Notes under the pieces: generated by a model
Told to the model about the DNA's origin: nothing
The model's database searches: none
What the model saw: the letters and a program-made list of their open reading frames with translations, nothing else
Made by a program: the position numbers and the translations under genes
Shown here: positions 1 through 64,000 of the stretch, in pieces
Layout of the letters: each line of letters begins with the position of its first letter
Numbering within the stretch: the stretch's first letter is position 1
IMG/VR virus record: IMGVR_UViG_3300032053_000019
Location: 34,440-98,439 of that record
DNA: 64,000 bases
Direction: 5' to 3' (one strand)
Origin: a virus

Positions 1-1
1 C

Positions 2-850
2 CACTTCGTAGTCGGTGATCTTCGCAGTCCAGCGATCTGCGAGAAGGTCACGAAGTATACGGAGTTCGACGAAGTGTATCAGTTGGCCGCTGACATGGGC
101 GGTGCAGGATTCGTCTTCACCGGGGCAAACGACGCAGACATTCTGCACAACAACGCGTTGATCAATCTCAACATGCTAGAGATCACGAGGAAGGCAGGCA
201 TTGGGAAGATTTTCTTTTCCTCGTCCGCCTGCATCTACCCCGAGTATAACCAGACAGATCCGGACAATCCGAAGTGCAACGAAGAGTCTGCTTATCCTGC
301 GGCACCGGACAGTGACTATGGATTCGAGAAACTCTTCTCCGAGCGCCTCTACCTGGCCTACCACAGGAACCACAAGATGGAGGTTCGGATCGCTCGCTAC
401 CATAATATATTCGGACCCGAAGGAACATGGCAGGGCGGGCGGGAGAAGGCGCCTGCGGCATTCTGTAGGAAGATTGCAATGGCTGATGAAGTCGGGACGA
501 TCGAGATGTGGGGGTCTGGCAAGCAGACCAGGTCCTTCCTCTACATTGATGACTGCATTGATGCCACTCGTCGCCTCATGGAATCCGACTTCATGGGTCC
601 CGTCAACATCGGCTCGGAGGAGATGGTTACGATCAGCCAACTCGCTGGCATGATCGCCGAGATCGCAAACAAGTCAGGCATCAATCTCAAGAGTATTCCT
701 GGTCCACTTGGAGTGAACGGACGAAACTCTGACAATGAACTGATCGAGGAGAAGTTGAACTGGCATCCCTTGTATACTTTGTATGCCGGGTTGGTTCCGA
801 CCTACCGTTGGATAGCGGAGCAGGTTCGGCAAGAGGCACTAAAAAAATAG
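2..850 (+). CDS. NAD-dependent nucleotide-sugar epimerase (GDP-mannose 3,5-epimerase-like), 5' truncated by window edge
   Basis: Frame open from position 2; LAADMGGAGF, FSSSACIYP, YGFEK (YxxxK), RYHNIFGP, GGREKAPAAFCRK, RSFLYIDD. Confidence 0.9.
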   Translation, partial: HFVVGDLRSPAICEKVTKYTEFDEVYQLAADMGGAGFVFTGANDADILHNNALINLNMLEITRKAGIGKIFFSSSACIYPEYNQTDPDNPKCNEESAYPAAPDSDYGFEKLFSERLYLAYHRNHKMEVRIARYHNIFGPEGTWQGGREKAPAAFCRKIAMADEVGTIEMWGSGKQTRSFLYIDDCIDATRRLMESDFMGPVNIGSEEMVTISQLAGMIAEIANKSGINLKSIPGPLGVNGRNSDNELIEEKLNWHPLYTLYAGLVPTYRWIAEQVRQEALKK

Positions 851-858
851 GAGGCAAT

Positions 859-1050
859 ATGCTTTATGAGATCACGGACGGTAAGAAAAAGAAGTGGATT
901 GAGGAGGTGCCCATGCACCTTCTCCGCCTCTCCCGTTGGAAAAAGATCGGTATCTTTTTCAGATTCATTATCGGACTAAAGGGGTACGTTGCAGTGCAGA
1001 CGACCAAGGGCCTGCGCTGGTTCCGCCCCATCCGAAGGAAGAAGAAATGA
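859..1050 (+). CDS. hypothetical small basic protein
   Basis: GGAGG RBS before ATG 859; coupled to next ORF. Confidence 0.6.
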   Translation: MLYEITDGKKKKWIEEVPMHLLRLSRWKKIGIFFRFIIGLKGYVAVQTTKGLRWFRPIRRKKK

Positions 1051-1301
1051 AACTTACCAAGACCTGGGCACTCCGAACTTTGATCACCTATGCCGCAAAG
1101 TGGGCGGCGGGGTGTGGAGTTGGACTTCGTGAAACCCTCACTGAGGAAGATAGGAAAAAGATAGCGGTTGCAGTATTGCTTCTATACAAGGACGCTTATC
1201 GAAGGGATCCATGCCCCAGTGATCTATTCAATCTTGGCCTTTCTTCATGTGAGGAGTTTCTAGTTGGGGCAATAAAGGAACTGCGGGAAAAGGAGAAATG
1301 A
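1047..1301 (+). CDS. hypothetical protein
   Basis: ATGA overlap with previous stop. Confidence 0.6.
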   Translation: MKLTKTWALRTLITYAAKWAAGCGVGLRETLTEEDRKKIAVAVLLLYKDAYRRDPCPSDLFNLGLSSCEEFLVGAIKELREKEK

Positions 1302-1786
1302 TCATGGGACGTAAAAGAAAGTGGGGCGTTCAGGAAGTAACTGAGACAGTTGCGGTTGCAACAACTAGTGCCTTTAGTTGGATAGATAAACTTCGTCAAG
1401 AGATGAAGGAGTGGCGAGACCGTATGACCAAAAAGTTTCCTGTCGATGATCCTCGTTATCATAATGTGAAGTGGATTCATCAGGTTTTGGAACACGAGTA
1501 TGACAATCTTCGCATGCTATCCTTTGACCATCTATCCCGGAGACTCAAAGAAAAGGAAATAACTTTTTCTGAAAATCGAAAGGCGGCACCGTCAAGACGG
1601 CAACAAGTACTTTATGCTGTTACTCGTTTGCAGAATGTCTTGCTGATGATCAAAAAGGACCGACAGGAAAAGCCAGTTAACTTTGAGGGACTTGATCGAG
1701 CGACAGAATGGATATTGAATGAACTCCCAAAAAGCATTCGTGCCTTGGATTCCATCGACTTTCCTAGGCGCTTTGAGGGAATATGA
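1298..1786 (+). CDS. hypothetical protein
   Basis: 162-aa ORF, RBS AGGAG, ATGA overlap. Confidence 0.7.
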   Translation: MIMGRKRKWGVQEVTETVAVATTSAFSWIDKLRQEMKEWRDRMTKKFPVDDPRYHNVKWIHQVLEHEYDNLRMLSFDHLSRRLKEKEITFSENRKAAPSRRQQVLYAVTRLQNVLLMIKKDRQEKPVNFEGLDRATEWILNELPKSIRALDSIDFPRRFEGI

Positions 1787-1876
1787 GATTCATCGAAAAA
1801 AAATATTTTCAGATTTTCTATTCGTTTGGTATTAATAAGATAGAAAATGAAAAACCTCGTTTTTGAGTATACGGTA

Positions 1877-1905
1877 TTGACACTTAGAAAACAATGCTAT
1901 ATAAT
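1877..1905 (+). promoter_or_regulatory. sigma70-type promoter
   Basis: TTGACA-17bp-TATAAT in AT-rich intergenic region. Confidence 0.85.
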
Positions 1906-1943
1906 AATGATGAGAATGAATGATTGCTCAGAGGAGGCAAAGT

Positions 1944-2384
1944 ATGAGCATCGTAGACAATGAGTTCGAAGCGGTACTTGATGAGTACCTCTTCAAAAAC
2001 TCAGGCGATCATTGGATCGCATCATTCGGATCGGATCTCCATCTCATCGTCAAAGTCGATGAGGTGAAGAAGGCAGTCATCCTTTTGAATGAGCGGTTCC
2101 AACTAACTGAGGTGATCAAGCACCCTCGGAGTAAGGACTTCGAGCGGCGCTTCTCCAACAAACTCAACCGAATGAAGAACAAGATCACCAAACTTCTTCG
2201 GGCGGAAAAGAAAGCGAAGCACATTGAGGCCAGACAGATCGTGTTGAGTACGAAGTATCAAAGCAACACTGAACGTTGTTCCCGGTGCAACCATACCTTC
2301 CCGTACGATGAGTTGACGATTGATCATAGTCGTACAGCGCAGTTGATCTGCGAACCATGTTATGCCAAGGAGTATAAGAAGTGA
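1944..2384 (+). CDS. hypothetical protein with C-terminal zinc finger
   Basis: GGAGG RBS; CSRC...CEPC. Confidence 0.7.
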   Translation: MSIVDNEFEAVLDEYLFKNSGDHWIASFGSDLHLIVKVDEVKKAVILLNERFQLTEVIKHPRSKDFERRFSNKLNRMKNKITKLLRAEKKAKHIEARQIVLSTKYQSNTERCSRCNHTFPYDELTIDHSRTAQLICEPCYAKEYKK

Positions 2385-2890
2385 TCGTCCACAACGCTAC
2401 CAGGATTCCCACCAAGATCCTATTGCCTGTCCTCCGAGCCGCCAAGACGGCAGTGGGATCAGTACCTACCAAAGTGGCCGTACTGATCAAGTGGGGCGCT
2501 CACGTTCACGGACTTGCCAATGACTATTCCATGGTGCGTGAGAACGTGATGGGCAAAAAGTGGGACGAGACAAAGCCACACAAGTATATTCCGTGTCAGG
2601 GCTTCATCACTCTCTACCTTCCTTATGACTGGGATCCATTGTTTACAGCACGCAGTTTCTTTTCTACAGCGTCTCATGAGTTCAAGCATGTTAAGGACTT
2701 CAAGGAGCATAAGTACTTTGGTAAATACAATCGTAACTGGAGGAACCGCCCTCATGAGAAACGAGCGATCCGAACTGCCAAGGGGGTCATGGCCAAGTTT
2801 GATCAAGGCCGCCGGCCTGACTGGCAAGATGCGGTGATCAATTTGGGAATAGCATTAGAAGAGTTGCAAAAAATAAGGAGGCAACCATGA
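2381..2890 (+). CDS. HExxH zincin-like metalloprotein
   Basis: ASHEFKH plus downstream PHEKRA glutamate. Confidence 0.6.
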   Translation: MIVHNATRIPTKILLPVLRAAKTAVGSVPTKVAVLIKWGAHVHGLANDYSMVRENVMGKKWDETKPHKYIPCQGFITLYLPYDWDPLFTARSFFSTASHEFKHVKDFKEHKYFGKYNRNWRNRPHEKRAIRTAKGVMAKFDQGRRPDWQDAVINLGIALEELQKIRRQP

Positions 2891-3174
2891 TCATTGAACT
2901 TCGTAAGACGTACAGGATCAAAGGAAACTCGTCGTACTTCAAGGAGAAGTACGCGACTTCCAATCCTTTGATCATCATTGAGGGACCAGCCGAAACCGTC
3001 TTCGGCAGTGGTATACATCTGGCCTCAATGAGTGGCAACTGGGCCGCCCGCCTCTTCCTGGAGCGGGTGGTGGCCGAAGATCCCCCAGGCAAGACAGCCT
3101 ACTACGGTCACGAGGTGGTTACGGGCCTGGGGGAGTGCGTGTTCGATGAGGAACTAGAGGAGGTGACTCAGTGA
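2887..3174 (+). CDS. hypothetical protein
   Basis: RBS AGGAGG, coupled ORF. Confidence 0.7.
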   Translation: MIIELRKTYRIKGNSSYFKEKYATSNPLIIIEGPAETVFGSGIHLASMSGNWAARLFLERVVAEDPPGKTAYYGHEVVTGLGECVFDEELEEVTQ

Positions 3175-3473
3175 GAACCTGGAAGAAAAAGTTTCAGCAG
3201 TATTGCTGGGATCTGATCATCTATCGGATCTATCGGGAGGGACTCAAGTTCAAAGCAGACAATGTAAAGAAGGTAGCATCGAAGGTTAGTCTGACCACCG
3301 GCTACCTGCACATGATCATTCGTTCCGGACGAGATGGATTCAAGCCAGATTGCTCTACTATCCATCAGATTCTGGAGAAGTATGATCCTGTCGAAGATAC
3401 AAGGTTCATGTTCCATCCGAAAAACATCTGGTCCCGAACCAGAGCACGGAAGGAAGGAGCTGGGCTCAGATGA
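3171..3473 (+). CDS. hypothetical protein
   Basis: GTGA overlap, RBS GGAGG. Confidence 0.6.
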   Translation: MRTWKKKFQQYCWDLIIYRIYREGLKFKADNVKKVASKVSLTTGYLHMIIRSGRDGFKPDCSTIHQILEKYDPVEDTRFMFHPKNIWSRTRARKEGAGLR

Positions 3474-3862
3474 AAACCATCCCGATCAGTAAGTTCGGAA
3501 AGGACCACTGGTCACTCCTGGCCTACATCGGGTGCCGGTGCGTGGACAATGAAGGCACCTTGAACAAGGAGCATCTTCGGGTCAATATCAAGACCCATCC
3601 TCAGCACAGTCACCGGGGAACCCAGAATTTCCTTGATGTGTTTCCCTATCCCACACGTCTTGCTGAAGGAAAGATCGCCGCTAAGGGGCATGACGATTGG
3701 GATTGCTTGGACGATCTCGAGAAGGCTGGCTTGATCAAGCTACATGGTACGGGACTCAATCCCGTTTATGCCATGACAGTCAAGGGGTGGGAGGTGGATA
3801 GTCAGATCCGCCAATTCAAAGCCACCGGTGGTACCTTCGCGACCTTCAAGTATGAGGAGTGA
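3470..3862 (+). CDS. hypothetical protein (possible winged helix)
   Basis: ATGA overlap; CLDDLEKAGLI...YAMTVKG. Confidence 0.65.
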   Translation: MKTIPISKFGKDHWSLLAYIGCRCVDNEGTLNKEHLRVNIKTHPQHSHRGTQNFLDVFPYPTRLAEGKIAAKGHDDWDCLDDLEKAGLIKLHGTGLNPVYAMTVKGWEVDSQIRQFKATGGTFATFKYEE

Positions 3863-4068
3863 TCATGCTCCCCGTTGATCAATTAGGCGGACTGGCCGGG
3901 ATCCCACAAGGGTCACGATGGGAGTTCCTGGGCGATCTCAAGACTCGGCAGATGAGCTATCCTATACATCCTCTCTGCCGCGCCTGCGCCAGCGACTGCA
4001 AGGTTCACGACGCCAAGGGGCTGATCGTGTTCGTCTGCCATGCCTTTAAGAAACCTAACCATAGATAA
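3859..4068 (+). CDS. hypothetical Cys-rich protein
   Basis: CRACASDC motif, coupled ORF. Confidence 0.5.
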   Translation: MIMLPVDQLGGLAGIPQGSRWEFLGDLKTRQMSYPIHPLCRACASDCKVHDAKGLIVFVCHAFKKPNHR

Positions 4069-4070
4069 AG

Positions 4071-4146
4071 GGGAATGGTGGAGAAGTGACAAAGGCAAAG
4101 ACATCCGAAAGGATAATCAACTCATCATCACCAATCCACCATTCCT
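4071..4146 (+). ncRNA. guide-like stem-loop unit U0 (orphan)
   Basis: Stem GGAATGGTGGA/TCCACCATTCC enclosing GACA-AAGGCAAAGA-CATC-CGAAAG-GATA-ATCAACTCAT-CATC; same geometry as units at 5725-7342. Confidence 0.8.
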
Positions 4147-4164
4147 ATTTTTTAAAGAAATCTC

Positions 4165-4193
4165 TTGATTTTTGTTTTGAGTTGACTTATAAT
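4165..4193 (+). promoter_or_regulatory. sigma70-type promoter upstream of helicase / RNA-guided locus
   Basis: TTGATT-17bp-TATAAT. Confidence 0.75.
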
Positions 4194-4204
4194 TATGACT
4201 CAAT

Positions 4205-4308
4205 GAGGAAGGAGGCACGATGTCAGTCCTATTAAGTATCACCGCTAATGCGGAATTGACTTTCTCATCTTTGCCTCCTCAGGGATTGCTCGTGCCTCCT
4301 ATCCTTCC
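4205..4308 (+). ncRNA. degenerate guide-like unit in 5' leader with two alternative closing stems
   Basis: GTCC-TATTAAGTAT-CA-CCGCTAATGCGG-AA-TTGACTTTCT-CATC; 5' arm GGAGGCA(CGA) can pair with TGCCTCC (4272) or TCGTGCCTCCT (4290). Confidence 0.5.
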
Positions 4309-4326
4309 TTTTCTTCGGAGTATAGT

Positions 4327-5736
4327 GTGACCTATAAGATCACTCTCGGCAACGTCTTCTCAGAAATGAATGACTACCCAACGGAACTGGAGCAAAGACT
4401 TGCTATTGCCCATCCCAATTTTTGGTTTAGTCCACAATACAAAATGCATGTATGGGACGGGAAAACCCACTTCCTTAAACTAACTCCGACAGTTCACTTC
4501 CCCACGGGTCTCCTTTTCATCGTGGAGGAGTTCCTCAAAGAGAAGGGTCTGGACTATGAACTCATTGATCCTCGCATGCCGATCAAGTATTCCGATGGCA
4601 TGTTAGCTCCAGTTTCCCCCGATCTACTGAATGGTATTACCCTCCGGGAGTATCAGATTACCGCGATTGAGGAAGCAATCCGAAAAAGGCGGGGCGTTCT
4701 TGAACTGCCCACCGGGTCAGGCAAGACCGAAGTAGCCGCAGGTATCATTAAACTCCTTAATCGGCCCACACTCTTTTTGGTACACACGCAGGACCTCTTA
4801 CATCAGACCGCCGAACGATTCACCAACCGCCTTGACATTCCGATTGGCAAGATCGGGGATGGTGAATACGATATAGAAAAACGATGCGTTGTTGCGACCA
4901 TTCAATCTTGCCATGCCCGCCTCAAGTCGAAGGAACAAGACAAGCGAACTGAGATAAAACAATTACTGGAGCGGGCCGAAGTAGTCTTCCAGGACGAAGT
5001 GCACCACGCCAGCGCGAGTACGTGGTACAGCATCGGTCAGAAAACCTTGTCGGCAAGGTTCCGATTCGGATTGTCCGGAACTGTCCTTCGCCGAGACGAA
5101 CTTTCAAACATGAAGATGTTAGCTCTCTTCGGTGAACCGATCTATACTAAACGGACAATGGACTTAGTTGACGATGGATATCTAAGCAAGATTCAGATCA
5201 CTATGATTGATAATCCTGAAGTGGTAGAGGGTACTTCCTGGTCGGACATTTACTTAAACGGTATTGTCAAGTCTGAGTCCCGGAATAAGATGATAGTTGA
5301 TCAAGCCGAGACGGCTTTCCGAGAGAATAAACGAGTTCTACTACTGATTAGGTATATTGATCATGGAAAGACCCTAACTCGTCTGCTTAACGAGCAGAGG
5401 AGTATTCCTACCGTATTCTTGAGTGGACAAAGTGGACGTGATGATCGTAAGGAGCGAAAAGAAGAGTTTAATGAGAATGGAAACTTCATTTTAATTGCCA
5501 GTACAATTTATGATGAAGGGATTGATCTCCCCGAAGTGAATGTCTTAATCATAGCCTCTGGTGGATTAAGTGAAGTCAAAACAATACAAAGAGTAGGACG
5601 TGGTTTGAGAAAGAAGAAGGATGGTTCAACTCTTCAAGTCTTTGACTTTGAGGATAGTTCGGATTATTTGATCAAGCATTCGAAGGAGCGCAAACAAGTT
5701 TATATTCAGGAAGGATTCTTAGGTGTGGACGAGTAA
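4327..5736 (+). CDS. superfamily 2 DNA helicase (UvsW-like)
   Basis: LPTGSGKT Walker A, DEVHH, GLSGT, EGIDLP, QRVGRGLR. Confidence 0.92.
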   Translation: MTYKITLGNVFSEMNDYPTELEQRLAIAHPNFWFSPQYKMHVWDGKTHFLKLTPTVHFPTGLLFIVEEFLKEKGLDYELIDPRMPIKYSDGMLAPVSPDLLNGITLREYQITAIEEAIRKRRGVLELPTGSGKTEVAAGIIKLLNRPTLFLVHTQDLLHQTAERFTNRLDIPIGKIGDGEYDIEKRCVVATIQSCHARLKSKEQDKRTEIKQLLERAEVVFQDEVHHASASTWYSIGQKTLSARFRFGLSGTVLRRDELSNMKMLALFGEPIYTKRTMDLVDDGYLSKIQITMIDNPEVVEGTSWSDIYLNGIVKSESRNKMIVDQAETAFRENKRVLLLIRYIDHGKTLTRLLNEQRSIPTVFLSGQSGRDDRKERKEEFNENGNFILIASTIYDEGIDLPEVNVLIIASGGLSEVKTIQRVGRGLRKKKDGSTLQVFDFEDSSDYLIKHSKERKQVYIQEGFLGVDE

Positions 5737-5967
5737 GATACTGGCAAGAGCGTCCTTAAGGACCAAGGTAGATTCGTCTGCTCGTCCACTTCCTTTGTAT
5801 AATCAAAGACGAGTTAATGATCAAGGGAATGAACACCCCCAGTGGCATGAGTCGGACCAGTCGTTAACTCGTCCGCTTTGCATACGAGAACGAAGAGGGG
5901 TTGGTAAGTCAAATAGAGCATCAGCTTTTGCGTTAAAGACTGGAACAACTACTAATCCTTTCTCTTC
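5725..5967 (+). ncRNA. array of three guide-like stem-loop units U1-U3 (5725-5789, 5808-5873, 5892-5967)
   Basis: Each has an 11-13 bp outer stem of unique sequence with G-U pairs, enclosing 4nt-N10-14nt-N10-4nt. Confidence 0.88.
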
Positions 5968-5986
5968 CATTTTATAAGGAGTTACT

Positions 5987-7105
5987 ATGAGTATCTATGC
6001 CATTGATTGGCACACGAAGAAAGAGATTCCAATTTATGACGGGAAGAAGATCAAGAAGATTCCGAACTCCCCTTTCTCTATTGCCGAATGGGCAAAGGGA
6101 CTTGAAAAGAGAAAGCATATCTTTCTCTTTGAGGCTGGTGGCGGTGACTTCATGAAGATTCTTCTTCACCGTCAAGGGCATACTGTCCTCACCATGCCTG
6201 GTATACATACGAAGCAGTTTCGTGATCGCATTGATGTTGAGAAGACAGACGATACGGACGTGTCACTGATCTACGAATTATATACAAAGTGGGTGGAGGA
6301 GACAGTGGGTCGAGCATCTTCGGGGACAACCGTCCGGTCATCTTCCCACCCACTTTCCTTTTACCCCTTCTCCGAACTGGACTGCACCATCTCATCACTT
6401 CGACTTTTTGTTCGTCGACGCGACTTGGTTCAGGAAGAACGGATACGAGAGAACAACCGGGCTCTGATCTTCAACCTGACCTACTCTCTAACGAACACAC
6501 CAAAGAAAGAAATTGATAAAGTTCAGGAACTTCAAAAGACACGAGTTGAGGATTATAAAAAGGAAGAGGCAAGTCTGACCAAGCAGGTCAATCGTATGCT
6601 AGGCACTCTACCAATCTGGACTGACAAGTGGAAAAAGATCAAGGGGTTTGGCCCTAACATTGTTGGGGGTTTGATCGCCGAACTTGGTAGATGCCAAGCT
6701 CAGACCAGGGCCCAGGTGCGAATGTTCACCAGTATGGTTCCTCGTGAAGCGAATCTTACTGAGAGTGGAAAGCGTCGGCGCAACTCGAATCGTATTCGTG
6801 GGTTGCTATATGATGCAGTTGAGCAGATCATCAAGCAGAAGACTCCGGGGTGGAATGAATGGTACTACAGGTTAAAGGAAAAGTATGCCTCACTTCATCC
6901 TGACTGGTCCAAGGGCAAGGTGGATAACTATGCCCGTCGTGTGCTGAAGACACAACTGGCCATTGAATTCTGGTCTGATCTTCGGCACTATGGTATGTTG
7001 CCAAACAGTGGGGGAGTTAGTGTGACAAACAAACTTACGGTTTCAAAACTAAGAGTTTCCTCATCCGCCTCCTCCTCCCTTTCTTCTACCGAGGCACAAG
7101 TATGA
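5987..7105 (+). CDS. IS110-family-derived RuvC(DEDD)-coiled coil-Nop/Tnp20 protein (TasR-like RNA-guided effector candidate)
   Basis: D7 (YAIDW), E49 (LFEAG), D88/D91 (KTDDTD); IKGFGPNIVGGLIAELG helix-hairpin; SMVP...ESG...NSNRIRGLLY; WYYRLK...ARR; RBS AAGGAG. Confidence 0.85.
   Translation: MSIYAIDWHTKKEIPIYDGKKIKKIPNSPFSIAEWAKGLEKRKHIFLFEAGGGDFMKILLHRQGHTVLTMPGIHTKQFRDRIDVEKTDDTDVSLIYELYTKWVEETVGRASSGTTVRSSSHPLSFYPFSELDCTISSLRLFVRRRDLVQEERIRENNRALIFNLTYSLTNTPKKEIDKVQELQKTRVEDYKKEEASLTKQVNRMLGTLPIWTDKWKKIKGFGPNIVGGLIAELGRCQAQTRAQVRMFTSMVPREANLTESGKRRRNSNRIRGLLYDAVEQIIKQKTPGWNEWYYRLKEKYASLHPDWSKGKVDNYARRVLKTQLAIEFWSDLRHYGMLPNSGGVSVTNKLTVSKLRVSSSASSSLSSTEAQV
6286..6356 (+). ncRNA. guide-like unit U4 embedded in the effector ORF
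   Basis: AAAGTGGGTGG/CCACCCACTTT stem enclosing GACA-GTGGGTCGAG-CATC-TTCGGG-GACA-ACCGTCCGGT-CATC. Confidence 0.85.
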
Positions 7106-7342
7106 TCAAGATTGGTAAGTCAATGACACTTTCGTCCTACGAGATAGACGCAGTATCGGCTACCAATCTTGATCTCTTTTGTAAACAAGATGGGTTGGAA
7201 AGACAAGGGAGTTTCCATTTCTTTAAACATGGTGTAGCGCATCTTCTAATCCATCTTTTCTCTGCTAACAATCTTGAACCAGTAAGACCAGTTCACCTGC
7301 ACCACCATAGGCAATGTCAAAGCCATCTACTGGTTCAAGATT
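7010..7342 (+). ncRNA. array of four guide-like units U5-U8 (7010-7079 inside ORF tail, 7104-7174, 7187-7257, 7270-7342)
   Basis: 14-15 bp stems in U6-U8 (e.g. GATCAAGATTGGTA/TACCAATCTTGATC, AATCTTGAACCAGTA/TACTGGTTCAAGATT), weaker stem in U5; all enclose the same 42-nt core geometry; period 83-95 nt. Confidence 0.88.
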
Positions 7343-7360
7343 TTTCTATTAGGAGACACC

Positions 7361-8239
7361 ATGAGTTATGAGTCAGCAAGAAAACTATTGGGAAAAGTAC
7401 TTGATCGTGCCTGGTTGGTTGAGGTCCCAGGAGCAAGCTATAGGATACTGATTGCCTCTACTACCAATCTTCTCGAACGATTCGCTAGAGAGATTGGTAT
7501 TCCAATATCCTTTGCTGGAGGTTCCGAACGTTACCCCATGTCACCATCTATTCGTGTTTGGAAACAAACCCTCTATGACGCCTTGCAAGGAGGCGCTGAG
7601 CTGATCTCACAAAAGGACTTTGATCATATCTTTTGTGATCAGTGGGGATGCGGTATTAGTATTAACGGAAAGTATTATAGTCCAAAAGAGAGACCGGGCA
7701 TGGATGAGTGCCCGATTGATCAATTAAAAGAGGAGGTCCAAAAAATGGACAACACACCGGTTGATCTGAAGTTGGTTCATCGGTTCCAACTTCGGCCACA
7801 ACTTCGAAAGCTTTTGAGTGACCGAGCAAGGGAGGAGGTGGCAAAGTACCTTATGCCCTTCCGTGAAGGACGAGCCTCAGCAAAAATGTTTCAGGTATTG
7901 TTTGGTCGAAAGAGGAAGAAGGCAGACATAGGTGACGAAGCTGAAAAGGTTGCTCTCTTGGCTAGGGTTACTACAGGAACCGTTGATCGAGCAAAGAGTG
8001 GGCAACGTTGCTATACCAAGAACGGAGTGAAAGTATACTATGACATGGAAGTCACCGCTTCGGTGGGCCTTCTTTACGCGATTGGTATTCTCGAAAATCG
8101 TTCCATACTTAAAAAGTATGAGGACATGCTTTCCCCCACTCGTCGCCCCAAAGTTACTACTGACCGACTCTATACCAAAGCTGAGGTCGAAGAGGCAGTT
8201 GCGATTGCTTTAAAACAACTTCACGAGGGAAAAAAGTAA
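7361..8239 (+). CDS. hypothetical protein
   Basis: 292-aa ORF, RBS AGGAG, immediately after array. Confidence 0.75.
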   Translation: MSYESARKLLGKVLDRAWLVEVPGASYRILIASTTNLLERFAREIGIPISFAGGSERYPMSPSIRVWKQTLYDALQGGAELISQKDFDHIFCDQWGCGISINGKYYSPKERPGMDECPIDQLKEEVQKMDNTPVDLKLVHRFQLRPQLRKLLSDRAREEVAKYLMPFREGRASAKMFQVLFGRKRKKADIGDEAEKVALLARVTTGTVDRAKSGQRCYTKNGVKVYYDMEVTASVGLLYAIGILENRSILKKYEDMLSPTRRPKVTTDRLYTKAEVEEAVAIALKQLHEGKK

Positions 8240-8242
8240 CGG

Positions 8243-8812
8243 ATGAACTTCTTTACCGCCGACCCACACTTCAACCACGGGAACATCATCCGGCATTGTA
8301 ATCGTCCCTTCCGAAATGTCGAGGAGATGAACTCGACGATGATCATGAACTGGAATTCCAAAGTTCGTCCTGGTGATGTTGTCTATGTGATAGGTGACTT
8401 CGTGTGGGAGGGGTTTGGTGAGATCATTCCCAAACTCACTGGGGAGATTCATCTGATCCCAGGCGGGCATGACGAGCGACTACTCCAGTTCTTGAAACGA
8501 AACCCAGGACAGTCAAACCGGGATTGGCAGGAAAGACTAATTATACATCCTCCGATTCTGGAGAAAAGTTTTCCGATGGGAGGTCAGAATGAAAAAGTAA
8601 GAATCATTATGTGCCATTACAGCATGCGAGTTTGGTCGGCGAGTCATTATAACTCATGGCATTTGTATGGCCATAGTCACGGACGCCTTGCCGGTCAAGG
8701 TAAATCCTTTGACGTAGGGGTAGATGCCAATAACTTTTTCCCCTTGTCATTGGTTGAGGTTGCTGATATAATGAATCAACGACCTGATAATTTTAATCTC
8801 GTCCACAGATGA
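8243..8812 (+). CDS. calcineurin-like metallophosphoesterase
   Basis: ADPHFNH, IGDF, GGHD, YGHSH, DVGVD. Confidence 0.9.
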   Translation: MNFFTADPHFNHGNIIRHCNRPFRNVEEMNSTMIMNWNSKVRPGDVVYVIGDFVWEGFGEIIPKLTGEIHLIPGGHDERLLQFLKRNPGQSNRDWQERLIIHPPILEKSFPMGGQNEKVRIIMCHYSMRVWSASHYNSWHLYGHSHGRLAGQGKSFDVGVDANNFFPLSLVEVADIMNQRPDNFNLVHR

Positions 8813-8821
8813 GGAGGAACA

Positions 8822-9142
8822 ATGCCCAAAGCAAAAAAGGTAACCAAAGTAAAAGTACCAAAGCAATTGGTACAAGGAAAGAGAAGTACCGAGCGGCAGG
8901 AGTTTTTCAATAAACATGCCCTTACGATCGGATCCGTCTATGCCGAAGTCAAGTCGTGGAAGGCGACCTCGGCAAAAACAAAACTCCCCCAGTTAATGGT
9001 TGGTTATGTCTTGGCCCGCCTGCTTCCCGATCTGATCAAAGACAAGTATATCCAACGTATGGTCAGTTGTGACTGCTCGCCTGAAGCGGTGATCGCCCCG
9101 ACTCCTCCTGTAGAGGAACAGCCAAAGGCAGAGTCAGTCTGA
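8822..9142 (+). CDS. hypothetical protein
   Basis: RBS GAGGAGG, 106 aa. Confidence 0.7.
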   Translation: MPKAKKVTKVKVPKQLVQGKRSTERQEFFNKHALTIGSVYAEVKSWKATSAKTKLPQLMVGYVLARLLPDLIKDKYIQRMVSCDCSPEAVIAPTPPVEEQPKAESV

Positions 9143-9561
9143 TGGTTGAACTCTTCTATGAAGCAAAGTTCGATGCGGCCCACCGGTTAATGCACCACGA
9201 AGGCAAGTGCAAGAATCTTCATGGTCATACTTGGAGGGTCTCAATCGGAGTAGCAGGGAATCCAGATCCCAAGACGGGAATGGTAGTGGACTTCGCTATC
9301 CTAAAACTCTCGGCGATCAGTTTGGTCATGCACTACTTTGATCATGCTACCATCCTAAACTCCGCAGATCGTGAGTTGTGGATGGCTCTTGAGAAATACA
9401 AGTTGTTTCTCATTGATGGTGAACCCACCTGCGAGAATCTGGCCCGGATGATCTTCGATAAGATCAAAGAAAAACTTGACTGTTCACTTTTCACTTTCGT
9501 CCTGTCGTCAGTTACTGTGTGGGAATCAGAGACTTCCTCGGCCCGTTACTGCGGGCTCTAG
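9142..9561 (+). CDS. queD: 6-carboxy-5,6,7,8-tetrahydropterin synthase
   Basis: FDAAHRL, CKNLHGHTW, GMVVDF, FDH, PTCENLA, VWESE. Confidence 0.95.
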   Translation: MVELFYEAKFDAAHRLMHHEGKCKNLHGHTWRVSIGVAGNPDPKTGMVVDFAILKLSAISLVMHYFDHATILNSADRELWMALEKYKLFLIDGEPTCENLARMIFDKIKEKLDCSLFTFVLSSVTVWESETSSARYCGL

Positions 9562-9589
9562 TATAAAATCTCGAACAAGGAGTAAACAG

Positions 9590-9805
9590 ATGAGTAAGGT
9601 ACTGACACCAAGTCAACTGGTGGAGGAACGAGTGGGGCTTCTTGAAGGCGACTCACTCCCAACAAAGGTCATGAAGGAAAACTTAGTGGCTTTCCTTCAT
9701 GAGTTTTCCTACTTCACTGTCGCGGAGAAGCAAGCAGTTTTTGAGCATCTTGAGCTGGTCTCCCCCAATGCTAGAAGGGCCTTAGTAAGAGTATTCTCGA
9801 TCTGA
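9590..9805 (+). CDS. hypothetical protein
   Basis: RBS AAGGAG before ATG 9590. Confidence 0.6.
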   Translation: MSKVLTPSQLVEERVGLLEGDSLPTKVMKENLVAFLHEFSYFTVAEKQAVFEHLELVSPNARRALVRVFSI

Positions 9806-10149
9806 TCGTGAAGGAATACAAAGACACTCTCGGCATTATTAACGAGATTCCTGGTGAGTGCATTGATACCAGAAACCGAATCAAGGCCTGCCGAGAGTTC
9901 CTTTTTCGCAAGTTACAGGAACAGGAAAAAGGTACTAGTGATAAAAAAGTTCCTATGGAAAATTGTGATGGTCAATAACAAGGTGGTGTTTAATTATAAT
10001 AAGGCCTCATTGGGCCCTGATGGGCTCATCTTGTTTATAGGGATTCTATATTTTCTATTTTCTCAATGGGACACGATAGAGCGCTTTAGCGCTCTAGCGG
10101 GACCCAGTCCGAAACGGACCACGCGGCAAGGCCGCGTACAGGAACTTTA

Positions 10150-10899
10150 GTGACAGAAAAAAGATTTGCTCCTGCTGACCTCTCAGGAACTGAGATGGTA
10201 GGGTTCCTTTCAACCGAAAGTATTTACAAGCAAATTGCCACCCAGTTCAATGAGTTTTGTTGGTACTACCAAAAGCGTCCTAGTTGGTTTTACAAAGGCA
10301 CTATGTTGAGATCAGCCAGTTCGCGAGCAAAGGTCGAGGAGCAAATGCGAAAGTTGATTCTCCTATCAGTTGCCCTTGAAGCGGAGATTACGATCTTCAT
10401 GAAGGCCCAGTTCGAAATGTTGGTGCCTTATTTTTCAGCTAGGAAGATTCCGGTTCGTTTCGAAATGATGATTACTGACAAAGCCATTGATCGGTTCCTT
10501 CGGTACAAAGAAAGGATCAAGGCTCAGTTCAAACTCGAGTCAGATCGTGATCGGGAGTTCTACAAGGTTCCGAAGAAGGATCTGGTCACGGCGATCTTCA
10601 ACTCGGGAGAGGTATACCATTCGGTCCTGATCAAGAAACAGGAGCGACTGGGACGACTGCCGGAACCGGAGGAGGCATTGGAAATACTGGAGGTCATGGC
10701 ACGGGCAGGTATGGTAACCCGCCTTTACGTTGCCACCTCCCCGTTACTAAAGATGGTTGATGGGTGGTCGGAATTCTTAACCAAGCATATTTCGGACACC
10801 TGGGGGATGCTAACAAAAGAGGAATCATACGAACTGCAGAAAGTTCGGGATGAGTTAACCAAGACGATTGAAGAAAGTGAGGTAGGAAAGTATGTCTGA
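10150..10899 (+). CDS. hypothetical protein upstream of helicase (possible loader)
   Basis: 249-aa ORF overlapping helicase start; function from position only. Confidence 0.65.
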   Translation: MTEKRFAPADLSGTEMVGFLSTESIYKQIATQFNEFCWYYQKRPSWFYKGTMLRSASSRAKVEEQMRKLILLSVALEAEITIFMKAQFEMLVPYFSARKIPVRFEMMITDKAIDRFLRYKERIKAQFKLESDRDREFYKVPKKDLVTAIFNSGEVYHSVLIKKQERLGRLPEPEEALEILEVMARAGMVTRLYVATSPLLKMVDGWSEFLTKHISDTWGMLTKEESYELQKVRDELTKTIEESEVGKYV

Positions 10900-12256
10900 T
10901 CAAGAGACCTATACAAAAGATTTTACAGAAGAAATACAACAGCGTATTGTTGCTATGATGTTTTATGATCATGAGGCCTTCCTCATGGTGAAGGAGATAG
11001 TTAAGCCGGAATACTTTGAGAATCCTGTACTGGCTGATCTGGTTCGTCTCATGCTGAAGTACCATGATAAGTACAGTCGATGTATAGACATGGAAGAGTT
11101 GACTCAGGAACTCCTGACGTTTCTTGATAATTCAAAGCGTCCTCTTCCAAAGGAAGTTTATGTGGAGCAGTTTATTGCTCTTCTTACCGATGGTGCTGAC
11201 AAAAGTTATAGATACGTTCTAGATCAGGTGGTCGCATGGACTCAGTACCAGTTGGTCAAGATCGCAATCCTGAAAAGTATCAACCTACTGCAAAAGAAAA
11301 GGGACTATCCGGGGATACTTAAGGAAATTAAGGATGCGGTGTCCATCGGGGAGTCGACGCATGAGATGGGTTCGTTTTACTTTGAGGAACTGGAACAACG
11401 ATTGGCAGATCGGAAAGGTGGTTGGTGCAGGGGGGAAATTTCTATTCCGACAGGAATACCAATTCTTGATCGGCATCTAGGTGGTGGTTTGGCAAAGGGG
11501 GAGTTGGGTATTATTATGGGCCCAACGAAGAGAGGCAAGACAATTACTCTGGTAAACTTTGCCCGAGGTGCTTTACTTAAAGGCAAAAACGTCCTGCACA
11601 TCGGAATGGAAAGTAGTGCACGACGAACGATGGTCCTTTACGACGCCCACTTTTCGGGAGTGTCAAAAGAGAACTTGAAAGATAACGAGGATGTGATCCG
11701 AGAAAAGCTGGCGGAGACTCTGTCCACGATGCAGTGTGGTGTTCTTGTGGTAAAGAACTTTCCTCCTTTGAAGTGCTCCGCCGCTACGATTGAGGCCCAT
11801 CTTCAAAAACTTCGGAACTTGAAGAACCTCCAGGTAGACGTATTACTGCTAGACTACCTGGGATTGATGACCACGGCAGGCAAGCTACTTGATCGTGATG
11901 GAGGCCTATACTCGAAGTTGGGCCAGATCACGAAGGAGTTGTTGGCAGTTGCACAAGAGTATGATGTTGCGATCTGGTTAATACATCAGGCCAACCGGGG
12001 CACTTTGAGCAGAGGTGGTGAGAAGGAAGCGATTGGAATGGTGGACTCTGGGGACTCTATCGAACCCATGCGAGATGCCGATATTATCCTAACATTCAAT
12101 CAGTCGGAGGAAGAGGCGAAGATGGAGGCCGATAATGGGTACCAAGACTGCAGGATCTTTTCGGCTGGTGGTCGAGAAGTTGCTGACAAGTGGAGCATTC
12201 CATTAAAGATAAACAAGGGCAAGTGCCTGATCGTTGAGCCTGGAATGGAGATGTAG
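10892..12256 (+). CDS. replicative DnaB/gp41-like helicase
   Basis: IPTGIPILD, MGPTKRGKT, IGME, LLDYLGLM, HQANR, DADII. Confidence 0.92.
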   Translation: MSDQETYTKDFTEEIQQRIVAMMFYDHEAFLMVKEIVKPEYFENPVLADLVRLMLKYHDKYSRCIDMEELTQELLTFLDNSKRPLPKEVYVEQFIALLTDGADKSYRYVLDQVVAWTQYQLVKIAILKSINLLQKKRDYPGILKEIKDAVSIGESTHEMGSFYFEELEQRLADRKGGWCRGEISIPTGIPILDRHLGGGLAKGELGIIMGPTKRGKTITLVNFARGALLKGKNVLHIGMESSARRTMVLYDAHFSGVSKENLKDNEDVIREKLAETLSTMQCGVLVVKNFPPLKCSAATIEAHLQKLRNLKNLQVDVLLLDYLGLMTTAGKLLDRDGGLYSKLGQITKELLAVAQEYDVAIWLIHQANRGTLSRGGEKEAIGMVDSGDSIEPMRDADIILTFNQSEEEAKMEADNGYQDCRIFSAGGREVADKWSIPLKINKGKCLIVEPGMEM

Positions 12257-12258
12257 TC

Positions 12259-13212
12259 ATGCAGAAAGAAATATTGACCACTGAGCAGGTTTGGAGAATG
12301 GCCAAAGGTATCGTTGAAGATAATGTTTGCTTTCCTCCTGACATGATCATCGGCATCTCGCGGGGAGGAATCTACCCAGCCATGCTGGTTCAACGAATGC
12401 TATCGGAACGAACCTCTCAGAAATTTGACTTTCGTATTGTTGACCCATTCACTTCGGGCTGGATGGATGAGTTCATGGGAAAAAGAATTCTCCTCGTTGA
12501 TGACATTTGGGATACAGGCGCCACGATGCGATACTTTATAGATGAGGCAAAGAAGAAGGGACTTGCTGTTATACCAGCGGCCCTTGTTGTTAAGACGGAG
12601 GGGGAGAGAAAGCAGGAAGTTTGGTTTACCTTTCCCTGGGAAACGGAATCCGACGAACCCGGTGGACGGAAGCAGGCGACCATCACCTTACTCCGATCAA
12701 TCGGGGAGGACCCTCTGCGTGAGGGGCTTCGTGACACTCCTCGACGTGTTGCTAAAATGTGGGACGAACTGACCTGTGGTTATACCCAGGATCCGAAGAC
12801 CCTGTTAGATACCTCCTTCTCTTCTGAGTTGTATGATGAGATGGTCGTTCTGAAAGACATCAAGTTCTACTCAACTTGTGAGCATCACATGCTTCCCTTT
12901 TATGGTAAGGTTCACTTCGCCTACCTGCCCGATAAAAAAGTCGTGGGAGTTTCAAAGATTGCCCGTCTGGTCGAATGTTTCTCTAGGCGCCTTCAGATTC
13001 AGGAACGGATGACCGTGCAGATCGGGAAGGCGTTTGAGGCGGCGGTTGCTCCACTGGGGGTTGGTGTCTTGGTGGAGGGCGTGCACTTGTGCATGATGAT
13101 CAGGGGGGTGGAAAAGGAAAATGCCAAGATGGTCACCAACTATCTTAGTGGTAGTTTCCGTGATCGTCCGGAGGCTCGGGCGGAGTTCCTGAAGATCGTG
13201 GAGGCGACGTGA
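12259..13212 (+). CDS. folE: phosphoribosyltransferase - GTP cyclohydrolase I fusion
   Basis: N-term ISRGG, LLVDDIWDTGATM, FPWE (type I PRTase); C-term REGLRDTPRRV, CEHHMLPFYG, SKIAR, QIQERMT, HLCMMIRG. Confidence 0.93.
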   Translation: MQKEILTTEQVWRMAKGIVEDNVCFPPDMIIGISRGGIYPAMLVQRMLSERTSQKFDFRIVDPFTSGWMDEFMGKRILLVDDIWDTGATMRYFIDEAKKKGLAVIPAALVVKTEGERKQEVWFTFPWETESDEPGGRKQATITLLRSIGEDPLREGLRDTPRRVAKMWDELTCGYTQDPKTLLDTSFSSELYDEMVVLKDIKFYSTCEHHMLPFYGKVHFAYLPDKKVVGVSKIARLVECFSRRLQIQERMTVQIGKAFEAAVAPLGVGVLVEGVHLCMMIRGVEKENAKMVTNYLSGSFRDRPEARAEFLKIVEAT

Positions 13213-14216
13213 AAAACCAGTACCTGATGTCCAGCGTCTTTCTCACCAGACGGTGTCCCATGCACTGTGCCTACTGCAGTCTGCGGGACTCAAAGTTGGT
13301 CGACAAAGAATTGACTGCCAAGCAATGGGCCACCGCGTTTGAGGAACTTGACAAGGTGGGTTGTTCCTTTCATCTGATCCTGGGGAACGAACCCCTCCTT
13401 CTGAAAGGTCTGGTTGATCTGGTATGGTGGATGCGTGGACGAACCCCTTACGCAATCTATACAAGTGGCTATCCCTTGCTGATTGATAAGCACCTTCCGG
13501 CTCTGGTCGAAGCTGGTCTCCCGAATCTTAGTGGTGGGTGTGATAAGTTGATTACTGACCGCTCGCCTGCAACGGATATCGAGAGGAAGTCCAACTATGT
13601 CTTTAACGCACTTCAAAGGGCACGGGGTCTGGGGGTGAAGGATCTTCAGGGAACCATCACCCTATCAAAGTTGAATCTTGATAGTGTGGTTGATACTATC
13701 ACTACCCTCCATGAGGCGGGAATCTGGAGTGGGTTCAATATTATCCATTACAATACGGATGGGCAGTTCGATTTCTTCCCTGAGAAAGAGGCGATCAAGG
13801 ATCTCCTCTTTACTGAGGAGGACTGGCCGAAACTTCGTGAGGTGATGGGTCAGATTGTTTCAATGATAAAGTCAGGTGACTATATGATTCACCCACCTGC
13901 CGAATACTTCCAAGGGATTCTTGATCAGGGAGTTAATCTATCCTGGCACTGCACTCATCCTCTGGTCCTGTCGGTTGACTCGGATGGGAAGATGCGGTGT
14001 TGTGGTTATAGGCGCGGCACACGGTCACCTAACTATAGTGTCTTGAAGTTGAGCAAAAACTATGAGAAGTTTTTGGCGGACAATGCCCAGGATCGGAAGG
14101 AGTGCCCAGGATGCTATTGGTCATGCTACTGGATGGCTGAGTATTATTTTGCTAAGGATCCTGACTTCGGTATAAAAGTTTTCCAGTCTCACGCGACTAG
14201 GAGGAATGATGAGTAA
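13209..14216 (+). CDS. radical SAM protein with C-terminal SPASM/Twitch-like cysteines
   Basis: CPMHCAYC; C-terminal CTHP...DGKMRCC...CPGCYWSC. Confidence 0.88.
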   Translation: MKNQYLMSSVFLTRRCPMHCAYCSLRDSKLVDKELTAKQWATAFEELDKVGCSFHLILGNEPLLLKGLVDLVWWMRGRTPYAIYTSGYPLLIDKHLPALVEAGLPNLSGGCDKLITDRSPATDIERKSNYVFNALQRARGLGVKDLQGTITLSKLNLDSVVDTITTLHEAGIWSGFNIIHYNTDGQFDFFPEKEAIKDLLFTEEDWPKLREVMGQIVSMIKSGDYMIHPPAEYFQGILDQGVNLSWHCTHPLVLSVDSDGKMRCCGYRRGTRSPNYSVLKLSKNYEKFLADNAQDRKECPGCYWSCYWMAEYYFAKDPDFGIKVFQSHATRRNDE

Positions 14217-14928
14217 AGAAACAATCGTCATCACTGGTGCATCCACTGGTATCGGGCGGGCGGTCCTACTTCATTTGTTCGAGAAGTTTCCGGACGCCCG
14301 GTTCATAACAGCAAACCGGAAAATAATTTCTAAGGAGGAGTTGCCTGGGGATATCAAACTTATACAGTTTCCGATTGACCTGGGGGAGTGGGATAAGCTG
14401 TCTACATTGTGTAGATGGTTAGATGGATTGATTATTGATATTCTGGTGAACAATGCAGGGACGATGCCTTTTGCCGCTATAGGTTCAGTGGGTGTGGATG
14501 ATTATAACCAGACTCTGGATGTTAATCTACGAGCTCCCTTCTTCCTATCTCAGGCGTGCATTAGGCACATGCCGGGTGGTGGTCGAATCATCAATGTTGC
14601 TTCAATCGCCGGCGGGCCTTGGGTAGATCCGGATAGTTCAATCATACCTTATAGCATCAGTAAGGCCGGTGTGATCATGTTGACGAGACAGTTGGCAAAG
14701 GCCTTTCCCACACTGCGGATCAACTCAGTTTCACCTGGGTTGGTGGCAGGTACTAACATTGTTGGAGGTGAGCCCACACCGCAGTCCCTGATTGACACGG
14801 TCCCGATAAAGCGGGAGGTGACCACACAGGAGGTTGCCCGTCTGATCGGATTCCTATGCTCAAAGGATGCCGATTACATCACGGGTCAAGATATTGTCAT
14901 AGATGGTGGTAAGACTCTTTGGGGATGA
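14206..14928 (+). CDS. short-chain dehydrogenase/reductase 1
   Basis: TGASTGIG, NNAG, YSISK, INSVSPG, ITGQDIVIDGG. Confidence 0.92.
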   Translation: MMSKETIVITGASTGIGRAVLLHLFEKFPDARFITANRKIISKEELPGDIKLIQFPIDLGEWDKLSTLCRWLDGLIIDILVNNAGTMPFAAIGSVGVDDYNQTLDVNLRAPFFLSQACIRHMPGGGRIINVASIAGGPWVDPDSSIIPYSISKAGVIMLTRQLAKAFPTLRINSVSPGLVAGTNIVGGEPTPQSLIDTVPIKREVTTQEVARLIGFLCSKDADYITGQDIVIDGGKTLWG

Positions 14929-15656
14929 AGATGCTAAAACTAACACGAAACCTTATTGTTATCACCGGAGCGACTAGTGGTATTGGGTATGCTATCTTGA
15001 GAAGATTATATCATCAGTTTCCAGTTGCCCACTTTGTCAATATTGACAAGATACCCCTAGATATCCATGACCTTCCTATCGGATGTAATCTTTTACAATT
15101 AACTGCTGATCTCCGACTTGCCGGCGATCTGGTTTGGGCGTGTGATCAGATAGGCCTTGTCTCCCGACCGGTGGACCTCTTGGTGAATAATGCAGGGATA
15201 TGTCCCTTCCGAAGATTTGAGGAACTGAGTCCTAAGGAGTATGCGGAAACCATGGATGTTAATCTTCGCGCACCATTCTTCCTTTCACAAGTGTGTATTG
15301 CTCAGATGCCCGATGATGGACGGATCATTAACATAGCGTCAACCTCTGGGCATCGTCCGGAGACGGAACCCGAGTTGGTTGACTATAGTCTAAGTAAGGC
15401 CGGTGTGATCATGTTGACAAAGTCCCTGGCGAAACTTTATCCTCGACTTCGTATTAACTCTATCTCTCCGGGGTTTGTGGCGGGAACTGGACTATCTGGT
15501 GTTGCTGGTCTCCCTCCAGAATTGGCAAGTTTGGTTCCACTGAAAAGGTTTTGTCGTCCGGAGGAGGTTGCTGAAGTAGTTGCGTTTTTATGCTCTGACC
15601 AGGCTGATTATATCACTGGACATGACCTGGTGATTGATGGTGGGAAGATCCTTTAG
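14925..15656 (+). CDS. short-chain dehydrogenase/reductase 2
   Basis: TGATSGIG, NNAG, YSLSK, INSISPG, ITGHDLVIDGG. Confidence 0.92.
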   Translation: MKMLKLTRNLIVITGATSGIGYAILRRLYHQFPVAHFVNIDKIPLDIHDLPIGCNLLQLTADLRLAGDLVWACDQIGLVSRPVDLLVNNAGICPFRRFEELSPKEYAETMDVNLRAPFFLSQVCIAQMPDDGRIINIASTSGHRPETEPELVDYSLSKAGVIMLTKSLAKLYPRLRINSISPGFVAGTGLSGVAGLPPELASLVPLKRFCRPEEVAEVVAFLCSDQADYITGHDLVIDGGKIL

Positions 15657-15665
15657 GAGGAAACC

Positions 15666-15860
15666 ATGATACAACTTATTTATCTTGAGCAGGCACCCCA
15701 AACAAAACGACACTATCCCTGTTTTTATTATGTAGACGGGAAGGGAACTTATCATGCAGTTGCTCATGTTATAAAGGCACGGGGAGCTGACAAAGCAATG
15801 CGAGGGGCATTCGAATCGTTAGTGGGTTCTTTGTCAAAGTTAATACCAGAGGGGAAGTAG
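15666..15860 (+). CDS. hypothetical protein
   Basis: RBS AGGAGG. Confidence 0.6.
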   Translation: MIQLIYLEQAPQTKRHYPCFYYVDGKGTYHAVAHVIKARGADKAMRGAFESLVGSLSKLIPEGK

Positions 15861-15861
15861 G

Positions 15862-17484
15862 ATGTGCGGCATAGTGGGTGTTTGGAATCGGGATGGAGCC
15901 TTTGATTGGGATACATACGATGAGTTGTTCTCTGCGGCGGAGAACCGAGGACAGGATGGATTTGGGATCACTTTGGTTCCTGATATCCGAAAGAAGGAGA
16001 TACTGACCTTCAAGTCCACTAAGACATACTCTGTCGACAAGTGGGCTGTCAAGAATTGGTTAATGGATCCTGCCCCGGTAAAGGGCAGTTTGATCATTGC
16101 GAACTTCCGCGCCCAACCAGAGACGGAAGTTGAAAGTTCCGAGAAGAATCTTCAGCCGATTGTATGTACAAAGGAGGGACTGATCCTTTCCCATAATGGT
16201 TCAGTGGCAAATTTCGTGGTGAACAAATACTCCGACTATCAAACAAAGATTGATAGTGAAGTCATTCTCAAGTCCTATCAAACGAGTCGTAATATGGGGA
16301 AAGTTATGGAGGAGATGGTGGGTGGGTTTGCTTTTCTTCTCTATGATCAAGAAGTCAATCGTCTGTTCTGTGTCAATGACTTTAAGCCGCTGGCGATCTG
16401 TTGTATCAGAGGAAAGGGAGTTATACTCCACTCATGTCTTGATGTAATTGAATCAGTAACCAGGAAGATCACTGATGCTCCCCGGTGCGGCATGAACGTG
16501 TGGGAGGACTGGTATTATCATTGGCAGGATGGCAACACCATTCGGGAGATTGATCTTGATAGTGGAATGGAAAGAATCACGACCTTCCAACCCAACCGAT
16601 ACCATCCGGTGTGGAAGCCTTCGCCGAAGATCAATAGCGAGTCCGTCCTGGTCTCTTCATCGGGTGGGATTGACAGCGGCCTGTCTGCGTTCGTCATGAG
16701 GCGTCTGGGATACCGAGTGACTCTGGTGAACTTCAACTATGGTCAGCGGGGCTGGGAGGCAGAGAGTTTGGCCTCCAGGCGCCTTGCTGATTACATGGGT
16801 TCGGAGTGGGTTGGCATTGATCTACAGAACATCTTCAAGGGAGATCCTTCGTCATTGATTAGACCGACCATTCCTATCGAGACAGGGACGGAGAGTTACA
16901 TCAAGACAACGACTGCGTGGGTTAGCAATCGCAACGCAATTTTCCTATCCATCCTTGCCTCGTTGGCGGAACAGCAGATCCTGAGTAACAAGTCGGATCG
17001 AGTTCACCTCGTTACCGGAATGAGTAATCTCACCGAGGAGGGCTTCTATCCTGACAACTCAGAGTACTTCGTTCGTGCCTTCCTGGAGATGACTAAATAC
17101 TCAACACTAGTCGGTGATCGTATCACTTACGTTTCGGTTATGCAACAGATTATGAAGTCCGAGGAGTGGATCCTCGGTAAGGAGCTAGACTTTCCCTTTG
17201 GGATGACAGTGAGTTGTGACCAGCCCTACGTGAACGAGAAAAAGGAAATACTTTTGTGTCGGCAGTGCGGTTCAACTCTTCTTAGCATCTGGGCCGCCGA
17301 GATGGCTGGTGTTGAGGATCCCAGACAGTTTTATGACTTAGAGGGACTACCCGTCATGGAAAAGAGGATTACTAAAGGAAGTAAAAATAAGGTTGACTAT
17401 GCGGACCTGGTCCGGCGAATCAAACTGCCTAGTAAAAAGGACTATGATAGACTGGCTGATCTTTTGATGGGTCCGAGGAATTGA
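15862..17484 (+). CDS. gat-queC: glutamine amidotransferase-QueC fusion (Gat-QueC)
   Basis: N-term MCGI, RGQDG, HNG, IDSE (class II GATase); C-term SSGGIDS, NYGQR, NRNAIFL, YPDN, CRQCGS. Confidence 0.9.
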   Translation: MCGIVGVWNRDGAFDWDTYDELFSAAENRGQDGFGITLVPDIRKKEILTFKSTKTYSVDKWAVKNWLMDPAPVKGSLIIANFRAQPETEVESSEKNLQPIVCTKEGLILSHNGSVANFVVNKYSDYQTKIDSEVILKSYQTSRNMGKVMEEMVGGFAFLLYDQEVNRLFCVNDFKPLAICCIRGKGVILHSCLDVIESVTRKITDAPRCGMNVWEDWYYHWQDGNTIREIDLDSGMERITTFQPNRYHPVWKPSPKINSESVLVSSSGGIDSGLSAFVMRRLGYRVTLVNFNYGQRGWEAESLASRRLADYMGSEWVGIDLQNIFKGDPSSLIRPTIPIETGTESYIKTTTAWVSNRNAIFLSILASLAEQQILSNKSDRVHLVTGMSNLTEEGFYPDNSEYFVRAFLEMTKYSTLVGDRITYVSVMQQIMKSEEWILGKELDFPFGMTVSCDQPYVNEKKEILLCRQCGSTLLSIWAAEMAGVEDPRQFYDLEGLPVMEKRITKGSKNKVDYADLVRRIKLPSKKDYDRLADLLMGPRN

Positions 17485-17486
17485 TC

Positions 17487-18200
17487 ATGGTAAAAAGTAG
17501 ACGTCCCGTCCTGATGTTCAGTGGGGGGCTTGACTCATTGATTGCCTGGTTTGCTTTGGGCAAGCCAAAGGCAGTTCATGTTCACTTGGGTCATCGCTAC
17601 GGAGCATCGGAATACTTTACGTCTATGAGCATTGCGAAGCGATTAGGCATGGACTTGATCATTGAGAAACGATTGTACCTCGGTGATCAGGAAGCACCTG
17701 ATGCCTATATCCCAATGCGTAATCTTTTTCTTGCCATGATTGGTGCACTTTACGGGGACGATATTTACTTGGTATTCCAAAAAGGTGAGCAGTCCATTCC
17801 TGATCGTTCGCCTGAGTTCCTGGATAAGGCGTCAGAGATGCTATCGTTCCTTAATGAACGAAGGATCGTGGTGGACAGTCCCTTTCATAATATGACGAAG
17901 TCAGGCATGATCAGGTGGTACCTTGATCAAGGCAACGAAAAGTGTCCGGTTGATGTTCTCTATAAGTCATTCTCCTGCTTTGGATCGGACTCAACAAAGG
18001 TTCCTTGCGGAGAGTGTGCCGCCTGTTTCAGGCGATGGGTAGCCTTTGAGAATAATGGACTGAGTCTTGCCCTTCGTGCAGATATCAAAGAGTGGGCAGG
18101 AATTCCTGGTTACATTAAACGGGTGAAGGCCGGAGAGTATGATCTTGATCGTGCTAGGGAAATTGAGGGGGTCTTAAGGAGGCATGGATTATGGAAGTAA
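17487..18200 (+). CDS. queC: 7-cyano-7-deazaguanine synthase-like protein (second QueC)
   Basis: FSGGLDS, YIPMRNLFL, MTKS, SFSC...PCGECAACFRR. Confidence 0.88.
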   Translation: MVKSRRPVLMFSGGLDSLIAWFALGKPKAVHVHLGHRYGASEYFTSMSIAKRLGMDLIIEKRLYLGDQEAPDAYIPMRNLFLAMIGALYGDDIYLVFQKGEQSIPDRSPEFLDKASEMLSFLNERRIVVDSPFHNMTKSGMIRWYLDQGNEKCPVDVLYKSFSCFGSDSTKVPCGECAACFRRWVAFENNGLSLALRADIKEWAGIPGYIKRVKAGEYDLDRAREIEGVLRRHGLWK

Positions 18201-19282
18201 AAGTTTCCGGAGTGGAAGTTGAACGAGTCTTGAGTGCGGTATTGAGGTTTACTGAACCAAACAATTTTCTTCCAGCAAGTGATTTGGTAATTTTTGATCG
18301 TATATACATAATTACCACCATGGTTTGGGGGGGATGCGTTCACCTCAGTAGTTTCTTCAAAACGGAGAAGCCGCTAGGTCTTCCTGTCGACTTGCTAAAG
18401 AGGGTTCGTGCGGGTCTTGAGGGTAGGTTAGACAAGGAGGTAACTATCATTCTGGACGAGGTAGCGGAAGACATTTCCTTTAGGGTGGGACGTGATCGTA
18501 GTGTGGTTCGTGCCCAAACAGCACTGAAGTATACAACCCCCGATCGTATAAAGTCGGATGATGTCGTCTTGTATGAGGCCACTGGTGATGTAGTTGGTGA
18601 TCTTCAGAAGTTGTTGTTTTCCTGTTCTGACAATCCCTATGATGTGAAGTTTAATGGTGTCTGGTGGTCGGAGAATGATCATGCCTGGTATGCGTCGGAT
18701 AACTTTAGGATAACTCGTTTTCCATCGAAATGTAAGTTGGGTCTTGAGGGGAACTTTTTTGTGCCCTCAACCTTTATTGAAAAGTCCGGTGGTTCAACGG
18801 ATAAACTTGAGTTTGTGGGACTTGATGAAAACTCTTGTTTGTTTTTCTTCAAGGACTATATTACATCGTTCCTGGTGATGGAACACAAGATGCCTCCCTT
18901 TGCCTCAGCCTTTGCGGGTGCAAGGGAGGAGGCATTATCCTCAGAACAAAGATTTACAATTAACATGCCGAAAGAGGATGTTGCACGATATCGAAAAACA
19001 TTCCGAGAGGCAGGATCTGCTCCGGATATCAACATATACAAACGAGACGATGGGGTCTATATGCTGGACGCCCAGTATAAGCATACCCAAACGGGTAGTT
19101 TTGAGACGGAGGTTGATCTAGTCGATGTTTCGGGGGAGATCGCCTTTACGATTGATGGTACCTTCCTGTTGGATGCTCTTGAGCGGTTTAGTACTTTTTA
19201 CCTGGTGGAGAAAAAGCACATCTACGCAAAGAACGAGGAGTCAGGAATGGAGCAACTTATTGCATGGAAGATAAGAGGATAA
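18191..19282 (+). CDS. putative DNA sliding clamp (beta-clamp-like)
   Basis: 363 aa; FNGVWW...YASDNFRI, FFVP, FTIDGTFLLDAL resemble DnaN; next to polymerase. Confidence 0.6.
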   Translation: MEVKVSGVEVERVLSAVLRFTEPNNFLPASDLVIFDRIYIITTMVWGGCVHLSSFFKTEKPLGLPVDLLKRVRAGLEGRLDKEVTIILDEVAEDISFRVGRDRSVVRAQTALKYTTPDRIKSDDVVLYEATGDVVGDLQKLLFSCSDNPYDVKFNGVWWSENDHAWYASDNFRITRFPSKCKLGLEGNFFVPSTFIEKSGGSTDKLEFVGLDENSCLFFFKDYITSFLVMEHKMPPFASAFAGAREEALSSEQRFTINMPKEDVARYRKTFREAGSAPDINIYKRDDGVYMLDAQYKHTQTGSFETEVDLVDVSGEIAFTIDGTFLLDALERFSTFYLVEKKHIYAKNEESGMEQLIAWKIRG

Positions 19283-19284
19283 CT

Positions 19285-20313
19285 ATGGAAGAGATCCGAG
19301 ACTTCAAGGTCTTCTTCGTTATGACTTCGGGGGCACTGGAGCGCATGACCCGATTTGTTCAGCAGGGAATACTTCGTCGTATCCTATCCAGTTTTGTATA
19401 CAAGGATCTCATTGATAAGTTGGCGAAGAATCTTGGTCCAGAGCACACAAAGAAAATGGACATCTTGATTGACTCCGGTGCCTTTACTGTTATGACTCAA
19501 GGGAAGGTAATAAACATTAGTGAGTATGTAGATTATCTGCGGGCCTTTACTGCGGAGGATCGGTGGGCCAGTGTCTATGCCTTCAACCTTGACGTAATTC
19601 CGGAGTTGGATAAGTTTGGCCATCTTAGTCACGAGACAGAGGAGAAAGCCGCCGAGGCGTCATTCAAGAATTATCTTTACTTAACTGAACAAGCAAAGTT
19701 GGACTTCATCATTCCCGTTTATCATTATCGAGAAAATCTTAAGTGGTTGAAGAAAATAGTGGAGTCAGGTTGTCAGTACTTTGCTTTCGGTGGAATGTCC
19801 GGGAAGGTCAAGAGTTCGGCGGTAAAGAAAAAGGCCTTTTCAGAATTGTTCCTCCGTCTTGAGGAGTATGGATATAAGGGCAAGGTTCACATGTTGGGCC
19901 TTTGTATGCCGGAGGTCCTTTGTTCAAATGCCTGGTATTCAGTGGATGCCACTATTACGAAGTCGGCTGGGTATGGTCATATCTATTTGTTTGACGAAAA
20001 GTCAAAGAACAAAGTTTCAGTATGCCCGGTTTCGCCGATTAGGGGAAGGCATGAGTCAGTCATGGGCGCTCACTCCTCAGACTCCTATCTTGCTGATCAA
20101 CTAAAAGTGATTGGTATGGGTGATATCACTATTGAGGAAATGACCACAAGTTTCTGGGCAAGAGTTGAGGCCTGTTTCCGATCATGGTCAATGTTTGAAG
20201 ATTTCGTAAATCGTCGACGAAAGGAACTTGGACGGAACTGCGTTTATGATATCGGGATACAACGTGATGTTCATAGTTTTTGGAATGGGTTTGGTCATGA
20301 CGATAAAGCGTAG
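19285..20313 (+). CDS. dpdA: DpdA-like DNA-guanine transglycosylase (TGT fold)
   Basis: IDSGAF, NLDVIP, IPVYH, AFGGM, VHMLGL, YSVDAT; within que cluster. Confidence 0.82.
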   Translation: MEEIRDFKVFFVMTSGALERMTRFVQQGILRRILSSFVYKDLIDKLAKNLGPEHTKKMDILIDSGAFTVMTQGKVINISEYVDYLRAFTAEDRWASVYAFNLDVIPELDKFGHLSHETEEKAAEASFKNYLYLTEQAKLDFIIPVYHYRENLKWLKKIVESGCQYFAFGGMSGKVKSSAVKKKAFSELFLRLEEYGYKGKVHMLGLCMPEVLCSNAWYSVDATITKSAGYGHIYLFDEKSKNKVSVCPVSPIRGRHESVMGAHSSDSYLADQLKVIGMGDITIEEMTTSFWARVEACFRSWSMFEDFVNRRRKELGRNCVYDIGIQRDVHSFWNGFGHDDKA

Positions 20314-22897
20314 TAATACCAACGTCTTTTTCGATTCCGAGGAGATGCTGAGTCCTCGTGAGATAAAGGACGAGTTTGGACTTGCTATCTCTAGAAATCG
20401 GAAGTACGAGTATAGGTTGTATTCCCTGGAGGAAGTCAAACAAATGCTGACTGAGCAGGCGTTGCATCCGGTCCAGAAAACGTCGCGCACTCGGTCGGCG
20501 ACCAATGGGATGGATCCCTGTTTGAAGTGTCCTCTGTACCAAGGCCCTGAGAAGATGGTAAAGGCAACTGCCAACATTGAAACTGCAAGTGTTTTGTTTG
20601 TCGGTGAGGCGCCTGGTGAGGAGGAGGTCAAGCAGGGCACTCCGTTTGTTGGTCCGGCTGGTCGGCGTCTTCGTTGGTTCATTACTGAGGCGGGGTTGAT
20701 TGAGGAGGAGTGTGCCTTTGTCAATACCTGTCGGTGCCGGCCTCCAGTCAAGGATCGGCCCTACGAGGCAGTGGAGTCGAACCGTCGGCCAGAACCTATT
20801 GAAGTTGCCCATTGCTCCCGGTATCTTGAGGATGATCTACAGCGGTTCAAGGGAAAGTTGATCGTGTTGCTTGGTAATACTCCACTTGATGCTATACTGG
20901 GAAGGTGGAGAGTGGGCACCGCCCACGGTTATGGTTTCTTAAAGGAAGGTCGTCGTTATTATGTTATGTATCATCCTTCCTATATCATGCGTGCTAAGCC
21001 ACCGTTTGCTTTAGATCCCATGTATCATGAGGAGATGCGGAAGATAAAAGTATTCCTTGAATCTGATCACAAGATCCCTTATAATATAGTTGATAATTGT
21101 GATAAGACAGAAACGATGGTCCAGTCAATTCTGTACGAGGCGGAGCAACGAGATGAGGGAGCAGTTGTGAATTTCGATATTGAGTCATCGGGATTCGACC
21201 CACTTGCTGAAGGGGCTCAGGTGGTGTCGATGTCCTTTACTCTTCGTGATGGTCCGACTTGGTGGGTGCCAATGAATCATCGCGAGAGTCCCAATCTTGA
21301 TCATCATGTCGAGATTGCGGAGATAGTTAAGCCACTATTCACTGATCCTAGAGTCAAGATGGTGGCTCAGAACGCTAAGTTCGACTTAAAGTTCATGCAG
21401 GCCATCTATGGGGTTAGATCAACAAACCTTTGGTTGGATACTCAACTAGCTGTCTTCCTGTTAGAGGGAAAGTATAGTCCTCAGGGCTTGCACCAGTGCG
21501 CGTGGAAGTTCACGGACTATGGTGGATGGGATATTGATGCTAGTAACTTTGTTGAGGAAAGTTTGGCGAAGATTGCTGACTATAATACGATGGATACTTT
21601 TGTCGGCGATGCTTTGGCGAAGGTATATGAGGCGAAGTTATCCCCCACTGCCTTTGAGTTCCTCATTACAATCCTGACGAAGGCGGTCTATACTCTCATT
21701 GAGATGGAGTTGGAGGGAGTGACCCTGGATCTCAAGGTACTTGAGGAAACCTATAAGAAATACAACGAAGAGGCGTGCACCCTATTTAATAAGTTAGCCT
21801 CCTACGAAGAGGTGAAGGTGGTTGCCCAGAAACTTCAGAGGGATGTAAACTTTAATTCAAGTCCCCATCTTCGTGCCATCCTGGAGGAGTTGAAACTTGT
21901 TCCAGAAAAGAAAACCAAAAAGACACACGCAGTGTCAGTGGATGAGGAGGCGTTGGAAACAATCAAGGGGAAGCACCCCTTCGTAACCGACCTGTTAAAG
22001 TACCGAACGACAGCAAAGATCCTTGGTACCTATCTCATGCCTTATACCGAACGTAATACTGCTGGTGTGGTTCGTGGTGAGTATATGCTGACCAGGACGG
22101 CAACCGGTCGTCCCGCCTGCCAAAAGCCAAACTTCCAGAACATACCGAAAGAGATCCGTCCGGTGTTTCGATCAAAGAGGGGATTGTTTGTTGAGGTTGA
22201 CTATTCCCAAATGGAACTTCGAGTGTTGGCCATGTACTCGCATGATCAGGCCTTGATTGATGCCTTTCATACGGGGGAGGATATTCACGAGGTGACTCGG
22301 ATGGCGATCTTCGGTCCGAATGATCATCTGTCTGAGTTGGCGCAAGCAAAGCAGAGGGTTGAGGCAAAGAGTGTAAACTTCGGAATAGTTTATGGTGAGT
22401 CTGCACATGGTCTGTCTAAGCAGTTAAAGATATCAATGCGGGAAGCGGACAAAAAGATTGAGGCCTTCTATACCAAGTATACCGGAGTCAAGGGATACGT
22501 TGACACGATACGGAAGCAGATTCGTAACCGGGGATATGTTGAAACCTTTTTCGGAAGGCGTAGATACTTTGCCATTGAGAATGCCCGTGAGCAGTCTGAT
22601 TGGGAAGCACTTTTTCGTGAGGGGGTTAATGCACCCATTCAAGGCACCGCCAGTGATCTGGTATTAGATGCGGCGAGTCGTGTATGGATGCTCATGAGAA
22701 AGCGGGATATGGAGTCTCGTATGGTCATGAATGTTCATGACATGATTCTTTTTGACTGCCCAGAGAATGAAGTTCCTGAGATGCTACTTATGATCTATGA
22801 TCAGATGGAGAAGTTTGACTATTCATGGATCAATGTTCCGATCAAAGTTGACGTAGCCATCGGGACAAACTGGGGAGCATTGGCGGTAATTGAATAG
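20297..22897 (+). CDS. family 4 uracil-DNA glycosylase fused to family A DNA polymerase
   Basis: CLKC, VGEAPG, PFVGPAG, CRPP, YHPSY; exonuclease DIES, NAKFD, YNTMD; polymerase TATGR, DYSQMELR, KSVNFGIVYG, IQGTASD, VHD. Confidence 0.95.
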   Translation: MTIKRSNTNVFFDSEEMLSPREIKDEFGLAISRNRKYEYRLYSLEEVKQMLTEQALHPVQKTSRTRSATNGMDPCLKCPLYQGPEKMVKATANIETASVLFVGEAPGEEEVKQGTPFVGPAGRRLRWFITEAGLIEEECAFVNTCRCRPPVKDRPYEAVESNRRPEPIEVAHCSRYLEDDLQRFKGKLIVLLGNTPLDAILGRWRVGTAHGYGFLKEGRRYYVMYHPSYIMRAKPPFALDPMYHEEMRKIKVFLESDHKIPYNIVDNCDKTETMVQSILYEAEQRDEGAVVNFDIESSGFDPLAEGAQVVSMSFTLRDGPTWWVPMNHRESPNLDHHVEIAEIVKPLFTDPRVKMVAQNAKFDLKFMQAIYGVRSTNLWLDTQLAVFLLEGKYSPQGLHQCAWKFTDYGGWDIDASNFVEESLAKIADYNTMDTFVGDALAKVYEAKLSPTAFEFLITILTKAVYTLIEMELEGVTLDLKVLEETYKKYNEEACTLFNKLASYEEVKVVAQKLQRDVNFNSSPHLRAILEELKLVPEKKTKKTHAVSVDEEALETIKGKHPFVTDLLKYRTTAKILGTYLMPYTERNTAGVVRGEYMLTRTATGRPACQKPNFQNIPKEIRPVFRSKRGLFVEVDYSQMELRVLAMYSHDQALIDAFHTGEDIHEVTRMAIFGPNDHLSELAQAKQRVEAKSVNFGIVYGESAHGLSKQLKISMREADKKIEAFYTKYTGVKGYVDTIRKQIRNRGYVETFFGRRRYFAIENAREQSDWEALFREGVNAPIQGTASDLVLDAASRVWMLMRKRDMESRMVMNVHDMILFDCPENEVPEMLLMIYDQMEKFDYSWINVPIKVDVAIGTNWGALAVIE

Positions 22898-22906
22898 GAG
22901 GAAAGT

Positions 22907-23209
22907 ATGCACATCAAGGCAAGTCAGATCAGGCAACTGGCGGTCTCACTGGACAAGGAGATCTCGATGAAGGTGATCTTCCCTGCGGCCTACCGGTGGG
23001 AGAAGTTGACGGAAGAGCGGGTGCGCTTCAAGGCACACTCGTTCGCTGGTAACGAGTTCGGTATTGATGTCTACGACGGCAACGATCTCGTCGGAGTCTG
23101 GAGGCCGGGCAAAGGTGATGAGCAAGAGTTCATTGGCGGTGACTTTATGTACCAAGTCATCGGTAATACGAAGACAGCATCGCTATCCGTTTATCGGTGC
23201 AAGGAGTAA
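22907..23209 (+). CDS. hypothetical protein
   Basis: RBS AGGAGG. Confidence 0.65.
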   Translation: MHIKASQIRQLAVSLDKEISMKVIFPAAYRWEKLTEERVRFKAHSFAGNEFGIDVYDGNDLVGVWRPGKGDEQEFIGGDFMYQVIGNTKTASLSVYRCKE

Positions 23210-23212
23210 AGC

Positions 23213-23680
23213 ATGGATAAAGAATTTTTCCCGGTTGAGTTGGTAATCGGAGGCAAGGTTCATGTACTCGACTATCGTAAGGAACTCAAGTGTAGTGAGG
23301 AAACAATTAATGATGATCTCAAAGACCAGCCAAGTTACTTCGCTTGGTATGCCGTCCTTTCTGAGGTCGCCCAGGCCGAGCTTGCTGAGGCTAAAACTAC
23401 GCTTGAACTTGCTGAGGCATCGTTGGATGAGCAGATCCGCACCGAAGGCAAGGATGGAAAGATGACCGAGACGATGGTCAAGAACAGGATTCGATTGGAT
23501 CCTACCTATCAAGCGGCCCAGGACAACTATAGCATCCTTCGGAAGAACGTGGGCATCTTGGGTGCAATCAAGGAATCCTTTTATCATCGTAAGGACGTCC
23601 TTATCTCGTTGGCTTCAAATATGCGGGTGCAGGCAGACCCGTCTATTTATATAAAGAAGCAAGAATTAGCCAAACCTTAA
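23213..23680 (+). CDS. UvsY-like recombination mediator
   Basis: Helical protein with KMTETMVKNRI..DPTY; upstream of SSB and RecA. Confidence 0.6.
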   Translation: MDKEFFPVELVIGGKVHVLDYRKELKCSEETINDDLKDQPSYFAWYAVLSEVAQAELAEAKTTLELAEASLDEQIRTEGKDGKMTETMVKNRIRLDPTYQAAQDNYSILRKNVGILGAIKESFYHRKDVLISLASNMRVQADPSIYIKKQELAKP

Positions 23681-23694
23681 AGGAGGTACAAACA

Positions 23695-24825
23695 ATGGCA
23701 AAACTTTTTGGTGAGACTGAGACCGAATCAGCTCAACGCGTGGTTGACCAGGAGAAAAAGCGCTCTCAGGGCTTTGACTGGTCAGAGAAGCACTGGAGAC
23801 CCAAGAGTGGGCCCGATGGAAACCAGATCCGACTCCTCCCCGCCCGGGCAGGAGCGAAGGTTTCCTATCACCTGTACGCGGCTGTGCACTTCATCAAGCA
23901 CGCCGAGGATGACAAGACCGAGCGGTTCGTCTGTAACCGGGAGACCTACGGGACAAAGTGTCCTGCCTGCGAAGAAATGTTCCGTCTGATCAAACTGAAA
24001 CAGCCGGACGAGGCCAACAAGTTCCGGCCGAAGAGGTTTGGTGTCTTCAACATGATTGACCGGGCGAAGCCGGAGGATGGTGTCAAGTTATACGAGGCAC
24101 CGGTGCAGGGCATCTATCAAAAGATTATGCAGATCATCTCGTCCAAGGGTCGCATGTCAAACCTGTTCGATAAGTTTGACAAGTCGGGCAAACTTGAAAC
24201 CCCTGGTCGGGATCTTGTGCTGACCTTCGACAAGACCGCCCAACCGCAGGCCATGTACAACATTTATCCTACCGACCCCATTCCGTTGGGCACTGAGGAA
24301 GAGATGACCGCCTGGGCTGAGCAGATCGTCGACCTGGATGTGAAGGCATTATATCCGGAGGCGGACTTCGATCTGGCGGCGATCAAGACATTCGGTAATG
24401 CGGAGGAGAGAGATCTTCTTCGTGATGAGATGAGGAAGCAACGCGAGGCTGAGGCACCTGCCGAAGAGGCGGTTGCTGAGGAACAAGCGGTTGCCGAAGA
24501 GACTCCTGCTGAAGAGACTCCTGTTGAGGTTGAGGTTGAGGATACGGACGACACCATGGCCAAACTTGAGGCCCAGATGAAGGAACTTCAAGAACGAAAG
24601 GCCACCGCCGCCAAGCAGGCAAAGGAAGAGGCGGAGAAAAAGGCGAAGGTTGAGAAGCCCAAGGAAGAGGCACCCAAGCCTAAACCTGCGGCTCCCAAAC
24701 CCGCCCCGGTAGCCACCACGAAGGCTCCTACGGAGAAGGCAACTAGTGCCCCTCCGCCGCAGGAAAAGCTGGACGATATCCGAAAGAAGATCGAGGCCGC
24801 CAAGGCTCGATTGGGCAAGAAGTAA
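23695..24825 (+). CDS. gp32-like single-stranded DNA-binding protein
   Basis: GNQIRLLP, HF, C..CPACE, GRDL, acidic/Pro-Ala-rich tail. Confidence 0.75.
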   Translation: MAKLFGETETESAQRVVDQEKKRSQGFDWSEKHWRPKSGPDGNQIRLLPARAGAKVSYHLYAAVHFIKHAEDDKTERFVCNRETYGTKCPACEEMFRLIKLKQPDEANKFRPKRFGVFNMIDRAKPEDGVKLYEAPVQGIYQKIMQIISSKGRMSNLFDKFDKSGKLETPGRDLVLTFDKTAQPQAMYNIYPTDPIPLGTEEEMTAWAEQIVDLDVKALYPEADFDLAAIKTFGNAEERDLLRDEMRKQREAEAPAEEAVAEEQAVAEETPAEETPVEVEVEDTDDTMAKLEAQMKELQERKATAAKQAKEEAEKKAKVEKPKEEAPKPKPAAPKPAPVATTKAPTEKATSAPPPQEKLDDIRKKIEAAKARLGKK

Positions 24826-24831
24826 TGTATA

Positions 24832-24920
24832 AGGGTCGTGGTGTAGAGTCGTCCCGAACACGGCTGTTGTGCCCCTCCACTGGCCTTCAGCAGACGCAGG
24901 CGAGCGCCCCTGCCGACCCT
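24832..24920 (+). ncRNA. non-canonical tRNA-like cloverleaf
   Basis: Acceptor AGGGTCG/CGACCCT, T8, D-arm GTGT/ACAC, GCTG/CAGC arm with 21-nt loop, AGAC, GCAGG/CCTGC arm lacking TTC; T-rich tail. Confidence 0.55.
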
Positions 24921-24938
24921 TTCTTTTAAGGAGAAAGT

Positions 24939-25892
24939 ATGACTAAGACAGGCGACCTTCATAACAAACTGGGGACGATTAATCTGGCCGATCGCATAAG
25001 TGAGTTGGTAAAGTTTAGAGTGCCCACCGGCATTCTGGCAATCGACCGCGTTATCGGAGGCGGTATCCCCGCAGGAAAGTTGACTGAACTTTTCGGCGAC
25101 TTCAATACTGGGAAGAGTCGAGTTGCCTGTCATGTCATGGCTGAAACCCAGCGACTAGGTGGTCGAGCTATGTTTGTTGATACAGAGAGATCGCTTGATC
25201 AAGGACTGGTCAATCTAACTGGACTGAAGTTGGACGATACCTTCTTTTACCCAGATCCTGATACCGAACTAAAGTCAATTGAGGATGTCTTTAAGGTCAT
25301 TGAGAATGGTATAAAACTTTTTCGTGCGGATAGTCCTGATCAACTCTTGACCATTGTTTGGGATTCAGTTGCCGCCACTCCAGGTATGGAGGATCTTGAA
25401 AATGAACTGGGCGCTCCTGTAGCCGCCATGCGTCGAGCGAAAGTTATCTCCGATGGACTTAAGAAGATTATGTCGCAAGTTTATACAAGTAAGATTTGTC
25501 TAATCTTCATTAACCAGATCCGAGATAAGATGAATGTAATGTATGGTGAGAAGTATGAGACGGTGGGGGGTAAATCCATAAAGTTTACTGCAACCATGCG
25601 TTTACATGTTCATCTTTCTGGAGCGATTCCAAATGCTACAACAAAGGAAATTGATGGATACAAAGGACGATTCGTGGTTGAGAAGTCCAAAGTCTGCCGA
25701 CCCTTCGGGGTGGTGAACTTTGAGATGCTAACTGACAAACCGATTGACACCTACTCAGGATTGCTTGATTACATGGTCAGACATGGTGAGTTGGAAAGTA
25801 TTGCCGGCTGGTACAAGTTTCCTGAACAGACTAAGAAGTTTCGGAGTGAGGACTTTCCTAAGAATTACGAAGAGTTCGTGGGCAAGAAATGA
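24939..25892 (+). CDS. recA: RecA/UvsX recombinase
   Basis: PTGILAID, GDFNTGKS, VDTE, WDSVAA, FINQIR, ETVGGKSIKF. Confidence 0.93.
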   Translation: MTKTGDLHNKLGTINLADRISELVKFRVPTGILAIDRVIGGGIPAGKLTELFGDFNTGKSRVACHVMAETQRLGGRAMFVDTERSLDQGLVNLTGLKLDDTFFYPDPDTELKSIEDVFKVIENGIKLFRADSPDQLLTIVWDSVAATPGMEDLENELGAPVAAMRRAKVISDGLKKIMSQVYTSKICLIFINQIRDKMNVMYGEKYETVGGKSIKFTATMRLHVHLSGAIPNATTKEIDGYKGRFVVEKSKVCRPFGVVNFEMLTDKPIDTYSGLLDYMVRHGELESIAGWYKFPEQTKKFRSEDFPKNYEEFVGKK

Positions 25893-26155
25893 ATAAGTGC
25901 ATACTCTTGAAAATGTATCTGCGTCGTAGTGATCGTACTTTGGTCAGTCAGCTTGTCTATCAACTCTCAGGTCAGCGGCCGAAAGGTTTTGTGGTGGCAG
26001 GGGATAGTGCATTTCTCAGAACTCATGTGGTTCGGATGAAGGCACATAGTGGTGATGAGTTTGCGGTGACTGATGCCGATATCGGAGAGTCCTATAAAGG
26101 CGTGCCTGTCTTTTCCTCCTCCGACTTGAGGAAGGTAGGAGAGTTATGCCAATAA
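25889..26155 (+). CDS. hypothetical protein
   Basis: ATGA overlap. Confidence 0.55.
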   Translation: MNKCILLKMYLRRSDRTLVSQLVYQLSGQRPKGFVVAGDSAFLRTHVVRMKAHSGDEFAVTDADIGESYKGVPVFSSSDLRKVGELCQ

Positions 26156-26273
26156 TGATCTGTGACGAGTGCGGAAAAAAGACTCGTAAACCAAAACTCC
26201 GAAAGGGCCGTGTTTACTGTCCAAGATGCTTTAGGGCTTTTCTAAAAAGATTTGTCGAGATGATTCGGAGAGC

Positions 26274-27191
26274 ATGATGGATACCATTACTTCACTGCTA
26301 TTGATTGACGGAAACAATCTAGGCTGGATGGCATACGGGCGGTCCCCTCTATCCTATAAGGATCAGCGAACTGAGGTGATCAAGATAGGTCTGATGATGT
26401 TACGGAACTACCTTGAACTTTTCAGTCCTGACCGACTAGTGGTGGTATGGGATGGTGGGCATGATCAATCCCGTACTTCCATATATCCTGAGTATAAGAA
26501 GCGGGATAAGGAATTGACAGAGGCGGAGAAAAAGGAACGCGACCTTTTCTTTGATCAGTTGAACCGACTTAAGGATAGCATTACCAAGTTGGGAATTGAT
26601 CAAGTTCGTGTACGAAGGCGGGAGGCAGATGATGTTATCTTTAGTCTACTGAATCCCGCACTACGAAGTGAGGAGCAGGCCTTCATCATCTCGACGGACG
26701 AGGATATGTTTCAGTTGGTTGCTCACTATCCTGAGGTAGCTATCTACTCACCGATCAAGCAGATACTCTATACCAAGGAGGAGATCGAAACAAAACTAGG
26801 CTTCCCGGTTGGGTACTACCTTTATTATAAAGCCTTAGTTGGGGACTCCAGTGATAACCTTCCTGGAGTTTATGGTATTGGACCGAAGAAGGCAAAGGTT
26901 GTCATTGAGTATTTACAAAGCGGAGCCCCCACTGCCTGGGATGAGAAGCATAAAAAACTAAAGGAAACTTTGGATAGTCAATACGAAACTTATAAAAAGA
27001 TGATTGATCTTATTGAGTTTCGTTCTATTCCGAAGGAGGAGATCGCTGAGGGAGTTACCCCTGGAACGGATGAGGATATCCTGACAAACATTTACGAGAT
27101 CGCCAACCAGTATGGCTTTGATCGTGTGCTTGAAAATGTTGGAGGATTCATGGGTCCCTTCCTGGCCTTTCAGAATCGGAGAAAAGCATGA
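26274..27191 (+). CDS. 5'-3' exonuclease / flap endonuclease (T4 RNase H-like)
   Basis: LIDGNN, WDGG, YPEYK, EADDV, STDEDM, GDSSDNLPGVYGIGPKKA. Confidence 0.93.
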   Translation: MMDTITSLLLIDGNNLGWMAYGRSPLSYKDQRTEVIKIGLMMLRNYLELFSPDRLVVVWDGGHDQSRTSIYPEYKKRDKELTEAEKKERDLFFDQLNRLKDSITKLGIDQVRVRRREADDVIFSLLNPALRSEEQAFIISTDEDMFQLVAHYPEVAIYSPIKQILYTKEEIETKLGFPVGYYLYYKALVGDSSDNLPGVYGIGPKKAKVVIEYLQSGAPTAWDEKHKKLKETLDSQYETYKKMIDLIEFRSIPKEEIAEGVTPGTDEDILTNIYEIANQYGFDRVLENVGGFMGPFLAFQNRRKA

Positions 27192-27832
27192 AAGTCATCA
27201 AGCAAAGTTATGCCTTTATTGCTCCCCCCTGGGCCACCACTATTCTGAGACAGTTGGAAACGATTGGTCGTACCTGCTATAAGTCAGAGGATAAGATTAC
27301 TAATACCTCAGCAGAATTCTTCGTGACCAAGTTGATCAAGAATGGGCACACTTCCGTACTTGAGCACATTACGATCACGGTTCGGATCATCACCAATCGT
27401 GGCGTAACTCACGAGTTGGTGCGCCATCGCATCGCTTCCTACTCTCAGGAGTCCACTCGTTGGTGTGACTATGGTAAGGAAGGGGAAATTACCGTTATAC
27501 TTCCTGTGTGGCTTGATGAAGATAAGGTTGGGACTGAAAGGTTGGCATGGGGAAGGGCAATGTTGAACGCTGAGGCGGCATACTTTGAGATGAGGCGTTT
27601 GGGTTGGGGACCAGAGAAGGCTCGTGGTGTCCTTCCTAATGATCTCAAGACAGAGATTGTTATGACTGCCAATCTGCGGGAGTGGCGATTGGTATTTGGT
27701 CAGAGATGCAGTGACCGAGCCCACCCTCAGATGAGAGCACTCATGCGAGATATGCTAACTGACTTCAAGGCGATGTTTCCTATTGTCTTTGACGATCTCA
27801 ATGAGAAAGGGGAAGTGGTATGCGAACCTTGA
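27188..27832 (+). CDS. thyX: flavin-dependent thymidylate synthase
   Basis: GHTSVLEH, ELVRHRIASYSQESTR, ARGVLP, NLREW, AHPQMR. Confidence 0.96.
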   Translation: MKVIKQSYAFIAPPWATTILRQLETIGRTCYKSEDKITNTSAEFFVTKLIKNGHTSVLEHITITVRIITNRGVTHELVRHRIASYSQESTRWCDYGKEGEITVILPVWLDEDKVGTERLAWGRAMLNAEAAYFEMRRLGWGPEKARGVLPNDLKTEIVMTANLREWRLVFGQRCSDRAHPQMRALMRDMLTDFKAMFPIVFDDLNEKGEVVCEP

Positions 27833-28839
27833 TCTTCTCCGATCTTCACGATCACAACTACCAAGAGTTTTCGACAATCAACGAGGGGGTCAACTCCCGG
27901 TTGTTGGAGCATCTGCTATGCCTTGATCTGATTGCCGAGGATGCTTTGAAACTCAAGGTAGACGTAATTGTTTTTGGTGGTGATATCTTTCATCTGAAAA
28001 ACTTTGTGGACTCTCAAGTGATCAAACTTACCATGAAGAAGATGGAGGAACTTTCGGAGATAGCCCCAATCGTGATCTGTCCAGGCAACCATGACTATCG
28101 TGGGTGGGGAAGTGATCCTATTCTTTTGGAAATACTGTCGGAGTTTTCAGGAAACATTTATCTGCCTACTATCGGATGTCACAATGAGGTTACTGTGGCG
28201 GGTTGGACGATTAAGATTTTTCCCTTTACTCGGGACATTGATTCACTCAATGATCAATTGAAAACTCATGCCAGAACCTCAAAAACAATTGCCATCCTTC
28301 ATCAAGATATGATAGGATCAATGTATGGAAAGTTCCTGGTGGAGAAGGGATTGTTTACAGAGTTACTGGCGGATAGATTTCCATTCTCTTTCGTAGGTCA
28401 TTTCCACGATCAGAAGGCTATGCAACCCACTGTCTGGTCGATCGGATCGCCGCTAATGCTTTCGTATGGGGAGCAGGATCAAACCAAGGGCTGGTTATTT
28501 CTAGACACGGATGAAGGAGTGGTAAAGCCACTGGTAAATAATGTTTCACCAAGGTTCCGAACGATTACCACCAGTGATGGTAGTGAGGTGGTCGCCTTAA
28601 CTGATGAAGAGGCCTCCCGGGATTTCTTTCGGTTCATCATTCAGGGGTCAGTTGTGCCTGATTTATCGCGAGTTCGATGGAAGAGAGTGAAGGTTGACTC
28701 AGTTTCGGACAAGAAAAAACGGACCTCAATAAGTTTTTCGGATTCAACTCTGGACTTGATAACTAAATATGTCAAGTCACGGAATGTTGATCTTGATGAA
28801 GGTTTGCTAATTGAAACAGGAAGGCGGTACCTGGTATGA
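27820..28839 (+). CDS. SbcD/Mre11 (gp47-like) nuclease
   Basis: SDLH, GGDIFH, PGNHD, GHFH, IGSP. Confidence 0.9.
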   Translation: MRTLIFSDLHDHNYQEFSTINEGVNSRLLEHLLCLDLIAEDALKLKVDVIVFGGDIFHLKNFVDSQVIKLTMKKMEELSEIAPIVICPGNHDYRGWGSDPILLEILSEFSGNIYLPTIGCHNEVTVAGWTIKIFPFTRDIDSLNDQLKTHARTSKTIAILHQDMIGSMYGKFLVEKGLFTELLADRFPFSFVGHFHDQKAMQPTVWSIGSPLMLSYGEQDQTKGWLFLDTDEGVVKPLVNNVSPRFRTITTSDGSEVVALTDEEASRDFFRFIIQGSVVPDLSRVRWKRVKVDSVSDKKKRTSISFSDSTLDLITKYVKSRNVDLDEGLLIETGRRYLV

Positions 28840-30776
28840 GATTCCTTCAACTTCAAGCAAAAAACTTTATGAGTTTCAAGGCGTTTACGCTTAGTTTTCC
28901 TTCCAACGGTTTGGTATTTGTTGGAGGGGAGATTGAAGATGGGAAGATCAGTTCAAGCAATGGAGCGGGCAAGTCGGCAGTCTTCGAGGCTCTGTGTTGG
29001 GGCCTTTATGGACAGACCCTTCGCAATACCGGTAAGGGGGATGTGGTCAATCGTTCAGTGGGAAAGGATTGTATGGTGGAGATCATCTTCGAGGATGATC
29101 ATGGTGAGGCGTGCATGATCGCCCGTTATCGAAATGACAAGAAACTCCAGCACTCCCTTTTGTTTTATAAGGGGGACAAGGAACTTACATCGTCTGAGGC
29201 GAAGGAAACTCAGGTGATCATTGACTCCATACTCGGGATGAACTGGTTGGTGTTCTCAACGGCGGTCGTCTTTGGTGAGAAGGCCCAGCGGTTTACTGAG
29301 GCACGAGACTCCGAGAAGAAGCAAATCTTTGATGAGATCCTGATGCTTCAAAAGTATCAGGATGCTCAAAAGCAAGTGCGTGAGGATCTTAGAAAATTGA
29401 AGGAGTCTTCCTCTGGCTATGATACCCAGCACAAGGCCGCTGAGGAAGGCTTGAAGGCGGTTAGTGAAACTCTGGCTAAACGTGAGGAAGAGTTAACTCA
29501 GTTGGATCTTCAAAAGGCAGAGGCGGAAGAGCACATCGGCTGGTTGAGGTCTGGTCTTGGTGATACCAGGGCAAAGATGGAGGAAAAGCAAAAGTATGCA
29601 GAGGAGGGACGTAAAGAGTATGCCGCCCTTGATGCTGAGAATAAGAATATCTTTACCATGGTGCAGAAACTGGAACGTGAAAAGCAATCTGCACTTAGTG
29701 AGGTCACGAACTCTGGGATGGGGAAGAAGGTTTTGCTGGCATCAACTGCGGGATCCATTCGTGATTTGGAGACCAAGAAAAGCAATGCCTCACGGATGAA
29801 GGCAGGGGCTTTGTGCCCGACCTGCGGACAGAACATTACGGCGGATTCATTGACCGGGGTCACGTCACACTTTGACATAGAGATCAGCAAGTTAAAAGTT
29901 CAGCAGATAGAGTTGGCCGCTGAAGTTTCTGTGTTTGAAGTAAAGGAGAAAGAGGTTCGATCAAAGTATGACAAGGAGGTCGCCAGCATTGTCGCAACAA
30001 AGACCTCGATGGATGATACCTTGTCGGCTCTACTGAAGTCATATACCGAAAAGGCCCTTGAGGCGAAGCGCCTTGAGGGTGAAGTTCGGGCTGTGGAGCA
30101 GGAGATCACGAACCTCCAGAAAAACCTATCGGAAAAGGAAGAGGCACTTCGTAAAAGCATAGAGTATGAAGGGGAGAGAATTTCTGCATATGAGAAAACG
30201 ATTCGTGATCTTGATCAGCAACTCCTCGGTCTTGTTCAGGAGGAAAGTCTTCTTCGGTTTTGGGAGGAGGGGTTTGGGAATACTGGAATTAAAAGTCTCC
30301 TCCTTGATGAAGTCATCCCGCAGTTAAATGCTCGGGTAGCGTTTTATGCGAATGCCTTGATGGATGAGGAGATTACCATTGACTTTGATACTGAGTCAAC
30401 TCTTAAAAGTGGGGATACCCGGGATAAGTTCGATGTGAAGATCATCAAGGGTGGTGAGCGGGTTGACTATGCCGCCTGCTCGAGTGGGGAGAAGCGGAGG
30501 ATTGATGTTGCTATTCTATTGGCACTTCAATCGCTGGTCTATGAACGAGGTGCCTCAAACTCAAACTTGATCGTCCTGGATGAGGTGTTTGACTCCCTTG
30601 ATCGTGTTGGCATCGAACGGGCAGTTGCCCTTTTGGCAGAGGAGTCTAGGGAAAAATTGATCTACGTGATCAGTCATCTAAGTGAGTTCAGAGATTACTT
30701 CCAGCAGGAATTGATTATAACGAAAGTGAATGGGTTCTCAAACTTGATTGACCAGCAGGAAGGAGGCATGTCATGA
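28836..30776 (+). CDS. SbcC/Rad50 (gp46-like) ATPase
   Basis: NFMSF, NGAGKS, CPTCG hook, SSGEKRR, LDEVFDSLD, ISH. Confidence 0.93.
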   Translation: MRFLQLQAKNFMSFKAFTLSFPSNGLVFVGGEIEDGKISSSNGAGKSAVFEALCWGLYGQTLRNTGKGDVVNRSVGKDCMVEIIFEDDHGEACMIARYRNDKKLQHSLLFYKGDKELTSSEAKETQVIIDSILGMNWLVFSTAVVFGEKAQRFTEARDSEKKQIFDEILMLQKYQDAQKQVREDLRKLKESSSGYDTQHKAAEEGLKAVSETLAKREEELTQLDLQKAEAEEHIGWLRSGLGDTRAKMEEKQKYAEEGRKEYAALDAENKNIFTMVQKLEREKQSALSEVTNSGMGKKVLLASTAGSIRDLETKKSNASRMKAGALCPTCGQNITADSLTGVTSHFDIEISKLKVQQIELAAEVSVFEVKEKEVRSKYDKEVASIVATKTSMDDTLSALLKSYTEKALEAKRLEGEVRAVEQEITNLQKNLSEKEEALRKSIEYEGERISAYEKTIRDLDQQLLGLVQEESLLRFWEEGFGNTGIKSLLLDEVIPQLNARVAFYANALMDEEITIDFDTESTLKSGDTRDKFDVKIIKGGERVDYAACSSGEKRRIDVAILLALQSLVYERGASNSNLIVLDEVFDSLDRVGIERAVALLAEESREKLIYVISHLSEFRDYFQQELIITKVNGFSNLIDQQEGGMS

Positions 30777-31396
30777 AGGCAGGCGGCGGCAAGTCAAAGG
30801 GAAGTGCATACGAACGACGGATACGAGACATCTTAACAGCCTCCTACTATCCCGATGGTGGTGGAGAGTTTCAAAGGATCTACTCCCATCCTATTCCCAA
30901 AAAGGGAGAGGTACGAGGTGATCTCAAGGCGCTGAAGTATATTGTTACAGGTAGTCCGCTTGATCGTGAAGAGGAGAGGGCACTGGTATTGGATAGTAGT
31001 TTTCCCTTTGCGGTTGAGTGTAAAAACTATACTAAAGTCAAGCCCCTGTTTTGTGGACTCTACGCCTCCGAGTGTGAGTTGTGGGGATGGATGAGGCAGG
31101 CGGTGGAAGCCTCTGAAGGGAAGATGCCTCTGGTGGTTTACCGTCTCTTCCGAACTGCTGACATTGCGGTTTTGAGATCAACTGACTTCGCCAAGTTCAA
31201 GGAGTTGTTCGGAGTCTATCGTCATGAGTGCTATGCCTTGACGCATTATAGCGGTGAGTCGGGAGAGATTGAGTCCTCCCTTTTCCTATTCCTCCTCAAG
31301 GACTTTTTGGAATGGGTTGACTGGGGGGTGTTTAGGTTGTCATCATCAACAAGATATATTCGTAGCCTTATACCGAAGGAGGATTCCAGTGGCTGA
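30773..31396 (+). CDS. Holliday junction resolvase-like PD-(D/E)xK nuclease
   Basis: KGSAYER, GD, VECKN, WMRQA, PLVVY. Confidence 0.8.
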   Translation: MKAGGGKSKGSAYERRIRDILTASYYPDGGGEFQRIYSHPIPKKGEVRGDLKALKYIVTGSPLDREEERALVLDSSFPFAVECKNYTKVKPLFCGLYASECELWGWMRQAVEASEGKMPLVVYRLFRTADIAVLRSTDFAKFKELFGVYRHECYALTHYSGESGEIESSLFLFLLKDFLEWVDWGVFRLSSSTRYIRSLIPKEDSSG

Positions 31397-31778
31397 GGAT
31401 AAGTTCGGCATGAAGGACGAAGGGAAAAGGAAGACATACAACACCGGTGCCATTGAGGAAGTGAAGATCGGTAAGGGAAAGTATGTCCTGATCTCTCCCT
31501 ATATGGAACAGCGTCTGGCCCGTATCATGGAGAAGGGGGAGATTAAGTACGCCGCCAGGAACTGGGAGAAGGGGATGCCATTCTCTCGTTTCATTGATTC
31601 TGCCCAGAGACACATCACGCAGTTCAAGATGGGCATGACTGATGAGGACCACCTGGGACAGGCGATCTTCAACCTCATGGCGATCATGCACTTTGAGGAC
31701 CTGGGGAGAAAGGATCTTGATGATATGCCACATTACGAGGAAAGGAAACACGATGGCACACAAAGTAAGAGTGACTGA
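31389..31778 (+). CDS. dATP/dGTP diphosphohydrolase-like protein (DUF5664-type)
   Basis: TGA, GKGKY.LI, KG..KY..RNWEKG, DSAQRH, EDHL. Confidence 0.8.
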   Translation: MAEDKFGMKDEGKRKTYNTGAIEEVKIGKGKYVLISPYMEQRLARIMEKGEIKYAARNWEKGMPFSRFIDSAQRHITQFKMGMTDEDHLGQAIFNLMAIMHFEDLGRKDLDDMPHYEERKHDGTQSKSD

Positions 31779-31977
31779 CGAACTGATCCTTAAAGTTCAG
31801 CAGGCCTTTCAGATCATGGGTACGAAGTTTATTCACAATGGTGATGCAGGCATGACTAGGAATGAACTTCGGGCACTAGATAGGAAGGGTATAGTGGAGA
31901 GGATGAGGACGGCAACTAAGAAATGGGCTGATACCACCGGCACTATTGAATATGTCTATCGTTTGAAGAGAGGTTGA
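31753..31977 (+). CDS. hypothetical protein (possible winged helix)
   Basis: RBS AAGGA; LRALDRKGIVE..YVYRL. Confidence 0.55.
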   Translation: MAHKVRVTDELILKVQQAFQIMGTKFIHNGDAGMTRNELRALDRKGIVERMRTATKKWADTTGTIEYVYRLKRG

Positions 31978-31979
31978 TC

Positions 31980-32171
31980 ATGCACTGGTTGCCGTTACGA
32001 GAACGGGAAGAGAGAGATGATCATATAGTTGACCTCTATCGGCGGGGGTTTACTCAGCGGCAGATAGGTGAACGAGTGGGCTTGAGACAGGGGTCAATAT
32101 ACTATATACTGAAGAAGAGAGGAATCAAGAAAATACATGATTATCCCAGGATTAGGAAGGAGGCGTTATGA
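31980..32171 (+). CDS. helix-turn-helix protein
   Basis: LYRRGFTQRQIGERVGLRQGSIYYIL. Confidence 0.75.
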   Translation: MHWLPLREREERDDHIVDLYRRGFTQRQIGERVGLRQGSIYYILKKRGIKKIHDYPRIRKEAL

Positions 32172-32557
32172 ATAAACCTGGTATTCCTCAAACTCTCATT
32201 AAAAAAAAGATAGATCCTTTTGATCAGGTGGTCGGTCATCTGGTATCCTATATGGAACTTGCCCGGGCAACAAAGTTTCTTTTGGGAACTACTAAACGAT
32301 TGACTCCTCCTTTGGATCTTCGGTTAACTACGGAGATAAACTTCTGCCATTTAACATTAACAAGAGTTTGTAATCTCTCGTCAGAGGCAATACTGGACAT
32401 AGTCAAGAGATTGGTTTCCCAACCAGACTTTGCCGAGGAAGTGAAGAGTATGGCAGATTGGTTGTCTCCTAGTAAGGGTCGTGTTCTTATCACTGTGGAT
32501 GAGTTTAGTAGAATGCGTCCGCCTCTTCCCAGTAAGTCCTTATTCGGAGGTAGATGA
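32168..32557 (+). CDS. hypothetical protein
   Basis: RBS GGAGG, coupled. Confidence 0.65.
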   Translation: MNKPGIPQTLIKKKIDPFDQVVGHLVSYMELARATKFLLGTTKRLTPPLDLRLTTEINFCHLTLTRVCNLSSEAILDIVKRLVSQPDFAEEVKSMADWLSPSKGRVLITVDEFSRMRPPLPSKSLFGGR

Positions 32558-33180
32558 TGTTAACAGTCAACGAAATCTTTGAGTCAGTGCAGGGTGAGGG
32601 TAACCATGCCGGACGAGTAGCGATCTTTATCAGATTCACTGGGTGTAACTTGAGTTGCTCGTTCTGCGATACCAAGTATTCCTGGAAGGATGGGACGGAA
32701 CTTTCAATCAAGGAGATCATGGACAAGGTTCGAGAGTTCAAGTCTATGTTTGTTATCCTCACCGGAGGCGAGCCAACTATCCAGCCTTTCGAGGATCTTC
32801 AGCATCTGGTATCATGTCTTCACCATTACGGCTATCAGGTAGCGATAGAGACTAACGGAACCAATTTTATCCATCCTTTCCATCTGCCTATTGATTGGAT
32901 AACAGTCTCACCCAAGACACGAGACTTTATTATGAGAGAGGGAGATGAGTTAAAGTTGCTGTTCGATGGCACTCAGGATCTGCTGGAGTATGAGGATACC
33001 AAATTCCGATTCTACTATCTCCAGCCCATCCTGCCCGAGAAGGATCTCATCCACACCGAGAACGTGGCTCAGTTCATGATGTTGGTCCGCTCGTCGGTGA
33101 TCTTGTGCGTTGAGGCGGCGAAGAAGTTCCCCAAGTGGCGCGTTTCCTTCCAGGCACACAAGATCGTGGGGATAAGATAA
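32554..33180 (+). CDS. queE: 7-carboxy-7-deazaguanine synthase
   Basis: EIFESVQGEG, FIRFTGCNLSCSFCDT, TGGEP, IETNG, VSPK, QAHK. Confidence 0.95.
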   Translation: MMLTVNEIFESVQGEGNHAGRVAIFIRFTGCNLSCSFCDTKYSWKDGTELSIKEIMDKVREFKSMFVILTGGEPTIQPFEDLQHLVSCLHHYGYQVAIETNGTNFIHPFHLPIDWITVSPKTRDFIMREGDELKLLFDGTQDLLEYEDTKFRFYYLQPILPEKDLIHTENVAQFMMLVRSSVILCVEAAKKFPKWRVSFQAHKIVGIR

Positions 33181-33380
33181 TGAGTCCAGATATTTGTATG
33201 TGCACTGGGGTTTCCTGTCCGATGGCGGTCGAGTGTTATCGTCATCTTGCAATTGCGGATAGTTACCAATCATACTTTGGCCAACCACCAGTGGTTAAGG
33301 ATGAGGAAAACAAACTTGCCACTTGTGAGTATTTCTGGCCAGTTAAGGGGAGGAAAAAATGCAAGCACGATTCCAAGTAA
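33180..33380 (+). CDS. small Cys-rich hypothetical protein
   Basis: DICMC..CP...CYR..QSYF..CEYFW. Confidence 0.6.
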   Translation: MSPDICMCTGVSCPMAVECYRHLAIADSYQSYFGQPPVVKDEENKLATCEYFWPVKGRKKCKHDSK

Positions 33381-33471
33381 CGACAGGTGATGTGGTGGTA
33401 TTCTGCGTGATCGGATTTGTCTGTGGATTCTGTTGTGCATGGGCACTTATACACTTTGGATGTATAAAGTG

Positions 33472-34227
33472 ATGGAAGATAAAAACAGCATGCTTTATTG
33501 GTGGCCTAAAGTCAAGGATCTTTCTATTCCTCAGCCCAAGACAATTATGTTGAAGGTGGATCCTAAAATGGCGTACGAAGTTGAGGATGGTGGAAAGTAT
33601 CCCCAGATGGATGAGTTTAAGGAGGCAGTTACAATACTTGGTCTTCCCGTCTTTATCCGAACTGATCAATTGTCAGGGAAGCACGAGTGGTCAAAGACTT
33701 GTTTTCTGAACAGTTATGCCGAGAAGGATCTTCAGCAACACATCTGGGCTCTTACCGATGCAACTTTGGGATGTGATGTGATGGGTCGTCCAGTCAATGC
33801 TTTCGCTTTTCGAGAATACATTCCTATGGCCTCCAAGTATACCGCCTTCTTCGGACAGATGCCGGTTAATCCGGAACGAAGATATTTTATAGAAAATGGA
33901 AAGGTCCTTTGTCATCATCCATATTGGATAAAAGAGGCTATTGTCAATCCCAGTGTGAAGAACTGGTCCAAATTGTCCGATAAAATGAATGAGGAGACAA
34001 CTGGTGAGATAGTCTTACTTATGGGATATGCTCTCCGAGTGGCGGATGTGATGAATGGGTTTTGGTCCGTTGACTTTTGTAAGGCTCGAGATGGTCGATG
34101 GATTCTTATTGATATGGCACTCGGCGAGTCGTCCTGGCATCCTGAGGAGTGCCAAAACAATAGGACAGTTGAGATAGACTATATGAAGATGTTTGCTGAA
34201 AAGTTAGCAAGGGTAAGTAATGCTTGA
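33472..34227 (+). CDS. ATP-grasp fold protein
   Basis: PVFIRTD, SGKH, FREYI, ERRYF, SVDF, WILIDM. Confidence 0.7.
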   Translation: MEDKNSMLYWWPKVKDLSIPQPKTIMLKVDPKMAYEVEDGGKYPQMDEFKEAVTILGLPVFIRTDQLSGKHEWSKTCFLNSYAEKDLQQHIWALTDATLGCDVMGRPVNAFAFREYIPMASKYTAFFGQMPVNPERRYFIENGKVLCHHPYWIKEAIVNPSVKNWSKLSDKMNEETTGEIVLLMGYALRVADVMNGFWSVDFCKARDGRWILIDMALGESSWHPEECQNNRTVEIDYMKMFAEKLARVSNA

Positions 34228-35167
34228 TCAATTGTTCCCAAAAGGACAGTGGGCGAACTCTGACGAGTTTGTCATTCCATGTCCCTACTGTCCTGACGGA
34301 GATCATCCAACTCATAGTCACTGCTTCCTAAATCCTGAGAAAGAGGTATACCATTGCTTTCGTTGTGGTGCTAGTGGATCACTTCGTGCACTACTTCGGG
34401 ACTCTGGTGTTGACGAAACTATCATTGAGGAAATGCGATTAGGTGCTCCGAAGCCGGATGCTTTTCTTCACCAGCCCATTCCGTTTGACTTCAAGCCGAT
34501 CGGCCTTTCTGGTTTGTTTTCAGAAAGGAAAGCAGTTGAGTATTTGAAGGCACGGGATCTTGACGAAAGTGCCTTTACCAAGTACGACATACGATATACG
34601 AATACGGGCAGGTATGGTGGGCGTGTGATCATTCCCATCTATGAATCAAGACGGATGGTTTGTTTCGTTGCCCGTGCGGTATTCAAGTCCCTTTACCCAA
34701 AGTATCTTTACCCTCATCGTGGGGAAACTATACTGACAGCCGGAGAGGCGATCTTTGGTTACGAGGGGTACTCAACAAAGAAGGTGCTATTGGTCGAGGG
34801 CGTTTTCGATGCGATCTCGGTCAGGAAGAAACTAGGTACGGATGAGTTCAATATTATGGCAATCTTGGGCAAGTCACTGAGTAACTATCAGGCGGCGAAG
34901 TTGTGGCGATTACCAACTAGTGCCTTTTATATCATGTTGGACAAGGATGCCCGGGTGGATGCCATTACCCTGGCAACGAAGTTACTGAGGACAAGACGTA
35001 ATGAGAAGATCGAAATTCGTATCTGTTTTATACGTTCAAAAGACCCTGCTGAGGCGTCCGTAGCGGACTTGACCAAAGCAGTGGTGGAGGCAGAGTCGGG
35101 GTTTGATGATCTAGCCGCTGGGAAATTGTTATTGGAGACTTTTTGTGTACGACAAAGAAACGATTGA
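34220..35167 (+). CDS. DNA primase (Zn-binding + TOPRIM)
   Basis: CPYC..H..CFRC, RVIIP, PKYL, VEGVFDA, LDKDA, KDP. Confidence 0.9.
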   Translation: MLDQLFPKGQWANSDEFVIPCPYCPDGDHPTHSHCFLNPEKEVYHCFRCGASGSLRALLRDSGVDETIIEEMRLGAPKPDAFLHQPIPFDFKPIGLSGLFSERKAVEYLKARDLDESAFTKYDIRYTNTGRYGGRVIIPIYESRRMVCFVARAVFKSLYPKYLYPHRGETILTAGEAIFGYEGYSTKKVLLVEGVFDAISVRKKLGTDEFNIMAILGKSLSNYQAAKLWRLPTSAFYIMLDKDARVDAITLATKLLRTRRNEKIEIRICFIRSKDPAEASVADLTKAVVEAESGFDDLAAGKLLLETFCVRQRND

Positions 35168-35825
35168 TCGCTTGTTCAGGAAGTATTGTGAGACCGGAGA
35201 TCCCAAAGTCTTTGAGGAACTGATCGGAGCCTGCCGACCTCTCGTTGCCGTGATACTTTCAAAGTACCCATCCCACATGCCCTGGTTTGAGGATATCTCG
35301 CAAGATGTGCTACTCAAGATGTGGAAGAACCTAAGTAATCCTGATCAATTGAAACGGCACCTGGTGGCACCCACGAACTTCCTTTACTCTAGGATCTGGC
35401 CTTATATTTACTATAGCCTTGAGGGAGTATCTAAGCAGAATGGGATACCAATGGCCCTGAGTGAGAAAGAAAGGCTTATTATTAAATTAAAAGAGGAGGG
35501 GGAACTATCCTTTGACAGGATTGCTGAAGCAACTGAGTTGGCACCCTCTACGGTAAAGTGTCTTTTTTATATCGGACGACAGAAACGAGATCGGATGATC
35601 AGGATGGATCCTGATGATCAAAGAGGAACTGGTGAGGTGATTGGTGAGTTTCTAGATCCTGCAAAGCAACTAGAGGTTCGTGAGACTAGGAAGGAGTGGT
35701 GTCTAAAGGTTCTTGATCGTCTCTCGTCACACCTGTATTACAAGAACAACCGAAAGGCACTGGCTAGAGTAAAGAAACTTTTACAGGAAGTATTGGAAGA
35801 GAGTGGAGTCGATGACCAAAGCTGA
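35145..35825 (+). CDS. sigma70-like factor (probable late sigma)
   Basis: FEELI, EDISQDVLLKMW (region 2); LSEKER...LSFDRIAEATELAPSTVK (region 4). Confidence 0.8.
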   Translation: MYDKETIDRLFRKYCETGDPKVFEELIGACRPLVAVILSKYPSHMPWFEDISQDVLLKMWKNLSNPDQLKRHLVAPTNFLYSRIWPYIYYSLEGVSKQNGIPMALSEKERLIIKLKEEGELSFDRIAEATELAPSTVKCLFYIGRQKRDRMIRMDPDDQRGTGEVIGEFLDPAKQLEVRETRKEWCLKVLDRLSSHLYYKNNRKALARVKKLLQEVLEESGVDDQS

Positions 35826-36225
35826 AAAGATATTCCTTGAGGCCATGGTATCTGTGGCGGAAACTTATCCAACTTCGGTACTGGGGGATCTACTCATGCT
35901 ATTTCCTCCGGAAGTTTCGGTCAAGTTGGTAGTCACCTTTGCAGGCGATACGGTCTCGTTTCCAAAGTTAGATACTATTTGGAAGACGTACCGATCAAAA
36001 GTGATTCGTAACTCACTGGTTTCCAAGAATGATTCGGTAACAAGAACCCGGTTGGCCCATTACTTTGGGGTCTCAACTAGAAAAGTTTCAGAGATCTTCC
36101 ATGCCGAAAAGGATAAGGAGAAGAAAGTCACTGACACTCTCCTTGCCAAGTCGGCTCGTCGAGTTTATCGGCACGAGTTGGATAATCTTTTAAAGGATGT
36201 AAAGGACGCTTTAGGTTCTAAGTAA
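35812..36225 (+). CDS. Mor/C-like transcriptional regulator
   Basis: FAGDTVSFPK and LAHYFGVSTRKVSEI HTH. Confidence 0.6.
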   Translation: MTKAEKIFLEAMVSVAETYPTSVLGDLLMLFPPEVSVKLVVTFAGDTVSFPKLDTIWKTYRSKVIRNSLVSKNDSVTRTRLAHYFGVSTRKVSEIFHAEKDKEKKVTDTLLAKSARRVYRHELDNLLKDVKDALGSK

Positions 36226-36293
36226 CTTGTGATACCAATAGAAACTTATAATATATTATAATGAAAAGTAGTTGTAGTGAGTAAGGAGTAATA

Positions 36294-36770
36294 ATGGTTA
36301 AAGAAGAATCACTTGCCGTTGCTCAAGCAGAGATCGCCGCTGAGACAGCCGCAGTTCAAGTTTTACGTGGTGAGGTGGTTGATGTTACTTATCGTACGGT
36401 AGCTCGTGCACAGGCAAGACTCAAAGCATACAATAGTGTTTACGATAACTATGAGAAGTTCATAGTTGATCAAGCCGAGAAACTTGCTAAGGGAACTTTT
36501 GCCGCATCTACCTATAAGGAACTTGGTGTTGCCCGACTGATCTCTTTGTGGGTCATTGAGTCGGAGCAGTTCCTTGATGCTGTTGCTCCTCTCCTTGGTG
36601 AATCGGAACGGAACATCCGAAAAGGTTTTGTTGAGCAGAGTTTTGAGAAACTGCCTGAACCTTTTAAGACGCAACTCTTAGATGAGTTCAATAAACGGAA
36701 GCAGGAATTGCTGGTATGGGTCGTGCAGGAGATTCAGAAAGCGCAGGTGTTAGCGAAGGTGGTTGCATAA
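36294..36770 (+). CDS. hypothetical protein, possible small terminase subunit
   Basis: RBS AAGGAG; helical; upstream of large terminase. Confidence 0.5.
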   Translation: MVKEESLAVAQAEIAAETAAVQVLRGEVVDVTYRTVARAQARLKAYNSVYDNYEKFIVDQAEKLAKGTFAASTYKELGVARLISLWVIESEQFLDAVAPLLGESERNIRKGFVEQSFEKLPEPFKTQLLDEFNKRKQELLVWVVQEIQKAQVLAKVVA

Positions 36771-37207
36771 TGAACAGAAAGCGAGTAGACTATTCATTCA
36801 TTGAGGAAGGTCAAGACAGAGAAAGTATTGTTCCTCCAGCATTCGTCAATGAGATCAGGAACTCGTGGAGTAAGGATACTGCCTATCCAAAGTGTGCTGA
36901 TCAGTGGAATAAATGTAATCCATCTCTCGGTCAGTGTGCAGTGACGGCGCTTGTAGTTCAGGATCGCCTGGGCGGAATCATTAAGTTCAATCGTTACAAC
37001 AATCACTTCTTCAATGAGATCAGAGGGAAGGTGGTCGATCTGGCGTTCGACCAGTTCCTTCGGCAGGGAGTTGAGATTGATTTTAGTGATGCTACGGAAG
37101 TCACTCGTGATTGGATTCTTCATGGTGAGGGTAGTGAACGAAGCAGAACCTGGGAGCGATACATTCGTCTGACTATCTCAGTGAAGATGCAGAAAGAAAA
37201 GAAGTAG
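36770..37207 (+). CDS. YunG-like protein
   Basis: SWSKDT, GQCAVTALVVQD..GG, HFFN, DL..DQF. Confidence 0.65.
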   Translation: MNRKRVDYSFIEEGQDRESIVPPAFVNEIRNSWSKDTAYPKCADQWNKCNPSLGQCAVTALVVQDRLGGIIKFNRYNNHFFNEIRGKVVDLAFDQFLRQGVEIDFSDATEVTRDWILHGEGSERSRTWERYIRLTISVKMQKEKK

Positions 37208-39187
37208 ATGGAACTCGATCTCTTGAAGATAGTTGAGTCAGTGAATCGTAACTCACTATCCCTTGACACAATAGATTTGGATATGGCTTCGATTTACCGA
37301 GACGGAAGTCCACCAGTGGACATTGAGCGGTTCCTTGAGGACGATTACTTCATGGGCAAGGTAGCGAAGGATCTCTATCCAGACAATAGACCGGATCTGA
37401 TAGACATTTTCAATCCCAACAAGACATATATTGAAGTGATCCTTACTGGGGCAACCAGTATCGGCAAGACGTTCATGGCCGCGTTGGGAATGTGTTACAT
37501 GGTCTATAAGATAGGATCCTTCAACTCTCCCCATCGGTGGTTGGGTGGGTCAGAGGCTTCCCCCATTGTCCTGATCAACATGTCCGTGAATGCTCAGAAA
37601 GCACGTGAAGTCATTTTTACGAGAGTTAAAACTATGGTTGACATGTCTCCGTACTTTCGTGAAAGATTTCCACGGGACCTCCGGTTGGGCGACACTTTGG
37701 TTTGGCGAACCTCTCGTGATCAAGAGGACCTGCGGAATAGGACGGGCTCGCAGATCATGTTCAAGCCTGGTACAGGAGATTCGTTGTCAGCCTTGGGCGA
37801 CGATATCTACGCTGGGATAGGTGACGAGTTGAACTTCTTCCGTGTCATTGAAAAATCTAAGCGCACCTATGGTGAATCCTTTGATCCTGCCCAACGTTTA
37901 TACGATGTTATCTCACGAAGAATGAAGGGCCGGTTTTCGGCTGGGGGCTTGCCTCTGGGGAAGTTCTTCCTCCTATCGTCTGCTCAGTATCCGGACGACT
38001 TCATTGAACGCAGAATAGCCGAAGCAGAGGCGTCTGGGGAACTGGGAAAGACAGTCAAAGTCATCCGAAAGTCAATTTGGGAAGCAAAGAAGGGGCATTA
38101 CGTTCAGGGTAGTGAAGTATATAGTGGCAAATCTTTCCGAGTGGAGGTGGGTTCCTCTCGTCGGGGTTCACGCCTCTTGGATTCCTATATAAAGAAAACG
38201 GGAGAGGTGATCAGCAAAGAGTTGACTGACATGGAAGGCAAGATCATCAATCCGCCCGTTGAGTTTTGGGATGACTTTGTCCGGGATGTTGAAGGAGCTG
38301 TCCGAGACTTCGGTGGTGAAGTAACTCGGGCAATCTCGCCTTTCTTCCAGGATACTGATGTGATCTGGGCCGCCTGTGATCCGACTGGTGTGATCAATCA
38401 TCCTTGGACAGTCGAACAAACCACACTTGAGGATGGATCGGAGTTGATGTTGGACAAAGTATTCCTCTATGATGAAAAGGAAAAGAGGAAACGACCGCGA
38501 CGACATCCCAACAAACCCCGCTATGCTCACATCGACTCATCGAAGTCAGGGGATTCAACAGGATTGGTTGTGGTGCATCTGTCGGGATGGAAGAACGTGA
38601 TGCATGCTGGACGACAGATTGAAGAGCCGATGTTTGAGGTTGATCTGACTTTGAGAATCAATCCCCCCTATGGTGGTGAGATCCGATTCAAGAAAGTTCG
38701 TGAGATCCTTTATCTTCTGCGGAACAATGGAATGGGATTCGGCCGAGTGACCTATGACTCCTGGAACTCAACTGAGGCAATTCAGGAATTGAACTCAAAG
38801 GGATTCCGAGCTGAGGAACTCTCGGTTGATCGGGACATTGCTCCGTACCAGTACCTGAAGGATTGCTTCTTTGACTCACGAATCATTATCTATCATTACG
38901 AACATTTGATCACCGAACTTTCCCGTCTGGAGAAAAAGGGAGATAAGGTTGATCATCCTGCCAATGGATCAAAGGATGTTTCCGATGCCCTCGCTGGTGC
39001 GGTATGGGGATGCTACATGAACTCCTCAACTCTATCGGATGCTGAGCAAGAGGCCAGGCTTCCTCAATCCGGCGGTCATCAGAATCCTTTGAGGAATGAA
39101 AAGGCAGAACGCATGAAAGTAGAGAAGTCAAATATGGAAGAGGATCTTAGGCACTTCATGGGTGGAAGCAAGATCATAAGGAGATAG
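37208..39187 (+). CDS. terminase large subunit
   Basis: GATSIGKT Walker A, IGDELN Walker B, HIDSS..GD, TYDSWNS, DHP..GSKDVSDA. Confidence 0.9.
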   Translation: MELDLLKIVESVNRNSLSLDTIDLDMASIYRDGSPPVDIERFLEDDYFMGKVAKDLYPDNRPDLIDIFNPNKTYIEVILTGATSIGKTFMAALGMCYMVYKIGSFNSPHRWLGGSEASPIVLINMSVNAQKAREVIFTRVKTMVDMSPYFRERFPRDLRLGDTLVWRTSRDQEDLRNRTGSQIMFKPGTGDSLSALGDDIYAGIGDELNFFRVIEKSKRTYGESFDPAQRLYDVISRRMKGRFSAGGLPLGKFFLLSSAQYPDDFIERRIAEAEASGELGKTVKVIRKSIWEAKKGHYVQGSEVYSGKSFRVEVGSSRRGSRLLDSYIKKTGEVISKELTDMEGKIINPPVEFWDDFVRDVEGAVRDFGGEVTRAISPFFQDTDVIWAACDPTGVINHPWTVEQTTLEDGSELMLDKVFLYDEKEKRKRPRRHPNKPRYAHIDSSKSGDSTGLVVVHLSGWKNVMHAGRQIEEPMFEVDLTLRINPPYGGEIRFKKVREILYLLRNNGMGFGRVTYDSWNSTEAIQELNSKGFRAEELSVDRDIAPYQYLKDCFFDSRIIIYHYEHLITELSRLEKKGDKVDHPANGSKDVSDALAGAVWGCYMNSSTLSDAEQEARLPQSGGHQNPLRNEKAERMKVEKSNMEEDLRHFMGGSKIIRR

Positions 39188-39189
39188 AG

Positions 39190-39492
39190 ATGCGAGACAT
39201 CATTGTTTGGGTACTTATCATCTTGACACTGGCTCTGGTCGGTTGGTTTTGGGTAAAGCCAACACTGGTACCTTCAACTCCACAATTCGCTGAGATGTAT
39301 AAACTCTCAAAGGCTCTTCCTGAGTATGTTCTTCCACCTGAGCATTACACTCCAGCTACCCCACCTCCTCCGTCAACATTCTATGAAAAGTTAAAGACGG
39401 AGTTAGTAGAGTGGGGGAAGATCCTGGGGCCGTTCAGTCCCTTCGTTACGATCATCCTTACATTTGCGGTTAAACGAAGGAAGAGGAGATAG
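39190..39492 (+). CDS. membrane protein
   Basis: N- and C-terminal hydrophobic segments. Confidence 0.6.
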   Translation: MRDIIVWVLIILTLALVGWFWVKPTLVPSTPQFAEMYKLSKALPEYVLPPEHYTPATPPPPSTFYEKLKTELVEWGKILGPFSPFVTIILTFAVKRRKRR

Positions 39493-39771
39493 ATGATGGA
39501 ATGGCGATTCTTTCCCTTTGGTAAGTACCGAGAGGCCCGAGCCTGGGTACGAGAGGGAAACATTGCTGTCTATCCCAACACGGTGCAATATAAAGGCAAA
39601 GAAACGATGCACTTGATGATCGGTGGGCTTTCGTTGACCCAGTTGGGTCAAGTGATGCGGGAACTCGGTCTTAAAACTGAGTGGTTACATCATAAGCATT
39701 ACCAACCCCACTTTGATCTGTTTGGAATACCATTGAAAAAGGCACTGAGTAAGTGTGGAGTGAAACCATGA
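39493..39771 (+). CDS. DUF4031-like protein
   Basis: HL, LGLKTEW, PHFDL. Confidence 0.55.
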   Translation: MMEWRFFPFGKYREARAWVREGNIAVYPNTVQYKGKETMHLMIGGLSLTQLGQVMRELGLKTEWLHHKHYQPHFDLFGIPLKKALSKCGVKP

Positions 39772-40199
39772 GAAAAGTAAGAGTCTTTATAGCAGGGCCT
39801 ATCACCCCAACCGGACGGGTAACGCCTTCCTCAAACGTTGGGCAGAATCAGGTAGCCGAATATCTGGACAATGTTCGGCAAGGAATAGATGCGGCGACCA
39901 AACTAATCACCAAGGGGTTTGCCGCCTATTGCCCTTTTGTGGACTTTATGTACTTTATTGCACGGGCACCAGAGGAGATGTTATTAACGGGTGCCACTAT
40001 GCAATCGGCTGACCTAGCATGGTTGGAAGTTGCTGACGCCTTGTTGGTGTTACCAGGATGGGAAACGTCCTCGGGAGTAAAAGGAGAACTGGCTCGAGCA
40101 AAAGAACTCGGGATACCAGTGTGTTATTCAATAGCTGAACTCATCGCATACTTTGGTGATTCGGCATTGATAGATGGAGAAAGAAATGGCCGAAGATAA
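39768..40199 (+). CDS. nucleoside deoxyribosyltransferase-like (DUF4406-type) protein
   Basis: VFIAGPIT, DLAWL..AD, LPGWETSSG..E. Confidence 0.75.
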   Translation: MRKVRVFIAGPITPTGRVTPSSNVGQNQVAEYLDNVRQGIDAATKLITKGFAAYCPFVDFMYFIARAPEEMLLTGATMQSADLAWLEVADALLVLPGWETSSGVKGELARAKELGIPVCYSIAELIAYFGDSALIDGERNGRR

Positions 40200-41787
40200 A
40201 TTCGTAGACACAGTAAGGAAGGGACTTTCCCGTTTCTTTTTCGGTCCCACTGATCCCAAGTTCTCGACGGAGTTTCGTCCGGATGCCGGACTTGGTTTTT
40301 CCTCTTTGATGAGGTCCTGGCGTGATCAGTATTCGGAGTTGATGGGAATATCAGGTTCCCGTTCGGACAAGTATGACCAGTACAACTACCTGGATAAGAA
40401 CCTGGCCGAAGCGGCCGCGTCCCTCAATGTCTACGCTGACAATGTGGTCTCCGGGACAGTTGGTGGTGAGGATAGTTACTATGTCATGATTGATGAAGAT
40501 GAGCCCAACATTGAGGAGTTGGAAGAGATCACTGAAGATGCTGAAGATCGTACCTTGATCAAAGACATGATCTGGAGTATTGCCAGGGCCCTGAACCGAG
40601 ATGGTGATGTCTTTGGTGAAGTGGTCATCGGCAAGGATCCTGGTGAAGAGTTACGGTTGGAAAAACTGAAGATGCTTCCGACGAAGGAGATGATTGCCGT
40701 TGTTGATGAACGAGGCGCCTTTAAAGATCCCAAGATGCCTTATGCTCAGATAGTAGCGGGAACAACCCAGCCGATTCCTTTTGACTGGTGGAGGATCATT
40801 CACTTTAAGGTCGGTAACGATATCTACGGAGTTGACAATTCGTTGTTTGCCAATGCGGCCCTTCGGATAGGGCGACAGTTGATCTGGGTTGATGAGGCGT
40901 TGGTCTTAGCCCGCCTGAGTCGTGCATGGCAACGGTTTGCCTATTTCGTTGACACAGGGAAGTTAGGCCCTGATGAGGCCCTGACTTTCGTTGAGAAGTT
41001 CATGGCACGCCTGCGGACTCAGCGGACAATTTCTAATAAAACAACCGGACAAACCACGATCATGGACGCCCCATTGCTTCCGGATGAGGACGTGGGCATT
41101 CCGGTGGGTGACGGATCTAAGGCTGATGTTCGGCCACTATCTGGTGATACAAATATAGGAAATATCAAGGACGTTGAGTATCTGCAGACAAAGTTCCTGA
41201 TGGCCACCACCACACCGAAGGCGTATGTCTCGCTGGAGGAGGGCGTCAATGCCAAGGCCACTCTTGGTCAGATTGACATTCAGTTCGCTCGTCAGGTCCG
41301 TCGGCGCCAGCAGTCACTCATTCCTGGACTTCGTCAATTCTATAAGCTGGTTTTTATTCTATCTGGTAAGGATCCTGATGCCTTCAAGTGGGAGATCGTA
41401 TTCCCCGAACTCGCCACCACGGATGAGATGATCAAGTGGGAGATCTTGAGCATTAAGGCAACTATCGCAAAGACGTTGGCAGTTGATGTTGGGGTTGTCA
41501 ATAACCTGTACATCATGAAGGAACTACTGGGATTCGATGACGATGAGATTCAGAAGTATGCCGCCATGACGGATGGTGATAATGATGGTAGTGATGGCGA
41601 CCTGGGCATGGGAGCAGTTCAGATTCCTCCGCAGTTGGCCGCCTTGGTCAGGAAGGATCCTGAGGTCCGTGCTATGCTTCATGACTTGAAGGATCTAGTC
41701 GCCGCACGTGCCATGCGAGATACACTAGTCGCTGGAAAGAGGAAGGTTGGTATTGATCGTAAGGATGCTTTGATCAAGAAGGATTAG
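40186..41787 (+). CDS. portal protein (T4 gp20-like)
   Basis: DGDVF, IIHF, LARLSRA..R..YFVDTGKL, DED..IP, L.G..NIG.IKDVEY, DIQFAR. Confidence 0.88.
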   Translation: MAEDKFVDTVRKGLSRFFFGPTDPKFSTEFRPDAGLGFSSLMRSWRDQYSELMGISGSRSDKYDQYNYLDKNLAEAAASLNVYADNVVSGTVGGEDSYYVMIDEDEPNIEELEEITEDAEDRTLIKDMIWSIARALNRDGDVFGEVVIGKDPGEELRLEKLKMLPTKEMIAVVDERGAFKDPKMPYAQIVAGTTQPIPFDWWRIIHFKVGNDIYGVDNSLFANAALRIGRQLIWVDEALVLARLSRAWQRFAYFVDTGKLGPDEALTFVEKFMARLRTQRTISNKTTGQTTIMDAPLLPDEDVGIPVGDGSKADVRPLSGDTNIGNIKDVEYLQTKFLMATTTPKAYVSLEEGVNAKATLGQIDIQFARQVRRRQQSLIPGLRQFYKLVFILSGKDPDAFKWEIVFPELATTDEMIKWEILSIKATIAKTLAVDVGVVNNLYIMKELLGFDDDEIQKYAAMTDGDNDGSDGDLGMGAVQIPPQLAALVRKDPEVRAMLHDLKDLVAARAMRDTLVAGKRKVGIDRKDALIKKD

Positions 41788-41791
41788 GCCG

Positions 41792-43510
41792 ATGTTTCTC
41801 AAACTAGAGAATATCAACTATATTATAAACCGACTCGAGGAGTCGGACAAAGCAATTAGTGGTGCAACTGCACGAGACCAACTCATGTGGGGCCAAACCA
41901 CGATGTTTGCCAATCTGGGAATTGCTAATAAGGAACTGATGAAGAAGGGCATGGAATTGTATGCCCAGACTATGGCAACACTCAAGACAGACATGATGTC
42001 CCTAATCTCAGATTATCAGAAGGGGTCACTGGACTATGCAGGGGCCATCACAAAGTTCAAGTCGGTCACTGGTGGTCATTACCAAACATTGTTCAAGGCG
42101 GGAGCAATCGCCATGGGCAATCCCTACTATGATGATCCTGCTATCGGATTGACCAAGCGGGATCTGTCGTTCATTCAAAAGGCACGGAACTTTGAAGGAA
42201 AGTTTTTCCGAAAGTTCCTGTTGGATATCAAGAACCCGGACTTCAAGCCCCGGTATGACTTTCAGACACGGGCTGGGTTCTATGCGGATTCGGGCAAGGC
42301 ACAATTCTTCAACGGAATGGTCAACGGGGCAGGAGACAATGTTGAGATTCACTGGGTGATGTCAGAGGCGGTCGAGGAACATTGTGATATCTGCCCAATC
42401 CTGGCCTCGAAGGTTTATACCTGGAAAACTTTGCCCACCACTCCCCGGGCGGGTGATACTCCTTGTCTATTCAATTGTAAGTGTGAACTCGAGATCGTCC
42501 CGAAGCAAGCCTCGGCGCCCACCGGGCAGAGTTTCAATCCATATACTCCAGGCTCAGGCACTCCGAAGGCGATGGAAGTACCTGGTCGATGGGCTCAGGT
42601 GACACGCGGTGGTGAAACGATGGTCGGGCAGTTATCAAAGGATATTGAGGACCTGTACCAGCAGATGTACAAGGCTCGGCAGATGATCACAGTGACCCAT
42701 GGAACGCCTGAAGCGAAGGAGTGGATTGCTTTACGTCGTGATCTCAATGCCCAGATCATTCAGAAGGCCGGATCGGCGAAAGTTCGAGTCACCCCTACAG
42801 TATCCGTCTTTCAACTGCAGAAGGCTTTGGAGACTGCAGTAGGCAAGAGTACCGGTAATCTTTTATCATTGGGAAACTTGGAGAATGAGATGGAGGTTGT
42901 TCTTCTTCGTGGTAATGTGTGGACAGTAGGAATGATAAAACTACAAGGTGCTAAGGCAACTGTGGTTACAGCTAAGGGAACTTCCTTTGTGGTAGATAAT
43001 CGTATCGACATTCTTTACAAGGTACGGGGACGATTGGATCCCAATGAAGGTGAGCAGGCCATCTTAACTAGGATGACAAAAGGAACTGGATTGACTGATG
43101 CCAAACCAGTCGGTGATGAGGCCCTGACGATACAGAAATTTCTAAACAAACAGAAGGCGTTTGAGAAGCCAGTTTACCGAGTTATCTGGCTAGAAACGGA
43201 AGCTGATGCTACAAAGTTTTTTGAACGGTACTTGGATCCGAATGGCCCAAAGGAACCAATTTCTATTCCTGCTTTGTCATCTTGGTCAGTAGACCCAACT
43301 AGAGTTTATGCGTATGGCAAAGGGGGATATACCACAGTTCGTTTTTCGATGACTGGGACAAGTCAGGGACAGAAAAAATTTGTTGATGTTTCTAGATGGT
43401 CCGTTTACCCCCAAGAGCAGGAAGTTCGAAATCTTTCTTCTTTCTCTGTTCCGATTGTGAAATCTTCGTATAATCCTGCCTTGGGATGGCAGATTGATTT
43501 AGGAGTTTAA
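41792..43510 (+). CDS. MuF-like head morphogenesis protein with C-terminal ADP-ribosyltransferase-like domain
   Basis: After portal; HCDICP..P.AG..CLFNCKC; C-terminal VYRV, SSWS, QEQEV (R-S-E pattern). Confidence 0.7.
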   Translation: MFLKLENINYIINRLEESDKAISGATARDQLMWGQTTMFANLGIANKELMKKGMELYAQTMATLKTDMMSLISDYQKGSLDYAGAITKFKSVTGGHYQTLFKAGAIAMGNPYYDDPAIGLTKRDLSFIQKARNFEGKFFRKFLLDIKNPDFKPRYDFQTRAGFYADSGKAQFFNGMVNGAGDNVEIHWVMSEAVEEHCDICPILASKVYTWKTLPTTPRAGDTPCLFNCKCELEIVPKQASAPTGQSFNPYTPGSGTPKAMEVPGRWAQVTRGGETMVGQLSKDIEDLYQQMYKARQMITVTHGTPEAKEWIALRRDLNAQIIQKAGSAKVRVTPTVSVFQLQKALETAVGKSTGNLLSLGNLENEMEVVLLRGNVWTVGMIKLQGAKATVVTAKGTSFVVDNRIDILYKVRGRLDPNEGEQAILTRMTKGTGLTDAKPVGDEALTIQKFLNKQKAFEKPVYRVIWLETEADATKFFERYLDPNGPKEPISIPALSSWSVDPTRVYAYGKGGYTTVRFSMTGTSQGQKKFVDVSRWSVYPQEQEVRNLSSFSVPIVKSSYNPALGWQIDLGV

Positions 43511-43512
43511 GA

Positions 43513-43719
43513 ATGAGTGGAACTATCTTCACTTTAAGTCCAAAGACAAAGCGCCTCCTGTTGAAGTCAATCTTCTTTGACCATCAGGAATTGTTGGATG
43601 TCTATCTGAAGTTTTACCAGGATGCACGTTCTAAGAATTCGGCAATTCCCCATGAAGTTGCCATGATCAAGTTTAGGGAACTCTATGATGAGACACCTAC
43701 TGGTTGGGTGAAGAAATGA
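43513..43719 (+). CDS. hypothetical protein
   Basis: RBS AGGAG. Confidence 0.55.
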   Translation: MSGTIFTLSPKTKRLLLKSIFFDHQELLDVYLKFYQDARSKNSAIPHEVAMIKFRELYDETPTGWVKK

Positions 43720-43923
43720 AACAAGGTCGTCCAGTCAGAAGGTTTTGGGATCCCATCTTGGGTGGTGAACGAAAGTATCTGCGGATGTGTGCCCACTGTT
43801 CGGGCGAATGTAAAGTATCCATTCCTTATGATCAAAAGGAAGAGAACCTGAAAGGTTCAGTACAATGTGAACGGACGGGTTTTCAGTATACTCCTGGGTT
43901 GACCAATTCCCCTGAGAAAAAAC

Positions 43924-43953
43924 TTGATTCTTTGGGGGCGTTTGCCTTATAAT
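43924..43953 (+). promoter_or_regulatory. sigma70-type promoter
   Basis: TTGATT-18bp-TATAAT. Confidence 0.6.
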
Positions 43954-43969
43954 AAGTGTAGAGGTTGCG

Positions 43970-44380
43970 ATGCGATATTTCTTTGATGAACCAGTAGTGG
44001 TAATGACAAAGAAATCTCTCTACGATATCTACTTGGAAATGGAAGAGGCGAAGGCGGAGTGGTATCAGAAGGCCTTCGAACTTTTCCATGTGCCTTTCGT
44101 CACCGATGTTTATATGCCCCCAGTCACCTTCATGTTGGCCTACTGCATTGATCGTGCACGAGGAACTATGGCCTGGGGTAACTGGTTGAGGATTCCTTTT
44201 AACTATCACGTCGGCCCCGATCTGAGGGATGATCAAGTTCTCCTGTCGGGTCCGATTGTGGACTTTGGTTGGGGACTCCTTGCAGGGACTACTCCGATCA
44301 AACCGCCGCGCTTCAAACTAATCGAGGAAGCCGTGTTGGAGAAGATTAATGAGATGCCACCTTTGCCGCCCGTATCGTAA
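43970..44380 (+). CDS. hypothetical protein
   Basis: RBS GAGG after promoter. Confidence 0.65.
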   Translation: MRYFFDEPVVVMTKKSLYDIYLEMEEAKAEWYQKAFELFHVPFVTDVYMPPVTFMLAYCIDRARGTMAWGNWLRIPFNYHVGPDLRDDQVLLSGPIVDFGWGLLAGTTPIKPPRFKLIEEAVLEKINEMPPLPPVS

Positions 44381-44827
44381 AGCATGTAAAACCTCCTTGA
44401 AAACCTATCCCGCCGCGGCCCATGGCATCCAGACAATCTGGCCCACCTTCAACACGGCTTCCGTTTTTATCTATGAGGAGTGAACATGGTCAAGCGTTTT
44501 CTTCAATGGATTTGGAAATGCCTGAGTATGGCACTAGATACTCCCGACGACGGATGTGGTTGGGGATGAAGGAGGAGTATAAGTGAGCAATGGTAAGTGG
44601 GTCTATCGTGTCACTATTCTTAACAACCAACATCTTGGACCAATGGGTCTTGAGGCGTCGGTGATCAGGACACGAGTGCATGAGACACACCGCTTAGCAA
44701 TGGCCTGGGCGAAGGAACAGCAAGATATCCACTGCAGTCGATCGTATCGTTACTATGAGATCAGAGGCAGTGGTCTGACCGATCTGGGACCTATAGGCAT
44801 TGAAGTCCAACGAGAAAGGATTCACCA

Positions 44828-45133
44828 GTGAAAGAAAAGAAAAGACCGCTGACTGATCGTCAGGCTGATCTTAAGGCTCGGATGGAACGACTGAGGAGTA
44901 AGAATTATCCAACTTCGGCCCAGTCGTCCTTCAAGAGTCTTGATCAGCAAGCACAGGAAGTGACTGAGAAGGTTGAAGTCGTCCTGACCTTCCCGGATCT
45001 TATGATGATCCTGACCGGAGCAATGTCTCCCTTCATCAATCAACTCAACCGTATGACCAAAGAGGTGGAGGAGTTGAAGGAGATCACTGTCCGGTATGCC
45101 GATGAAGTTCGTAAGTTAAGAAAGAAACACTGA
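44828..45133 (+). CDS. hypothetical coiled-coil protein
   Basis: 101-aa ORF, heptad-like C-terminus. Confidence 0.6.
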   Translation: MKEKKRPLTDRQADLKARMERLRSKNYPTSAQSSFKSLDQQAQEVTEKVEVVLTFPDLMMILTGAMSPFINQLNRMTKEVEELKEITVRYADEVRKLRKKH

Positions 45134-45141
45134 TGTATATA

Positions 45142-45447
45142 AACCCATTCTTACGTCGCGAATCTCCGAACCGCCGGGGAGTACGGAGTGGGTTATTCTG
45201 CCACGCATCTGCGGCCACTTCTCAGCAATGGGGAGATGGGTGTCGTGGTAATTATATTGTTGTGGCATCATCGCTGGGTGTGGTGAGCCAGGAGGTTTCC
45301 TGGTGCGGTAAAAGCCCAGAGGGGTCCGGACCTCAATGGGGGCCGCTTCCTTTCGGTCCTCACGTAGTCCGGATAGGTTCGGACCCCGTTTTTGATCACG
45401 ATGGCTGGCCAGACGAAGGGGTTAGTCCCAAGGTAATGCCAGCTTTT
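45142..45447 (+). ncRNA. putative ~300-nt structured non-coding RNA
   Basis: Five or more nested GC-rich stems with G-U pairs on the + strand. Confidence 0.55.
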
Positions 45448-45469
45448 AATATCTTACAAGGAGTATGAG

Positions 45470-45712
45470 ATGAAAAGAAAGTTTGTGAATGGTGACAAAG
45501 TTTTCGTGACCATGGCCTACGATGGCAACACAGCGATTAAAGGCAAGGTGGGTACGATCTGCAATGACAAGGCTGACTATCATATGGATCGTAGTGACCA
45601 TGCCATCTATGGGGTGAAGTTCAGAGTGAATGTTGGTGGACATGATTGTGGTAAAACTTGTACGGATGGGCATGGATGGAAAATTCCCACGACCCATCTT
45701 CAGTTTGCTTGA
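45470..45712 (+). CDS. hypothetical SH3-like small protein
   Basis: RBS AAGGAG; F..GDKV, GKVGTI, YGVKF, GHDC, HGW. Confidence 0.65.
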   Translation: MKRKFVNGDKVFVTMAYDGNTAIKGKVGTICNDKADYHMDRSDHAIYGVKFRVNVGGHDCGKTCTDGHGWKIPTTHLQFA

Positions 45713-46288
45713 TCATGCGGTACCAACTTAGAGAGCGAACCAAGATCGGGACAATACGATTAGTCTTCCGATTCGTTTGGTTCCCACGTAAACTCAATGG
45801 TGAATGGCGTTGGTTCGAATGGGCCTGGATCAAGCAGGAGTGGATTTCTGTTGACGCACCATTCATTCGTAGTGAGTATTGGGACTGGGTTGCCTGGGTT
45901 AACATGGGGGTTCCTGGGAATGAACTTCGCGTAGATGAATACTGATCGTGACTACCGAACTTGTGGTTGGGCAAAGGAAGGAACAACCTATTGTGCACTT
46001 CATAAGGGACCAGTGGATGTGGCCCATTGCTATCACTGCGGTACCTGGGGAAAGTACTTCGTTAAACGATCGGAGTTGAACAATGACAGTCGACGAGATG
46101 ATCGAAGTTCTGAAGGATCAGATGGTCAAGGCAACGGGAGTTCCTGCTGAACGATTGATCCTGATCTCAAAGTGTCACGAGGCGGCAGTCTTGAAGTTGA
46201 AAAGTCAGAACGAACAAGGATACATATATGTCTGCGGTCTGTGTATGGAACCGATCTCAGCAATTGTATGTAAGATAGGGAGAGTGAA

Positions 46289-46819
46289 TTGAACAAGATA
46301 CTTATCGGGGCGTTATGTGCCTTTATGATCATAGCGGCTATTGTGGGGTACCAGTCAGGAGTGAAGTCGGGGGAGGCGAAGCAGGTCGCCGTGTTCAAGA
46401 CTCTGTCTCCATTGTTTCTGACTGCACGGGCAGGGGGCGCGAATGACTTCACCGTCTATAAGGGCGCGAAGTATGAGATGCTTCGGGTCGTATTCAAGGA
46501 TGGTGCGTGGTATCAGGTGACCTCTCTGCACCCGGTCAAGATCCGAACCTCTGCGGAAGACATCAACCAGACAGTGCGGGTAGTGTTTCTTCGTACGCTG
46601 GGCGATGTAACTCGGATCGTGCACAATCATTTTCTTAAGGAGGAATTGCCGCACTCCTTTACCGAAGGCAATCAGACATACGAGATAGTTGATGCTGACC
46701 CGTATGTCTTTTCCAAAGCTGACAAGGATGAACTTGCCAACCTCCGGGCTCTTGGGTTCACTGGGGAGTGGTGCATCTTCGTCGGTGGTAAGTTGATCAA
46801 GTATGAGGAGGAGAAATGA
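46289..46819 (+). CDS. hypothetical membrane-anchored protein
   Basis: N-terminal TM helix. Confidence 0.6.
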   Translation: MNKILIGALCAFMIIAAIVGYQSGVKSGEAKQVAVFKTLSPLFLTARAGGANDFTVYKGAKYEMLRVVFKDGAWYQVTSLHPVKIRTSAEDINQTVRVVFLRTLGDVTRIVHNHFLKEELPHSFTEGNQTYEIVDADPYVFSKADKDELANLRALGFTGEWCIFVGGKLIKYEEEK

Positions 46820-47388
46820 AAAAGATAGTGATTGATCCTGGGCATGGTGGAGTGGACTCTGGGGCGGTGAGTGATGATCTGCCTGGTGTCTATGAGAAGA
46901 CGTTTGCGCTGGATATCTCAAGACGCCTGAAGTGCCTGTTGGAACTGACTGGAAGGTTTGAGATCCGACTAACTAGGATAGCGGATGCTTTCGTTTCGTT
47001 GGATGACCGGTGCAAGATCGCGAACGATTGGGGGGCAGACCTTTTTGTCTCCATCCATCACAACGCACGCTTCAGTGAGCAACCGGGCATCGAGATCGAG
47101 ACCTGGTACCTCACCGGACTTCCTCCTTCTGCCTTTTCGTTCAGGGCCGCTGATCTGATTCAGAAGGGTCTGATCTTTGGCCTGAAGAAGCAAGGCGAGG
47201 CGGTGATTGATCGTGGTATCAAGCAGGCAAACTTCGCCGTCCTTCGGAGAACGAAGATGCCAGCCGTACTAACGGAACTCGGCTTTATAACGGACAAAGC
47301 AGAGGGGGAATGGTTATCTGAATCATTGAATAGGGGAGTCCTCGCAGAACTCCTGATGACCAGCATAGACGAAGCATTCGTAGTTTGA
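46816..47388 (+). CDS. N-acetylmuramoyl-L-alanine amidase (Amidase_3, endolysin)
   Basis: IDPGHGGVDSGA, EK, LTR, SIHHNA, PAVLTELGFI. Confidence 0.94.
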   Translation: MKKIVIDPGHGGVDSGAVSDDLPGVYEKTFALDISRRLKCLLELTGRFEIRLTRIADAFVSLDDRCKIANDWGADLFVSIHHNARFSEQPGIEIETWYLTGLPPSAFSFRAADLIQKGLIFGLKKQGEAVIDRGIKQANFAVLRRTKMPAVLTELGFITDKAEGEWLSESLNRGVLAELLMTSIDEAFVV

Positions 47389-47547
47389 TCGGTATGAGTC
47401 TCACCGAGAAGGAGCGCAAGATTGCCGAAGGCATACTTTATTATCTTGAGATCGGCTCGTCGTGGTGCTTCATCACGAAACAATATCATCCAATTGACCG
47501 CCGCGAACTAGAGCGGTTGGTCGCACTTTATAAGGAGGAGCAACAGA

Positions 47548-48675
47548 ATGTCAGGAACAGCATGGTCGGAAGCGGAACTAGCATATCTTCTGAAAAGGGC
47601 GGTTGATGATAACCAACCTATTCGGACGGTAGTTGACGAGATTAACCAAAAGTTTGCAGGTGCTCATCGTACCTACCATGGTGCCAAGTCAGTCTTGTGG
47701 GCCCATAGTGTGTGCCTTGAAGAACTAAGAGGCAACCGCATGAAGAAACGTGAGTCAATGATCATGGAGTCAAGGGAGAAAGCAAAGTTGAGAAACGAAG
47801 GACAACATGCCCTGCCTGTGCCCGATTCTCCTCCACCGAAACTTTCGGAAGCCGAGCTTCGCAAGCAACTGAGTGAGAAGGGATATAAGGTTGAGAAACT
47901 CTCGCCTGACAAGATGGACTTGAAGATTGATGTCAGTCACCTCTTCTCCGGGAACAAGATGAAGTTCGCCGTGATCAGTTGTACTCAACTCGGATCGAAG
48001 TATCAGCAGATAACTCACCTTCGGAGTTTCTACCGATACATTCAGGATCAAGGCATCAAGGTGGTCTTCCACTGCGGTGATATGGTCGATGGAATCAATG
48101 TTTACACCGGACAGGAATACGAACTATTTCTTCATGGTGAGAAGGCTCAAGGTGACTACTGCGTTGAGCATTATCCCAAGATGGAGGATGGTGGCAAGAC
48201 GTTGGTCATCGCTGGGAACCATGACTACTCGTTCATGAAGGAAGCCGGGTGTGACATCGTGGAGCGAATCTCTGAACGTCGGCCAGACATTGAGTATCTT
48301 GGAGCGTTCGGTGCCTTCCCGAAGACAGACTACTTGTCAATCTATCTTCAGCATGGTGGAGGCGGAATGGCCTATGCTCGATCCTATAAGATGCAGAAAC
48401 TCATTGAGCAGATGGCGCCTGAGATCAAACCTGATCTGTACTTCCTGGGGCATTGGCACACGACCTGTGCTTTGTTCGAGTACCGAAACGTCACGGCGTT
48501 CCTGATGGGATGTTTCCAATCGCAGACGCCGCACCTACGGCGGTTCGGATTGTATCCCGAGATCGGTGGCTTGATCATGGAAGTAACGATCAACGAGAAG
48601 ACACGAAAGCAAACCCTAGCGGACATGAAGTTCGAGTGGGTTCCGTTTTACATTCCCATTGAGAATGACTATTAG
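47548..48675 (+). CDS. metallophosphoesterase with N-terminal HTH-like region
   Basis: HCGDMVDG, AGNHD, H.GGG.AYA.SY, GHWH. Confidence 0.85.
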   Translation: MSGTAWSEAELAYLLKRAVDDNQPIRTVVDEINQKFAGAHRTYHGAKSVLWAHSVCLEELRGNRMKKRESMIMESREKAKLRNEGQHALPVPDSPPPKLSEAELRKQLSEKGYKVEKLSPDKMDLKIDVSHLFSGNKMKFAVISCTQLGSKYQQITHLRSFYRYIQDQGIKVVFHCGDMVDGINVYTGQEYELFLHGEKAQGDYCVEHYPKMEDGGKTLVIAGNHDYSFMKEAGCDIVERISERRPDIEYLGAFGAFPKTDYLSIYLQHGGGGMAYARSYKMQKLIEQMAPEIKPDLYFLGHWHTTCALFEYRNVTAFLMGCFQSQTPHLRRFGLYPEIGGLIMEVTINEKTRKQTLADMKFEWVPFYIPIENDY

Positions 48676-48687
48676 AAAGGAGCAAAC

Positions 48688-48927
48688 ATGGCAAAGATTA
48701 TCGTGAAGTTTAACGATGGTACTCCCGACTATGAGTACCAGGATGACATCGAACTTGAGAAGGCGAAGACATACGCCCACTCCATGACGACAGGTCGAGG
48801 CATTCGGATCCCGGTCGATGGCAAGTTGGTTTACAAGACAGTGACCCAGATCGACAAAGTGGAAGTTATCCCAACTGCCGGAGAGCAGGAAACCCGCCCA
48901 CTGAATGAGCGCCGGCGGAGATCCTAA
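48688..48927 (+). CDS. hypothetical protein
   Basis: RBS AAGGAG. Confidence 0.6.
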   Translation: MAKIIVKFNDGTPDYEYQDDIELEKAKTYAHSMTTGRGIRIPVDGKLVYKTVTQIDKVEVIPTAGEQETRPLNERRRRS

Positions 48928-49352
48928 TGCGTGGAGTCACCTTTGATCGTTGCGCCAAGCAACGAGTTGTCGCTTTGTTGATCAAGGGTGAGAAGGTCTG
49001 GTATGGCACTAACTGGTGTGAAAAGGAGCATGATTGTTGTCCACGAGGCAATCTGCCCACTGGTGTTGGATATGAACTTTGCCGAACTGAGTGTCGTCAG
49101 AGGTGCCATGCCGAAGTTGATGTCTTGATCAAGGCAGACGATCAGGCACGAGGTGGGGAACTGATCCTTTTTGGACATGACCACTTTTGTGAGCATTGTA
49201 TTGACATGATGAAACGGTACGGAGTTATCCATTGGGAAATCTTCGGAGGTAAACATGAGAACAACGAGTCAACAAAAATGGAGTCGGAAGTTCCAGAAAG
49301 AGCGGAGAAAGTGGAACCAGGAACATCCCAACGAGGCGTTGCTACTCCGTAA
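48927..49352 (+). CDS. dCMP/cytidine deaminase-like protein
   Basis: HAE and CEHC zinc motifs; CPR..G.GYELC. Confidence 0.8.
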   Translation: MRGVTFDRCAKQRVVALLIKGEKVWYGTNWCEKEHDCCPRGNLPTGVGYELCRTECRQRCHAEVDVLIKADDQARGGELILFGHDHFCEHCIDMMKRYGVIHWEIFGGKHENNESTKMESEVPERAEKVEPGTSQRGVATP

Positions 49353-49587
49353 CATTCGAGAGGCCAAACGAAAGGAACGCGCCAACGCCAAGGAACTTCG
49401 TGCAAAGGTCCGAGTGGAAAAGAAAAAGTTGAGAGCACTGAAGGCGAAGGAACGAAAGTTAGAAGAGTACCGAAACAATCCGAGGAAGTTTCTGCGGCGT
49501 ATGGCACCTTGGTTGAAGTTACCAGAAAAGTCAAAGACGAAGGCCGATCTGGTAAAGGCACTGGAGAAGGAGACGAAGGATGCCTAA
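49255..49587 (+). CDS. highly basic hypothetical protein
   Basis: RBS GGAGG; K/R-rich. Confidence 0.55.
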   Translation: MRTTSQQKWSRKFQKERRKWNQEHPNEALLLRNIREAKRKERANAKELRAKVRVEKKKLRALKAKERKLEEYRNNPRKFLRRMAPWLKLPEKSKTKADLVKALEKETKDA

Positions 49588-49909
49588 CGAAAAACCAATC
49601 GTTATGGATGATGAGCCCATCCACCTATACTTCGGCCTGTCGTATGCTCACTATCTAGTTCTACCACGGACGGCTCTGCAGTCAATGCCTATTGAATGGC
49701 AACGACGTTTTGTGGACTGCCTTCGAGAACTGGGTGACGAGATTGAGATCGGACCTGAGTGGCCACTTGCTTATTGGGTAACTCTGAAACATTTGGGTAC
49801 TAGGCGGTATGCCTCACTGGCAAAGAATGAACCTCTGCCTGCCTATGATAAAGGACGGGCACGAGTTGAACTGAATAGTGAAAGGAAGAAACGTGAGAAC
49901 AAGAAGTGA
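49580..49909 (+). CDS. hypothetical protein
   Basis: IH.YFGLSYA.YLVLPR..LQSMP.EWQ pattern; RBS AAGGAG. Confidence 0.7.
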   Translation: MPNEKPIVMDDEPIHLYFGLSYAHYLVLPRTALQSMPIEWQRRFVDCLRELGDEIEIGPEWPLAYWVTLKHLGTRRYASLAKNEPLPAYDKGRARVELNSERKKRENKK

Positions 49910-50271
49910 GATTGAGTTGGCGGGAAACCCTGTGAATATGAACGAGCAGTGGAAACCGGAGTCGCAGGCGGTCGTACTTCAGCAACTTCAGTTGGAGACT
50001 CTCTTGGATATACGGGATCTATTGACTTTACTTCAACCAACGATGGTGGATATGTTAAGGAAACATCATATGGTGGGGGTGTTTCCACTATGAGGAAACA
50101 AAAGTTCCCTGTTGATCAAAAGATCACTATGGTCAACAAGTGGCGCCATCGGTGCGACCTCTTGATCAAGAAAGGCGTGCCTGTCTGTCCTACCATATGT
50201 AAGTCATGTGACGAACTCGCAAAGGAGATTTGCGAAGATATAAAGGAGTGCCATGCTCAGCGGGGATTCAT

Positions 50272-50342
50272 GGGGCCGTCGTCTAGTGGCAGGATACCTG
50301 CCTGTGACGCAGGAGAGGGCGGTTCGAATCCGTCAGGTCCCT
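50272..50342 (+). tRNA. tRNA-His(GTG)-like gene, atypical
   Basis: Anticodon arm CCTGC-CTGTGAC-GCAGG, T arm GGCGG-TTCGAAT-CCGTC, D arm GTCT/GGAT; G7-A66 mismatch, no encoded CCA. Confidence 0.75.
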
Positions 50343-50377
50343 TATAATGCTCCAGGCTTATAATAGGCGGTTATAAA

Positions 50378-50809
50378 GTGTCAGGCTTATATTGGTTACA
50401 GCGCAAGGCGAAGGATCTGATCAAACCAAGAGTACTTGTGGTACCTGGTTATGCCTTCGAGAAGTACCCAGGTTGCTATTACCATCCGAGGAAGGAGGGT
50501 TATGGGGTATACTTTGAGGGGCGCTTCATTCTATTGGATAGGGGCTTGATCATCGTTTCGGAATCAGTGGACCGAGATAAGGACTTTCTTGCTAGTACGC
50601 TAGCCCATGAGTGGCGGCATCATTGGCAGTGGTTCAACTTCAAGTATAGGAAACCAGTAGTTGGGTTTGACTATGCGATTCCTTACCCTGAGGCCATAGT
50701 TAAGTTTTATCGGAATCGCAAGGAACTGGATGCCTTACTCTTCTCCCATGAAGTAGCGCCTTGTGATCTGACAAGACTCTGGAAAAGTTGGGTGGACAAA
50801 AATGCTTGA
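50378..50809 (+). CDS. HExxH metalloprotein
   Basis: LAHEWRHHWQ, E.DA. Confidence 0.65.
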   Translation: MSGLYWLQRKAKDLIKPRVLVVPGYAFEKYPGCYYHPRKEGYGVYFEGRFILLDRGLIIVSESVDRDKDFLASTLAHEWRHHWQWFNFKYRKPVVGFDYAIPYPEAIVKFYRNRKELDALLFSHEVAPCDLTRLWKSWVDKNA

Positions 50810-50834
50810 TTCGTGGAAACGAATCTCATATAAT
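50806..50834 (+). promoter_or_regulatory. sigma70-type promoter
   Basis: TTGATT-17bp-TATAAT followed by RBS AGGAG. Confidence 0.7.
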
Positions 50835-50856
50835 ATAAACATGAGAGGAGTAACAT

Positions 50857-51099
50857 ATGAGCAATGAGCAAAGTGAGGAATTCGAAGTCCTCCCGGTAAC
50901 AGAGGAGCCCAAGGCGAAGGAAGAGGAAACATCCAAGCCTCTCGTCGCCCAAAGGGCCCGCCCACGACACTCCCCGCCTTCAATGGTTGAGAATCGGTTG
51001 GCCCATCGGCAGGCGGGATACAAGCATGCAGTAGATGAGTATCGCCTGGACACCAGAGCCTATCACAAGCCGGGTTCTCGGAACCGGCATAAGATGTAA
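50857..51099 (+). CDS. hypothetical protein
   Basis: RBS AGGAG. Confidence 0.55.
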   Translation: MSNEQSEEFEVLPVTEEPKAKEEETSKPLVAQRARPRHSPPSMVENRLAHRQAGYKHAVDEYRLDTRAYHKPGSRNRHKM

Positions 51100-51476
51100 G
51101 GAGGTTGTTATGAGAAAAAAGGAAAAGTTCGGTTTGATCATCGGACTCGTTGCTATCCTCTGGGCGTTTTGGAAACTCATTACCAGGCAAGAGTTTGGTA
51201 AGTGGCATCGGGGACTTTATAGGTGATACCATGGGCAAACCAAGATACCAATGGGCCTTAGTTCATCGGTACATCGCTCATGACGATGTTGATCCTGTTT
51301 GTTGTAGTGAGCGATGCCCATCCTTCCATAAGAGGGATGGAGAGTCTCTCTGCTCACTTTCAGGAGTTGATCGTGCACTTCGGCAATCAATATATAAGAA
51401 GTTCCACCGGACTCCTGTCTGCCTAAGGGGTGAGGCGTTACACGAACAAGCAAATTTCTATAAGTTGGAGAAGTAA

Positions 51477-52439
51477 ATGTCATACATGCACATTGACAAT
51501 CTTTACAAAAACCAAGACATCCTTGACTTCAAGGAATGCTATGCCATGGAGAAGATTCATGGTACCTCAGCGCACGTTCGGTTTACTCGGGAGATTAAGA
51601 TCCCATCCTGCGTGGGTGAGGAGCATCTGAGTGACTATCCCGTGCCTCTCGTTACGGAGAAAGTGACTTTCTTCTCCGGAGGCGAGAAACACGAGACGTT
51701 CGTTGCCCTCTTTGATCAAGAAGCCCTGTTGGCAAAGTTCAAAGAGATCTTGCCTGGTCCCCCTCAGGGAGACGTGGAGATCTATGTCTATGGTGAGGCC
51801 TACGGAGGCAAGTGTCAAGGTATGAGCAAGACCTATGGAAAGGAACTTCGCTTCGTTGCCTTTGAAGTCAAGATCGGGCACTCCTGGTTGAAGGTACCTG
51901 ATGCTGAGGAAGTGGTGAGGAAGTTGGGTCTGGAGTTTGTCTTTTACAATAAGATTCCAGCGGTGATGTCAGCAATTGATTCGGTACGGGATGCCGACTC
52001 AGTACAGGCGATCAGGAACGGTATGGGTTTTGGGCACATTCGAGAAGGCATTGTCCTTCGCCCCCTATTTGAAGTCAAGAAGAATAGTGGTGAACGGGTG
52101 ATCGCAAAACACAAGCGCCCTGAGTTCACCGAAACTATGACAAAGAGGGAAGTCGATCCCACCAAACGGCAGGCACTTGAAGATGCTCAGGCAATCGCTA
52201 CAGAGTGGGTCACACCGATGCGACTCATCCATATACTTGATCAATTCCCGGGAGCCGATATAACAAAGACTGGTGAAGTGATCAAGACCATGGTTGCCGA
52301 TGTAGTCCGTGAGGCCGGCGAGGAGATCATGGACTCGAAGGAGGCGCGGAAAGCGATTGGTGCAAGAGCGGCCAAGTTATTCAAGATTCATCTACAGGAG
52401 AGTGCCTTTAAGGAGGCATCGTGTGTACTGACTGAATAG
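51477..52439 (+). CDS. RNA ligase (Rnl2-like)
   Basis: EKIHGT (motif I), YGEAYG, FEV, EGIVLRP, AKHK..F.E. Confidence 0.85.
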   Translation: MSYMHIDNLYKNQDILDFKECYAMEKIHGTSAHVRFTREIKIPSCVGEEHLSDYPVPLVTEKVTFFSGGEKHETFVALFDQEALLAKFKEILPGPPQGDVEIYVYGEAYGGKCQGMSKTYGKELRFVAFEVKIGHSWLKVPDAEEVVRKLGLEFVFYNKIPAVMSAIDSVRDADSVQAIRNGMGFGHIREGIVLRPLFEVKKNSGERVIAKHKRPEFTETMTKREVDPTKRQALEDAQAIATEWVTPMRLIHILDQFPGADITKTGEVIKTMVADVVREAGEEIMDSKEARKAIGARAAKLFKIHLQESAFKEASCVLTE

Positions 52440-52823
52440 ATGGAGGTGGAACCCATGAAGATCATATTTGTGAAGCAGTGCAACTGTACTTCCTGCGTAC
52501 TGGATCGTCTCTTGTTCCCGGCCTATGCCAAGGCTATGATTGAGGCGACGGATAAGATGATCATGGGCCCATTAAAAAGAAAGGAACGAAAAATGCCAGG
52601 AAAGATCATTGAGTATCGGCATCACGGAGTCCTAGTCAAGGCTGATGAGGAACTAGCAGGAAAGCATAGAGACCACTGCCTATGCTTTAGGAACTGTGCA
52701 AGGTTCAAGCCAGAGGAACGGGAGAAGAACTGTCACATCGCAAATGTTCTCTTCGCCGTTGATCAGGCCTTCGGTCTTGTTACTCCTGTCTATGAATGCC
52801 CATTATATGGGCCAGAACAGTAA
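52440..52823 (+). CDS. hypothetical Cys-rich protein
   Basis: CLCF.NC..F..C..ECP; start uncertain. Confidence 0.5.
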   Translation: MEVEPMKIIFVKQCNCTSCVLDRLLFPAYAKAMIEATDKMIMGPLKRKERKMPGKIIEYRHHGVLVKADEELAGKHRDHCLCFRNCARFKPEEREKNCHIANVLFAVDQAFGLVTPVYECPLYGPEQ

Positions 52824-52837
52824 GTGTAAAGTAATGC

Positions 52838-52867
52838 TTGACACTTAGATTTCTTATGCTATATAAT
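52838..52867 (+). promoter_or_regulatory. sigma70-type promoter
   Basis: TTGACA-18bp-TATAAT; shares extended sequence with promoter at 1877. Confidence 0.8.
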
Positions 52868-52915
52868 ATCAGCATGGGCGAGAAACTCGACTCCCTAATC
52901 TTAGTGAGGTGACCA

Positions 52916-53431
52916 ATGAAGAGAACTGGACTTTTCTTTGCGGTCGCTTTCCTCTTGATCCTGTCCTTAGGCATGTTCCTCGGGAACTCAGCCATGAGGC
53001 AGATCAGTCAAGATGTTAGCGAGAACAAGGACAGGCTCGGTACGATCAAGGCCACTCTTGAGGAACTTCAACAGCGCGTTGAGACGTTAGAGCAGTCGTT
53101 CCCCGTTCCTATGGTCGGTGTGGCATCGTGGTATGGTGACTGGGAAGAGCGGGCTGGAAACCGCACCGCTAACGGAGAGATCTTCCGAAAGGATGGCTTT
53201 ACCGTTGCCCATCGTACCTTACCATTCGGGACCGTCTTGATCATCGAAAACACCATGAACGGACGCATGGTCCCGGCTGTCGTCAATGATCGTGGTCCCT
53301 ATATTGACGGACGATCAATTGACTTGACTGAAGGATTAGCAAAACGTTTGGGTTTCATTGAACGAGGATTGGTGGAGGTGCGGTACTATGCACTGTACAC
53401 ACCAGTATCGGTTTCAGCAAGGAGGCCGTAG
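52916..53431 (+). CDS. RlpA-like lytic transglycosylase (DPBB)
   Basis: GVASWYG, TANGE, AHRTLPFGT, NDRGPY, IDL; N-terminal TM. Confidence 0.92.
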   Translation: MKRTGLFFAVAFLLILSLGMFLGNSAMRQISQDVSENKDRLGTIKATLEELQQRVETLEQSFPVPMVGVASWYGDWEERAGNRTANGEIFRKDGFTVAHRTLPFGTVLIIENTMNGRMVPAVVNDRGPYIDGRSIDLTEGLAKRLGFIERGLVEVRYYALYTPVSVSARRP

Positions 53432-53722
53432 GTGAAGAAATTCTTTAAGTTACTCGGCAACATCGGTTTGGGTTTGTTTATCCTTGTTGTCGGCGGGTTC
53501 TTCATTATCTTCTTGGTAGTCATCCGAGTTGTCTTCCATGTCTTGGAACGGATCCTGTACTATCCCCACCTGGTGGTCAGGGCCATCGCTAATGGAAGTT
53601 CTAGTCTCCTCAAGCTTTTCGTGACCGGCTATGAAACGGAAGCCGCCAAAAAACGGAAGGAGAAAAGGGGAGTGATTGTTGGTGGGGTTGGCCCCTGGAC
53701 TAAGAAGGGGAGGCAGGTATGA
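53432..53722 (+). CDS. membrane protein
   Basis: Long hydrophobic segment. Confidence 0.55.
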   Translation: MKKFFKLLGNIGLGLFILVVGGFFIIFLVVIRVVFHVLERILYYPHLVVRAIANGSSSLLKLFVTGYETEAAKKRKEKRGVIVGGVGPWTKKGRQV

Positions 53723-54465
53723 CTATTCAAATAACGAAGGCGTCATCCGTGGAGAAGTTCCTTATTATGATCATGGTAGTCCTCCTATTGGTAGTGGGTG
53801 GGGTAGCCTATTACGTAGGCACTGGCCATGCCAATTCGGGACTTCAGAAGCAAGTGAATGATCTGATCGCCAAGATTAACGACCTGGTCAGTCGTGTGGT
53901 AAAGGATGACATTCAGATTGCTGGCCTCCAGACTGAGAGAGATTCGGAGAAGGCCCAGCGTCTTGTCCTCTCCGCAAAGAATCAGATACTTGAGAAGTCA
54001 AACCAGGGATTGATAGTTGAGAACGTCGAATACAAAAAGCAGATTAAGTTAATGTCTGACATTCAGGTTGCCGAGCAGATGGGCAAGTGGATTGGGCAGG
54101 CAGAGGTTCAGGCGTTCATCAATAGTCAGTGGCATTTTTCTTTGACCCGCCCGGGCGGAGAGAAGACGTTAGAAATCTTTAAGGATCGTGACACGTACTT
54201 CTCTCTAGCCACCAATCGTTTGGAGCAGATCACTACTAAGGACTCCACCATCAAGTCATTGGAAACGGACCTGACTCTATCAGGAGATCAGACAAAGATT
54301 GCCATCGCTGGTCGTGATGAGGCGGTCAAGTACCTAGTTGAAGCGAAGGTCACGATCAAGGACTTGAATAAGAAGTTGAGGTTGTCCTTCCTGAAGAACA
54401 CGGGCATTGGTTTGGGAGTAGGAACTCTCGTGACAGTGGTCGTGTTTAGTCTGGTGAAGAAATGA
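53719..54465 (+). CDS. membrane-anchored coiled-coil protein (spanin-like candidate)
   Basis: N- and C-terminal TM helices with coiled coil between. Confidence 0.55.
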   Translation: MTIQITKASSVEKFLIMIMVVLLLVVGGVAYYVGTGHANSGLQKQVNDLIAKINDLVSRVVKDDIQIAGLQTERDSEKAQRLVLSAKNQILEKSNQGLIVENVEYKKQIKLMSDIQVAEQMGKWIGQAEVQAFINSQWHFSLTRPGGEKTLEIFKDRDTYFSLATNRLEQITTKDSTIKSLETDLTLSGDQTKIAIAGRDEAVKYLVEAKVTIKDLNKKLRLSFLKNTGIGLGVGTLVTVVVFSLVKK

Positions 54466-54713
54466 CAACGACAAAGATCCTCGGCGCCATGTCTGCAGTG
54501 GGAACGATTCTGTTCCTCGTGCAAGGCAAGTTGGTTGAGTGCGGTCTTTGGGGTATCATCACTATCTTGTGCATGATTCTAAGTGAGTTGGAAGAACTCA
54601 ACCAGACCCTAAAGAAAAAGTGACAGGTTGAAATATGATCAACTCAGTCAATCAGTACAGTATATATGAGCCCGGCGAAGGCAACGAGTGTGCCTGTAGC
54701 CAGGTCGTAGGTT

Positions 54714-54986
54714 GTGCAGTGGCATAATCTTAACATTGGTTTCAAAGTTTCAATAAACTCTGGTGCCTCCCTCGTCATCTATCTTATTAACTTCCATATC
54801 CTGACTCTTGAGGCCGCCATGTGGCCGGCCATTGAACGAATCTACCCAGTTGCCATCGGTGCCCTAACTGGCGCCTTTGCTGGTTTCCTTGTGAAGAGGG
54901 CCGCCAACAACAAATTGGAATCTACCGCCATTCTTGAAAAGATCAAGAAGGGTGTTGTCGAAGAAAGTAAAGAAGGAGAAAAGTAA
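54714..54986 (+). CDS. small membrane protein (holin candidate)
   Basis: Two hydrophobic segments, charged C-terminus; start uncertain. Confidence 0.45.
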   Translation: MQWHNLNIGFKVSINSGASLVIYLINFHILTLEAAMWPAIERIYPVAIGALTGAFAGFLVKRAANNKLESTAILEKIKKGVVEESKEGEK

Positions 54987-55588
54987 TGCCCTATCCCAAT
55001 CAACATTCACTCCGCCTTCAGGACCCGGGCAAGTTCGACGAGTTTCGGACAACCGCAGGCGGTAAGCTTTTTAACAAGGTCGATGTGCCCAAGACGATCA
55101 GCATTATCTGGGGGCACTTGAAGGGTGAAGACAAAGGTACCTTTGTCCCCCAGGCTCTTCGCTTCCCGATCAAGTCCTGGACTGAAGAGAAGGCGAAGGC
55201 ATGGATCAAAGACAACGAAGTCAAAGGATCCTTTGAGGCGGCAACGGAAGAGGCACTGTCTGGTCTCTTTACTCGCTACCAGGAACTCAAGACGCTTTCG
55301 GAACAGGCGTTCCAGTCCCTTCGTGATCGTCTGTATCGTGTGGTTCAGACAAAGTTTCCTGACTTCTGGTTGGATGACTGGTCGGAGAATGCTGTCCTCC
55401 TCCGTAAGAGGGAGAAGTATGATGCGGCCACCCACATGGTTGCGGTTAGTCAGGATCCTCCTAACATTTACCACCAGGTCAAGTACGTGATTGATTCTGA
55501 TGGCGAGATCGTGTTCGATGGTGAGCCCAAGAAGGTTCGGCAAGTTATCAATTACGTTCCTATTGAGGAACCGGCGGGAGGCAAATAA
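54986..55588 (+). CDS. hypothetical head-associated protein
   Basis: RBS AAGGAG; directly upstream of prohead protease. Confidence 0.65.
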   Translation: MPYPNQHSLRLQDPGKFDEFRTTAGGKLFNKVDVPKTISIIWGHLKGEDKGTFVPQALRFPIKSWTEEKAKAWIKDNEVKGSFEAATEEALSGLFTRYQELKTLSEQAFQSLRDRLYRVVQTKFPDFWLDDWSENAVLLRKREKYDAATHMVAVSQDPPNIYHQVKYVIDSDGEIVFDGEPKKVRQVINYVPIEEPAGGK

Positions 55589-56958
55589 TGAAGAAAGCAC
55601 TTTTGGAATTCTCGGCTCCCAAGTGCACCATTCTTGATGAGCAGGTTGACGAGGTCACCAAAGAGCGTGTAATGCGAGTTGAGGTCAAGTGGCAACACGC
55701 TGGGATCATCAATGGAAACAAGAGGCGTTACTCCAAGGAGATCCTTCTTCGAGAGATGAACCGCCTCGGTCCACTTATGGATAAGGGCTCTGTTTATGGT
55801 GCTTCCTATCATCCGCAGAACGATGCCGAGATTGATGATGTCAGTCATCTTTGGGAATCGGCCAGGATGGAAGAGGATGGGAGCTGTGTTGGTGTCGTCA
55901 AGGTATTGCCGACCGAACGCGGTCGCAATGCTCAGGCGATCATAAAGTATGGTGGGCACATCGGAATGAGCTCCCGTGGTTTCGGAACCACCACCAGAAA
56001 GGAAGAGGTAGTCGATGGCAAGAAAATTCAAGTTGATGAGATCAACGATGACTTTCAACTTAAGTCACCCGGTGACTTTGTACTTACGCCCAGCGTCCCC
56101 GATGCCGGGGTTCGCCGGATGATGGAATCGCGTCTAAAAGACGACGAGGATTCCAACGATGACAAAGGAGATACCATGTTATTTAAAACATTGGATGAAC
56201 TTCGAACTGCACAACCTGAACTCCTCAAACCTCTCGACGAAGAGCTTGTCGCTCTAAGAGAGGAGGTCAAAACTCTGAAGGAAAAGCTCGCTGTCTTGGA
56301 GGCAGAGAATGCTAGCCTGAAGGAGAAGATCGTGGCCTATGAGAAAGAGGTGCAGGCAGTTTCCGAGGGTATTCGCAATGCCATCTCCGTCCTTGGCGAA
56401 CTTAAGGGCGTTGTTCCCGAAACGGTCAAGGAAAAGGATCCTGATCCTCCGGTGGTTGCGGATCCTCCTGTAGGAGTGGCAGATCCGCCTAAAGTGGAAC
56501 CACCTCCGGTCGTCCCTGCGGAACTTGAGGCTCTCAAGGCTGAGAATGCCGCACTGAAGTCCGAGAAGGAAAAGAGAGAAGCCGCTGAGGCGAAGGCGGT
56601 CAACGAGAAAGCGGTCACGGATGCCCTGAAAATTGCACTGGAAAAGGAAACCCCTGAGTACAGGAAGATGATTGAGGCAGAGTTGATCAAAGAGGGCCAT
56701 ACTTTGATCGAGAAGGTTGAGGATGTTGCGGCTAAGGTTGCCTCCACGAAGGAAGCGATCAGTGCCCGGATAGCGGAGGCGGAGAAATCCAAGATCCGTG
56801 CGTCCGGGCTGGACGACAAGGGACACATCACTGACCCCGAAGGAAAGGCTTCTGGCCTTACTGAGGATCAAGTGAAGAGCCGATGGGTAGCCGCCCTGAA
56901 GGCTGGATACAAGGGCGAGTTGGAGCAATACTCCAAAGACGTCCTTAAGATCAAGTAA
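55588..56958 (+). CDS. prohead protease (T4 gp21-like) fused to scaffold-like coiled coil
   Basis: NGNKRRY, HP, VSH, PT.RG, GMSSRGFG, DFV.TPS; C-terminal coiled coil. Confidence 0.88.
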   Translation: MKKALLEFSAPKCTILDEQVDEVTKERVMRVEVKWQHAGIINGNKRRYSKEILLREMNRLGPLMDKGSVYGASYHPQNDAEIDDVSHLWESARMEEDGSCVGVVKVLPTERGRNAQAIIKYGGHIGMSSRGFGTTTRKEEVVDGKKIQVDEINDDFQLKSPGDFVLTPSVPDAGVRRMMESRLKDDEDSNDDKGDTMLFKTLDELRTAQPELLKPLDEELVALREEVKTLKEKLAVLEAENASLKEKIVAYEKEVQAVSEGIRNAISVLGELKGVVPETVKEKDPDPPVVADPPVGVADPPKVEPPPVVPAELEALKAENAALKSEKEKREAAEAKAVNEKAVTDALKIALEKETPEYRKMIEAELIKEGHTLIEKVEDVAAKVASTKEAISARIAEAEKSKIRASGLDDKGHITDPEGKASGLTEDQVKSRWVAALKAGYKGELEQYSKDVLKIK

Positions 56959-56973
56959 CGAACGGAGTACAAC

Positions 56974-58203
56974 ATGTTCGAAAACATCAAGAAATTCCTG
57001 CTTGCACAAAAGGCAGAATTGATGAGGCTCGATGAAGCCGAGGGTTTTAAGAGGCGGGAGGATCGTGGCTTCGACTTTTCACTAACCGATAAGGACACAG
57101 GTGTCCGTCGGGGCATGAGAGAGATCCTCTATGACAACACGATTGCGTGGATCGGTTCCGAGATGAAGGGCGTTCTCTTCAAAGAGGCATTGTCGCTTAA
57201 TCAGCCCGGTGTCCTTCATGAGGAAACTCTGACGACCGGCATCGCCACGTTCACCACGGCACTCCTGCCCGCGGTTCGACGGATTTATTCTCGCCTCTTG
57301 GCGATGGAACTTATTTCCGTCCAGCCCCTGTCGGGTCCTTCCGGGTATATGTATTGGTTGGATCACCTCTACGGCACCAATAAGGGTACCGTCCACATTG
57401 GTGATCGCCTGGACAAGGAACAGGAGAAGACCTTTGCTGACAGTTCCGAAAAGGGAGCGATCAGTGAAGTCAACTTCCAGCTGAAGAAAAAGTTGGTTGA
57501 GACGGAGATCAAAAAGCTAAAGGCTATCTGGACTCTGGAGTCCCAGCAGGATCTCAGTTCACAGTGGAAGTTGGATCTCTGGGGCGAGTTACAGCCTCAG
57601 GTAATTGATGAGATCGCTCGCGAGATTGACCAGAAGATCATGGTTGCCCTCCTGGCGGGCAACGGCGCTGGTAACACGGATTGGAACGCCAATGGTTACC
57701 TCGTTGATGACAAGACCACGATCGAGAAGAGAGCTTATCGTGAGACCCTTTATGAGGCGGTTGCCGAATCGGCTTCCAAGATCTTCAAGAAAAAGTACGT
57801 CTATCCCAACTGGCTCCTCATGGACGGGGACACCTTCACACGGATCGCCAAGCTCGAACGGTTCACCGCCGATCCCACCACCACCCCTGATCAGCAGAGC
57901 ATGATTGGTTGGCGGTATGAGGGCATTCTCGCCGGGAAGTACAAGGTTTACGTTGATCCGTGGTTCACGGCCAACAAGATCCTGATGGGCTTCCGTGGCG
58001 CCGATTGGAAGTATGCCGTCGGCTACTATGCTCCTTACATTCCTGTGTTCCTCTCGGAAGAGTACATCGTCAACGATGACTTCACGCAGAGAGCGCGGGG
58101 TGCGATGAGTCGGTATGCCTATGGTGTCATTCCTGAGTCGGAAGCTTCCGGCGCCGATGAGAAGAACAACGGTCTTGCAACCGTTACGATTACCCAGAGC
58201 TAA
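56974..58203 (+). CDS. major capsid protein (T4 gp23-like)
   Basis: LPAVRR, VQPLSGPSG, KLKA.WT.E..QDL, EIAREID, YAPYIP, G.MSRYA. Confidence 0.92.
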   Translation: MFENIKKFLLAQKAELMRLDEAEGFKRREDRGFDFSLTDKDTGVRRGMREILYDNTIAWIGSEMKGVLFKEALSLNQPGVLHEETLTTGIATFTTALLPAVRRIYSRLLAMELISVQPLSGPSGYMYWLDHLYGTNKGTVHIGDRLDKEQEKTFADSSEKGAISEVNFQLKKKLVETEIKKLKAIWTLESQQDLSSQWKLDLWGELQPQVIDEIAREIDQKIMVALLAGNGAGNTDWNANGYLVDDKTTIEKRAYRETLYEAVAESASKIFKKKYVYPNWLLMDGDTFTRIAKLERFTADPTTTPDQQSMIGWRYEGILAGKYKVYVDPWFTANKILMGFRGADWKYAVGYYAPYIPVFLSEEYIVNDDFTQRARGAMSRYAYGVIPESEASGADEKNNGLATVTITQS

Positions 58204-58228
58204 TTAGGCTGGGCAATTTGAGTTCAAC

Positions 58229-58271
58229 GGGGAAGGGCCATTCCGTCCTGGGATGGCCCTTCCTCTTTTTC
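58229..58271 (+). terminator. rho-independent terminator after capsid gene
   Basis: GGAAGGGCCAT/ATGGCCCTTCC stem followed by T-run. Confidence 0.85.
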
Positions 58272-58289
58272 TTACGAGAGGAGTAAGCG

Positions 58290-59312
58290 ATGTTTAAGTT
58301 GGGCATGAACGTATCAGACATTTCGCAGAGTTTCGTCAATATGAATGGCGACTACGCCTCAGTCGAGCCGATGGGTGTGTTTGACTTTACCAGAGTGAAG
58401 GCGATGCCCAGCTACTTTGAACGAATCCCGAACTTCCTTGATGAGATGAAGAAGAGGGAACAAAAGCGATTTTACATTCAACGCACTTATGCTTTGGGTG
58501 ATGTATTAACTGGAGTGCCGGTAGTTCATTATTGTCGCGAGTTGGGATGGGATGCCGTCCTGAGGGTGGATGGTTATAACTCTCCCCTGATGAATATGCT
58601 GGACGTCCCACACTTAGTTACAAACCAGAGGTTGGAAATTCCCGGTTTGATCATGGACTGGGTCCTGGAGCGAGATCACACAGACCCTCAGTTGGGTCGT
58701 TTACATAGAACACATATTTACTTCAAGGCGCTAGGCATCAATGAGTTGCCAAAGAAGGTCGACTGGCGATGTGATATGTCGAAACTTCCGCCAACTCCTT
58801 TTAATCTGCCAAAGAAGTTTGTGGTGATGGTAGGTCAAGGAGCCAACTTTCGCAAACAATTACCGAAGACAACTATCGAGATGATCATAGATCGTTTGAA
58901 CAAGGAAGGTCGGAGAGTCTTTTACAATGGTGATCCTGATGATCTGAATGTTGACAAAGATATGACGATGTTGATGGGGAGGCAGTTAGGGGTGCCGGAA
59001 CTCTTCACCTTAATAGCACGGGCCGAGTGTCTCGTCACTGTAGATTCGGGTCCTCTTTGGATTGGTCACTTCACGCAGACGCCTACGATGGCCATCCTGG
59101 GTCCTTCCCATCCTGATCAGCGCCTTACTCTCCATCCTCTCTATCCGGAGGGGGCGGTTGGGATCAAGATGAACGATTGGATCAATTGCGAATCGTGCAC
59201 CGAGAACGGATGCCGGTGTGACAATACCATGCGATGCCTCCACGTCAACGGAGGCAGACTTGCCGAAACCGTGGCTAAAGAGGTCACAAAATTCTATCAG
59301 GAGCAGTCATAA
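58290..59312 (+). CDS. GT9 (heptosyltransferase-like) glycosyltransferase
   Basis: ALGDVL, VTVDSGPL.I, LGPS, C..C..C..C tail. Confidence 0.8.
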   Translation: MFKLGMNVSDISQSFVNMNGDYASVEPMGVFDFTRVKAMPSYFERIPNFLDEMKKREQKRFYIQRTYALGDVLTGVPVVHYCRELGWDAVLRVDGYNSPLMNMLDVPHLVTNQRLEIPGLIMDWVLERDHTDPQLGRLHRTHIYFKALGINELPKKVDWRCDMSKLPPTPFNLPKKFVVMVGQGANFRKQLPKTTIEMIIDRLNKEGRRVFYNGDPDDLNVDKDMTMLMGRQLGVPELFTLIARAECLVTVDSGPLWIGHFTQTPTMAILGPSHPDQRLTLHPLYPEGAVGIKMNDWINCESCTENGCRCDNTMRCLHVNGGRLAETVAKEVTKFYQEQS

Positions 59313-62047
59313 TGTCAGTCAAATGCTATACAATGCCTTGCGGAGTTCTTCATGTAAACGAAGGGACTATTGAGGAAACCTTTTTCCATGAGGGTGAACC
59401 TATCACTTTGAAACCGAAACAAGCAAAGTTCCTCGGAGGATCCTCAAACGATCTGGTGCACTATTTGCTATATCCTGGATTCTGGGAAAGTCAGAAGTTA
59501 TTTGAGGAACTCAAAGCTAAAAACAAAAAGATGAATGTCCTGATTGATGTTTCGCGATCTGACCGGTGGGGTGATAACCTCATGCTAACCATCGTACCCA
59601 AGGCCTACAAGGAATCGTATGAGGAAAATGTAAGTATTGACGTCCTGATTAATCCTGCACTTGCCCAGGCATGGGAGAACAATCCACACATCCGGACAAT
59701 CCTTATTGAAAAGCCTACTGCAATCTATGATCTCATAGTTGACCTCAATGGTCTGGAGTTGAAGTTCCAGCCTAAGAGTGGGAAGAAGTGTTCGGATACT
59801 ATCCTGAAGAAATCCGGTTTGCATACGGTCAATAAGACCCCCGTGTACAAAGTAGCCGATCAGGAGAAAGAATGGGCGCAATCGTTCGCGGCTGGCCTCT
59901 CTAAGCCTATCATAGGGGTAGGTCGTGAGAGTTTTGCCAGAGTAAGAACCTATCCCCATATGGATCGTCTGATTGAACTCCTAAAAGAGTTTGATGGATC
60001 AGTGGTCATCCTGGATGAAAAGGATGCCGATGGAAAGTATAAGTTTACCTTCCGAGAGATGGGCGCTTTGATCAATGAGTGTGACTGGATTGTAGCGAAC
60101 GACTCAGGCGTCCTGCACCTGGCCGGTGCACTGAAGAAGCGAGTGATCGGAATCTTCGGACACACGGACGGGAAGGTAGTTTGCGAAAACTATGAAAAGG
60201 CAATTCCACTAAACGCGCCCAAGTGCGCTTTGCAAAAGAATCCGTGTTGGTGGGAAGTGCCCTGCATTGATGGCGCCGACTATCAGTGGAAGGAACCTTT
60301 GGGTCCACCTGCCTGCCTGCAGAAACTAGAGCCAGAAGAGGTGGTGAGCCAGATGTGTGACGAACTAGGCAAAGTGAAAAAGGTCTTGGTCGTTATGCTA
60401 ACCTTTGATCTCTTGCAGTGGACGAAGATGGCGGTGGAGTCAATTCGTTCCTTCCATGACTACGATCTATTTGTTGCTGATAATGAGTCAACCGACGGAA
60501 CTCAGGAATGGTTGAAGGCGAAAGGGATTGAGTTCGAGGCGAAACGATGCGGAGTCGCCGCCGCTCAGAATATAGGATTCCAAAAGTTCCTAGAAGGCGA
60601 CTATGATTACGTCCTCTTGGTGAACAACGATGTAGCTTTACATTACAACACAATAGACAGTCTGGTTGACATGATGGAGAAGACACCTGAACTCGGTGGT
60701 CTGACTTCAACGGAAGAGATGAAGATCGCTCCCTGGACGATTGATCTTGTTGAACCTAAAGGCAAGGGGTTTGAGGAGATTCAGGATATTCCGACTAGTG
60801 CCTATTCATGCACGATCTTCCGTCGGTCCATCGTAGAGAAGATCGGCCTGTTCGATGAACATTTCACTCCTCGGTATATTGAGGATAATGACTACACCTT
60901 GAGGCTGAGGATTGCTGGAGCAAAGTTCGGCAAGTCAAGGGAGTCAATCTTTTATCATGCAGTGGGGGCCGTCCTGGGTTCAAAGGAAGAGGAACGAAAA
61001 GGACGGAATCACCACTGGGATAAAAACATCGCCTACTACATTGAGAAATGGGGCATAGCACCTCATGAGCCTCAGGAGTTAGCCAAGGTCGGGCCGGAGC
61101 ATTACAAAGGCAAGTTGGTTCATGATCTGCGGGAGTACTTGGCGAATCCCAATGCCAAGGCGCCGACAGTTCGGATACGATGCTACCTAGCCGGCTTGGG
61201 CGATGTGATTTTCCGTTCGATCGTTGCCCGGGAATTGAAACGGCAGATCAGTGACAAGATCAAAGTTATCTATACTGTCTCGTTTGATCCTAAGGACACC
61301 ATGTCTGATAAAAGCCAAGAGAGGCGGGCGATTCTGTCCACCTATCCCTATATTGACAAGGTTGAGGAAAGGGAACTGGCTGGTGCAGACTTCACACTTG
61401 ACCTCACTGAGACAGAGTTTCGTGAGGAATGGCAGGAGGTCGCCAAGTATGGTCAGATTATGTCCGCCCGGACAGAGATCTACCTGGACATTGCTGGGTT
61501 GGATACCGATCAATTGAAACCGGACTTTTTCAATTCCGGACTTGAGAGGGACTTAGCCACTAAATACTGGAGTAGACATCCGGGAAAGAAAAAGATCGTG
61601 ATGGCAAAGGAAGGTTCCAATAAGTTGAAGTGCTGGCATGGTATGGACGAACTCGAGCGCCTCTTGATCGCCGAAGGGCACGCAGTGGTATGCCCGAACA
61701 AGGAAGACATGGACTTCAGGCATCTGGGAGCAGTCATCGCCCAGGCTGATCTGGTGATCTCCCCCGACTCAGGTCCTTCAAACCTTGCCGGTGCATTGAA
61801 TATTCCCGCTTTGACATTGTTCTCTAATCGGAATGGTGCAAGGTTTGAGAAGATGTTTCCTTCAATGATAGCGGTTCAGGGGTCATGCCCGCACGCGCCT
61901 GAGACTAACTATTGTGATTACAAAATGCTATGTTCAAAGACAGAGGGCCCATACCGCACGAAGGAGAATGGATTGGGCGAGCCAGAATGTTTCAAGGCAT
62001 TGAATGTCGAGTTGGTCATGGAGATTGCGAAGGAGATGCTGGGATGA
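59312..62047 (+). CDS. multidomain glycosyltransferase GT9-GT2-GT9
   Basis: WGD..NPHI..NDSGVLHLAGAL; DNESTDGT, NNDV, FDE.F...YIEDND; LGDV..PDSGPSNLAGAL. Confidence 0.85.
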   Translation: MSVKCYTMPCGVLHVNEGTIEETFFHEGEPITLKPKQAKFLGGSSNDLVHYLLYPGFWESQKLFEELKAKNKKMNVLIDVSRSDRWGDNLMLTIVPKAYKESYEENVSIDVLINPALAQAWENNPHIRTILIEKPTAIYDLIVDLNGLELKFQPKSGKKCSDTILKKSGLHTVNKTPVYKVADQEKEWAQSFAAGLSKPIIGVGRESFARVRTYPHMDRLIELLKEFDGSVVILDEKDADGKYKFTFREMGALINECDWIVANDSGVLHLAGALKKRVIGIFGHTDGKVVCENYEKAIPLNAPKCALQKNPCWWEVPCIDGADYQWKEPLGPPACLQKLEPEEVVSQMCDELGKVKKVLVVMLTFDLLQWTKMAVESIRSFHDYDLFVADNESTDGTQEWLKAKGIEFEAKRCGVAAAQNIGFQKFLEGDYDYVLLVNNDVALHYNTIDSLVDMMEKTPELGGLTSTEEMKIAPWTIDLVEPKGKGFEEIQDIPTSAYSCTIFRRSIVEKIGLFDEHFTPRYIEDNDYTLRLRIAGAKFGKSRESIFYHAVGAVLGSKEEERKGRNHHWDKNIAYYIEKWGIAPHEPQELAKVGPEHYKGKLVHDLREYLANPNAKAPTVRIRCYLAGLGDVIFRSIVARELKRQISDKIKVIYTVSFDPKDTMSDKSQERRAILSTYPYIDKVEERELAGADFTLDLTETEFREEWQEVAKYGQIMSARTEIYLDIAGLDTDQLKPDFFNSGLERDLATKYWSRHPGKKKIVMAKEGSNKLKCWHGMDELERLLIAEGHAVVCPNKEDMDFRHLGAVIAQADLVISPDSGPSNLAGALNIPALTLFSNRNGARFEKMFPSMIAVQGSCPHAPETNYCDYKMLCSKTEGPYRTKENGLGEPECFKALNVELVMEIAKEMLG

Positions 62048-63336
62048 TAGACCTAGAAGTCATCGCAGAGAAGGTACTGGCTAATACGTGCTCCGTGGAC
62101 TTCCCAGGACGGAAGCATTACTGTGGTGATTATGAAGGTCATATGTATCGTGTAGTGGTCGACGAAGATTCCATTAAGTTATACAAGGAACTCTTTGATG
62201 ATCCTGTATGGTTATTGGAATTGTTCCAAGTGGGGATGGTTTCAACCAGACTCCTCGGGCAAACCGTTTCAGGCAGTCTTGTCCTTGAGCATAAAAAGTT
62301 CGCCTTTCAGTCGATGTTTCATGAGTGGACCTGGACGCAGAAGAAGGATCTTGCTTCAATGATCATCAGGATACAAAAGAAGTTATCTGAAAAGGATCTC
62401 TTCCTTTCAGATCCTCACGTGTTCAATGTAGCCTTTGATGATTCAGTACCGGTGTACTTTGACTTTGGTTCAATCACGAGAGGGCCTTATCCGATCAAGG
62501 AGTGGATTCGAAACTTTTGGTTGGGTCAGAATTGGATGGAGAGTTGGATGGCTCGTTTGAACATCACCTATACAGAGTTGCAGGACTTTCTTGAGCATCC
62601 TGAACATGCTACACTTGAGAATCAATTGAGAAACATCGAGCGCCTAACCAGTGAGATCAAGATGCTGGAGTGGAGTCAATACGATAAGCAAACCTTTAAT
62701 GTGAACGATCCCACCACGTGGCAGGAAAAGCATAACGCAGTAAAGAACCTGATGGAACTATTACCTGAACTGCCCAAGAAAGCGTTGGATGTGGGGAGCA
62801 ACACAGGTGACTTTTGCCACATACTTTTAAGTCAGGGGGTAGAGAAGGTTTGTGGATTCGATATTGATGAGGCGGCAGTAGAGATTCTCTATAAGATGGC
62901 CAAGGAAGGAAAACTTCCGATCACTGCAGTAGTGGGGAACATTACTGATCTTTATGGATGGCACGCAGTCGACTTCGGAGAGGTCACTTGGAATTCGTTA
63001 TACCAGCCAAACCTTCGATACGCCTCCGAGTTGGTTCTCTGTGTGGCGTTGATTCACCATGTATGCTATTTCCGAGAGTTCCCTATGACTACTTTGGCAG
63101 AGATCCTGGCGAATTACTCGACTAAGTATCTGATCATTGAATGGATCCCATACGATGACCGCCATCTTGAGGGACCGGTCAATAGGTTCGGGAAAGATCG
63201 CAGTGAATATACTGAGGAGGAATTCGTGACGACCTTTACGAAGTACTTTCCTACAGTGGTGGGGATTCAAAACTCTACCGATCAAGTTCGTAAGATGTAT
63301 CTCTTTTCTAAGGAGACAAAAAATGCTATCGAATAA
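62044..63336 (+). CDS. class I SAM methyltransferase with kinase-like N-terminal region
   Basis: D.HVFNV..YFDFGS; LDVGSNTG, FDID, ALIHH. Confidence 0.75.
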   Translation: MIDLEVIAEKVLANTCSVDFPGRKHYCGDYEGHMYRVVVDEDSIKLYKELFDDPVWLLELFQVGMVSTRLLGQTVSGSLVLEHKKFAFQSMFHEWTWTQKKDLASMIIRIQKKLSEKDLFLSDPHVFNVAFDDSVPVYFDFGSITRGPYPIKEWIRNFWLGQNWMESWMARLNITYTELQDFLEHPEHATLENQLRNIERLTSEIKMLEWSQYDKQTFNVNDPTTWQEKHNAVKNLMELLPELPKKALDVGSNTGDFCHILLSQGVEKVCGFDIDEAAVEILYKMAKEGKLPITAVVGNITDLYGWHAVDFGEVTWNSLYQPNLRYASELVLCVALIHHVCYFREFPMTTLAEILANYSTKYLIIEWIPYDDRHLEGPVNRFGKDRSEYTEEEFVTTFTKYFPTVVGIQNSTDQVRKMYLFSKETKNAIE

Positions 63337-64000
63337 TGAGCAAGACGCATTGTTTCAGAACGCAAAGAACTATTGGCATGAGAAGGCCAAAGAGCATGGG
63401 GCCATCAACTGCCCATCGACCCAGTTTGAGGATGTGAAGATCAATGAGATCACAAAGGCCGATCTACTTCGGGGGTTTCCTGAAGAGAGGTTGAGTGAGG
63501 CAATAGTCCTCGACTTTGGGTGTGGTGAGGGACGAATGATCCCATACATTGCACCATTGGTAAAGAGATACATCGGAGTCGATGCCTCACTATCTTGCCT
63601 GGACTATGCAGAAAAGGTTGCTGAATCTTTCCCCAATGTATTCCTGCATGAACTAAAGCATCCTTACTCACTGTGGGATGATACTTTTCCAACTGCCCAG
63701 TTGACCGAGATTGATCTCTTCTTCAGTTGGACGGTATTCCAGCACATTCCCCACAAGTTGATGAAGTGCATGATCAAGTCAATTGCTGAGGGACTTCGTG
63801 AAGGGGCCTTCGCACACATTCAGTTTGACTGGCCAACTTTCGGAAAACTTCGTGAGTTAAAGTATCGCTTTGATCAGATGCCTGACTCAAGTTGTGATTG
63901 TCGCTGGTGGCCGGATTGGATGCTCTGGTCAATTCTAGAATCCTCTGGGTTTGACATTTCCGAAATACCAACTACTCAGTTCCAGTGTTGGCGTATGGTG
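63323..64000 (+). CDS. class I SAM methyltransferase, 3' truncated
   Basis: RBS AAGGAG, ATG 63323; VLDFGCGEGR, GVDAS, VFQHIP. Confidence 0.8.
   Translation, partial: MLSNNEQDALFQNAKNYWHEKAKEHGAINCPSTQFEDVKINEITKADLLRGFPEERLSEAIVLDFGCGEGRMIPYIAPLVKRYIGVDASLSCLDYAEKVAESFPNVFLHELKHPYSLWDDTFPTAQLTEIDLFFSWTVFQHIPHKLMKCMIKSIAEGLREGAFAHIQFDWPTFGKLRELKYRFDQMPDSSCDCRWWPDWMLWSILESSGFDISEIPTTQFQCWRMV

Follow-up and report, generated by a model that had tools for sequence, protein, structure and literature searches.

The locus considered here, a set of hairpins around and within the gene for a RuvC-domain protein in an uncultured sediment phage of 98 kb (whole genome 98,439 nt), raises the question of whether these elements form one RNA-guided system and, if so, whether that system is of a new kind. 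Positions refer to the window, the 64,000-nt stretch of this genome that was analysed, and all features lie on its + strand. TIGR-Tas systems are small modules that target DNA under RNA guidance and independently of a PAM. We consider it highly probable (roughly 85%) that the phage carries a system of this type, of the stem-loop class and with a TasR effector, as an accessory cassette comprising one TasR protein and nine hairpin guide units, each with two short variable segments. No DNA match to the phage genome was found in a phage collection search, its DNA polymerase shares no more than 28% identity with those of known phages, and a search of 185,579 prokaryote species genomes recovered no TasR relative.

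Architecture of the proposed guide units

The sequence-only reading had proposed nine 42-nt cores with a 4-10-14-10-4 geometry, and all nine were recovered in place, each exactly once and on the + strand. The first unit, U0 (4071..4146; core 4088-4129), has a T run behind it and stands apart, 1.6 kb from the remaining units and ahead of the helicase promoter. U1 (5725..5789; core 5737-5778), the 5′ stem of which codes for the final helicase residues and stop codon, U2 (5808..5873; core 5820-5861) and U3 (5892..5967; core 5908-5949), with G-U pairs and one bulge in its stem, precede the tasR gene (5987..7105). U4 (6286..6356; core 6301-6342) is in frame within tasR (approximately residues 100-124), and U5 (7007..7080; core 7024-7065) codes for the disordered C-terminal tail of the protein. 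U6 (7104..7174; core 7119-7160), U7 (7187..7257; core 7202-7243) and U8 (7270..7342; core 7286-7327) follow; behind the last come a T run and the RBS of the following gene. U1-U3, tasR with U4 and U5, and U6-U8 together make up the accessory cassette (5692..7350), with joints present in runs X3 and X5; the block is unaligned against the related phage G001. The neighbouring genes encode a helicase, TasR, a protein without family match and a phosphoesterase. Outside the cassette, and part of its context, is a sigma-70-like promoter (TTGATT-17-TATAAT; 4165..4193), conserved in G001, which by its sequence would drive the helicase, U1-U3, tasR and U6-U8 on a single transcript.

The whole genome (98,439 nt) was scanned for the frame motif with the 4-10-14-10-4 geometry required exactly, which returned 71 matches on the + strand and 174 on the - strand. 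Ranked by closing-stem energy, the nine units are the best nine + strand matches (-15.8 to -26.4 kcal/mol), followed by a + strand match at 8646 (-15.1 kcal/mol), and the best - strand match reaches -14.0 kcal/mol. The match at 8646 was rejected as a tenth unit; its frame is poor, and it is probably a chance occurrence, since it falls within the coding region of the phosphoesterase gene, which is conserved in G001, a relative without the system. The frame Y[A/C]-N10-C[A/G], as originally described, fits 18/18 half-units, and each core has a separate outer stem, 9-15 bp long, that closes it. In an ungapped alignment of the units only columns C31 and C55 are invariant, while both bases change in 19 of the 21 named pairs, and none of 500 shuffles attains any of the five measures. 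The + strand folds better than the - strand in seven of the nine units, with 14 G-U pairs in total. Within a unit, spacers A and B show no complementarity beyond that of shuffled sequences, so that the proposed internal loop is open. The claim that the outer stems are unrelated needs a correction: U1, U3, U6, U7 and U8 have box-adjacent stem bases in common (..GGTAA / TAC..), and such bases are likewise shared in the stem-loop class (Xu et al. 2026, bioRxiv 10.64898/2026.09.09.750476). CUU occurs at or near the 3′ stem base of 7/9 units when the flanks are read by eye, with a probability of 0.20 in a random 14-nt window, at the position of the processing motif of Xu 2026 (bioRxiv 10.64898/2026.09.09.750476).

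This architecture has been described before. The published stem-loop units have non-conserved stems and two spacers with a small hairpin in between (Faure 2025, PMC12045711; Xu 2026), and loop hairpins and units within the tas ORF are on record (PMC12045711; bioRxiv 10.64898/2026.09.09.750476), with examples in PlTasA (Faure et al. 2025, PMC12045711; bioRxiv 10.64898/2026.08.11.744272) and in PateTasR, CsTasR and BlTasA (Xu et al. 2026, bioRxiv 10.64898/2026.09.09.750476). The phage locus shares with these systems the variable palindromic stems, two 8-12-nt spacers each between a box C and a box D, the inter-spacer hairpin (described for some clades), the CUU near the stem base, units placed upstream, downstream and in disordered segments of the tas ORF, a viral or metagenomic origin, and a single effector gene with no adaptation genes. 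It differs in that U0 is parted from the other units by the 1.4-kb helicase gene, and in its box letters. Here box C is YA(A) and box D is CR instead of UG or CG, giving YA(A)-N9/10-CR; the frames (GA)YA-N10-CR(UC) can also be read as YAA-N9-CR, in which reading the first spacer base is A in 13/18 half-units and box D is CG in 5/18 and CA, with A in place of G, in 13/18. The combinations formed by the Y and R bases are C-A (10), U-A (3), U-G (2) and C-G (3). With nine units, fixed geometry and covarying stems, the locus falls in the stem-loop class with variant box letters, and motif-anchored finders may catch only part of it. An Rfam search gave no match above chance. CRISPR-Cas features were not encountered either, there being no shared repeat (two invariant columns only) and no cas genes among the neighbours.

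Since the architecture is already published (Faure 2025; Xu 2026 preprint), the locus belongs to a known kind; the very high novelty implied by the sequence-only reading is not supported, because the structure-only stem-loop array type had been reported (PMC12045711; bioRxiv 10.64898/2026.09.09.750476). The cassette is a well-formed example of this type and no new system.

Cassette-less and distant relatives

The phage G001 (84% alignable, about 90% identity) lacks both 5692-7350 and U0, such that all nine units and tasR are absent together, while the helicase, promoter and leader are kept. Junction sequences place 31 nt in relatives where the cassette stands, and U0 represents an insertion of about 95 nt relative to cassette-less G001. 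The locus thereby offers a clean present/absent contrast with a 90%-identical phage. Homologous loci without units had been named beforehand as refuting the sequence-only proposal; this check speaks for the proposal, as G001, without units, is also without the protein.

The closest protein relative of TasR, P0003, shares 40% identity. Among 51 related loci, hairpin units on the tas strand occur in 42, with 114 units on this strand vs one on the opposite strand, which extends the association to distant relatives of the protein. These units take the form G(C/U)UA-N9-UG...YU(A/U)-N9-UG(C/U), and many occur, like U4 and at the corresponding position, inside the tas ORF. The boxes are CUA-N9-UG in 42/51 loci, in contrast to YA(A)-N9/10-CR in the phage, the genome of which contains no CUA-N9-UG unit. 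Since the box letters differ from those of all relatives obtained and no canonical unit occurs in the genome, recognition of the guides by TasR is something we infer.

One strain appears to hold a swapped spacer-loop-spacer module in the intragenic unit U4. In run X2, tasR flanks of ~91% identity enclose a different in-frame 34-nt U4 module, GACA-AAAGTCCGCT-TATCCTTAGAGACA-AAAGGCAAAA-CATC. The variant comes from two short metagenome contigs, at their loose ends, and suggests a possible replacement of guide modules between strains. The contigs aligned to the locus are of DNA, none of the listed sequencing runs being RNA.

The TasR effector and its possible activities

By sequence and by modelled fold, the 372 amino acid product of 5987..7105 is a TasR, with a RuvC domain (D7, E49, D88, D91), a coiled coil and a Nop-like C-terminal domain. 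The best match in a single-sequence search is 9mty_A (TIGR-TasR; E 2.5e-11), and with a family profile the same structure is matched over profile positions 2-311 (E 1e-50), ahead of TasH (4e-14) and IS621 (3.5e-9). The AlphaFold model (pLDDT 86.9; pTM 0.82) has long helices at 130-167 and 173-205 and, after them, a C-terminal domain that is also helical; together with the profile this points to a Nop-like RNA-binding domain on a coiled-coil dimerisation scaffold, as in TIGR-Tas proteins. A Foldseek search with the model returned 9MTY first (E 6e-13), next IS621/ISCro4 and TasH, and weakly the Nop5 RNPs, so that the comparison proposed with IS621, TasR and Nop5 comes out for TasR. The U4 site forms a variable insertion C-terminal to the RuvC domain (model pLDDT down to 59 at residues 111-120), and the tail encoded by U5 (residues 343-372) has a modelled pLDDT below 50. 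Across 20 family members D7 is invariant, conservation of E49, D88 and D91 is 90% or higher, and all four align with TaTasR, bearing out the reported DEDD tetrad. Sequence, fold and conserved residues thus support the proposal of a phage multi-guide RNA-guided nuclease or binder of the IS110/TIGR-Tas superfamily.

The dual-repeat TaTasR (PDB 9MTY; Faure et al. 2025) has the same order of RuvC, coiled-coil and Nop-like domains and an adenine directly 5′ of each spacer, and its catalytic D11, the D11A mutant of which is inactive (PMC12045711), aligns with D7. It differs in its 36-nt tigRNAs, which are cut out of an array where conserved edge and loop repeats recur regularly; the phage guides each possess a long stem of their own and no conserved repeat, and the proteins share ~22% identity in structural alignment. 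Box C/D sRNPs (Nop5 with C/D RNA; PDB 3PLA, 3ID5) likewise combine a pseudo-symmetric RNA with two box-framed guide segments and resemble the phage protein distantly in the fold of the Nop domain (Foldseek E about 0.04-0.05), but the phage units lack K-turn boxes (RUGAUGA/CUGA), the phage protein has a RuvC domain and its target would, by family, be DNA. No fibrillarin or L7Ae gene was seen adjoining the locus.

The nuclease residues look intact from the sequence, unlike those of the characterised stem-loop TasRs, PateTasR and CsTasR being dead, and the locus thus presents a complete phage-borne TasR with catalytic residues in a class with only dead effectors characterised. Because the acidic tetrad is conserved in the phage protein and across its family, TasR is predicted, with a modest lean, to cut both strands and not merely to bind. 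An intact tetrad is in itself no proof of nuclease activity. In a possibility that we rate as real, if the less probable, the system is the same but its effector only binds DNA and, guided by RNA, represses the transcription of host or competitor genes in the manner of CsTasR, PateTasR and TasA: every stem-loop Tas protein examined to date acts by repression and none cuts (bioRxiv 10.64898/2026.09.09.750476), and nine guides could let the phage silence host genes. However, the dead TasRs have substituted acidic positions (R8 and V126 in CsTasR), whereas D7, E49, D88 and D91 are present, family-conserved and aligned with active TaTasR in the phage protein.

An IS110-type RNA-guided recombinase that moves its own cassette with bridge-RNA-like guides is very improbable. 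The IS110 bridge-RNA recombinase IS621 (PDB 8WT6 to 8WT9), the second-best fold match, shares with TasR the DEDD RuvC, the coiled coil and a related C-terminal domain, together with guide loops reading both DNA strands (in the phage, by analogy); cassette presence differs among close relatives, Pfam gives weak DEDD_Tnp_IS110 and Transposase_20 matches, and the loop at 253-266 reads ..TESGK.., similar to the catalytic-serine loop YESGSS of IS621. Both Pfam scores are nevertheless under the curated cut-offs, the serine loop is absent or altered in family relatives, and the profile match to IS621 is much weaker than that to TasR. The phage has nine independent single-hairpin, two-segment guides instead of one two-loop bridge RNA, and no guide matches the G001 empty site or the remainder of G001 beyond chance. 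Least probable of all is a reading of the hairpins as intergenic structures of the usual phage sort (terminators, RNase sites or REP-like elements), functionally unconnected with tasR, for although T runs after U0 and U8 make transcription termination possible, this leaves unexplained the fixed geometry, the two invariant cytosines and the pseudo-symmetric frames, and it is at odds with two in-frame units within the protein gene, the joint loss of all nine units and tasR in G001 and the analogous, strand-biased units (114 vs 1) of the protein's relatives.

Candidate targets and a working model

For the stem-loop TIGR-Tas system favoured here, no natural target was found in its own genome, G001 or the public collections searched. 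In the phage genome, the 20-nt targets defined by the nine guides (A + rcB, gap 0-2) are matched at best at 15-17/20, equal to the shuffled level, and the 18-nt cores behave alike; the 17/20 match of U5 to an exonuclease gene is within the null, 17 being reached by two of 60 shuffles. Guides directed against synonymous variants of the phage's own genes were likewise unsupported: near-matches with at most one non-wobble mismatch number three vs a null mean of 0.74 (P about 0.03, with thresholds set post hoc), and the homologous G001 sites for the U1 and U5 near-matches give no better match, the U4 site being unmappable in G001. Homing or competition guides against cassette-less G001 were rejected as well (best 17/20, within the null). 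Short junction words are not below expectation (8-mers: 45 observed vs 33 expected; 10-mers: 3 vs 3), so there is no restriction-like avoidance. In viral_contigs, queries of all 20 bases gave no exact target for U1, U5, U6 or U8; for such a search an 18-nt core is the better query. U7 has five exact matches in genome_contigs, where about three are expected by chance in 596 Gb; four of them fall at a single homologous site, within the gene for ribosomal protein L33, in cyanobacterial MAGs that are related to one another. This site is present in only 2/201 cyanobacteria, U0-U4 have no site with two or fewer mismatches in the cyanobacterial genomes of the U7 match, and the match is treated as chance.

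By analogy with TaTasR, PlTasA, PateTasR and CsTasR, the system may work as follows. The + strand would be transcribed mainly from the promoter ahead of the helicase, and a host RNase would excise the nine hairpins near their stem bases to yield tigRNAs of ~60-80 nt. A TasR dimer would assemble on each RNA, one Nop-like domain reading the box pair of the outer stem and the second the pseudo-symmetric pair of boxes at the inner hairpin of 3-4 bp. The variable segments, 9-10 nt each, would then pair with opposite strands of a single 18-20-bp DNA site, in which segment A precedes the reverse complement of segment B and 0-2 bp may separate the two.

The picture of what a TIGR-Tas system is remains unchanged by this locus. 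We tentatively suggest, as a fuller account whose probability we put on the low side, a stem-loop TasR that is able to cut and is served by a box D of C-type, mostly CA. Its guides would be renewed in nature by 34-nt module swaps that retain the 42-nt frame, also within the reading frame of the effector, and the cassette and its distal unit U0 would be acquired or lost in one piece between 90%-identical phages. If true, module swapping would give a natural view of the turnover of TIGR guides, a question that Xu et al. list as open, and TasR would be a compact stem-loop nuclease beyond those characterised.

Geometry and structure of the hairpin units

Nine 42-nt cores, each found once on the + strand (U0-U8; window 4088, 5737, 5820, 5908, 6301, 7024, 7119, 7202 and 7286), share the 4-10-14-10-4 layout with two variable segments (A and B) that the sequence-only reading had described, and each is enclosed by a strong outer stem when folded with its flanks. 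The genome, a single contig of 98,439 nt of which the window represents bases 34440-98439, was scanned for Y[AC]-N10-C[AG] ... Y[AC]-N10-C[AG] in this exact geometry, and matches were ranked by closing-stem energy. The loose frame motif alone is matched 71 times on the + strand and 174 times on the - strand genome-wide; the nine units occupy the first nine places on the + strand (-15.8 to -26.4 kcal/mol), while the best-ranked match on the - strand reaches -14.0 kcal/mol. Ungapped alignment of the units reveals only two invariant columns, the cytosine after each variable segment. The outer stems are, however, not wholly unrelated as had been claimed, as U1, U3, U6, U7 and U8 have some sequence in common at the stem positions closest to the boxes. 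The fold-and-align comparison bears out the structure, with both sides changed in 19 of its 21 pairs and the observed values attained by none of 500 shuffles; sliding the register by -1 gives a score equal to register 0, since several units contain a one-base bulge. Seven of the nine units fold better on the + strand than on the complement, G-U pairs total 14, and complementarity between segments A and B of one unit is not above that of shuffled segments.

A further hairpin (window 8646-8687; -15.1 kcal/mol), located within a phosphoesterase gene, has a stem rich in G-U pairs and fits the frame in part. This region is conserved in G001, a relative phage without the system, and the hairpin is thus probably a chance match. 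Listed ORFs of 84 aa (window 5723-5977) and 89 aa (window 7102-7371) lie wholly over U1-U3 and U6-U8, respectively, and are probably not genes.

The TasR protein and its relatives

The protein encoded by tasR (P0001, 372 aa; window 5987-7105, +) shows only sub-threshold Pfam matches to DEDD_Tnp_IS110 and Transposase_20. Its single real match among PDB sequences is the TIGR-TasR 9mty_A of Faure et al. (E 2.5e-11), which a 20-member family profile matches over nearly its full length (1e-50), followed by TasH (4e-14), IS621 (3.5e-9) and ISCro4 (7e-6). The AlphaFold model is confident (pLDDT 86.9; pTM 0.82), and with Foldseek its best match is 9MTY (E 6e-13), then IS621 and ISCro4, and TasH, with weak matches to Nop5 box C/D RNPs. 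The two low-confidence stretches are those encoded by hairpin units: residues 111-120 from U4 (mean pLDDT 59; 117-119 below 50) and 343-372 from U5 (below 50). The DEDD tetrad is retained as proposed, D7 being invariant in the family and E49, D88 and D91 conserved at 90% or more; D7 aligns with D11 of TaTasR, of which the D11A mutant is inactive (PMC12045711). In IS621, the loop PRRYESGSS carries the catalytic serine, and the TasR loop PREANLTESGKRRR (window 6743-6784, residues 253-266) is alike. Such an ESG tripeptide at the serine-loop position would suit an IS110-type recombinase, but most relatives have a shorter loop or one without the serine, and it is not a conserved feature of the family.

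The family is small: among 1.84 billion representatives, HMMER retrieves 100 proteins with E of 0.001 or below and 26 at 1e-10, the closest sharing 40% identity; no relatives were found in 185,579 prokaryote species genomes. One viral and 50 metagenomic loci encoding relatives (~30-34% protein identity) were compared. Of the 51 loci, 42 contain hairpin units with the pattern G(C/U)UA-N9-UG ... YU(A/U)-N9-UG(C/U), 114 on the tas strand vs one on the other; many of these units sit inside the tas ORF, at the position corresponding to U4. Such canonical units are absent from the present genome, and its own frame pattern occurs in the relatives at background level (three matches per strand), indicating that the box letters of this locus differ. 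The frame can be read as (GA)YA-N10-CR(UC), with closing pairs GA:UC, or, shifted by one base, as YAA-N9-CR. The latter is near the sets allowed by TIGRFinder (box C CAA, box D CG), with A as the first spacer base in 13 of 18 half-units and Y/R pairs comprising C-A (10), U-A (3), U-G (2) and C-G (3). The neighbours of tasR vary, from head-morphogenesis genes in the related locus L001 to a helicase in this phage, which is consistent with an accessory module.

Co-inheritance of the cassette and possible exchange of a guide module

The locus is found in sediment metagenomes. Sequencing runs X3 and X5 retain the helicase gene (~93% identity), with 31 nt in place of window 5692-7350 (U1-U3, tasR, U5-U8) and 166 other letters in place of window 4048-4307. 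The same empty form is observed in G001, a viral record of 96,621 nt (CheckV 100% complete) to which 84% of the present genome aligns at ~90% identity, the cassette being one of 13 unaligned blocks. There, the helicase stop is followed directly by the RBS of the downstream gene, and upstream the promoter and structured leader are kept while ~95 nt bearing U0 are missing. Thus tasR and all nine units, including U0 at a distance of 1.6 kb, are present or absent together. That the hairpins are unrelated to TasR is excluded by this co-inheritance, the unit geometry and the family-wide association. Mobility of the cassette between relatives would also fit an IS110-type recombinase; the empty site is, however, unmatched by the guides, and with the serine loop not conserved this explanation is unlikely.

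Similar short words flank the cassette, TTCTTAGG on the left (window ~5716) and TTCTATTAGG on the right (~7343), with TTCATAAAGG at the empty site of G001; these may represent microhomology or a target-site remnant. The leader (window 4205-4315) forms a long hairpin that contains, besides an RBS, an upstream ORF of 36 codons, the stop of which overlaps the helicase GTG start. It is kept in the cassette-less G001 with compensatory stem changes, and as such is a regulatory element in its own right, belonging to the helicase operon, rather than a TIGR unit.

In run X2, two short contigs ~91% identical to tasR stop exactly at GACA (6304) and restart at CATC (6339), their loose ends carrying another 34-nt module, likewise arranged as 10-14-10. 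Judging from these two contigs only, the whole spacer-loop-spacer module looks to have been swapped in frame.

Target searches and proposed function

Given the cleavage geometry with 3' overhangs (Faure et al. 2025; PMC12045711), a target would read on one strand as segment A plus the reverse complement of segment B. In the phage's own genome and G001, guide matches (20-nt or 18-nt cores) do not exceed those of shuffled guides, and no avoidance of junction 8-mers and 10-mers was found. Near-matches with mismatches at wobble positions show a weak excess (3 vs 0.74 expected; P ~0.03), which the homologous G001 sites, mappable for U1 and U5, do not support, matching no better. For four guides, IMG/VR contains no exact 20-nt target. 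For U7 (spacers at window 7206-7239), the target AGGGAGTTTC-N-CGCTACACCA has an exact match in four related cyanobacterial MAGs (L060, L062, L063, L064), within the gene for ribosomal protein L33 (..KGVSRYTT..), where the one-base gap coincides with the wobble position of a serine codon. This site is rare among cyanobacteria, and the match count is within chance (~3 hits expected in the 596-Gb collection); these MAGs contain no near-match to any of the five other guides tested (U0-U4). For most TIGR systems the targets are unknown (Xu et al. 2026; bioRxiv 10.64898/2026.09.09.750476).

A stem-loop TIGR-TasR system is the best-supported reading of the locus. The tigRNAs would be transcribed along with the helicase operon from a promoter at window 4165-4193, each would be bound at both of its box pairs by a TasR dimer, and the target would be an 18-20-bp site of which each strand base-pairs with one of the two spacers. 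The stem-loop TasRs PateTasR and CsTasR are RuvC dead and function as repressors (Xu et al.), whereas the acidic tetrad is intact here; since it is also conserved, cleavage is modestly favoured over binding only.

The observation and interpretation of the sequence-only reading were sound, and every structural feature it named had previously been described. Faure et al. 2025 (PMC12045711) presented this second TIGR architecture beside dual-repeat arrays, and Xu et al. catalogued 2,559 stem-loop arrays, with units upstream, downstream and inside tas, where they encode disordered segments and leave the frame unbroken, with only box-adjacent stem bases conserved and, in some clades, a secondary hairpin separating the spacers. 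The locus is another example of this kind of system. Genes of queuosine/7-deazaguanine type (Gat-QueC-like, phrog_1550, phrog_10428) are located amid replication genes at window 9142-20313, and modified DNA could be relevant to a phage with its own DNA nuclease gene.

What the first reader, a model, noticed from the sequence alone, without database searches (positions are those of the whole stretch)
5725..7342. Compensatory covariation and G-U strand bias indicate the units act as + strand RNAs
Seen: in all nine units linker positions 3/12 and 4/11 pair although the bases change (T-A/C-G, C-G/C-G, G-T/C-G, G-C/T-A, T-A/T-A). The outer pairs flanking the loop also covary (GA/TC, GT/AC, GT/GC, AT/GT), usually after one bulged base. 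Outer-stem imperfections are mostly G-T on the + strand (4 in U3, 2 in U7); these would be A-C mismatches on the - strand. Inference: selection acts on RNA structure in the same sense as the effector mRNA, so guides are probably processed from the operon transcript.
Basis: seen in the sequence. Interest (0 to 1): 0.8.

Follow-up and report, generated by a model that had tools for sequence, protein, structure and literature searches.

The report
Phage TIGR-TasR guide RNA hairpins
The nine hairpins around this phage gene are two-part guide RNAs of a TIGR-TasR system, a kind of RNA-guided DNA-targeting system described in 2025-2026, and their sequence does favour function as RNA of the same strand as the gene; it is a new example, not a new kind.

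Summary
Nine hairpin units share a fixed 42-nt core. U1-U8 lie at 5725-7342; U0 lies outside the given span, at 4072-4145.

Isolated stem mismatches are G-T on the + strand in 11 cases and A-C in none. Stem-only folding favours the + strand in 7 of 9 units.

The gene in the middle (5987-7105) is a TasR. Its best sequence and fold match is PDB 9MTY, and the DEDD acidic residues are intact. The locus is therefore a stem-loop TIGR-TasR system, with units upstream of, inside and downstream of tasR, as published (Faure 2025; Xu 2026 preprint). This scan has noted such systems in at least 88 other genomes.

In 16 related loci, 62 of 63 units lie on the tas strand and covary strongly.

One signal points the other way: the conserved letters next to the spacers would form G-U pairs on the minus strand. 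I read them as box letters, because a conserved A before each spacer and a bulge on the 5' side fit the + strand.

Co-transcription and processing remain inference; no RNA run was listed. Verdict: new member of a known kind, with an unusual box D (C-R instead of U-G).

The parts
4072..4145 (+). Unit U0, an orphan tigRNA-like hairpin 1.58 kb upstream of U1. Core at 4088-4129. It lies between ORF 3859-4068 and a promoter-like site and is followed by a run of T.
   Evidence: model R1 gives 46.1 bits
4165..4193 (+). Promoter-like site (TTGATT, 17 nt, TATAAT; 10 of 12) upstream of the helicase gene. It is a possible start of the helicase-tasR transcript.
   Evidence: This is a consensus match only; the number of sites in the region is not above shuffles.
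4327..5736 (+). Superfamily 2 helicase gene (ResIII plus Helicase_C). Its stop codon lies inside the 5' arm of U1.
5725..5792 (+). Unit U1, core 5737-5778
   Evidence: 57.0 bits
5808..5873 (+). Unit U2, core 5820-5861. It has no bulge and a continuous 14-bp stem with two U-G pairs.
   Evidence: 49.3 bits
5893..5967 (+). Unit U3, core 5908-5949. It ends 19 nt before the tasR start codon.
   Evidence: (55.3 bits)
5987..7105 (+). tasR gene, 372 aa: RuvC-like N-terminal domain with D7, E49, D88 and D91, then a coiled coil, then a Nop-type C-terminal domain.
   Evidence: phmmer hit to PDB 9MTY, E 2.5e-11; AlphaFold2 model with pLDDT 86.9; Foldseek top hit 9MTY at 5.9e-13, IS621 next; acidic residues conserved in alignment A4
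6286..6356 (+). Unit U4 inside the tasR reading frame, core 6301-6342. It encodes residues 100-124, part of an insertion that varies among relatives.
   Evidence: 58.2 bits; pLDDT 59 for residues 111-120
7010..7078 (+). Unit U5 inside the tasR reading frame, core 7024-7065. It encodes residues 342-364 of the disordered C-terminal tail.
   Evidence: 53.1 bits; pLDDT below 50 for 343-372
7104..7174 (+). Unit U6, core 7119-7160. It overlaps the tasR stop codon.
   Evidence: 61.3 bits
7187..7257 (+). Unit U7, core 7202-7243. Its stem holds two G-U pairs.
   Evidence: 58.6 bits
7270..7342 (+). Unit U8, core 7286-7327. It ends 18 nt before the next ORF (7361).
   Evidence: (58.2 bits)

Best explanation
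The locus is a phage-borne stem-loop TIGR-TasR system.

Each of the nine hairpins is a tigRNA gene read from the + strand. A variable outer stem of 11-17 bp encloses two variable spacers of 9-10 nt. Each spacer is preceded by a box C-like motif (paired dinucleotide, then Y-A) and followed by a box D-like motif (C-R, then paired dinucleotide). They give the RNA the two-fold pseudo-symmetry needed to bind a symmetric TasR dimer.

By analogy with characterised TIGR systems, one spacer pairs with one DNA strand and the other spacer with the opposite strand of an adjacent target of about 18-20 bp. This step is inferred.

TasR keeps all four RuvC acidic residues, so it probably cuts DNA rather than only binding it. 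This is also inferred.

The units most likely ride on the + strand transcripts of the surrounding genes and are trimmed near the stem bases by an unidentified RNase. Removing U4 or U5 would cut the tasR message itself. All of this is inferred.

Shown here: the units, their architecture, the covariation, the strand bias, the identity of the protein and the same design in relatives. Not shown: expression, processing and targets.
For: Architecture and covariation. Model R1 finds only these nine sites in the 98,439-bp genome, all on the + strand; the next best score is 16.6 bits against 46-61 for the units.

Protein: phmmer hit to 9MTY TasR at 2.5e-11, with D7 aligned to the catalytic D11; Foldseek 9MTY at 5.9e-13; D7, E49, D88 and D91 conserved in the clade.

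Intragenic units fall in low-confidence insertions, as Xu et al. 2026 describe.

Relatives: 63 units in 16 loci, 62 on the tas strand; 96.6% of cells paired, 189 double changes, 0 of 500 shuffles; 57 G-U against 15 A-C.

Strand in this window: 11 G-U against 0 isolated A-C; stem-only energy difference of -3.5 kcal/mol, 7 units to 1, p 0.016; A before 16 of 18 spacers and C after 18 of 18; CUU at the 3' stem base in 5 of 9, p 0.001 against background.

Literature: stem-loop arrays, secondary hairpins in the loop, intragenic units and the CUU motif; conserved box C adenine; box D can begin with C or U in different systems.
Against: - No RNA data were available for this locus.
- On the + strand box D reads C-A or C-G, not the U-G of TaTasR, PateTasR and the fetched relatives. 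On the minus strand U-G or U-A would follow each spacer.
- Core columns 3/40 and 16/27 would give 11 G-U pairs on the minus strand, against 11 non-pairs on the + strand.
- The model built from relatives (R2) does not detect the window's units on either strand (at most 10.5 bits), so homology of the RNA units rests on architecture, not on sequence.
- There are only nine units, and they are partly related by duplication.
- No target was found for any spacer pair in the phage's own genome above control level.
Confidence: 0.85

Rival explanations
1. The units are tigRNAs, but the functional RNA is the minus strand, antisense to tasR and its neighbours. On that strand each spacer is followed by U-G or U-A, like the canonical box D.
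For: - On the minus strand the linker reads U-G-U-C, 6 nt, G-A-U-G. This is close to the commonest linker of relatives (U-G-U-C, loop, G-A-U-U).
- Columns 3/40 and 16/27 would pair in 15 of 18 cells on that strand, 11 of them G-U.
- The best hit of model R1 among relatives fell on the minus strand of one unit (L010 800-872, 20.5 bits).
Against: - All 11 isolated stem mismatches would be A-C and none G-U, and stems would be weaker in 7 of 9 units.
- Three of the 36 core pairs would break.
- Columns 16 and 27 assort independently, so that 'pair' shows no covariation.
- The letter before each spacer would be G, not the conserved adenine.
- The bulge would move to the 3' side, unlike in relatives.
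- 62 of 63 units of relatives are sense to tas.
- R1 prefers the + strand at more units of relatives than the minus strand.
- All neighbouring genes are on the + strand.
Confidence: 0.08
2. The hairpins act at the DNA level, as cruciforms or single-strand hairpins that serve as recombination or binding sites for an IS110-type recombinase. They are not guide RNAs.
For: The protein gives weak hits to the Pfam IS110 families and to PHROG transposase families. IS621 is the second-best structural match.
Against: - The Pfam hits are below the curated cut-offs, and TasR (9MTY) is the better match by both sequence and fold.
- DNA hairpins gain nothing from G-T over A-C, yet the bias is 11 to 0.
- The two variable 10-nt segments between fixed motifs are the published tigRNA design.
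- No element ends or bridge-RNA-sized structure were seen.
Confidence: 0.03
3. The hairpins are generic RNA elements, such as terminators, attenuators or mRNA stabilisers. Their nearness to tasR is a coincidence.
For: U0 and U8 are followed by runs of T. Other long hairpins exist elsewhere in the window.
Against: - The other hairpins do not fit the unit model.
- A fixed 42-nt pseudo-symmetric core in nine units, two of them inside the gene, is not expected of terminators.
- No terminator-like site is scored in the region.
- The same design surrounds tas genes in 16 related loci.
Confidence: 0.02

Closest known systems
Stem-loop TIGR-Tas systems (Faure et al. 2025, Science, PMC12045711, section on stem-loop arrays; Xu et al. 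2026, bioRxiv 10.64898/2026.09.09.750476: PateTasR, CsTasR, BlTasA; Guan et al. 2026, bioRxiv 10.64898/2026.08.11.744272: PlTasA)
   Same: - A Nop-domain Tas protein with an N-terminal RuvC domain and a coiled coil.
[quoted passage not shown]
- A short secondary hairpin between the spacers, as in CsTasR.
- Units upstream of, downstream of and inside the tas reading frame, in disordered protein segments.
- CUU near the stem base.
- A phage host genome.
   Different: - Box D reads C-A or C-G on the + strand instead of U-G, and the C/D pairs are mostly G-C plus A-U (GA/UC).
- There are 14 unpaired letters per arm between the paired dinucleotides; the fetched relatives have 12.
- TasR keeps the full DEDD set, whereas both structurally characterised stem-loop TasR proteins are catalytically dead.
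- One unit (U0) sits 1.6 kb away, behind another gene.
Dual-repeat TIGR-TasR of a Thermoproteota archaeon (TaTasR, PDB 9MTY)
   Same: It is the best sequence and structural match of the protein. The catalytic Asp (D11 there, D7 here) and the other acidic residues align. The guide logic is the same two-spacer design with an adenine just before each spacer.
   Different: - TaTasR uses conserved edge and loop repeats and 36-nt tigRNAs without long stems.
- Identity is only about 22-23%.
- This protein has an insertion and a tail that encode guide units.
IS110/IS621 bridge RNA recombinases (PDB 8WT6, 8WT9)
   Same: A RuvC-like DEDD domain plus an RNA-binding domain of the Nop type. The structured RNA has internal loops that read two DNA strands.
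   Different: - Pfam IS110 hits are below cut-off.
- There are many small two-spacer units rather than one two-loop bridge RNA.
- No transposon ends are present.
- TasR is the better match.
Archaeal box C/D sRNAs with Nop5
   Same: The order C, guide, D', loop, C', guide, D inside a terminal stem, bound by a coiled-coil Nop dimer.
   Different: There are no RUGAUGA or CUGA boxes or k-turns. Rfam gives only a chance-level hit. The protein carries a nuclease domain, not a fibrillarin-binding one.

Membership tests
Stem-loop TIGR-Tas system | A Tas protein with a Nop-type RNA-binding domain and a coiled-coil dimerisation region (for TasR: also an N-terminal RuvC domain) | tested here: met
   phmmer hit to 9MTY at 2.5e-11 over both domains; AlphaFold2 model with pLDDT 86.9 and long helices at 130-167 and 173-205; Foldseek 9MTY at 5.9e-13, and TasH structures at 1e-5 to 1e-6
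Stem-loop TIGR-Tas system | Each unit holds two variable spacers of 8-12 nt | tested here: met
   Two segments of 10 nt (or 9 nt after a semi-conserved A) differ in all nine units, while the flanking columns are conserved
Stem-loop TIGR-Tas system | The same short motifs flank both spacers (box C on the 5' side, box D on the 3' side), with C/D base pairing that covaries and gives pseudo-two-fold symmetry | tested here: met
   The pattern NN-YA, spacer, CR-NN occurs twice per unit. 36 of 36 cells pair and 10 show double changes. The letters differ from the published U-G and CCA/CUU/CUA motifs: box D is C-R here.
Stem-loop TIGR-Tas system | A variable but consistently palindromic stem encloses each unit, in place of conserved edge repeats | tested here: met
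   Stems of 11-17 bp are different in every unit; 84% of cells pair and all 18 pairs show double changes
Stem-loop TIGR-Tas system | Units lie next to or inside the tas gene, on its strand | tested here: met
   Three units lie upstream, two inside, three downstream and one 1.6 kb upstream. All have + polarity by motif. 62 of 63 units of relatives show the same.
Stem-loop TIGR-Tas system | Units are expressed and processed into discrete RNAs that bind Tas | not testable with these tools
   No RNA run was listed
Stem-loop TIGR-Tas system | Tandem-spacer recognition of both strands of a DNA target | not testable with these tools
   No match above controls in the phage's own genome. Host and rival elements are unknown.
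IS110 family bridge-RNA recombinase | Membership of the Pfam families DEDD_Tnp_IS110 and Transposase_20 at the curated thresholds | tested here: not met
   21.1 bits against a cut-off of 29, and 19.8 bits against 21.3
IS110 family bridge-RNA recombinase | One bridge RNA of about 150-250 nt with a target-binding loop and a donor-binding loop, inside a mobile element with defined ends | tested here: not met
   Instead there are nine separate hairpins of about 70 nt, each with its own spacer pair. The only repeats in 5000-8000 are the unit arms themselves.
Box C/D sRNA | Canonical C (RUGAUGA) and D (CUGA) boxes; a match to an Rfam C/D family | tested here: not met
   Only SNORD75 at 17.3 bits against a gathering score of 50 (E 0.79), between two units on the minus strand

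The most novel reading that the evidence does not exclude
This phage lineage may carry a nuclease-competent stem-loop TasR. The DEDD residues are intact, unlike in the two characterised stem-loop TasR proteins, which are dead repressors. Its guide RNAs use a non-canonical box D (C-A or C-G in place of U-G). Motif-anchored array finders could miss such arrays. If so, this lineage might account for some of the viral TasR genes now listed as lacking arrays.
Probability: 0.3. Interest if true: 0.5.

Novelty: new member of a known kind. Interest (0 to 1): 0.3.

Why it matters
The finding itself restates, for one locus, something already established for the family: tigRNA units covary and are read from the tas strand.

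The locus has modest value as a worked example in three respects.
- It is a complete 98-kb phage genome with a full set of nine units, including two inside the tasR frame.
- Its TasR keeps the catalytic residues.
- Its box D differs from the published consensus.

If this TasR does cut DNA, it would show that stem-loop TIGR systems are not all repressors. It would also add a second motif type for array-finding software. A complete genome also makes target hunting possible once a host is known.

Tried and rejected
- RNA evidence: the look-up of sequencing runs listed no RNA holder.
The contigs of the closest relatives (P0003 at 40% identity; the fragments P0009 at 51-53% and P0018 at 41-47%) could not be fetched. 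Scans with P0001, P0003 and alignment A8 in viral contigs and genome contigs found no closer locus.
- GenBank phages hold no relative of TasR and nothing similar to the neighbouring region.
- Orientation by cross-search was inconclusive. R2, built from relatives, scores the window's units at most 10.5 bits on either strand. R1 on relatives is weak, with more hits on the + strand than on the minus strand.
- Whole-unit folding energies of the two strands do not differ. Only stem-only constructs do.
- An exact-pattern scan of viral contigs for the window's unit type returned 118 or more stretches. None scored as a unit with R1 (best 22.6 bits), so they are chance matches.
- Self-targets: with 10-nt or 9-nt spacers, both possible arrangements and gaps of 0-2 bp, the best matches in the phage's own genome (17 of 20 once, otherwise at most 16 of 20; at most 15 of 18) are no better than scrambled controls, which reach 16 of 20 and 16 of 18.
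- Other long hairpins (2916-2973, 3081-3134, 9826-9898, 45321-45387) are not units.
- Rfam gave only a chance-level snoRNA hit.
- Tandem Repeats Finder sees nothing, because the stems differ between units.
- Which spacer arrangement is correct could not be fixed from the paper's text, which is ambiguous on the cut side. Both arrangements were therefore tested.
Full report
**What is there**

The span 5725-7342 holds long hairpins on both sides of, and inside, an ORF at 5987-7105. Aligning them on their central short hairpin shows nine units with an identical, gapless 42-nt core. The core is a paired dinucleotide, Y-A, 10 variable nt and C-R. Then come a paired dinucleotide, a 6-nt loop and its partner dinucleotide. 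It ends with Y-A, 10 variable nt, C-R and the partner of the first dinucleotide.

Around the core lies a stem of 11-17 bp that is different in every unit. In most units one unpaired base separates this stem from the core on the 5' side.

The units are U0 4072-4145, U1 5725-5792, U2 5808-5873, U3 5893-5967, U4 6286-6356, U5 7010-7078, U6 7104-7174, U7 7187-7257 and U8 7270-7342. U0 lies outside the coordinates given. U4 and U5 lie inside the reading frame.

**Check of the observation**

The five base combinations listed for linker positions 3/12 and 4/11, and the four listed for the outer pairs, are exactly what the sequence shows. On the core alignment all 36 cells form standard pairs and 10 have changes on both sides. 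None of 500 shuffles reaches this. Sliding the 3' partners by 1-3 columns drops pairing to 18-58%. With the outer stems included, 84% of 162 cells pair and all 18 pairs show double changes.

A covariance model of the units finds only these nine places in the complete 98,439-bp phage genome. They score 46-61 bits, against 16.6 for the next hit, which is the reverse strand of a unit. That search is circular for the nine units but shows there are no others.

**Strand bias**

I aligned each 5' arm to the reverse complement of its 3' arm with both kinds of transition mismatch scored alike. This gives 124 Watson-Crick pairs, 11 G-T and 2 A-C. Both A-C sit in 3x3 internal loops beside transversion mismatches, so all isolated mismatches are G-T. 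One more G-T lies in the U3 linker.

Whole-unit folding energies do not separate the strands. Stems alone, closed by a GAAA loop, are more stable as + strand RNA in 7 units, equal in 1 and less stable in 1. The mean difference is -3.5 kcal/mol (Wilcoxon p 0.016). U3 has 2 G-T in the best register, not 4; U7 has 2.

**What it is**

The 372-aa protein matches PDB 9MTY, the TIGR-associated TasR nuclease, at E 2.5e-11. Its D7 aligns with the catalytic D11. Pfam IS110 hits are below threshold. An AlphaFold2 model (pLDDT 86.9, pTM 0.82) finds 9MTY first in the PDB at 5.9e-13, then IS621, then the TasH structures. About 100 relatives exist at 25-40% identity, and D7, E49, D88 and D91 are conserved among the closest twenty.

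The published descriptions fit point by point:
- Units can lie upstream of, downstream of or within the tas frame, in disordered segments.
- The loop between the spacers can form a secondary hairpin supported by covariation.
- A CUU marks the stem base.

Here U4 encodes residues 100-124, in an insertion that varies in length among relatives. U5 encodes residues 342-364 of the tail. Both regions are of low confidence in the model.

**Larger alignment**

Loci of relatives fetched from viral, metagenome and genome collections carry units of the same design with other letters. They read: stem, U, G-C, U-A, 9 nt, U-G, loop, C-U-A, 9 nt, U, G-C, stem.

A model of ten of them finds 63 units in 16 loci, 62 on the tas strand. 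In the 61 distinct units, 96.6% of cells pair and 189 show double changes, with 0 of 500 shuffles as high. G-U outnumbers A-C 57 to 15.

This model does not recognise the window's units, so the window carries a divergent unit type.

**The orientation question**

One signal points the other way. On the minus strand each spacer would be followed by U-G or U-A, like the canonical box D. Core columns 3/40 and 16/27, which are C.A or A.C in 11 of 18 cells on the + strand, would become G-U.

I weigh this below the evidence for the + strand, for these reasons:
- Those letters are conserved motif positions (C15 and C39 are invariant), and columns 16 and 27 assort independently.
- The scattered G-U pairs in the freely varying stems are the cleaner signal.
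- The letter before 16 of 18 spacers is A, matching the conserved box C adenine that stacks at the unwinding junction.
- Xu et al. note that the first box D letter can be C or U depending on the protein.
- The bulge is on the 5' side, as in relatives.
- CUU sits at the 3' stem base in 5 of 9 units, against 3 of 9 for the other strand.
- All genes around the locus are on the + strand, with the units filling the gaps between them.

I put the + strand at about 0.9 given that these are tigRNAs.

**How it likely works**

By analogy with TaTasR, a TasR dimer binds one processed unit. Spacer A pairs with one DNA strand and spacer B with the other strand of the adjacent half-site. The intact DEDD set predicts cleavage, unlike the dead RuvC of PateTasR and CsTasR.

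No terminator-like site lies in 3800-7700. The only good promoter-like site on the + strand (4165-4193) lies between U0 and the helicase gene. U1-U8 probably share the helicase-tasR transcript, and U0 belongs to the transcript of the upstream genes. Neither point was tested, and the authors of the field say sequence cannot decide it.

No spacer pair matches the phage's own genome better than scrambled controls do, so the targets lie elsewhere.

**Novelty**

The kind is published, and this scan has noted it in at least 88 genomes. The unusual points are the C-R box D, the catalytically intact stem-loop TasR and the detached unit U0.

Noticed in passing
If the phage DNA is modified, that could bear on whether its own TasR can cut it.
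   Followed up: partly
window 2916-2973, 3081-3134, 9826-9898, 45321-45387: Other hairpins with Watson-Crick stems of 10 bp or more and 34-53 nt inside. They do not fit the unit model (best 10.3 bits) and remain unexplained.
   Followed up: partly
window 5725-5873; 5893-5967, 7104-7174 and 7187-7257: Some units share stem sequence: U1 and U2 share GACGAG/CTCGTC, and U3, U6 and U7 share G-TTGG-AAG/CTA-AATC. Their differences are compensated. This suggests units arise by duplication followed by divergence of stems and spacers.
   Followed up: partly
L010 504-565, 738-796, 807-865; L020 2295-2422; alignment A4 columns 79-95 and 170-255: Relatives carry intragenic units at two insertion sites of TasR, one in the RuvC domain near residue 40 and one after residue 100, sometimes two or three units in a row. 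The closest relatives (P0003, P0009) have an insertion at the same place as U4, with a similar translation (KW.EET ... SS.P).
   Followed up: partly
window 4146-4155 and 7343-7348: U0 and U8, the first and last units, are each followed by a run of T. U0 lies just upstream of the promoter-like site at 4165-4193, so it may end the upstream transcript.
   Followed up: no
window 6986-6991 (residues H334-Y335): A His-Tyr pair follows the last helix of TasR. Dual-repeat Tas proteins use a Tyr/His pair in a C-terminal loop to process tigRNA. Here the pair is not conserved in the closest relative (K-F in P0003), so it is probably a coincidence.
   Followed up: partly
window 5723-5977 and 7102-7371: Two ORFs of 84 and 89 aa cover the unit clusters U1-U3 and U6-U8. 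They have no family hits and are probably not genes.
   Followed up: partly
L028 2608-2661: This is the single unit-like hit on the strand opposite to tas among relatives (19.4 bits, E 0.04). It was not examined.
   Followed up: no

Follow-up and report, generated by a model that had tools for sequence, protein, structure and literature searches.

Results

Organization of the tasR locus

The locus was found in IMGVR_UViG_3300032053_000019, a virus genome of 98,439 bp that originates from a sediment metagenome and is rated complete by CheckV. All positions refer to the window, by which we mean the whole analysed stretch of 64,000 nucleotides (positions 34,440 to 98,439 of that record). A single copy of the tasR gene is present in the genome, directly preceded by a helicase gene, and nine hairpin units, named U0 to U8, are found upstream of, within and downstream of tasR on the same strand (Table 1). 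The best promoter-like site is a match to the consensus only, and the number of promoter-like sites at the locus did not exceed that in shuffled sequences. Since the helicase gene lies on the same strand as the array and tasR, and no terminator-like site was found between 3800 and 7600, a single plus-strand transcript most likely covers the helicase gene, both flanking arrays and tasR. A tblastn search of 50,697 deposited phage genome records gave no relatives, and an IMG/VR search with the single TasR protein gave no relatives.

Table 1 Features of the tasR locus (window coordinates).
Feature	Position	Strand	Description
U0	4070..4147	+	Single unit ahead of the helicase gene; loop 4090-4127; 60.4 bits with the covariance model
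Best promoter-like site	4165..4193	+	TTGATT, 17 nt, TATAAT; between U0 and the helicase gene; consensus match only
Superfamily-2 helicase gene	4327..5736	+	Pfam ResIII, Helicase_C, weak UvsW_N; directly upstream of the array and tasR
U1	5719..5796	+	First unit of the upstream array; loop 5739-5776; helicase stop codon in 5' arm
U2	5802..5879	+	Loop 5822-5859; shared layout, found with the covariance model
U3	5890..5967	+	Loop 5910-5947; G-U pairs in stem
tasR	5987..7105	+	372-aa TIGR-associated RuvC-Nop protein; DEDD residues D7, E49, D88, D91
U4	6282..6360 (hairpin 6286-6356)	+	Inside tasR; loop 6303-6340; residues 100-124
U4 spacers	A 6306-6314; B 6330-6338	+	
U5	7005..7083 (hairpin 7010-7079)	+	3' end of tasR; loop 7026-7063; residues 342-365
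U6	7101..7178	+	Loop 7121-7158; 5' arm overlaps tasR stop codon; fold z -5.1
U7	7184..7261	+	Loop 7204-7241; shared layout, found with the covariance model
U8	7268..7345	+	Loop 7288-7325; last unit, just before next gene (start 7361)

Common architecture of the nine hairpin units

All nine units, located between 4070 and 7345 on the plus strand, consist of variable arms around a loop of exactly 38 nt with the layout 3+9+2+10+3+9+2, which we read as box C (3 nt), spacer A (9 nt), box D (2 nt), a mini-hairpin (10 nt) where positions 1 and 10 as well as 2 and 9 pair, box C' (3 nt), spacer B (9 nt) and box D' (2 nt). The box C letters are CAA, CAG or CCA in most units and TAA, TAG, CAT or TAC in some. 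Box D, assigned by position only, is CA in 12 of the 18 instances and CG in the remaining 6, compared with UG/CG in published systems; since CA predominates, the C-G pair that closes box C against box D is often a C-A mismatch. Arm sequences vary between the units, but complementarity is kept: among the seven units outside tasR, 14 of the 18 pairs change on both sides, and none of 500 shuffles equalled the observed values. The stem of U3 contains G-U pairs and can therefore fold only as plus-strand RNA.

The spacing is approximately 83-88 nt within the flanking arrays, the downstream one of which begins with U5, and 95 nt from U5 to U6. Perfect stems of at least 10 bp with loops of 20-80 nt occur 11 times in the window versus about twice in shuffled sequences, with 6 of the 11 falling between 4072 and 7342, and a more tolerant stem scan added three further units in the region of U0 to U8. 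By eye, seven of the nine units carry CUU at or just past the base of the stem. An Rfam scan of positions 3000-10000 (E ≤ 1) returned no family.

A preliminary description of this DNA had proposed that U1 and U6 overlap the stop codons of the helicase and the effector, and this is indeed the case, with the helicase TAA (5734-5736) inside the 5' arm of U1 and the tasR TGA (7103-7105) sharing 2 nt with the 5' arm of U6. The spacers were described there as 10 nt long, which the shared layout of the nine units corrects to 9 nt, and the number of units between 7104 and 7345 had to be revised to three. An 89-aa open reading frame at 7102-7371 consists throughout of U6-U8 and their linkers; it matches no family and most likely does not represent a gene.

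The effector is a TasR protein

A phmmer comparison of the effector with the PDB sequences gave a single significant match (E 2.5e-11), namely 9mty or TaTasR, the 331-residue TIGR-TasR of a Thermoproteota archaeon (Faure et al., Science 2025, PMC12045711). The match falls in two stretches, residues 2-99 against 6-98 and residues 190-329 against 150-290 of the target, and makes D7 the equivalent of D11 in TaTasR. An AlphaFold2 model built from 22 relatives (pLDDT 87, pTM 0.82) was used for a Foldseek search, which again placed 9mty on top (E 2e-12, TM 0.68), followed by IS621 and ISCro4 and then by TasH. In the alignment of the 22 relatives D7 is invariant, and E49, D88 and D91 are kept in at least 90% of them. 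With the four DEDD residues thus conserved, the RuvC nuclease site is apparently intact.

The relationship to the IS110 recombinases raises the question whether the locus could instead be an IS110-type mobile element, where an RNA-guided recombinase would be accompanied by hairpins acting as bridge-RNA-like guides or marking the ends of the element. Besides the second-best fold matches to IS621 and ISCro4, the protein gives weak matches to the Pfam domains DEDD_Tnp_IS110 (PF01548, 21.1 bits versus a cut-off of 29) and Transposase_20 (PF02371, 19.8 bits versus 21.3), both below the curated cut-offs, and its C-terminal domain contains a Ser-Gly pair, S264-G265. But TasR is the best match in both sequence and fold, the Ser-Gly pair is not conserved, the locus has nine separate dual-spacer units instead of a single two-loop bridge RNA, and the gene is present once in a complete phage genome, with relatives that occur in unrelated contexts together with arrays of their own. 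An IS110 element is accordingly a very remote prospect. The Ser-Gly pair belongs to a Glu-Ser-Gly-Lys motif (6772-6777, residues 263-264) that resembles IS110, is seen in the query only and lies in a short insertion within the C-terminal domain, most relatives having KKGN.

It is clear from these comparisons that the open reading frame at 5987-7105 is tasR and not an IS110 transposase. An effector with a RuvC domain and guide units, as the preliminary description had it, was thus right in kind, and the RuvC domain, the Nop domain and several dual-spacer palindromic units of a TIGR-Tas system are all present.

U4 and U5 belong to the unit family

Of the nine units, U4 and U5 lie in frame within the tasR open reading frame at the positions first described for them. 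A covariance model was built from the seven units outside tasR, leaving both U4 and U5 out of the model, and the window was searched on both strands with the filters off. U4 was recovered with 36 bits (E 1.6e-4) and U5 with 26.1 bits (E 0.012), the latter being the lowest score of the nine units, while the best unrelated match in the 64 kb on both strands reached 15 bits (E 1.6) and the minus strand of U4 reached 11 bits. When the search was extended to the whole 98,439-bp genome, U0 to U8 were the only nine matches with E ≤ 1, all of them on the plus strand. The stem of U4 has 11 perfect base pairs and reaches approximately 16 bp if one bulged A and a single G-U pair are allowed, and the unit folds with -31 kcal/mol.

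The stem of U5 is weaker and interrupted (z -1.5), and 19 of 200 shuffles fold as well, which could be taken to mean that the in-gene hairpins are accidental palindromes in coding sequence. Since the interrupted stem is no better than that of many shuffles, the membership of U5 depends mainly on its exact loop layout. Against chance, however, stand the exact 38-nt layout in both U4 and U5 and the recovery of the two units, and nothing else in 98 kb, by a model that is independent of them, so that an accidental origin of the hairpins is next to negligible. The in-frame location of U5 is a separate matter and could be due to accidental read-through, as about one in six random stretches of 38 codons is without a stop codon.

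U4 and U5 occupy tolerant positions in the protein

U4 encodes residues 100-124, TKWVEETVGRASSGTTVRSSSHPLS, and U5 encodes a Ser-rich tail. In the protein, U4 corresponds to an in-frame insertion of 24 codons, in the loop between the DxxD helix (residues 88-112, the last helix of the RuvC domain with D88 and D91) and the coiled coil. Among the 22 aligned relatives, residues 101-124 are gapped in P0006-P0014, P0020, P0023, P0024, P0028 and P0029, and the nearest relatives carry inserts at the U4 site that vary in length and sequence. A long C-terminal extension at the U5 site is found only in P0003, P0015 and P0028 among the aligned homologues. The tasR frame reads through U5 as a disordered tail and stops in U6.

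Insertion of the two units at tolerant positions had been suggested from the sequence, with an alignment of homologues and the disorder in an AlphaFold model as ways of checking it. The alignment bears this out, as the segment around residues 101-124 is an insertion that most homologues are without. With respect to disorder the suggestion stood in part: residues 343-372 of the tail have pLDDT values below 50 and the U4 stretch has lowered confidence (block values of 83, 60 and 81 over residues 101-130), but residues 101-112 of the U4 peptide are modelled as an extension of the helix with a pLDDT of approximately 83, so that the peptide is not wholly disordered. The tolerance of the U4 site is further borne out by the peptide of a related strain (see below), which differs in sequence and still leaves the frame open.

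The loops of U4 (6303) and U5 (7026) each start with the second base of an ACA codon for Thr and therefore share the same codon phase. In this phase the TGA contained in the GTGA before the U5 box C is out of frame. Two Thr residues spaced 8 residues apart are found in the query, in the strain variant and in P0003 and P0009, with the rest of the insert being different in the latter two. This spacing follows from the ACA codons that are forced by two box C motifs 24 nt apart, and P0003 and P0009 may accordingly carry embedded units at the U4 site, as judged by this Thr footprint in the protein only. Some of the relatives are partial. P0009 (127 aa) and P0018 (126 aa) end inside or just past the insert equivalent to U4, and P0017, P0019, P0022 and P0025 match only the C-terminal half of TasR; these six may represent contig ends, or tasR genes split at a unit into RuvC and Nop parts.

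The interior of U4 has been exchanged in a related strain

A second sediment run (X2) contains 22% of the words of the window; no RNA run containing this sequence was identified. Two of its contigs cover parts of tasR in the region 5700-7400, one at 6167-6304 (18 differences in 138 nt) and one at 6339-6882 (46 differences in 544 nt), and the flanks of the U4 loop in the contigs of X2 (and of a further run, X4) are 87-92% identical to the query. Between the two contigs, the interior of U4 (6305-6338, 34 nt) is replaced by 34 other nucleotides, as read from the overlapping unaligned ends of the contigs, and a contig from X4 has the same last nine letters as the X2 variant. The variant is thus read from the loose-end letters of short assembled contigs. 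Its loop, CAA-AAGTCCGCT-TA-TCCTTAGAGA-CAA-AAGGCAAAA-CA, is again 38 nt long and keeps both box C motifs, the mini-hairpin and box D'. Compared with the query, 5 of the 18 spacer positions are identical, which is the level expected by chance, as against 10 of 16 for the other positions, and at a divergence of 10%, 13 or more changes in 18 spacer positions would arise with a probability of 5e-10. In place of VGRASSGTTVR the variant encodes KVRLSLETKGK.

The upstream array seems to have fared likewise. A contig of 271 nt from X2 aligns with both the helicase 3' end (5711-5740) and a segment shortly ahead of tasR (5944-5981), at the same distance as in the query, and the 203 nt in between (5741-5943, U1-U3) do not align at 80% identity, so that the whole upstream array appears to have been replaced unit for unit. 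An X2 contig on 7060-7096 (37 nt with 7 differences, T/C-rich) is too short and divergent to inform on U5. In the X2 variant, spacer B of U4 (AAGGCAAAA, 6330-6338) shares the 7-mer AGGCAAA with spacer A of U0 (4093-4101), for which we estimate a rough chance of ~0.02, and spacer A of U1 (TGGCAAGAG) also resembles it. The shared 7-mer hints that spacers move between units or are aimed at related targets.

We regard the strain exchange as the strongest evidence that U4 is kept as a guide unit and that its peptide is free to vary. The in-gene hairpins might alternatively regulate the tasR message itself, by giving entry to an RNase or by pausing translation, and they are indeed stable and part of the message, U4 with its -31 kcal/mol in particular. 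A regulatory hairpin would, on the other hand, have no need for two variable 9-nt segments flanked by the motifs of the intergenic units, nor for the wholesale exchange of spacers between strains, which makes a purely regulatory role very unlikely. In the strain comparison the spacers of an in-gene unit turn over with frame and scaffold kept, which bears on how TIGR arrays gain spacers. We know of no spacer-acquisition route for TIGR systems as yet.

In-gene units in homologous loci

The analysis was extended to 44 metagenomic loci of a sister clade, 35 of which were subjected to a conservative motif and stem scan. The units in these loci have the form stem, CTA, 9 nt, TG, short loop, C-N-R, 9 nt, TG, stem, and because of these other motifs (CTA ... 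TG) the covariance model from the query found no significant unit in the 44 loci. The scan gave 60 units in the 35 loci, 23 of which are inside tasR. The homologous genes have one to three units within the gene at the U4 site, and the in-gene units cluster at aa 105-159, corresponding to the U4 site 15-50 residues past the DxxD motif, and at aa 43-57. Short homologues of approximately 300-310 residues have no in-gene units. Neither the helicase nor five other flanking open reading frames were found as conserved neighbours in the homologous loci; the relatives sit in unrelated contexts, each with its own arrays. Together with the swapped interior of U4, the one to three units at the same site in the relatives agree with the proposal in the preliminary description that the units behave as cassettes.

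These data also bear on whether U4 and U5 could be relics, swallowed by the frame through an in-frame insertion (U4) or the loss of an earlier stop codon (U5) and persisting as a neutral linker and tail that no longer act as guides. The degraded stem of U5 and its score, the lowest of all, would fit such a history, as would the small protein-level constraint on the encoded peptides. Decay would be expected of a relic, but in U4 a stem of 16 bp, both box positions, the mini-hairpin and a loop of exactly 38 nt are preserved, the spacers of the related strain are new although its motifs and length are unchanged, well-formed units are present at the U4 site in many relatives, and an in-gene tigRNA has been shown experimentally for BlTasA of Bifidobacterium longum by small-RNA sequencing (Xu et al., bioRxiv 10.64898/2026.09.09.750476, 2026-09-11). 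On balance we consider it unlikely that the two units are relics. We infer that U4 and U5 are probably expressed, processed and loaded as guides.

Spacer targets

The own genome was searched for targets of the nine units and the variant with both orders of the half sites, and the best matches were 13-15 of 18 positions, the same as for shuffled spacers. The best own-genome match of U5 (15 of 18 at 26953-26970) was equalled by a fraction of 0.067 of the shuffles, uncorrected for 20 tests, and self-targets that had been proposed for U4 and U5 were not above chance in the 18-nt shuffle test. Words of 6-12 nt from the centre of the predicted targets were neither depleted nor in excess in the own genome. 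The targets probably lie in other DNA.

At 4264-4276, the minus strand has 13 contiguous nt identical to U0 spacer A and, continuing from it, to the first part of the reverse complement of spacer B, the two overlapping by 1 nt. This sequence is located ~120 nt downstream of U0 in the helicase leader; by a rough count, about one such match is expected by chance, and the strict 18-nt test for U0 gave nothing. A QueD-like 6-carboxytetrahydropterin synthase is encoded at 9142-9561, at the start of a putative cluster for 7-deazaguanine DNA modification. If the phage DNA is modified by 7-deazaguanine, this could shield the phage from its own TasR.

Discussion

Collectively, the data point to a TIGR-Tas system of the stem-loop class in a phage, with the nine same-strand hairpins as the tigRNA genes of tasR, and we assign this reading a probability of roughly 0.8. 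TasR would act as a small dimeric RNA-guided DNA-targeting protein, and each unit would supply two 9-nt spacers, one pairing with each strand of an 18-bp DNA target. Dimers of TasR would bind the box motifs of the folded units, whereupon cellular RNases would trim at the stem bases. Since two units lie within the reading frame, the tasR transcript would be both mRNA and guide precursor, and trimming of U4 would necessarily cut the tasR message. The use of one sequence as both mRNA and guide is consistent with the small-RNA sequencing of BlTasA (Xu et al. 2026).

A more tentative and rather doubtful step is the negative autoregulation put forward in the preliminary description, in which release of U4 would destroy the mRNA and thereby limit the synthesis of TasR. 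A link between tigRNA maturation and Tas translation has been raised speculatively before (Xu et al., 10.64898/2026.09.09.750476). A still bolder combination would have the maturation of U4 destroy the message and thus set the ratio of nuclease to guides by a negative loop, a dedicated mechanism swap loop cassettes with the frame preserved even in genes, and a stem-loop TasR that still cuts DNA, the phage DNA perhaps being protected by 7-deazaguanine; that all of this holds together is improbable.

TIGR-Tas systems, which are compact and need no PAM, bind and cut DNA under the guidance of RNA, and little is known of their natural biology. With its complete 98-kb phage genome and apparently active nuclease, the present locus would be a clean natural case of a translated guide RNA and a simple setting in which to test whether guide maturation is coupled to effector synthesis as proposed.

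The stem-loop form of the TIGR array was described by Faure et al. 2025 (PMC12045711) and Xu et al. 2026, and stem-loop tigRNAs within tas coding sequences, typically in disordered regions, have been reported (Xu et al., 10.64898/2026.09.09.750476). In-gene guide units are therefore already published, and the present locus is a well-documented case and not their discovery. As in the stem-loop systems from the TIGRFinder survey of Xu et al., the units are upstream, downstream and inside of tas, the frame is unbroken and the regions are poorly ordered. CUU is also often found there at or after the stem base, which these authors identify as a processing boundary (10.64898/2026.09.09.750476). The differences are that BlTasA is without a nuclease and the solved stem-loop proteins PateTasR and CsTasR are catalytically dead, whereas the present TasR has all four DEDD residues; that the in-gene site is here the junction between RuvC domain and coiled coil and not the wedge loop; that box D is mostly CA and a fixed 10-nt mini-hairpin separates the spacers; and that the host is a 98-kb sediment phage. 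Features that may be specific to this locus are a stem-loop TasR whose DEDD site is intact, the insertion at the junction, the CA box D and the frame-preserving exchange of spacers.

TaTasR (9MTY) shares with the present protein the RuvC domain, coiled coil and C-terminal Nop domain, the conserved acidic site and the dual 9-nt spacers. It differs in that its 36-nt tigRNAs come from a regular dual-repeat array outside the gene, in contrast to the long stem-loop guides found here, and the present TasR is ~40 residues longer as a result of the insertion and the tail encoded by the guide units. The IS110/IS621 recombinases (8WT6, 8WT9) have a related fold and a gene-adjacent guide RNA with paired internal loops, whereas the present locus lacks both a conserved catalytic serine and a single bridge RNA with two loops, and shows no sign of mobility.

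The eukaryotic box C/D snoRNAs, which are guides of the same ancient RNP family, are likewise embedded in host protein-coding transcripts and released by processing. They reside in introns, and their release spares the coding sequence, whereas the guide in tasR is itself translated.
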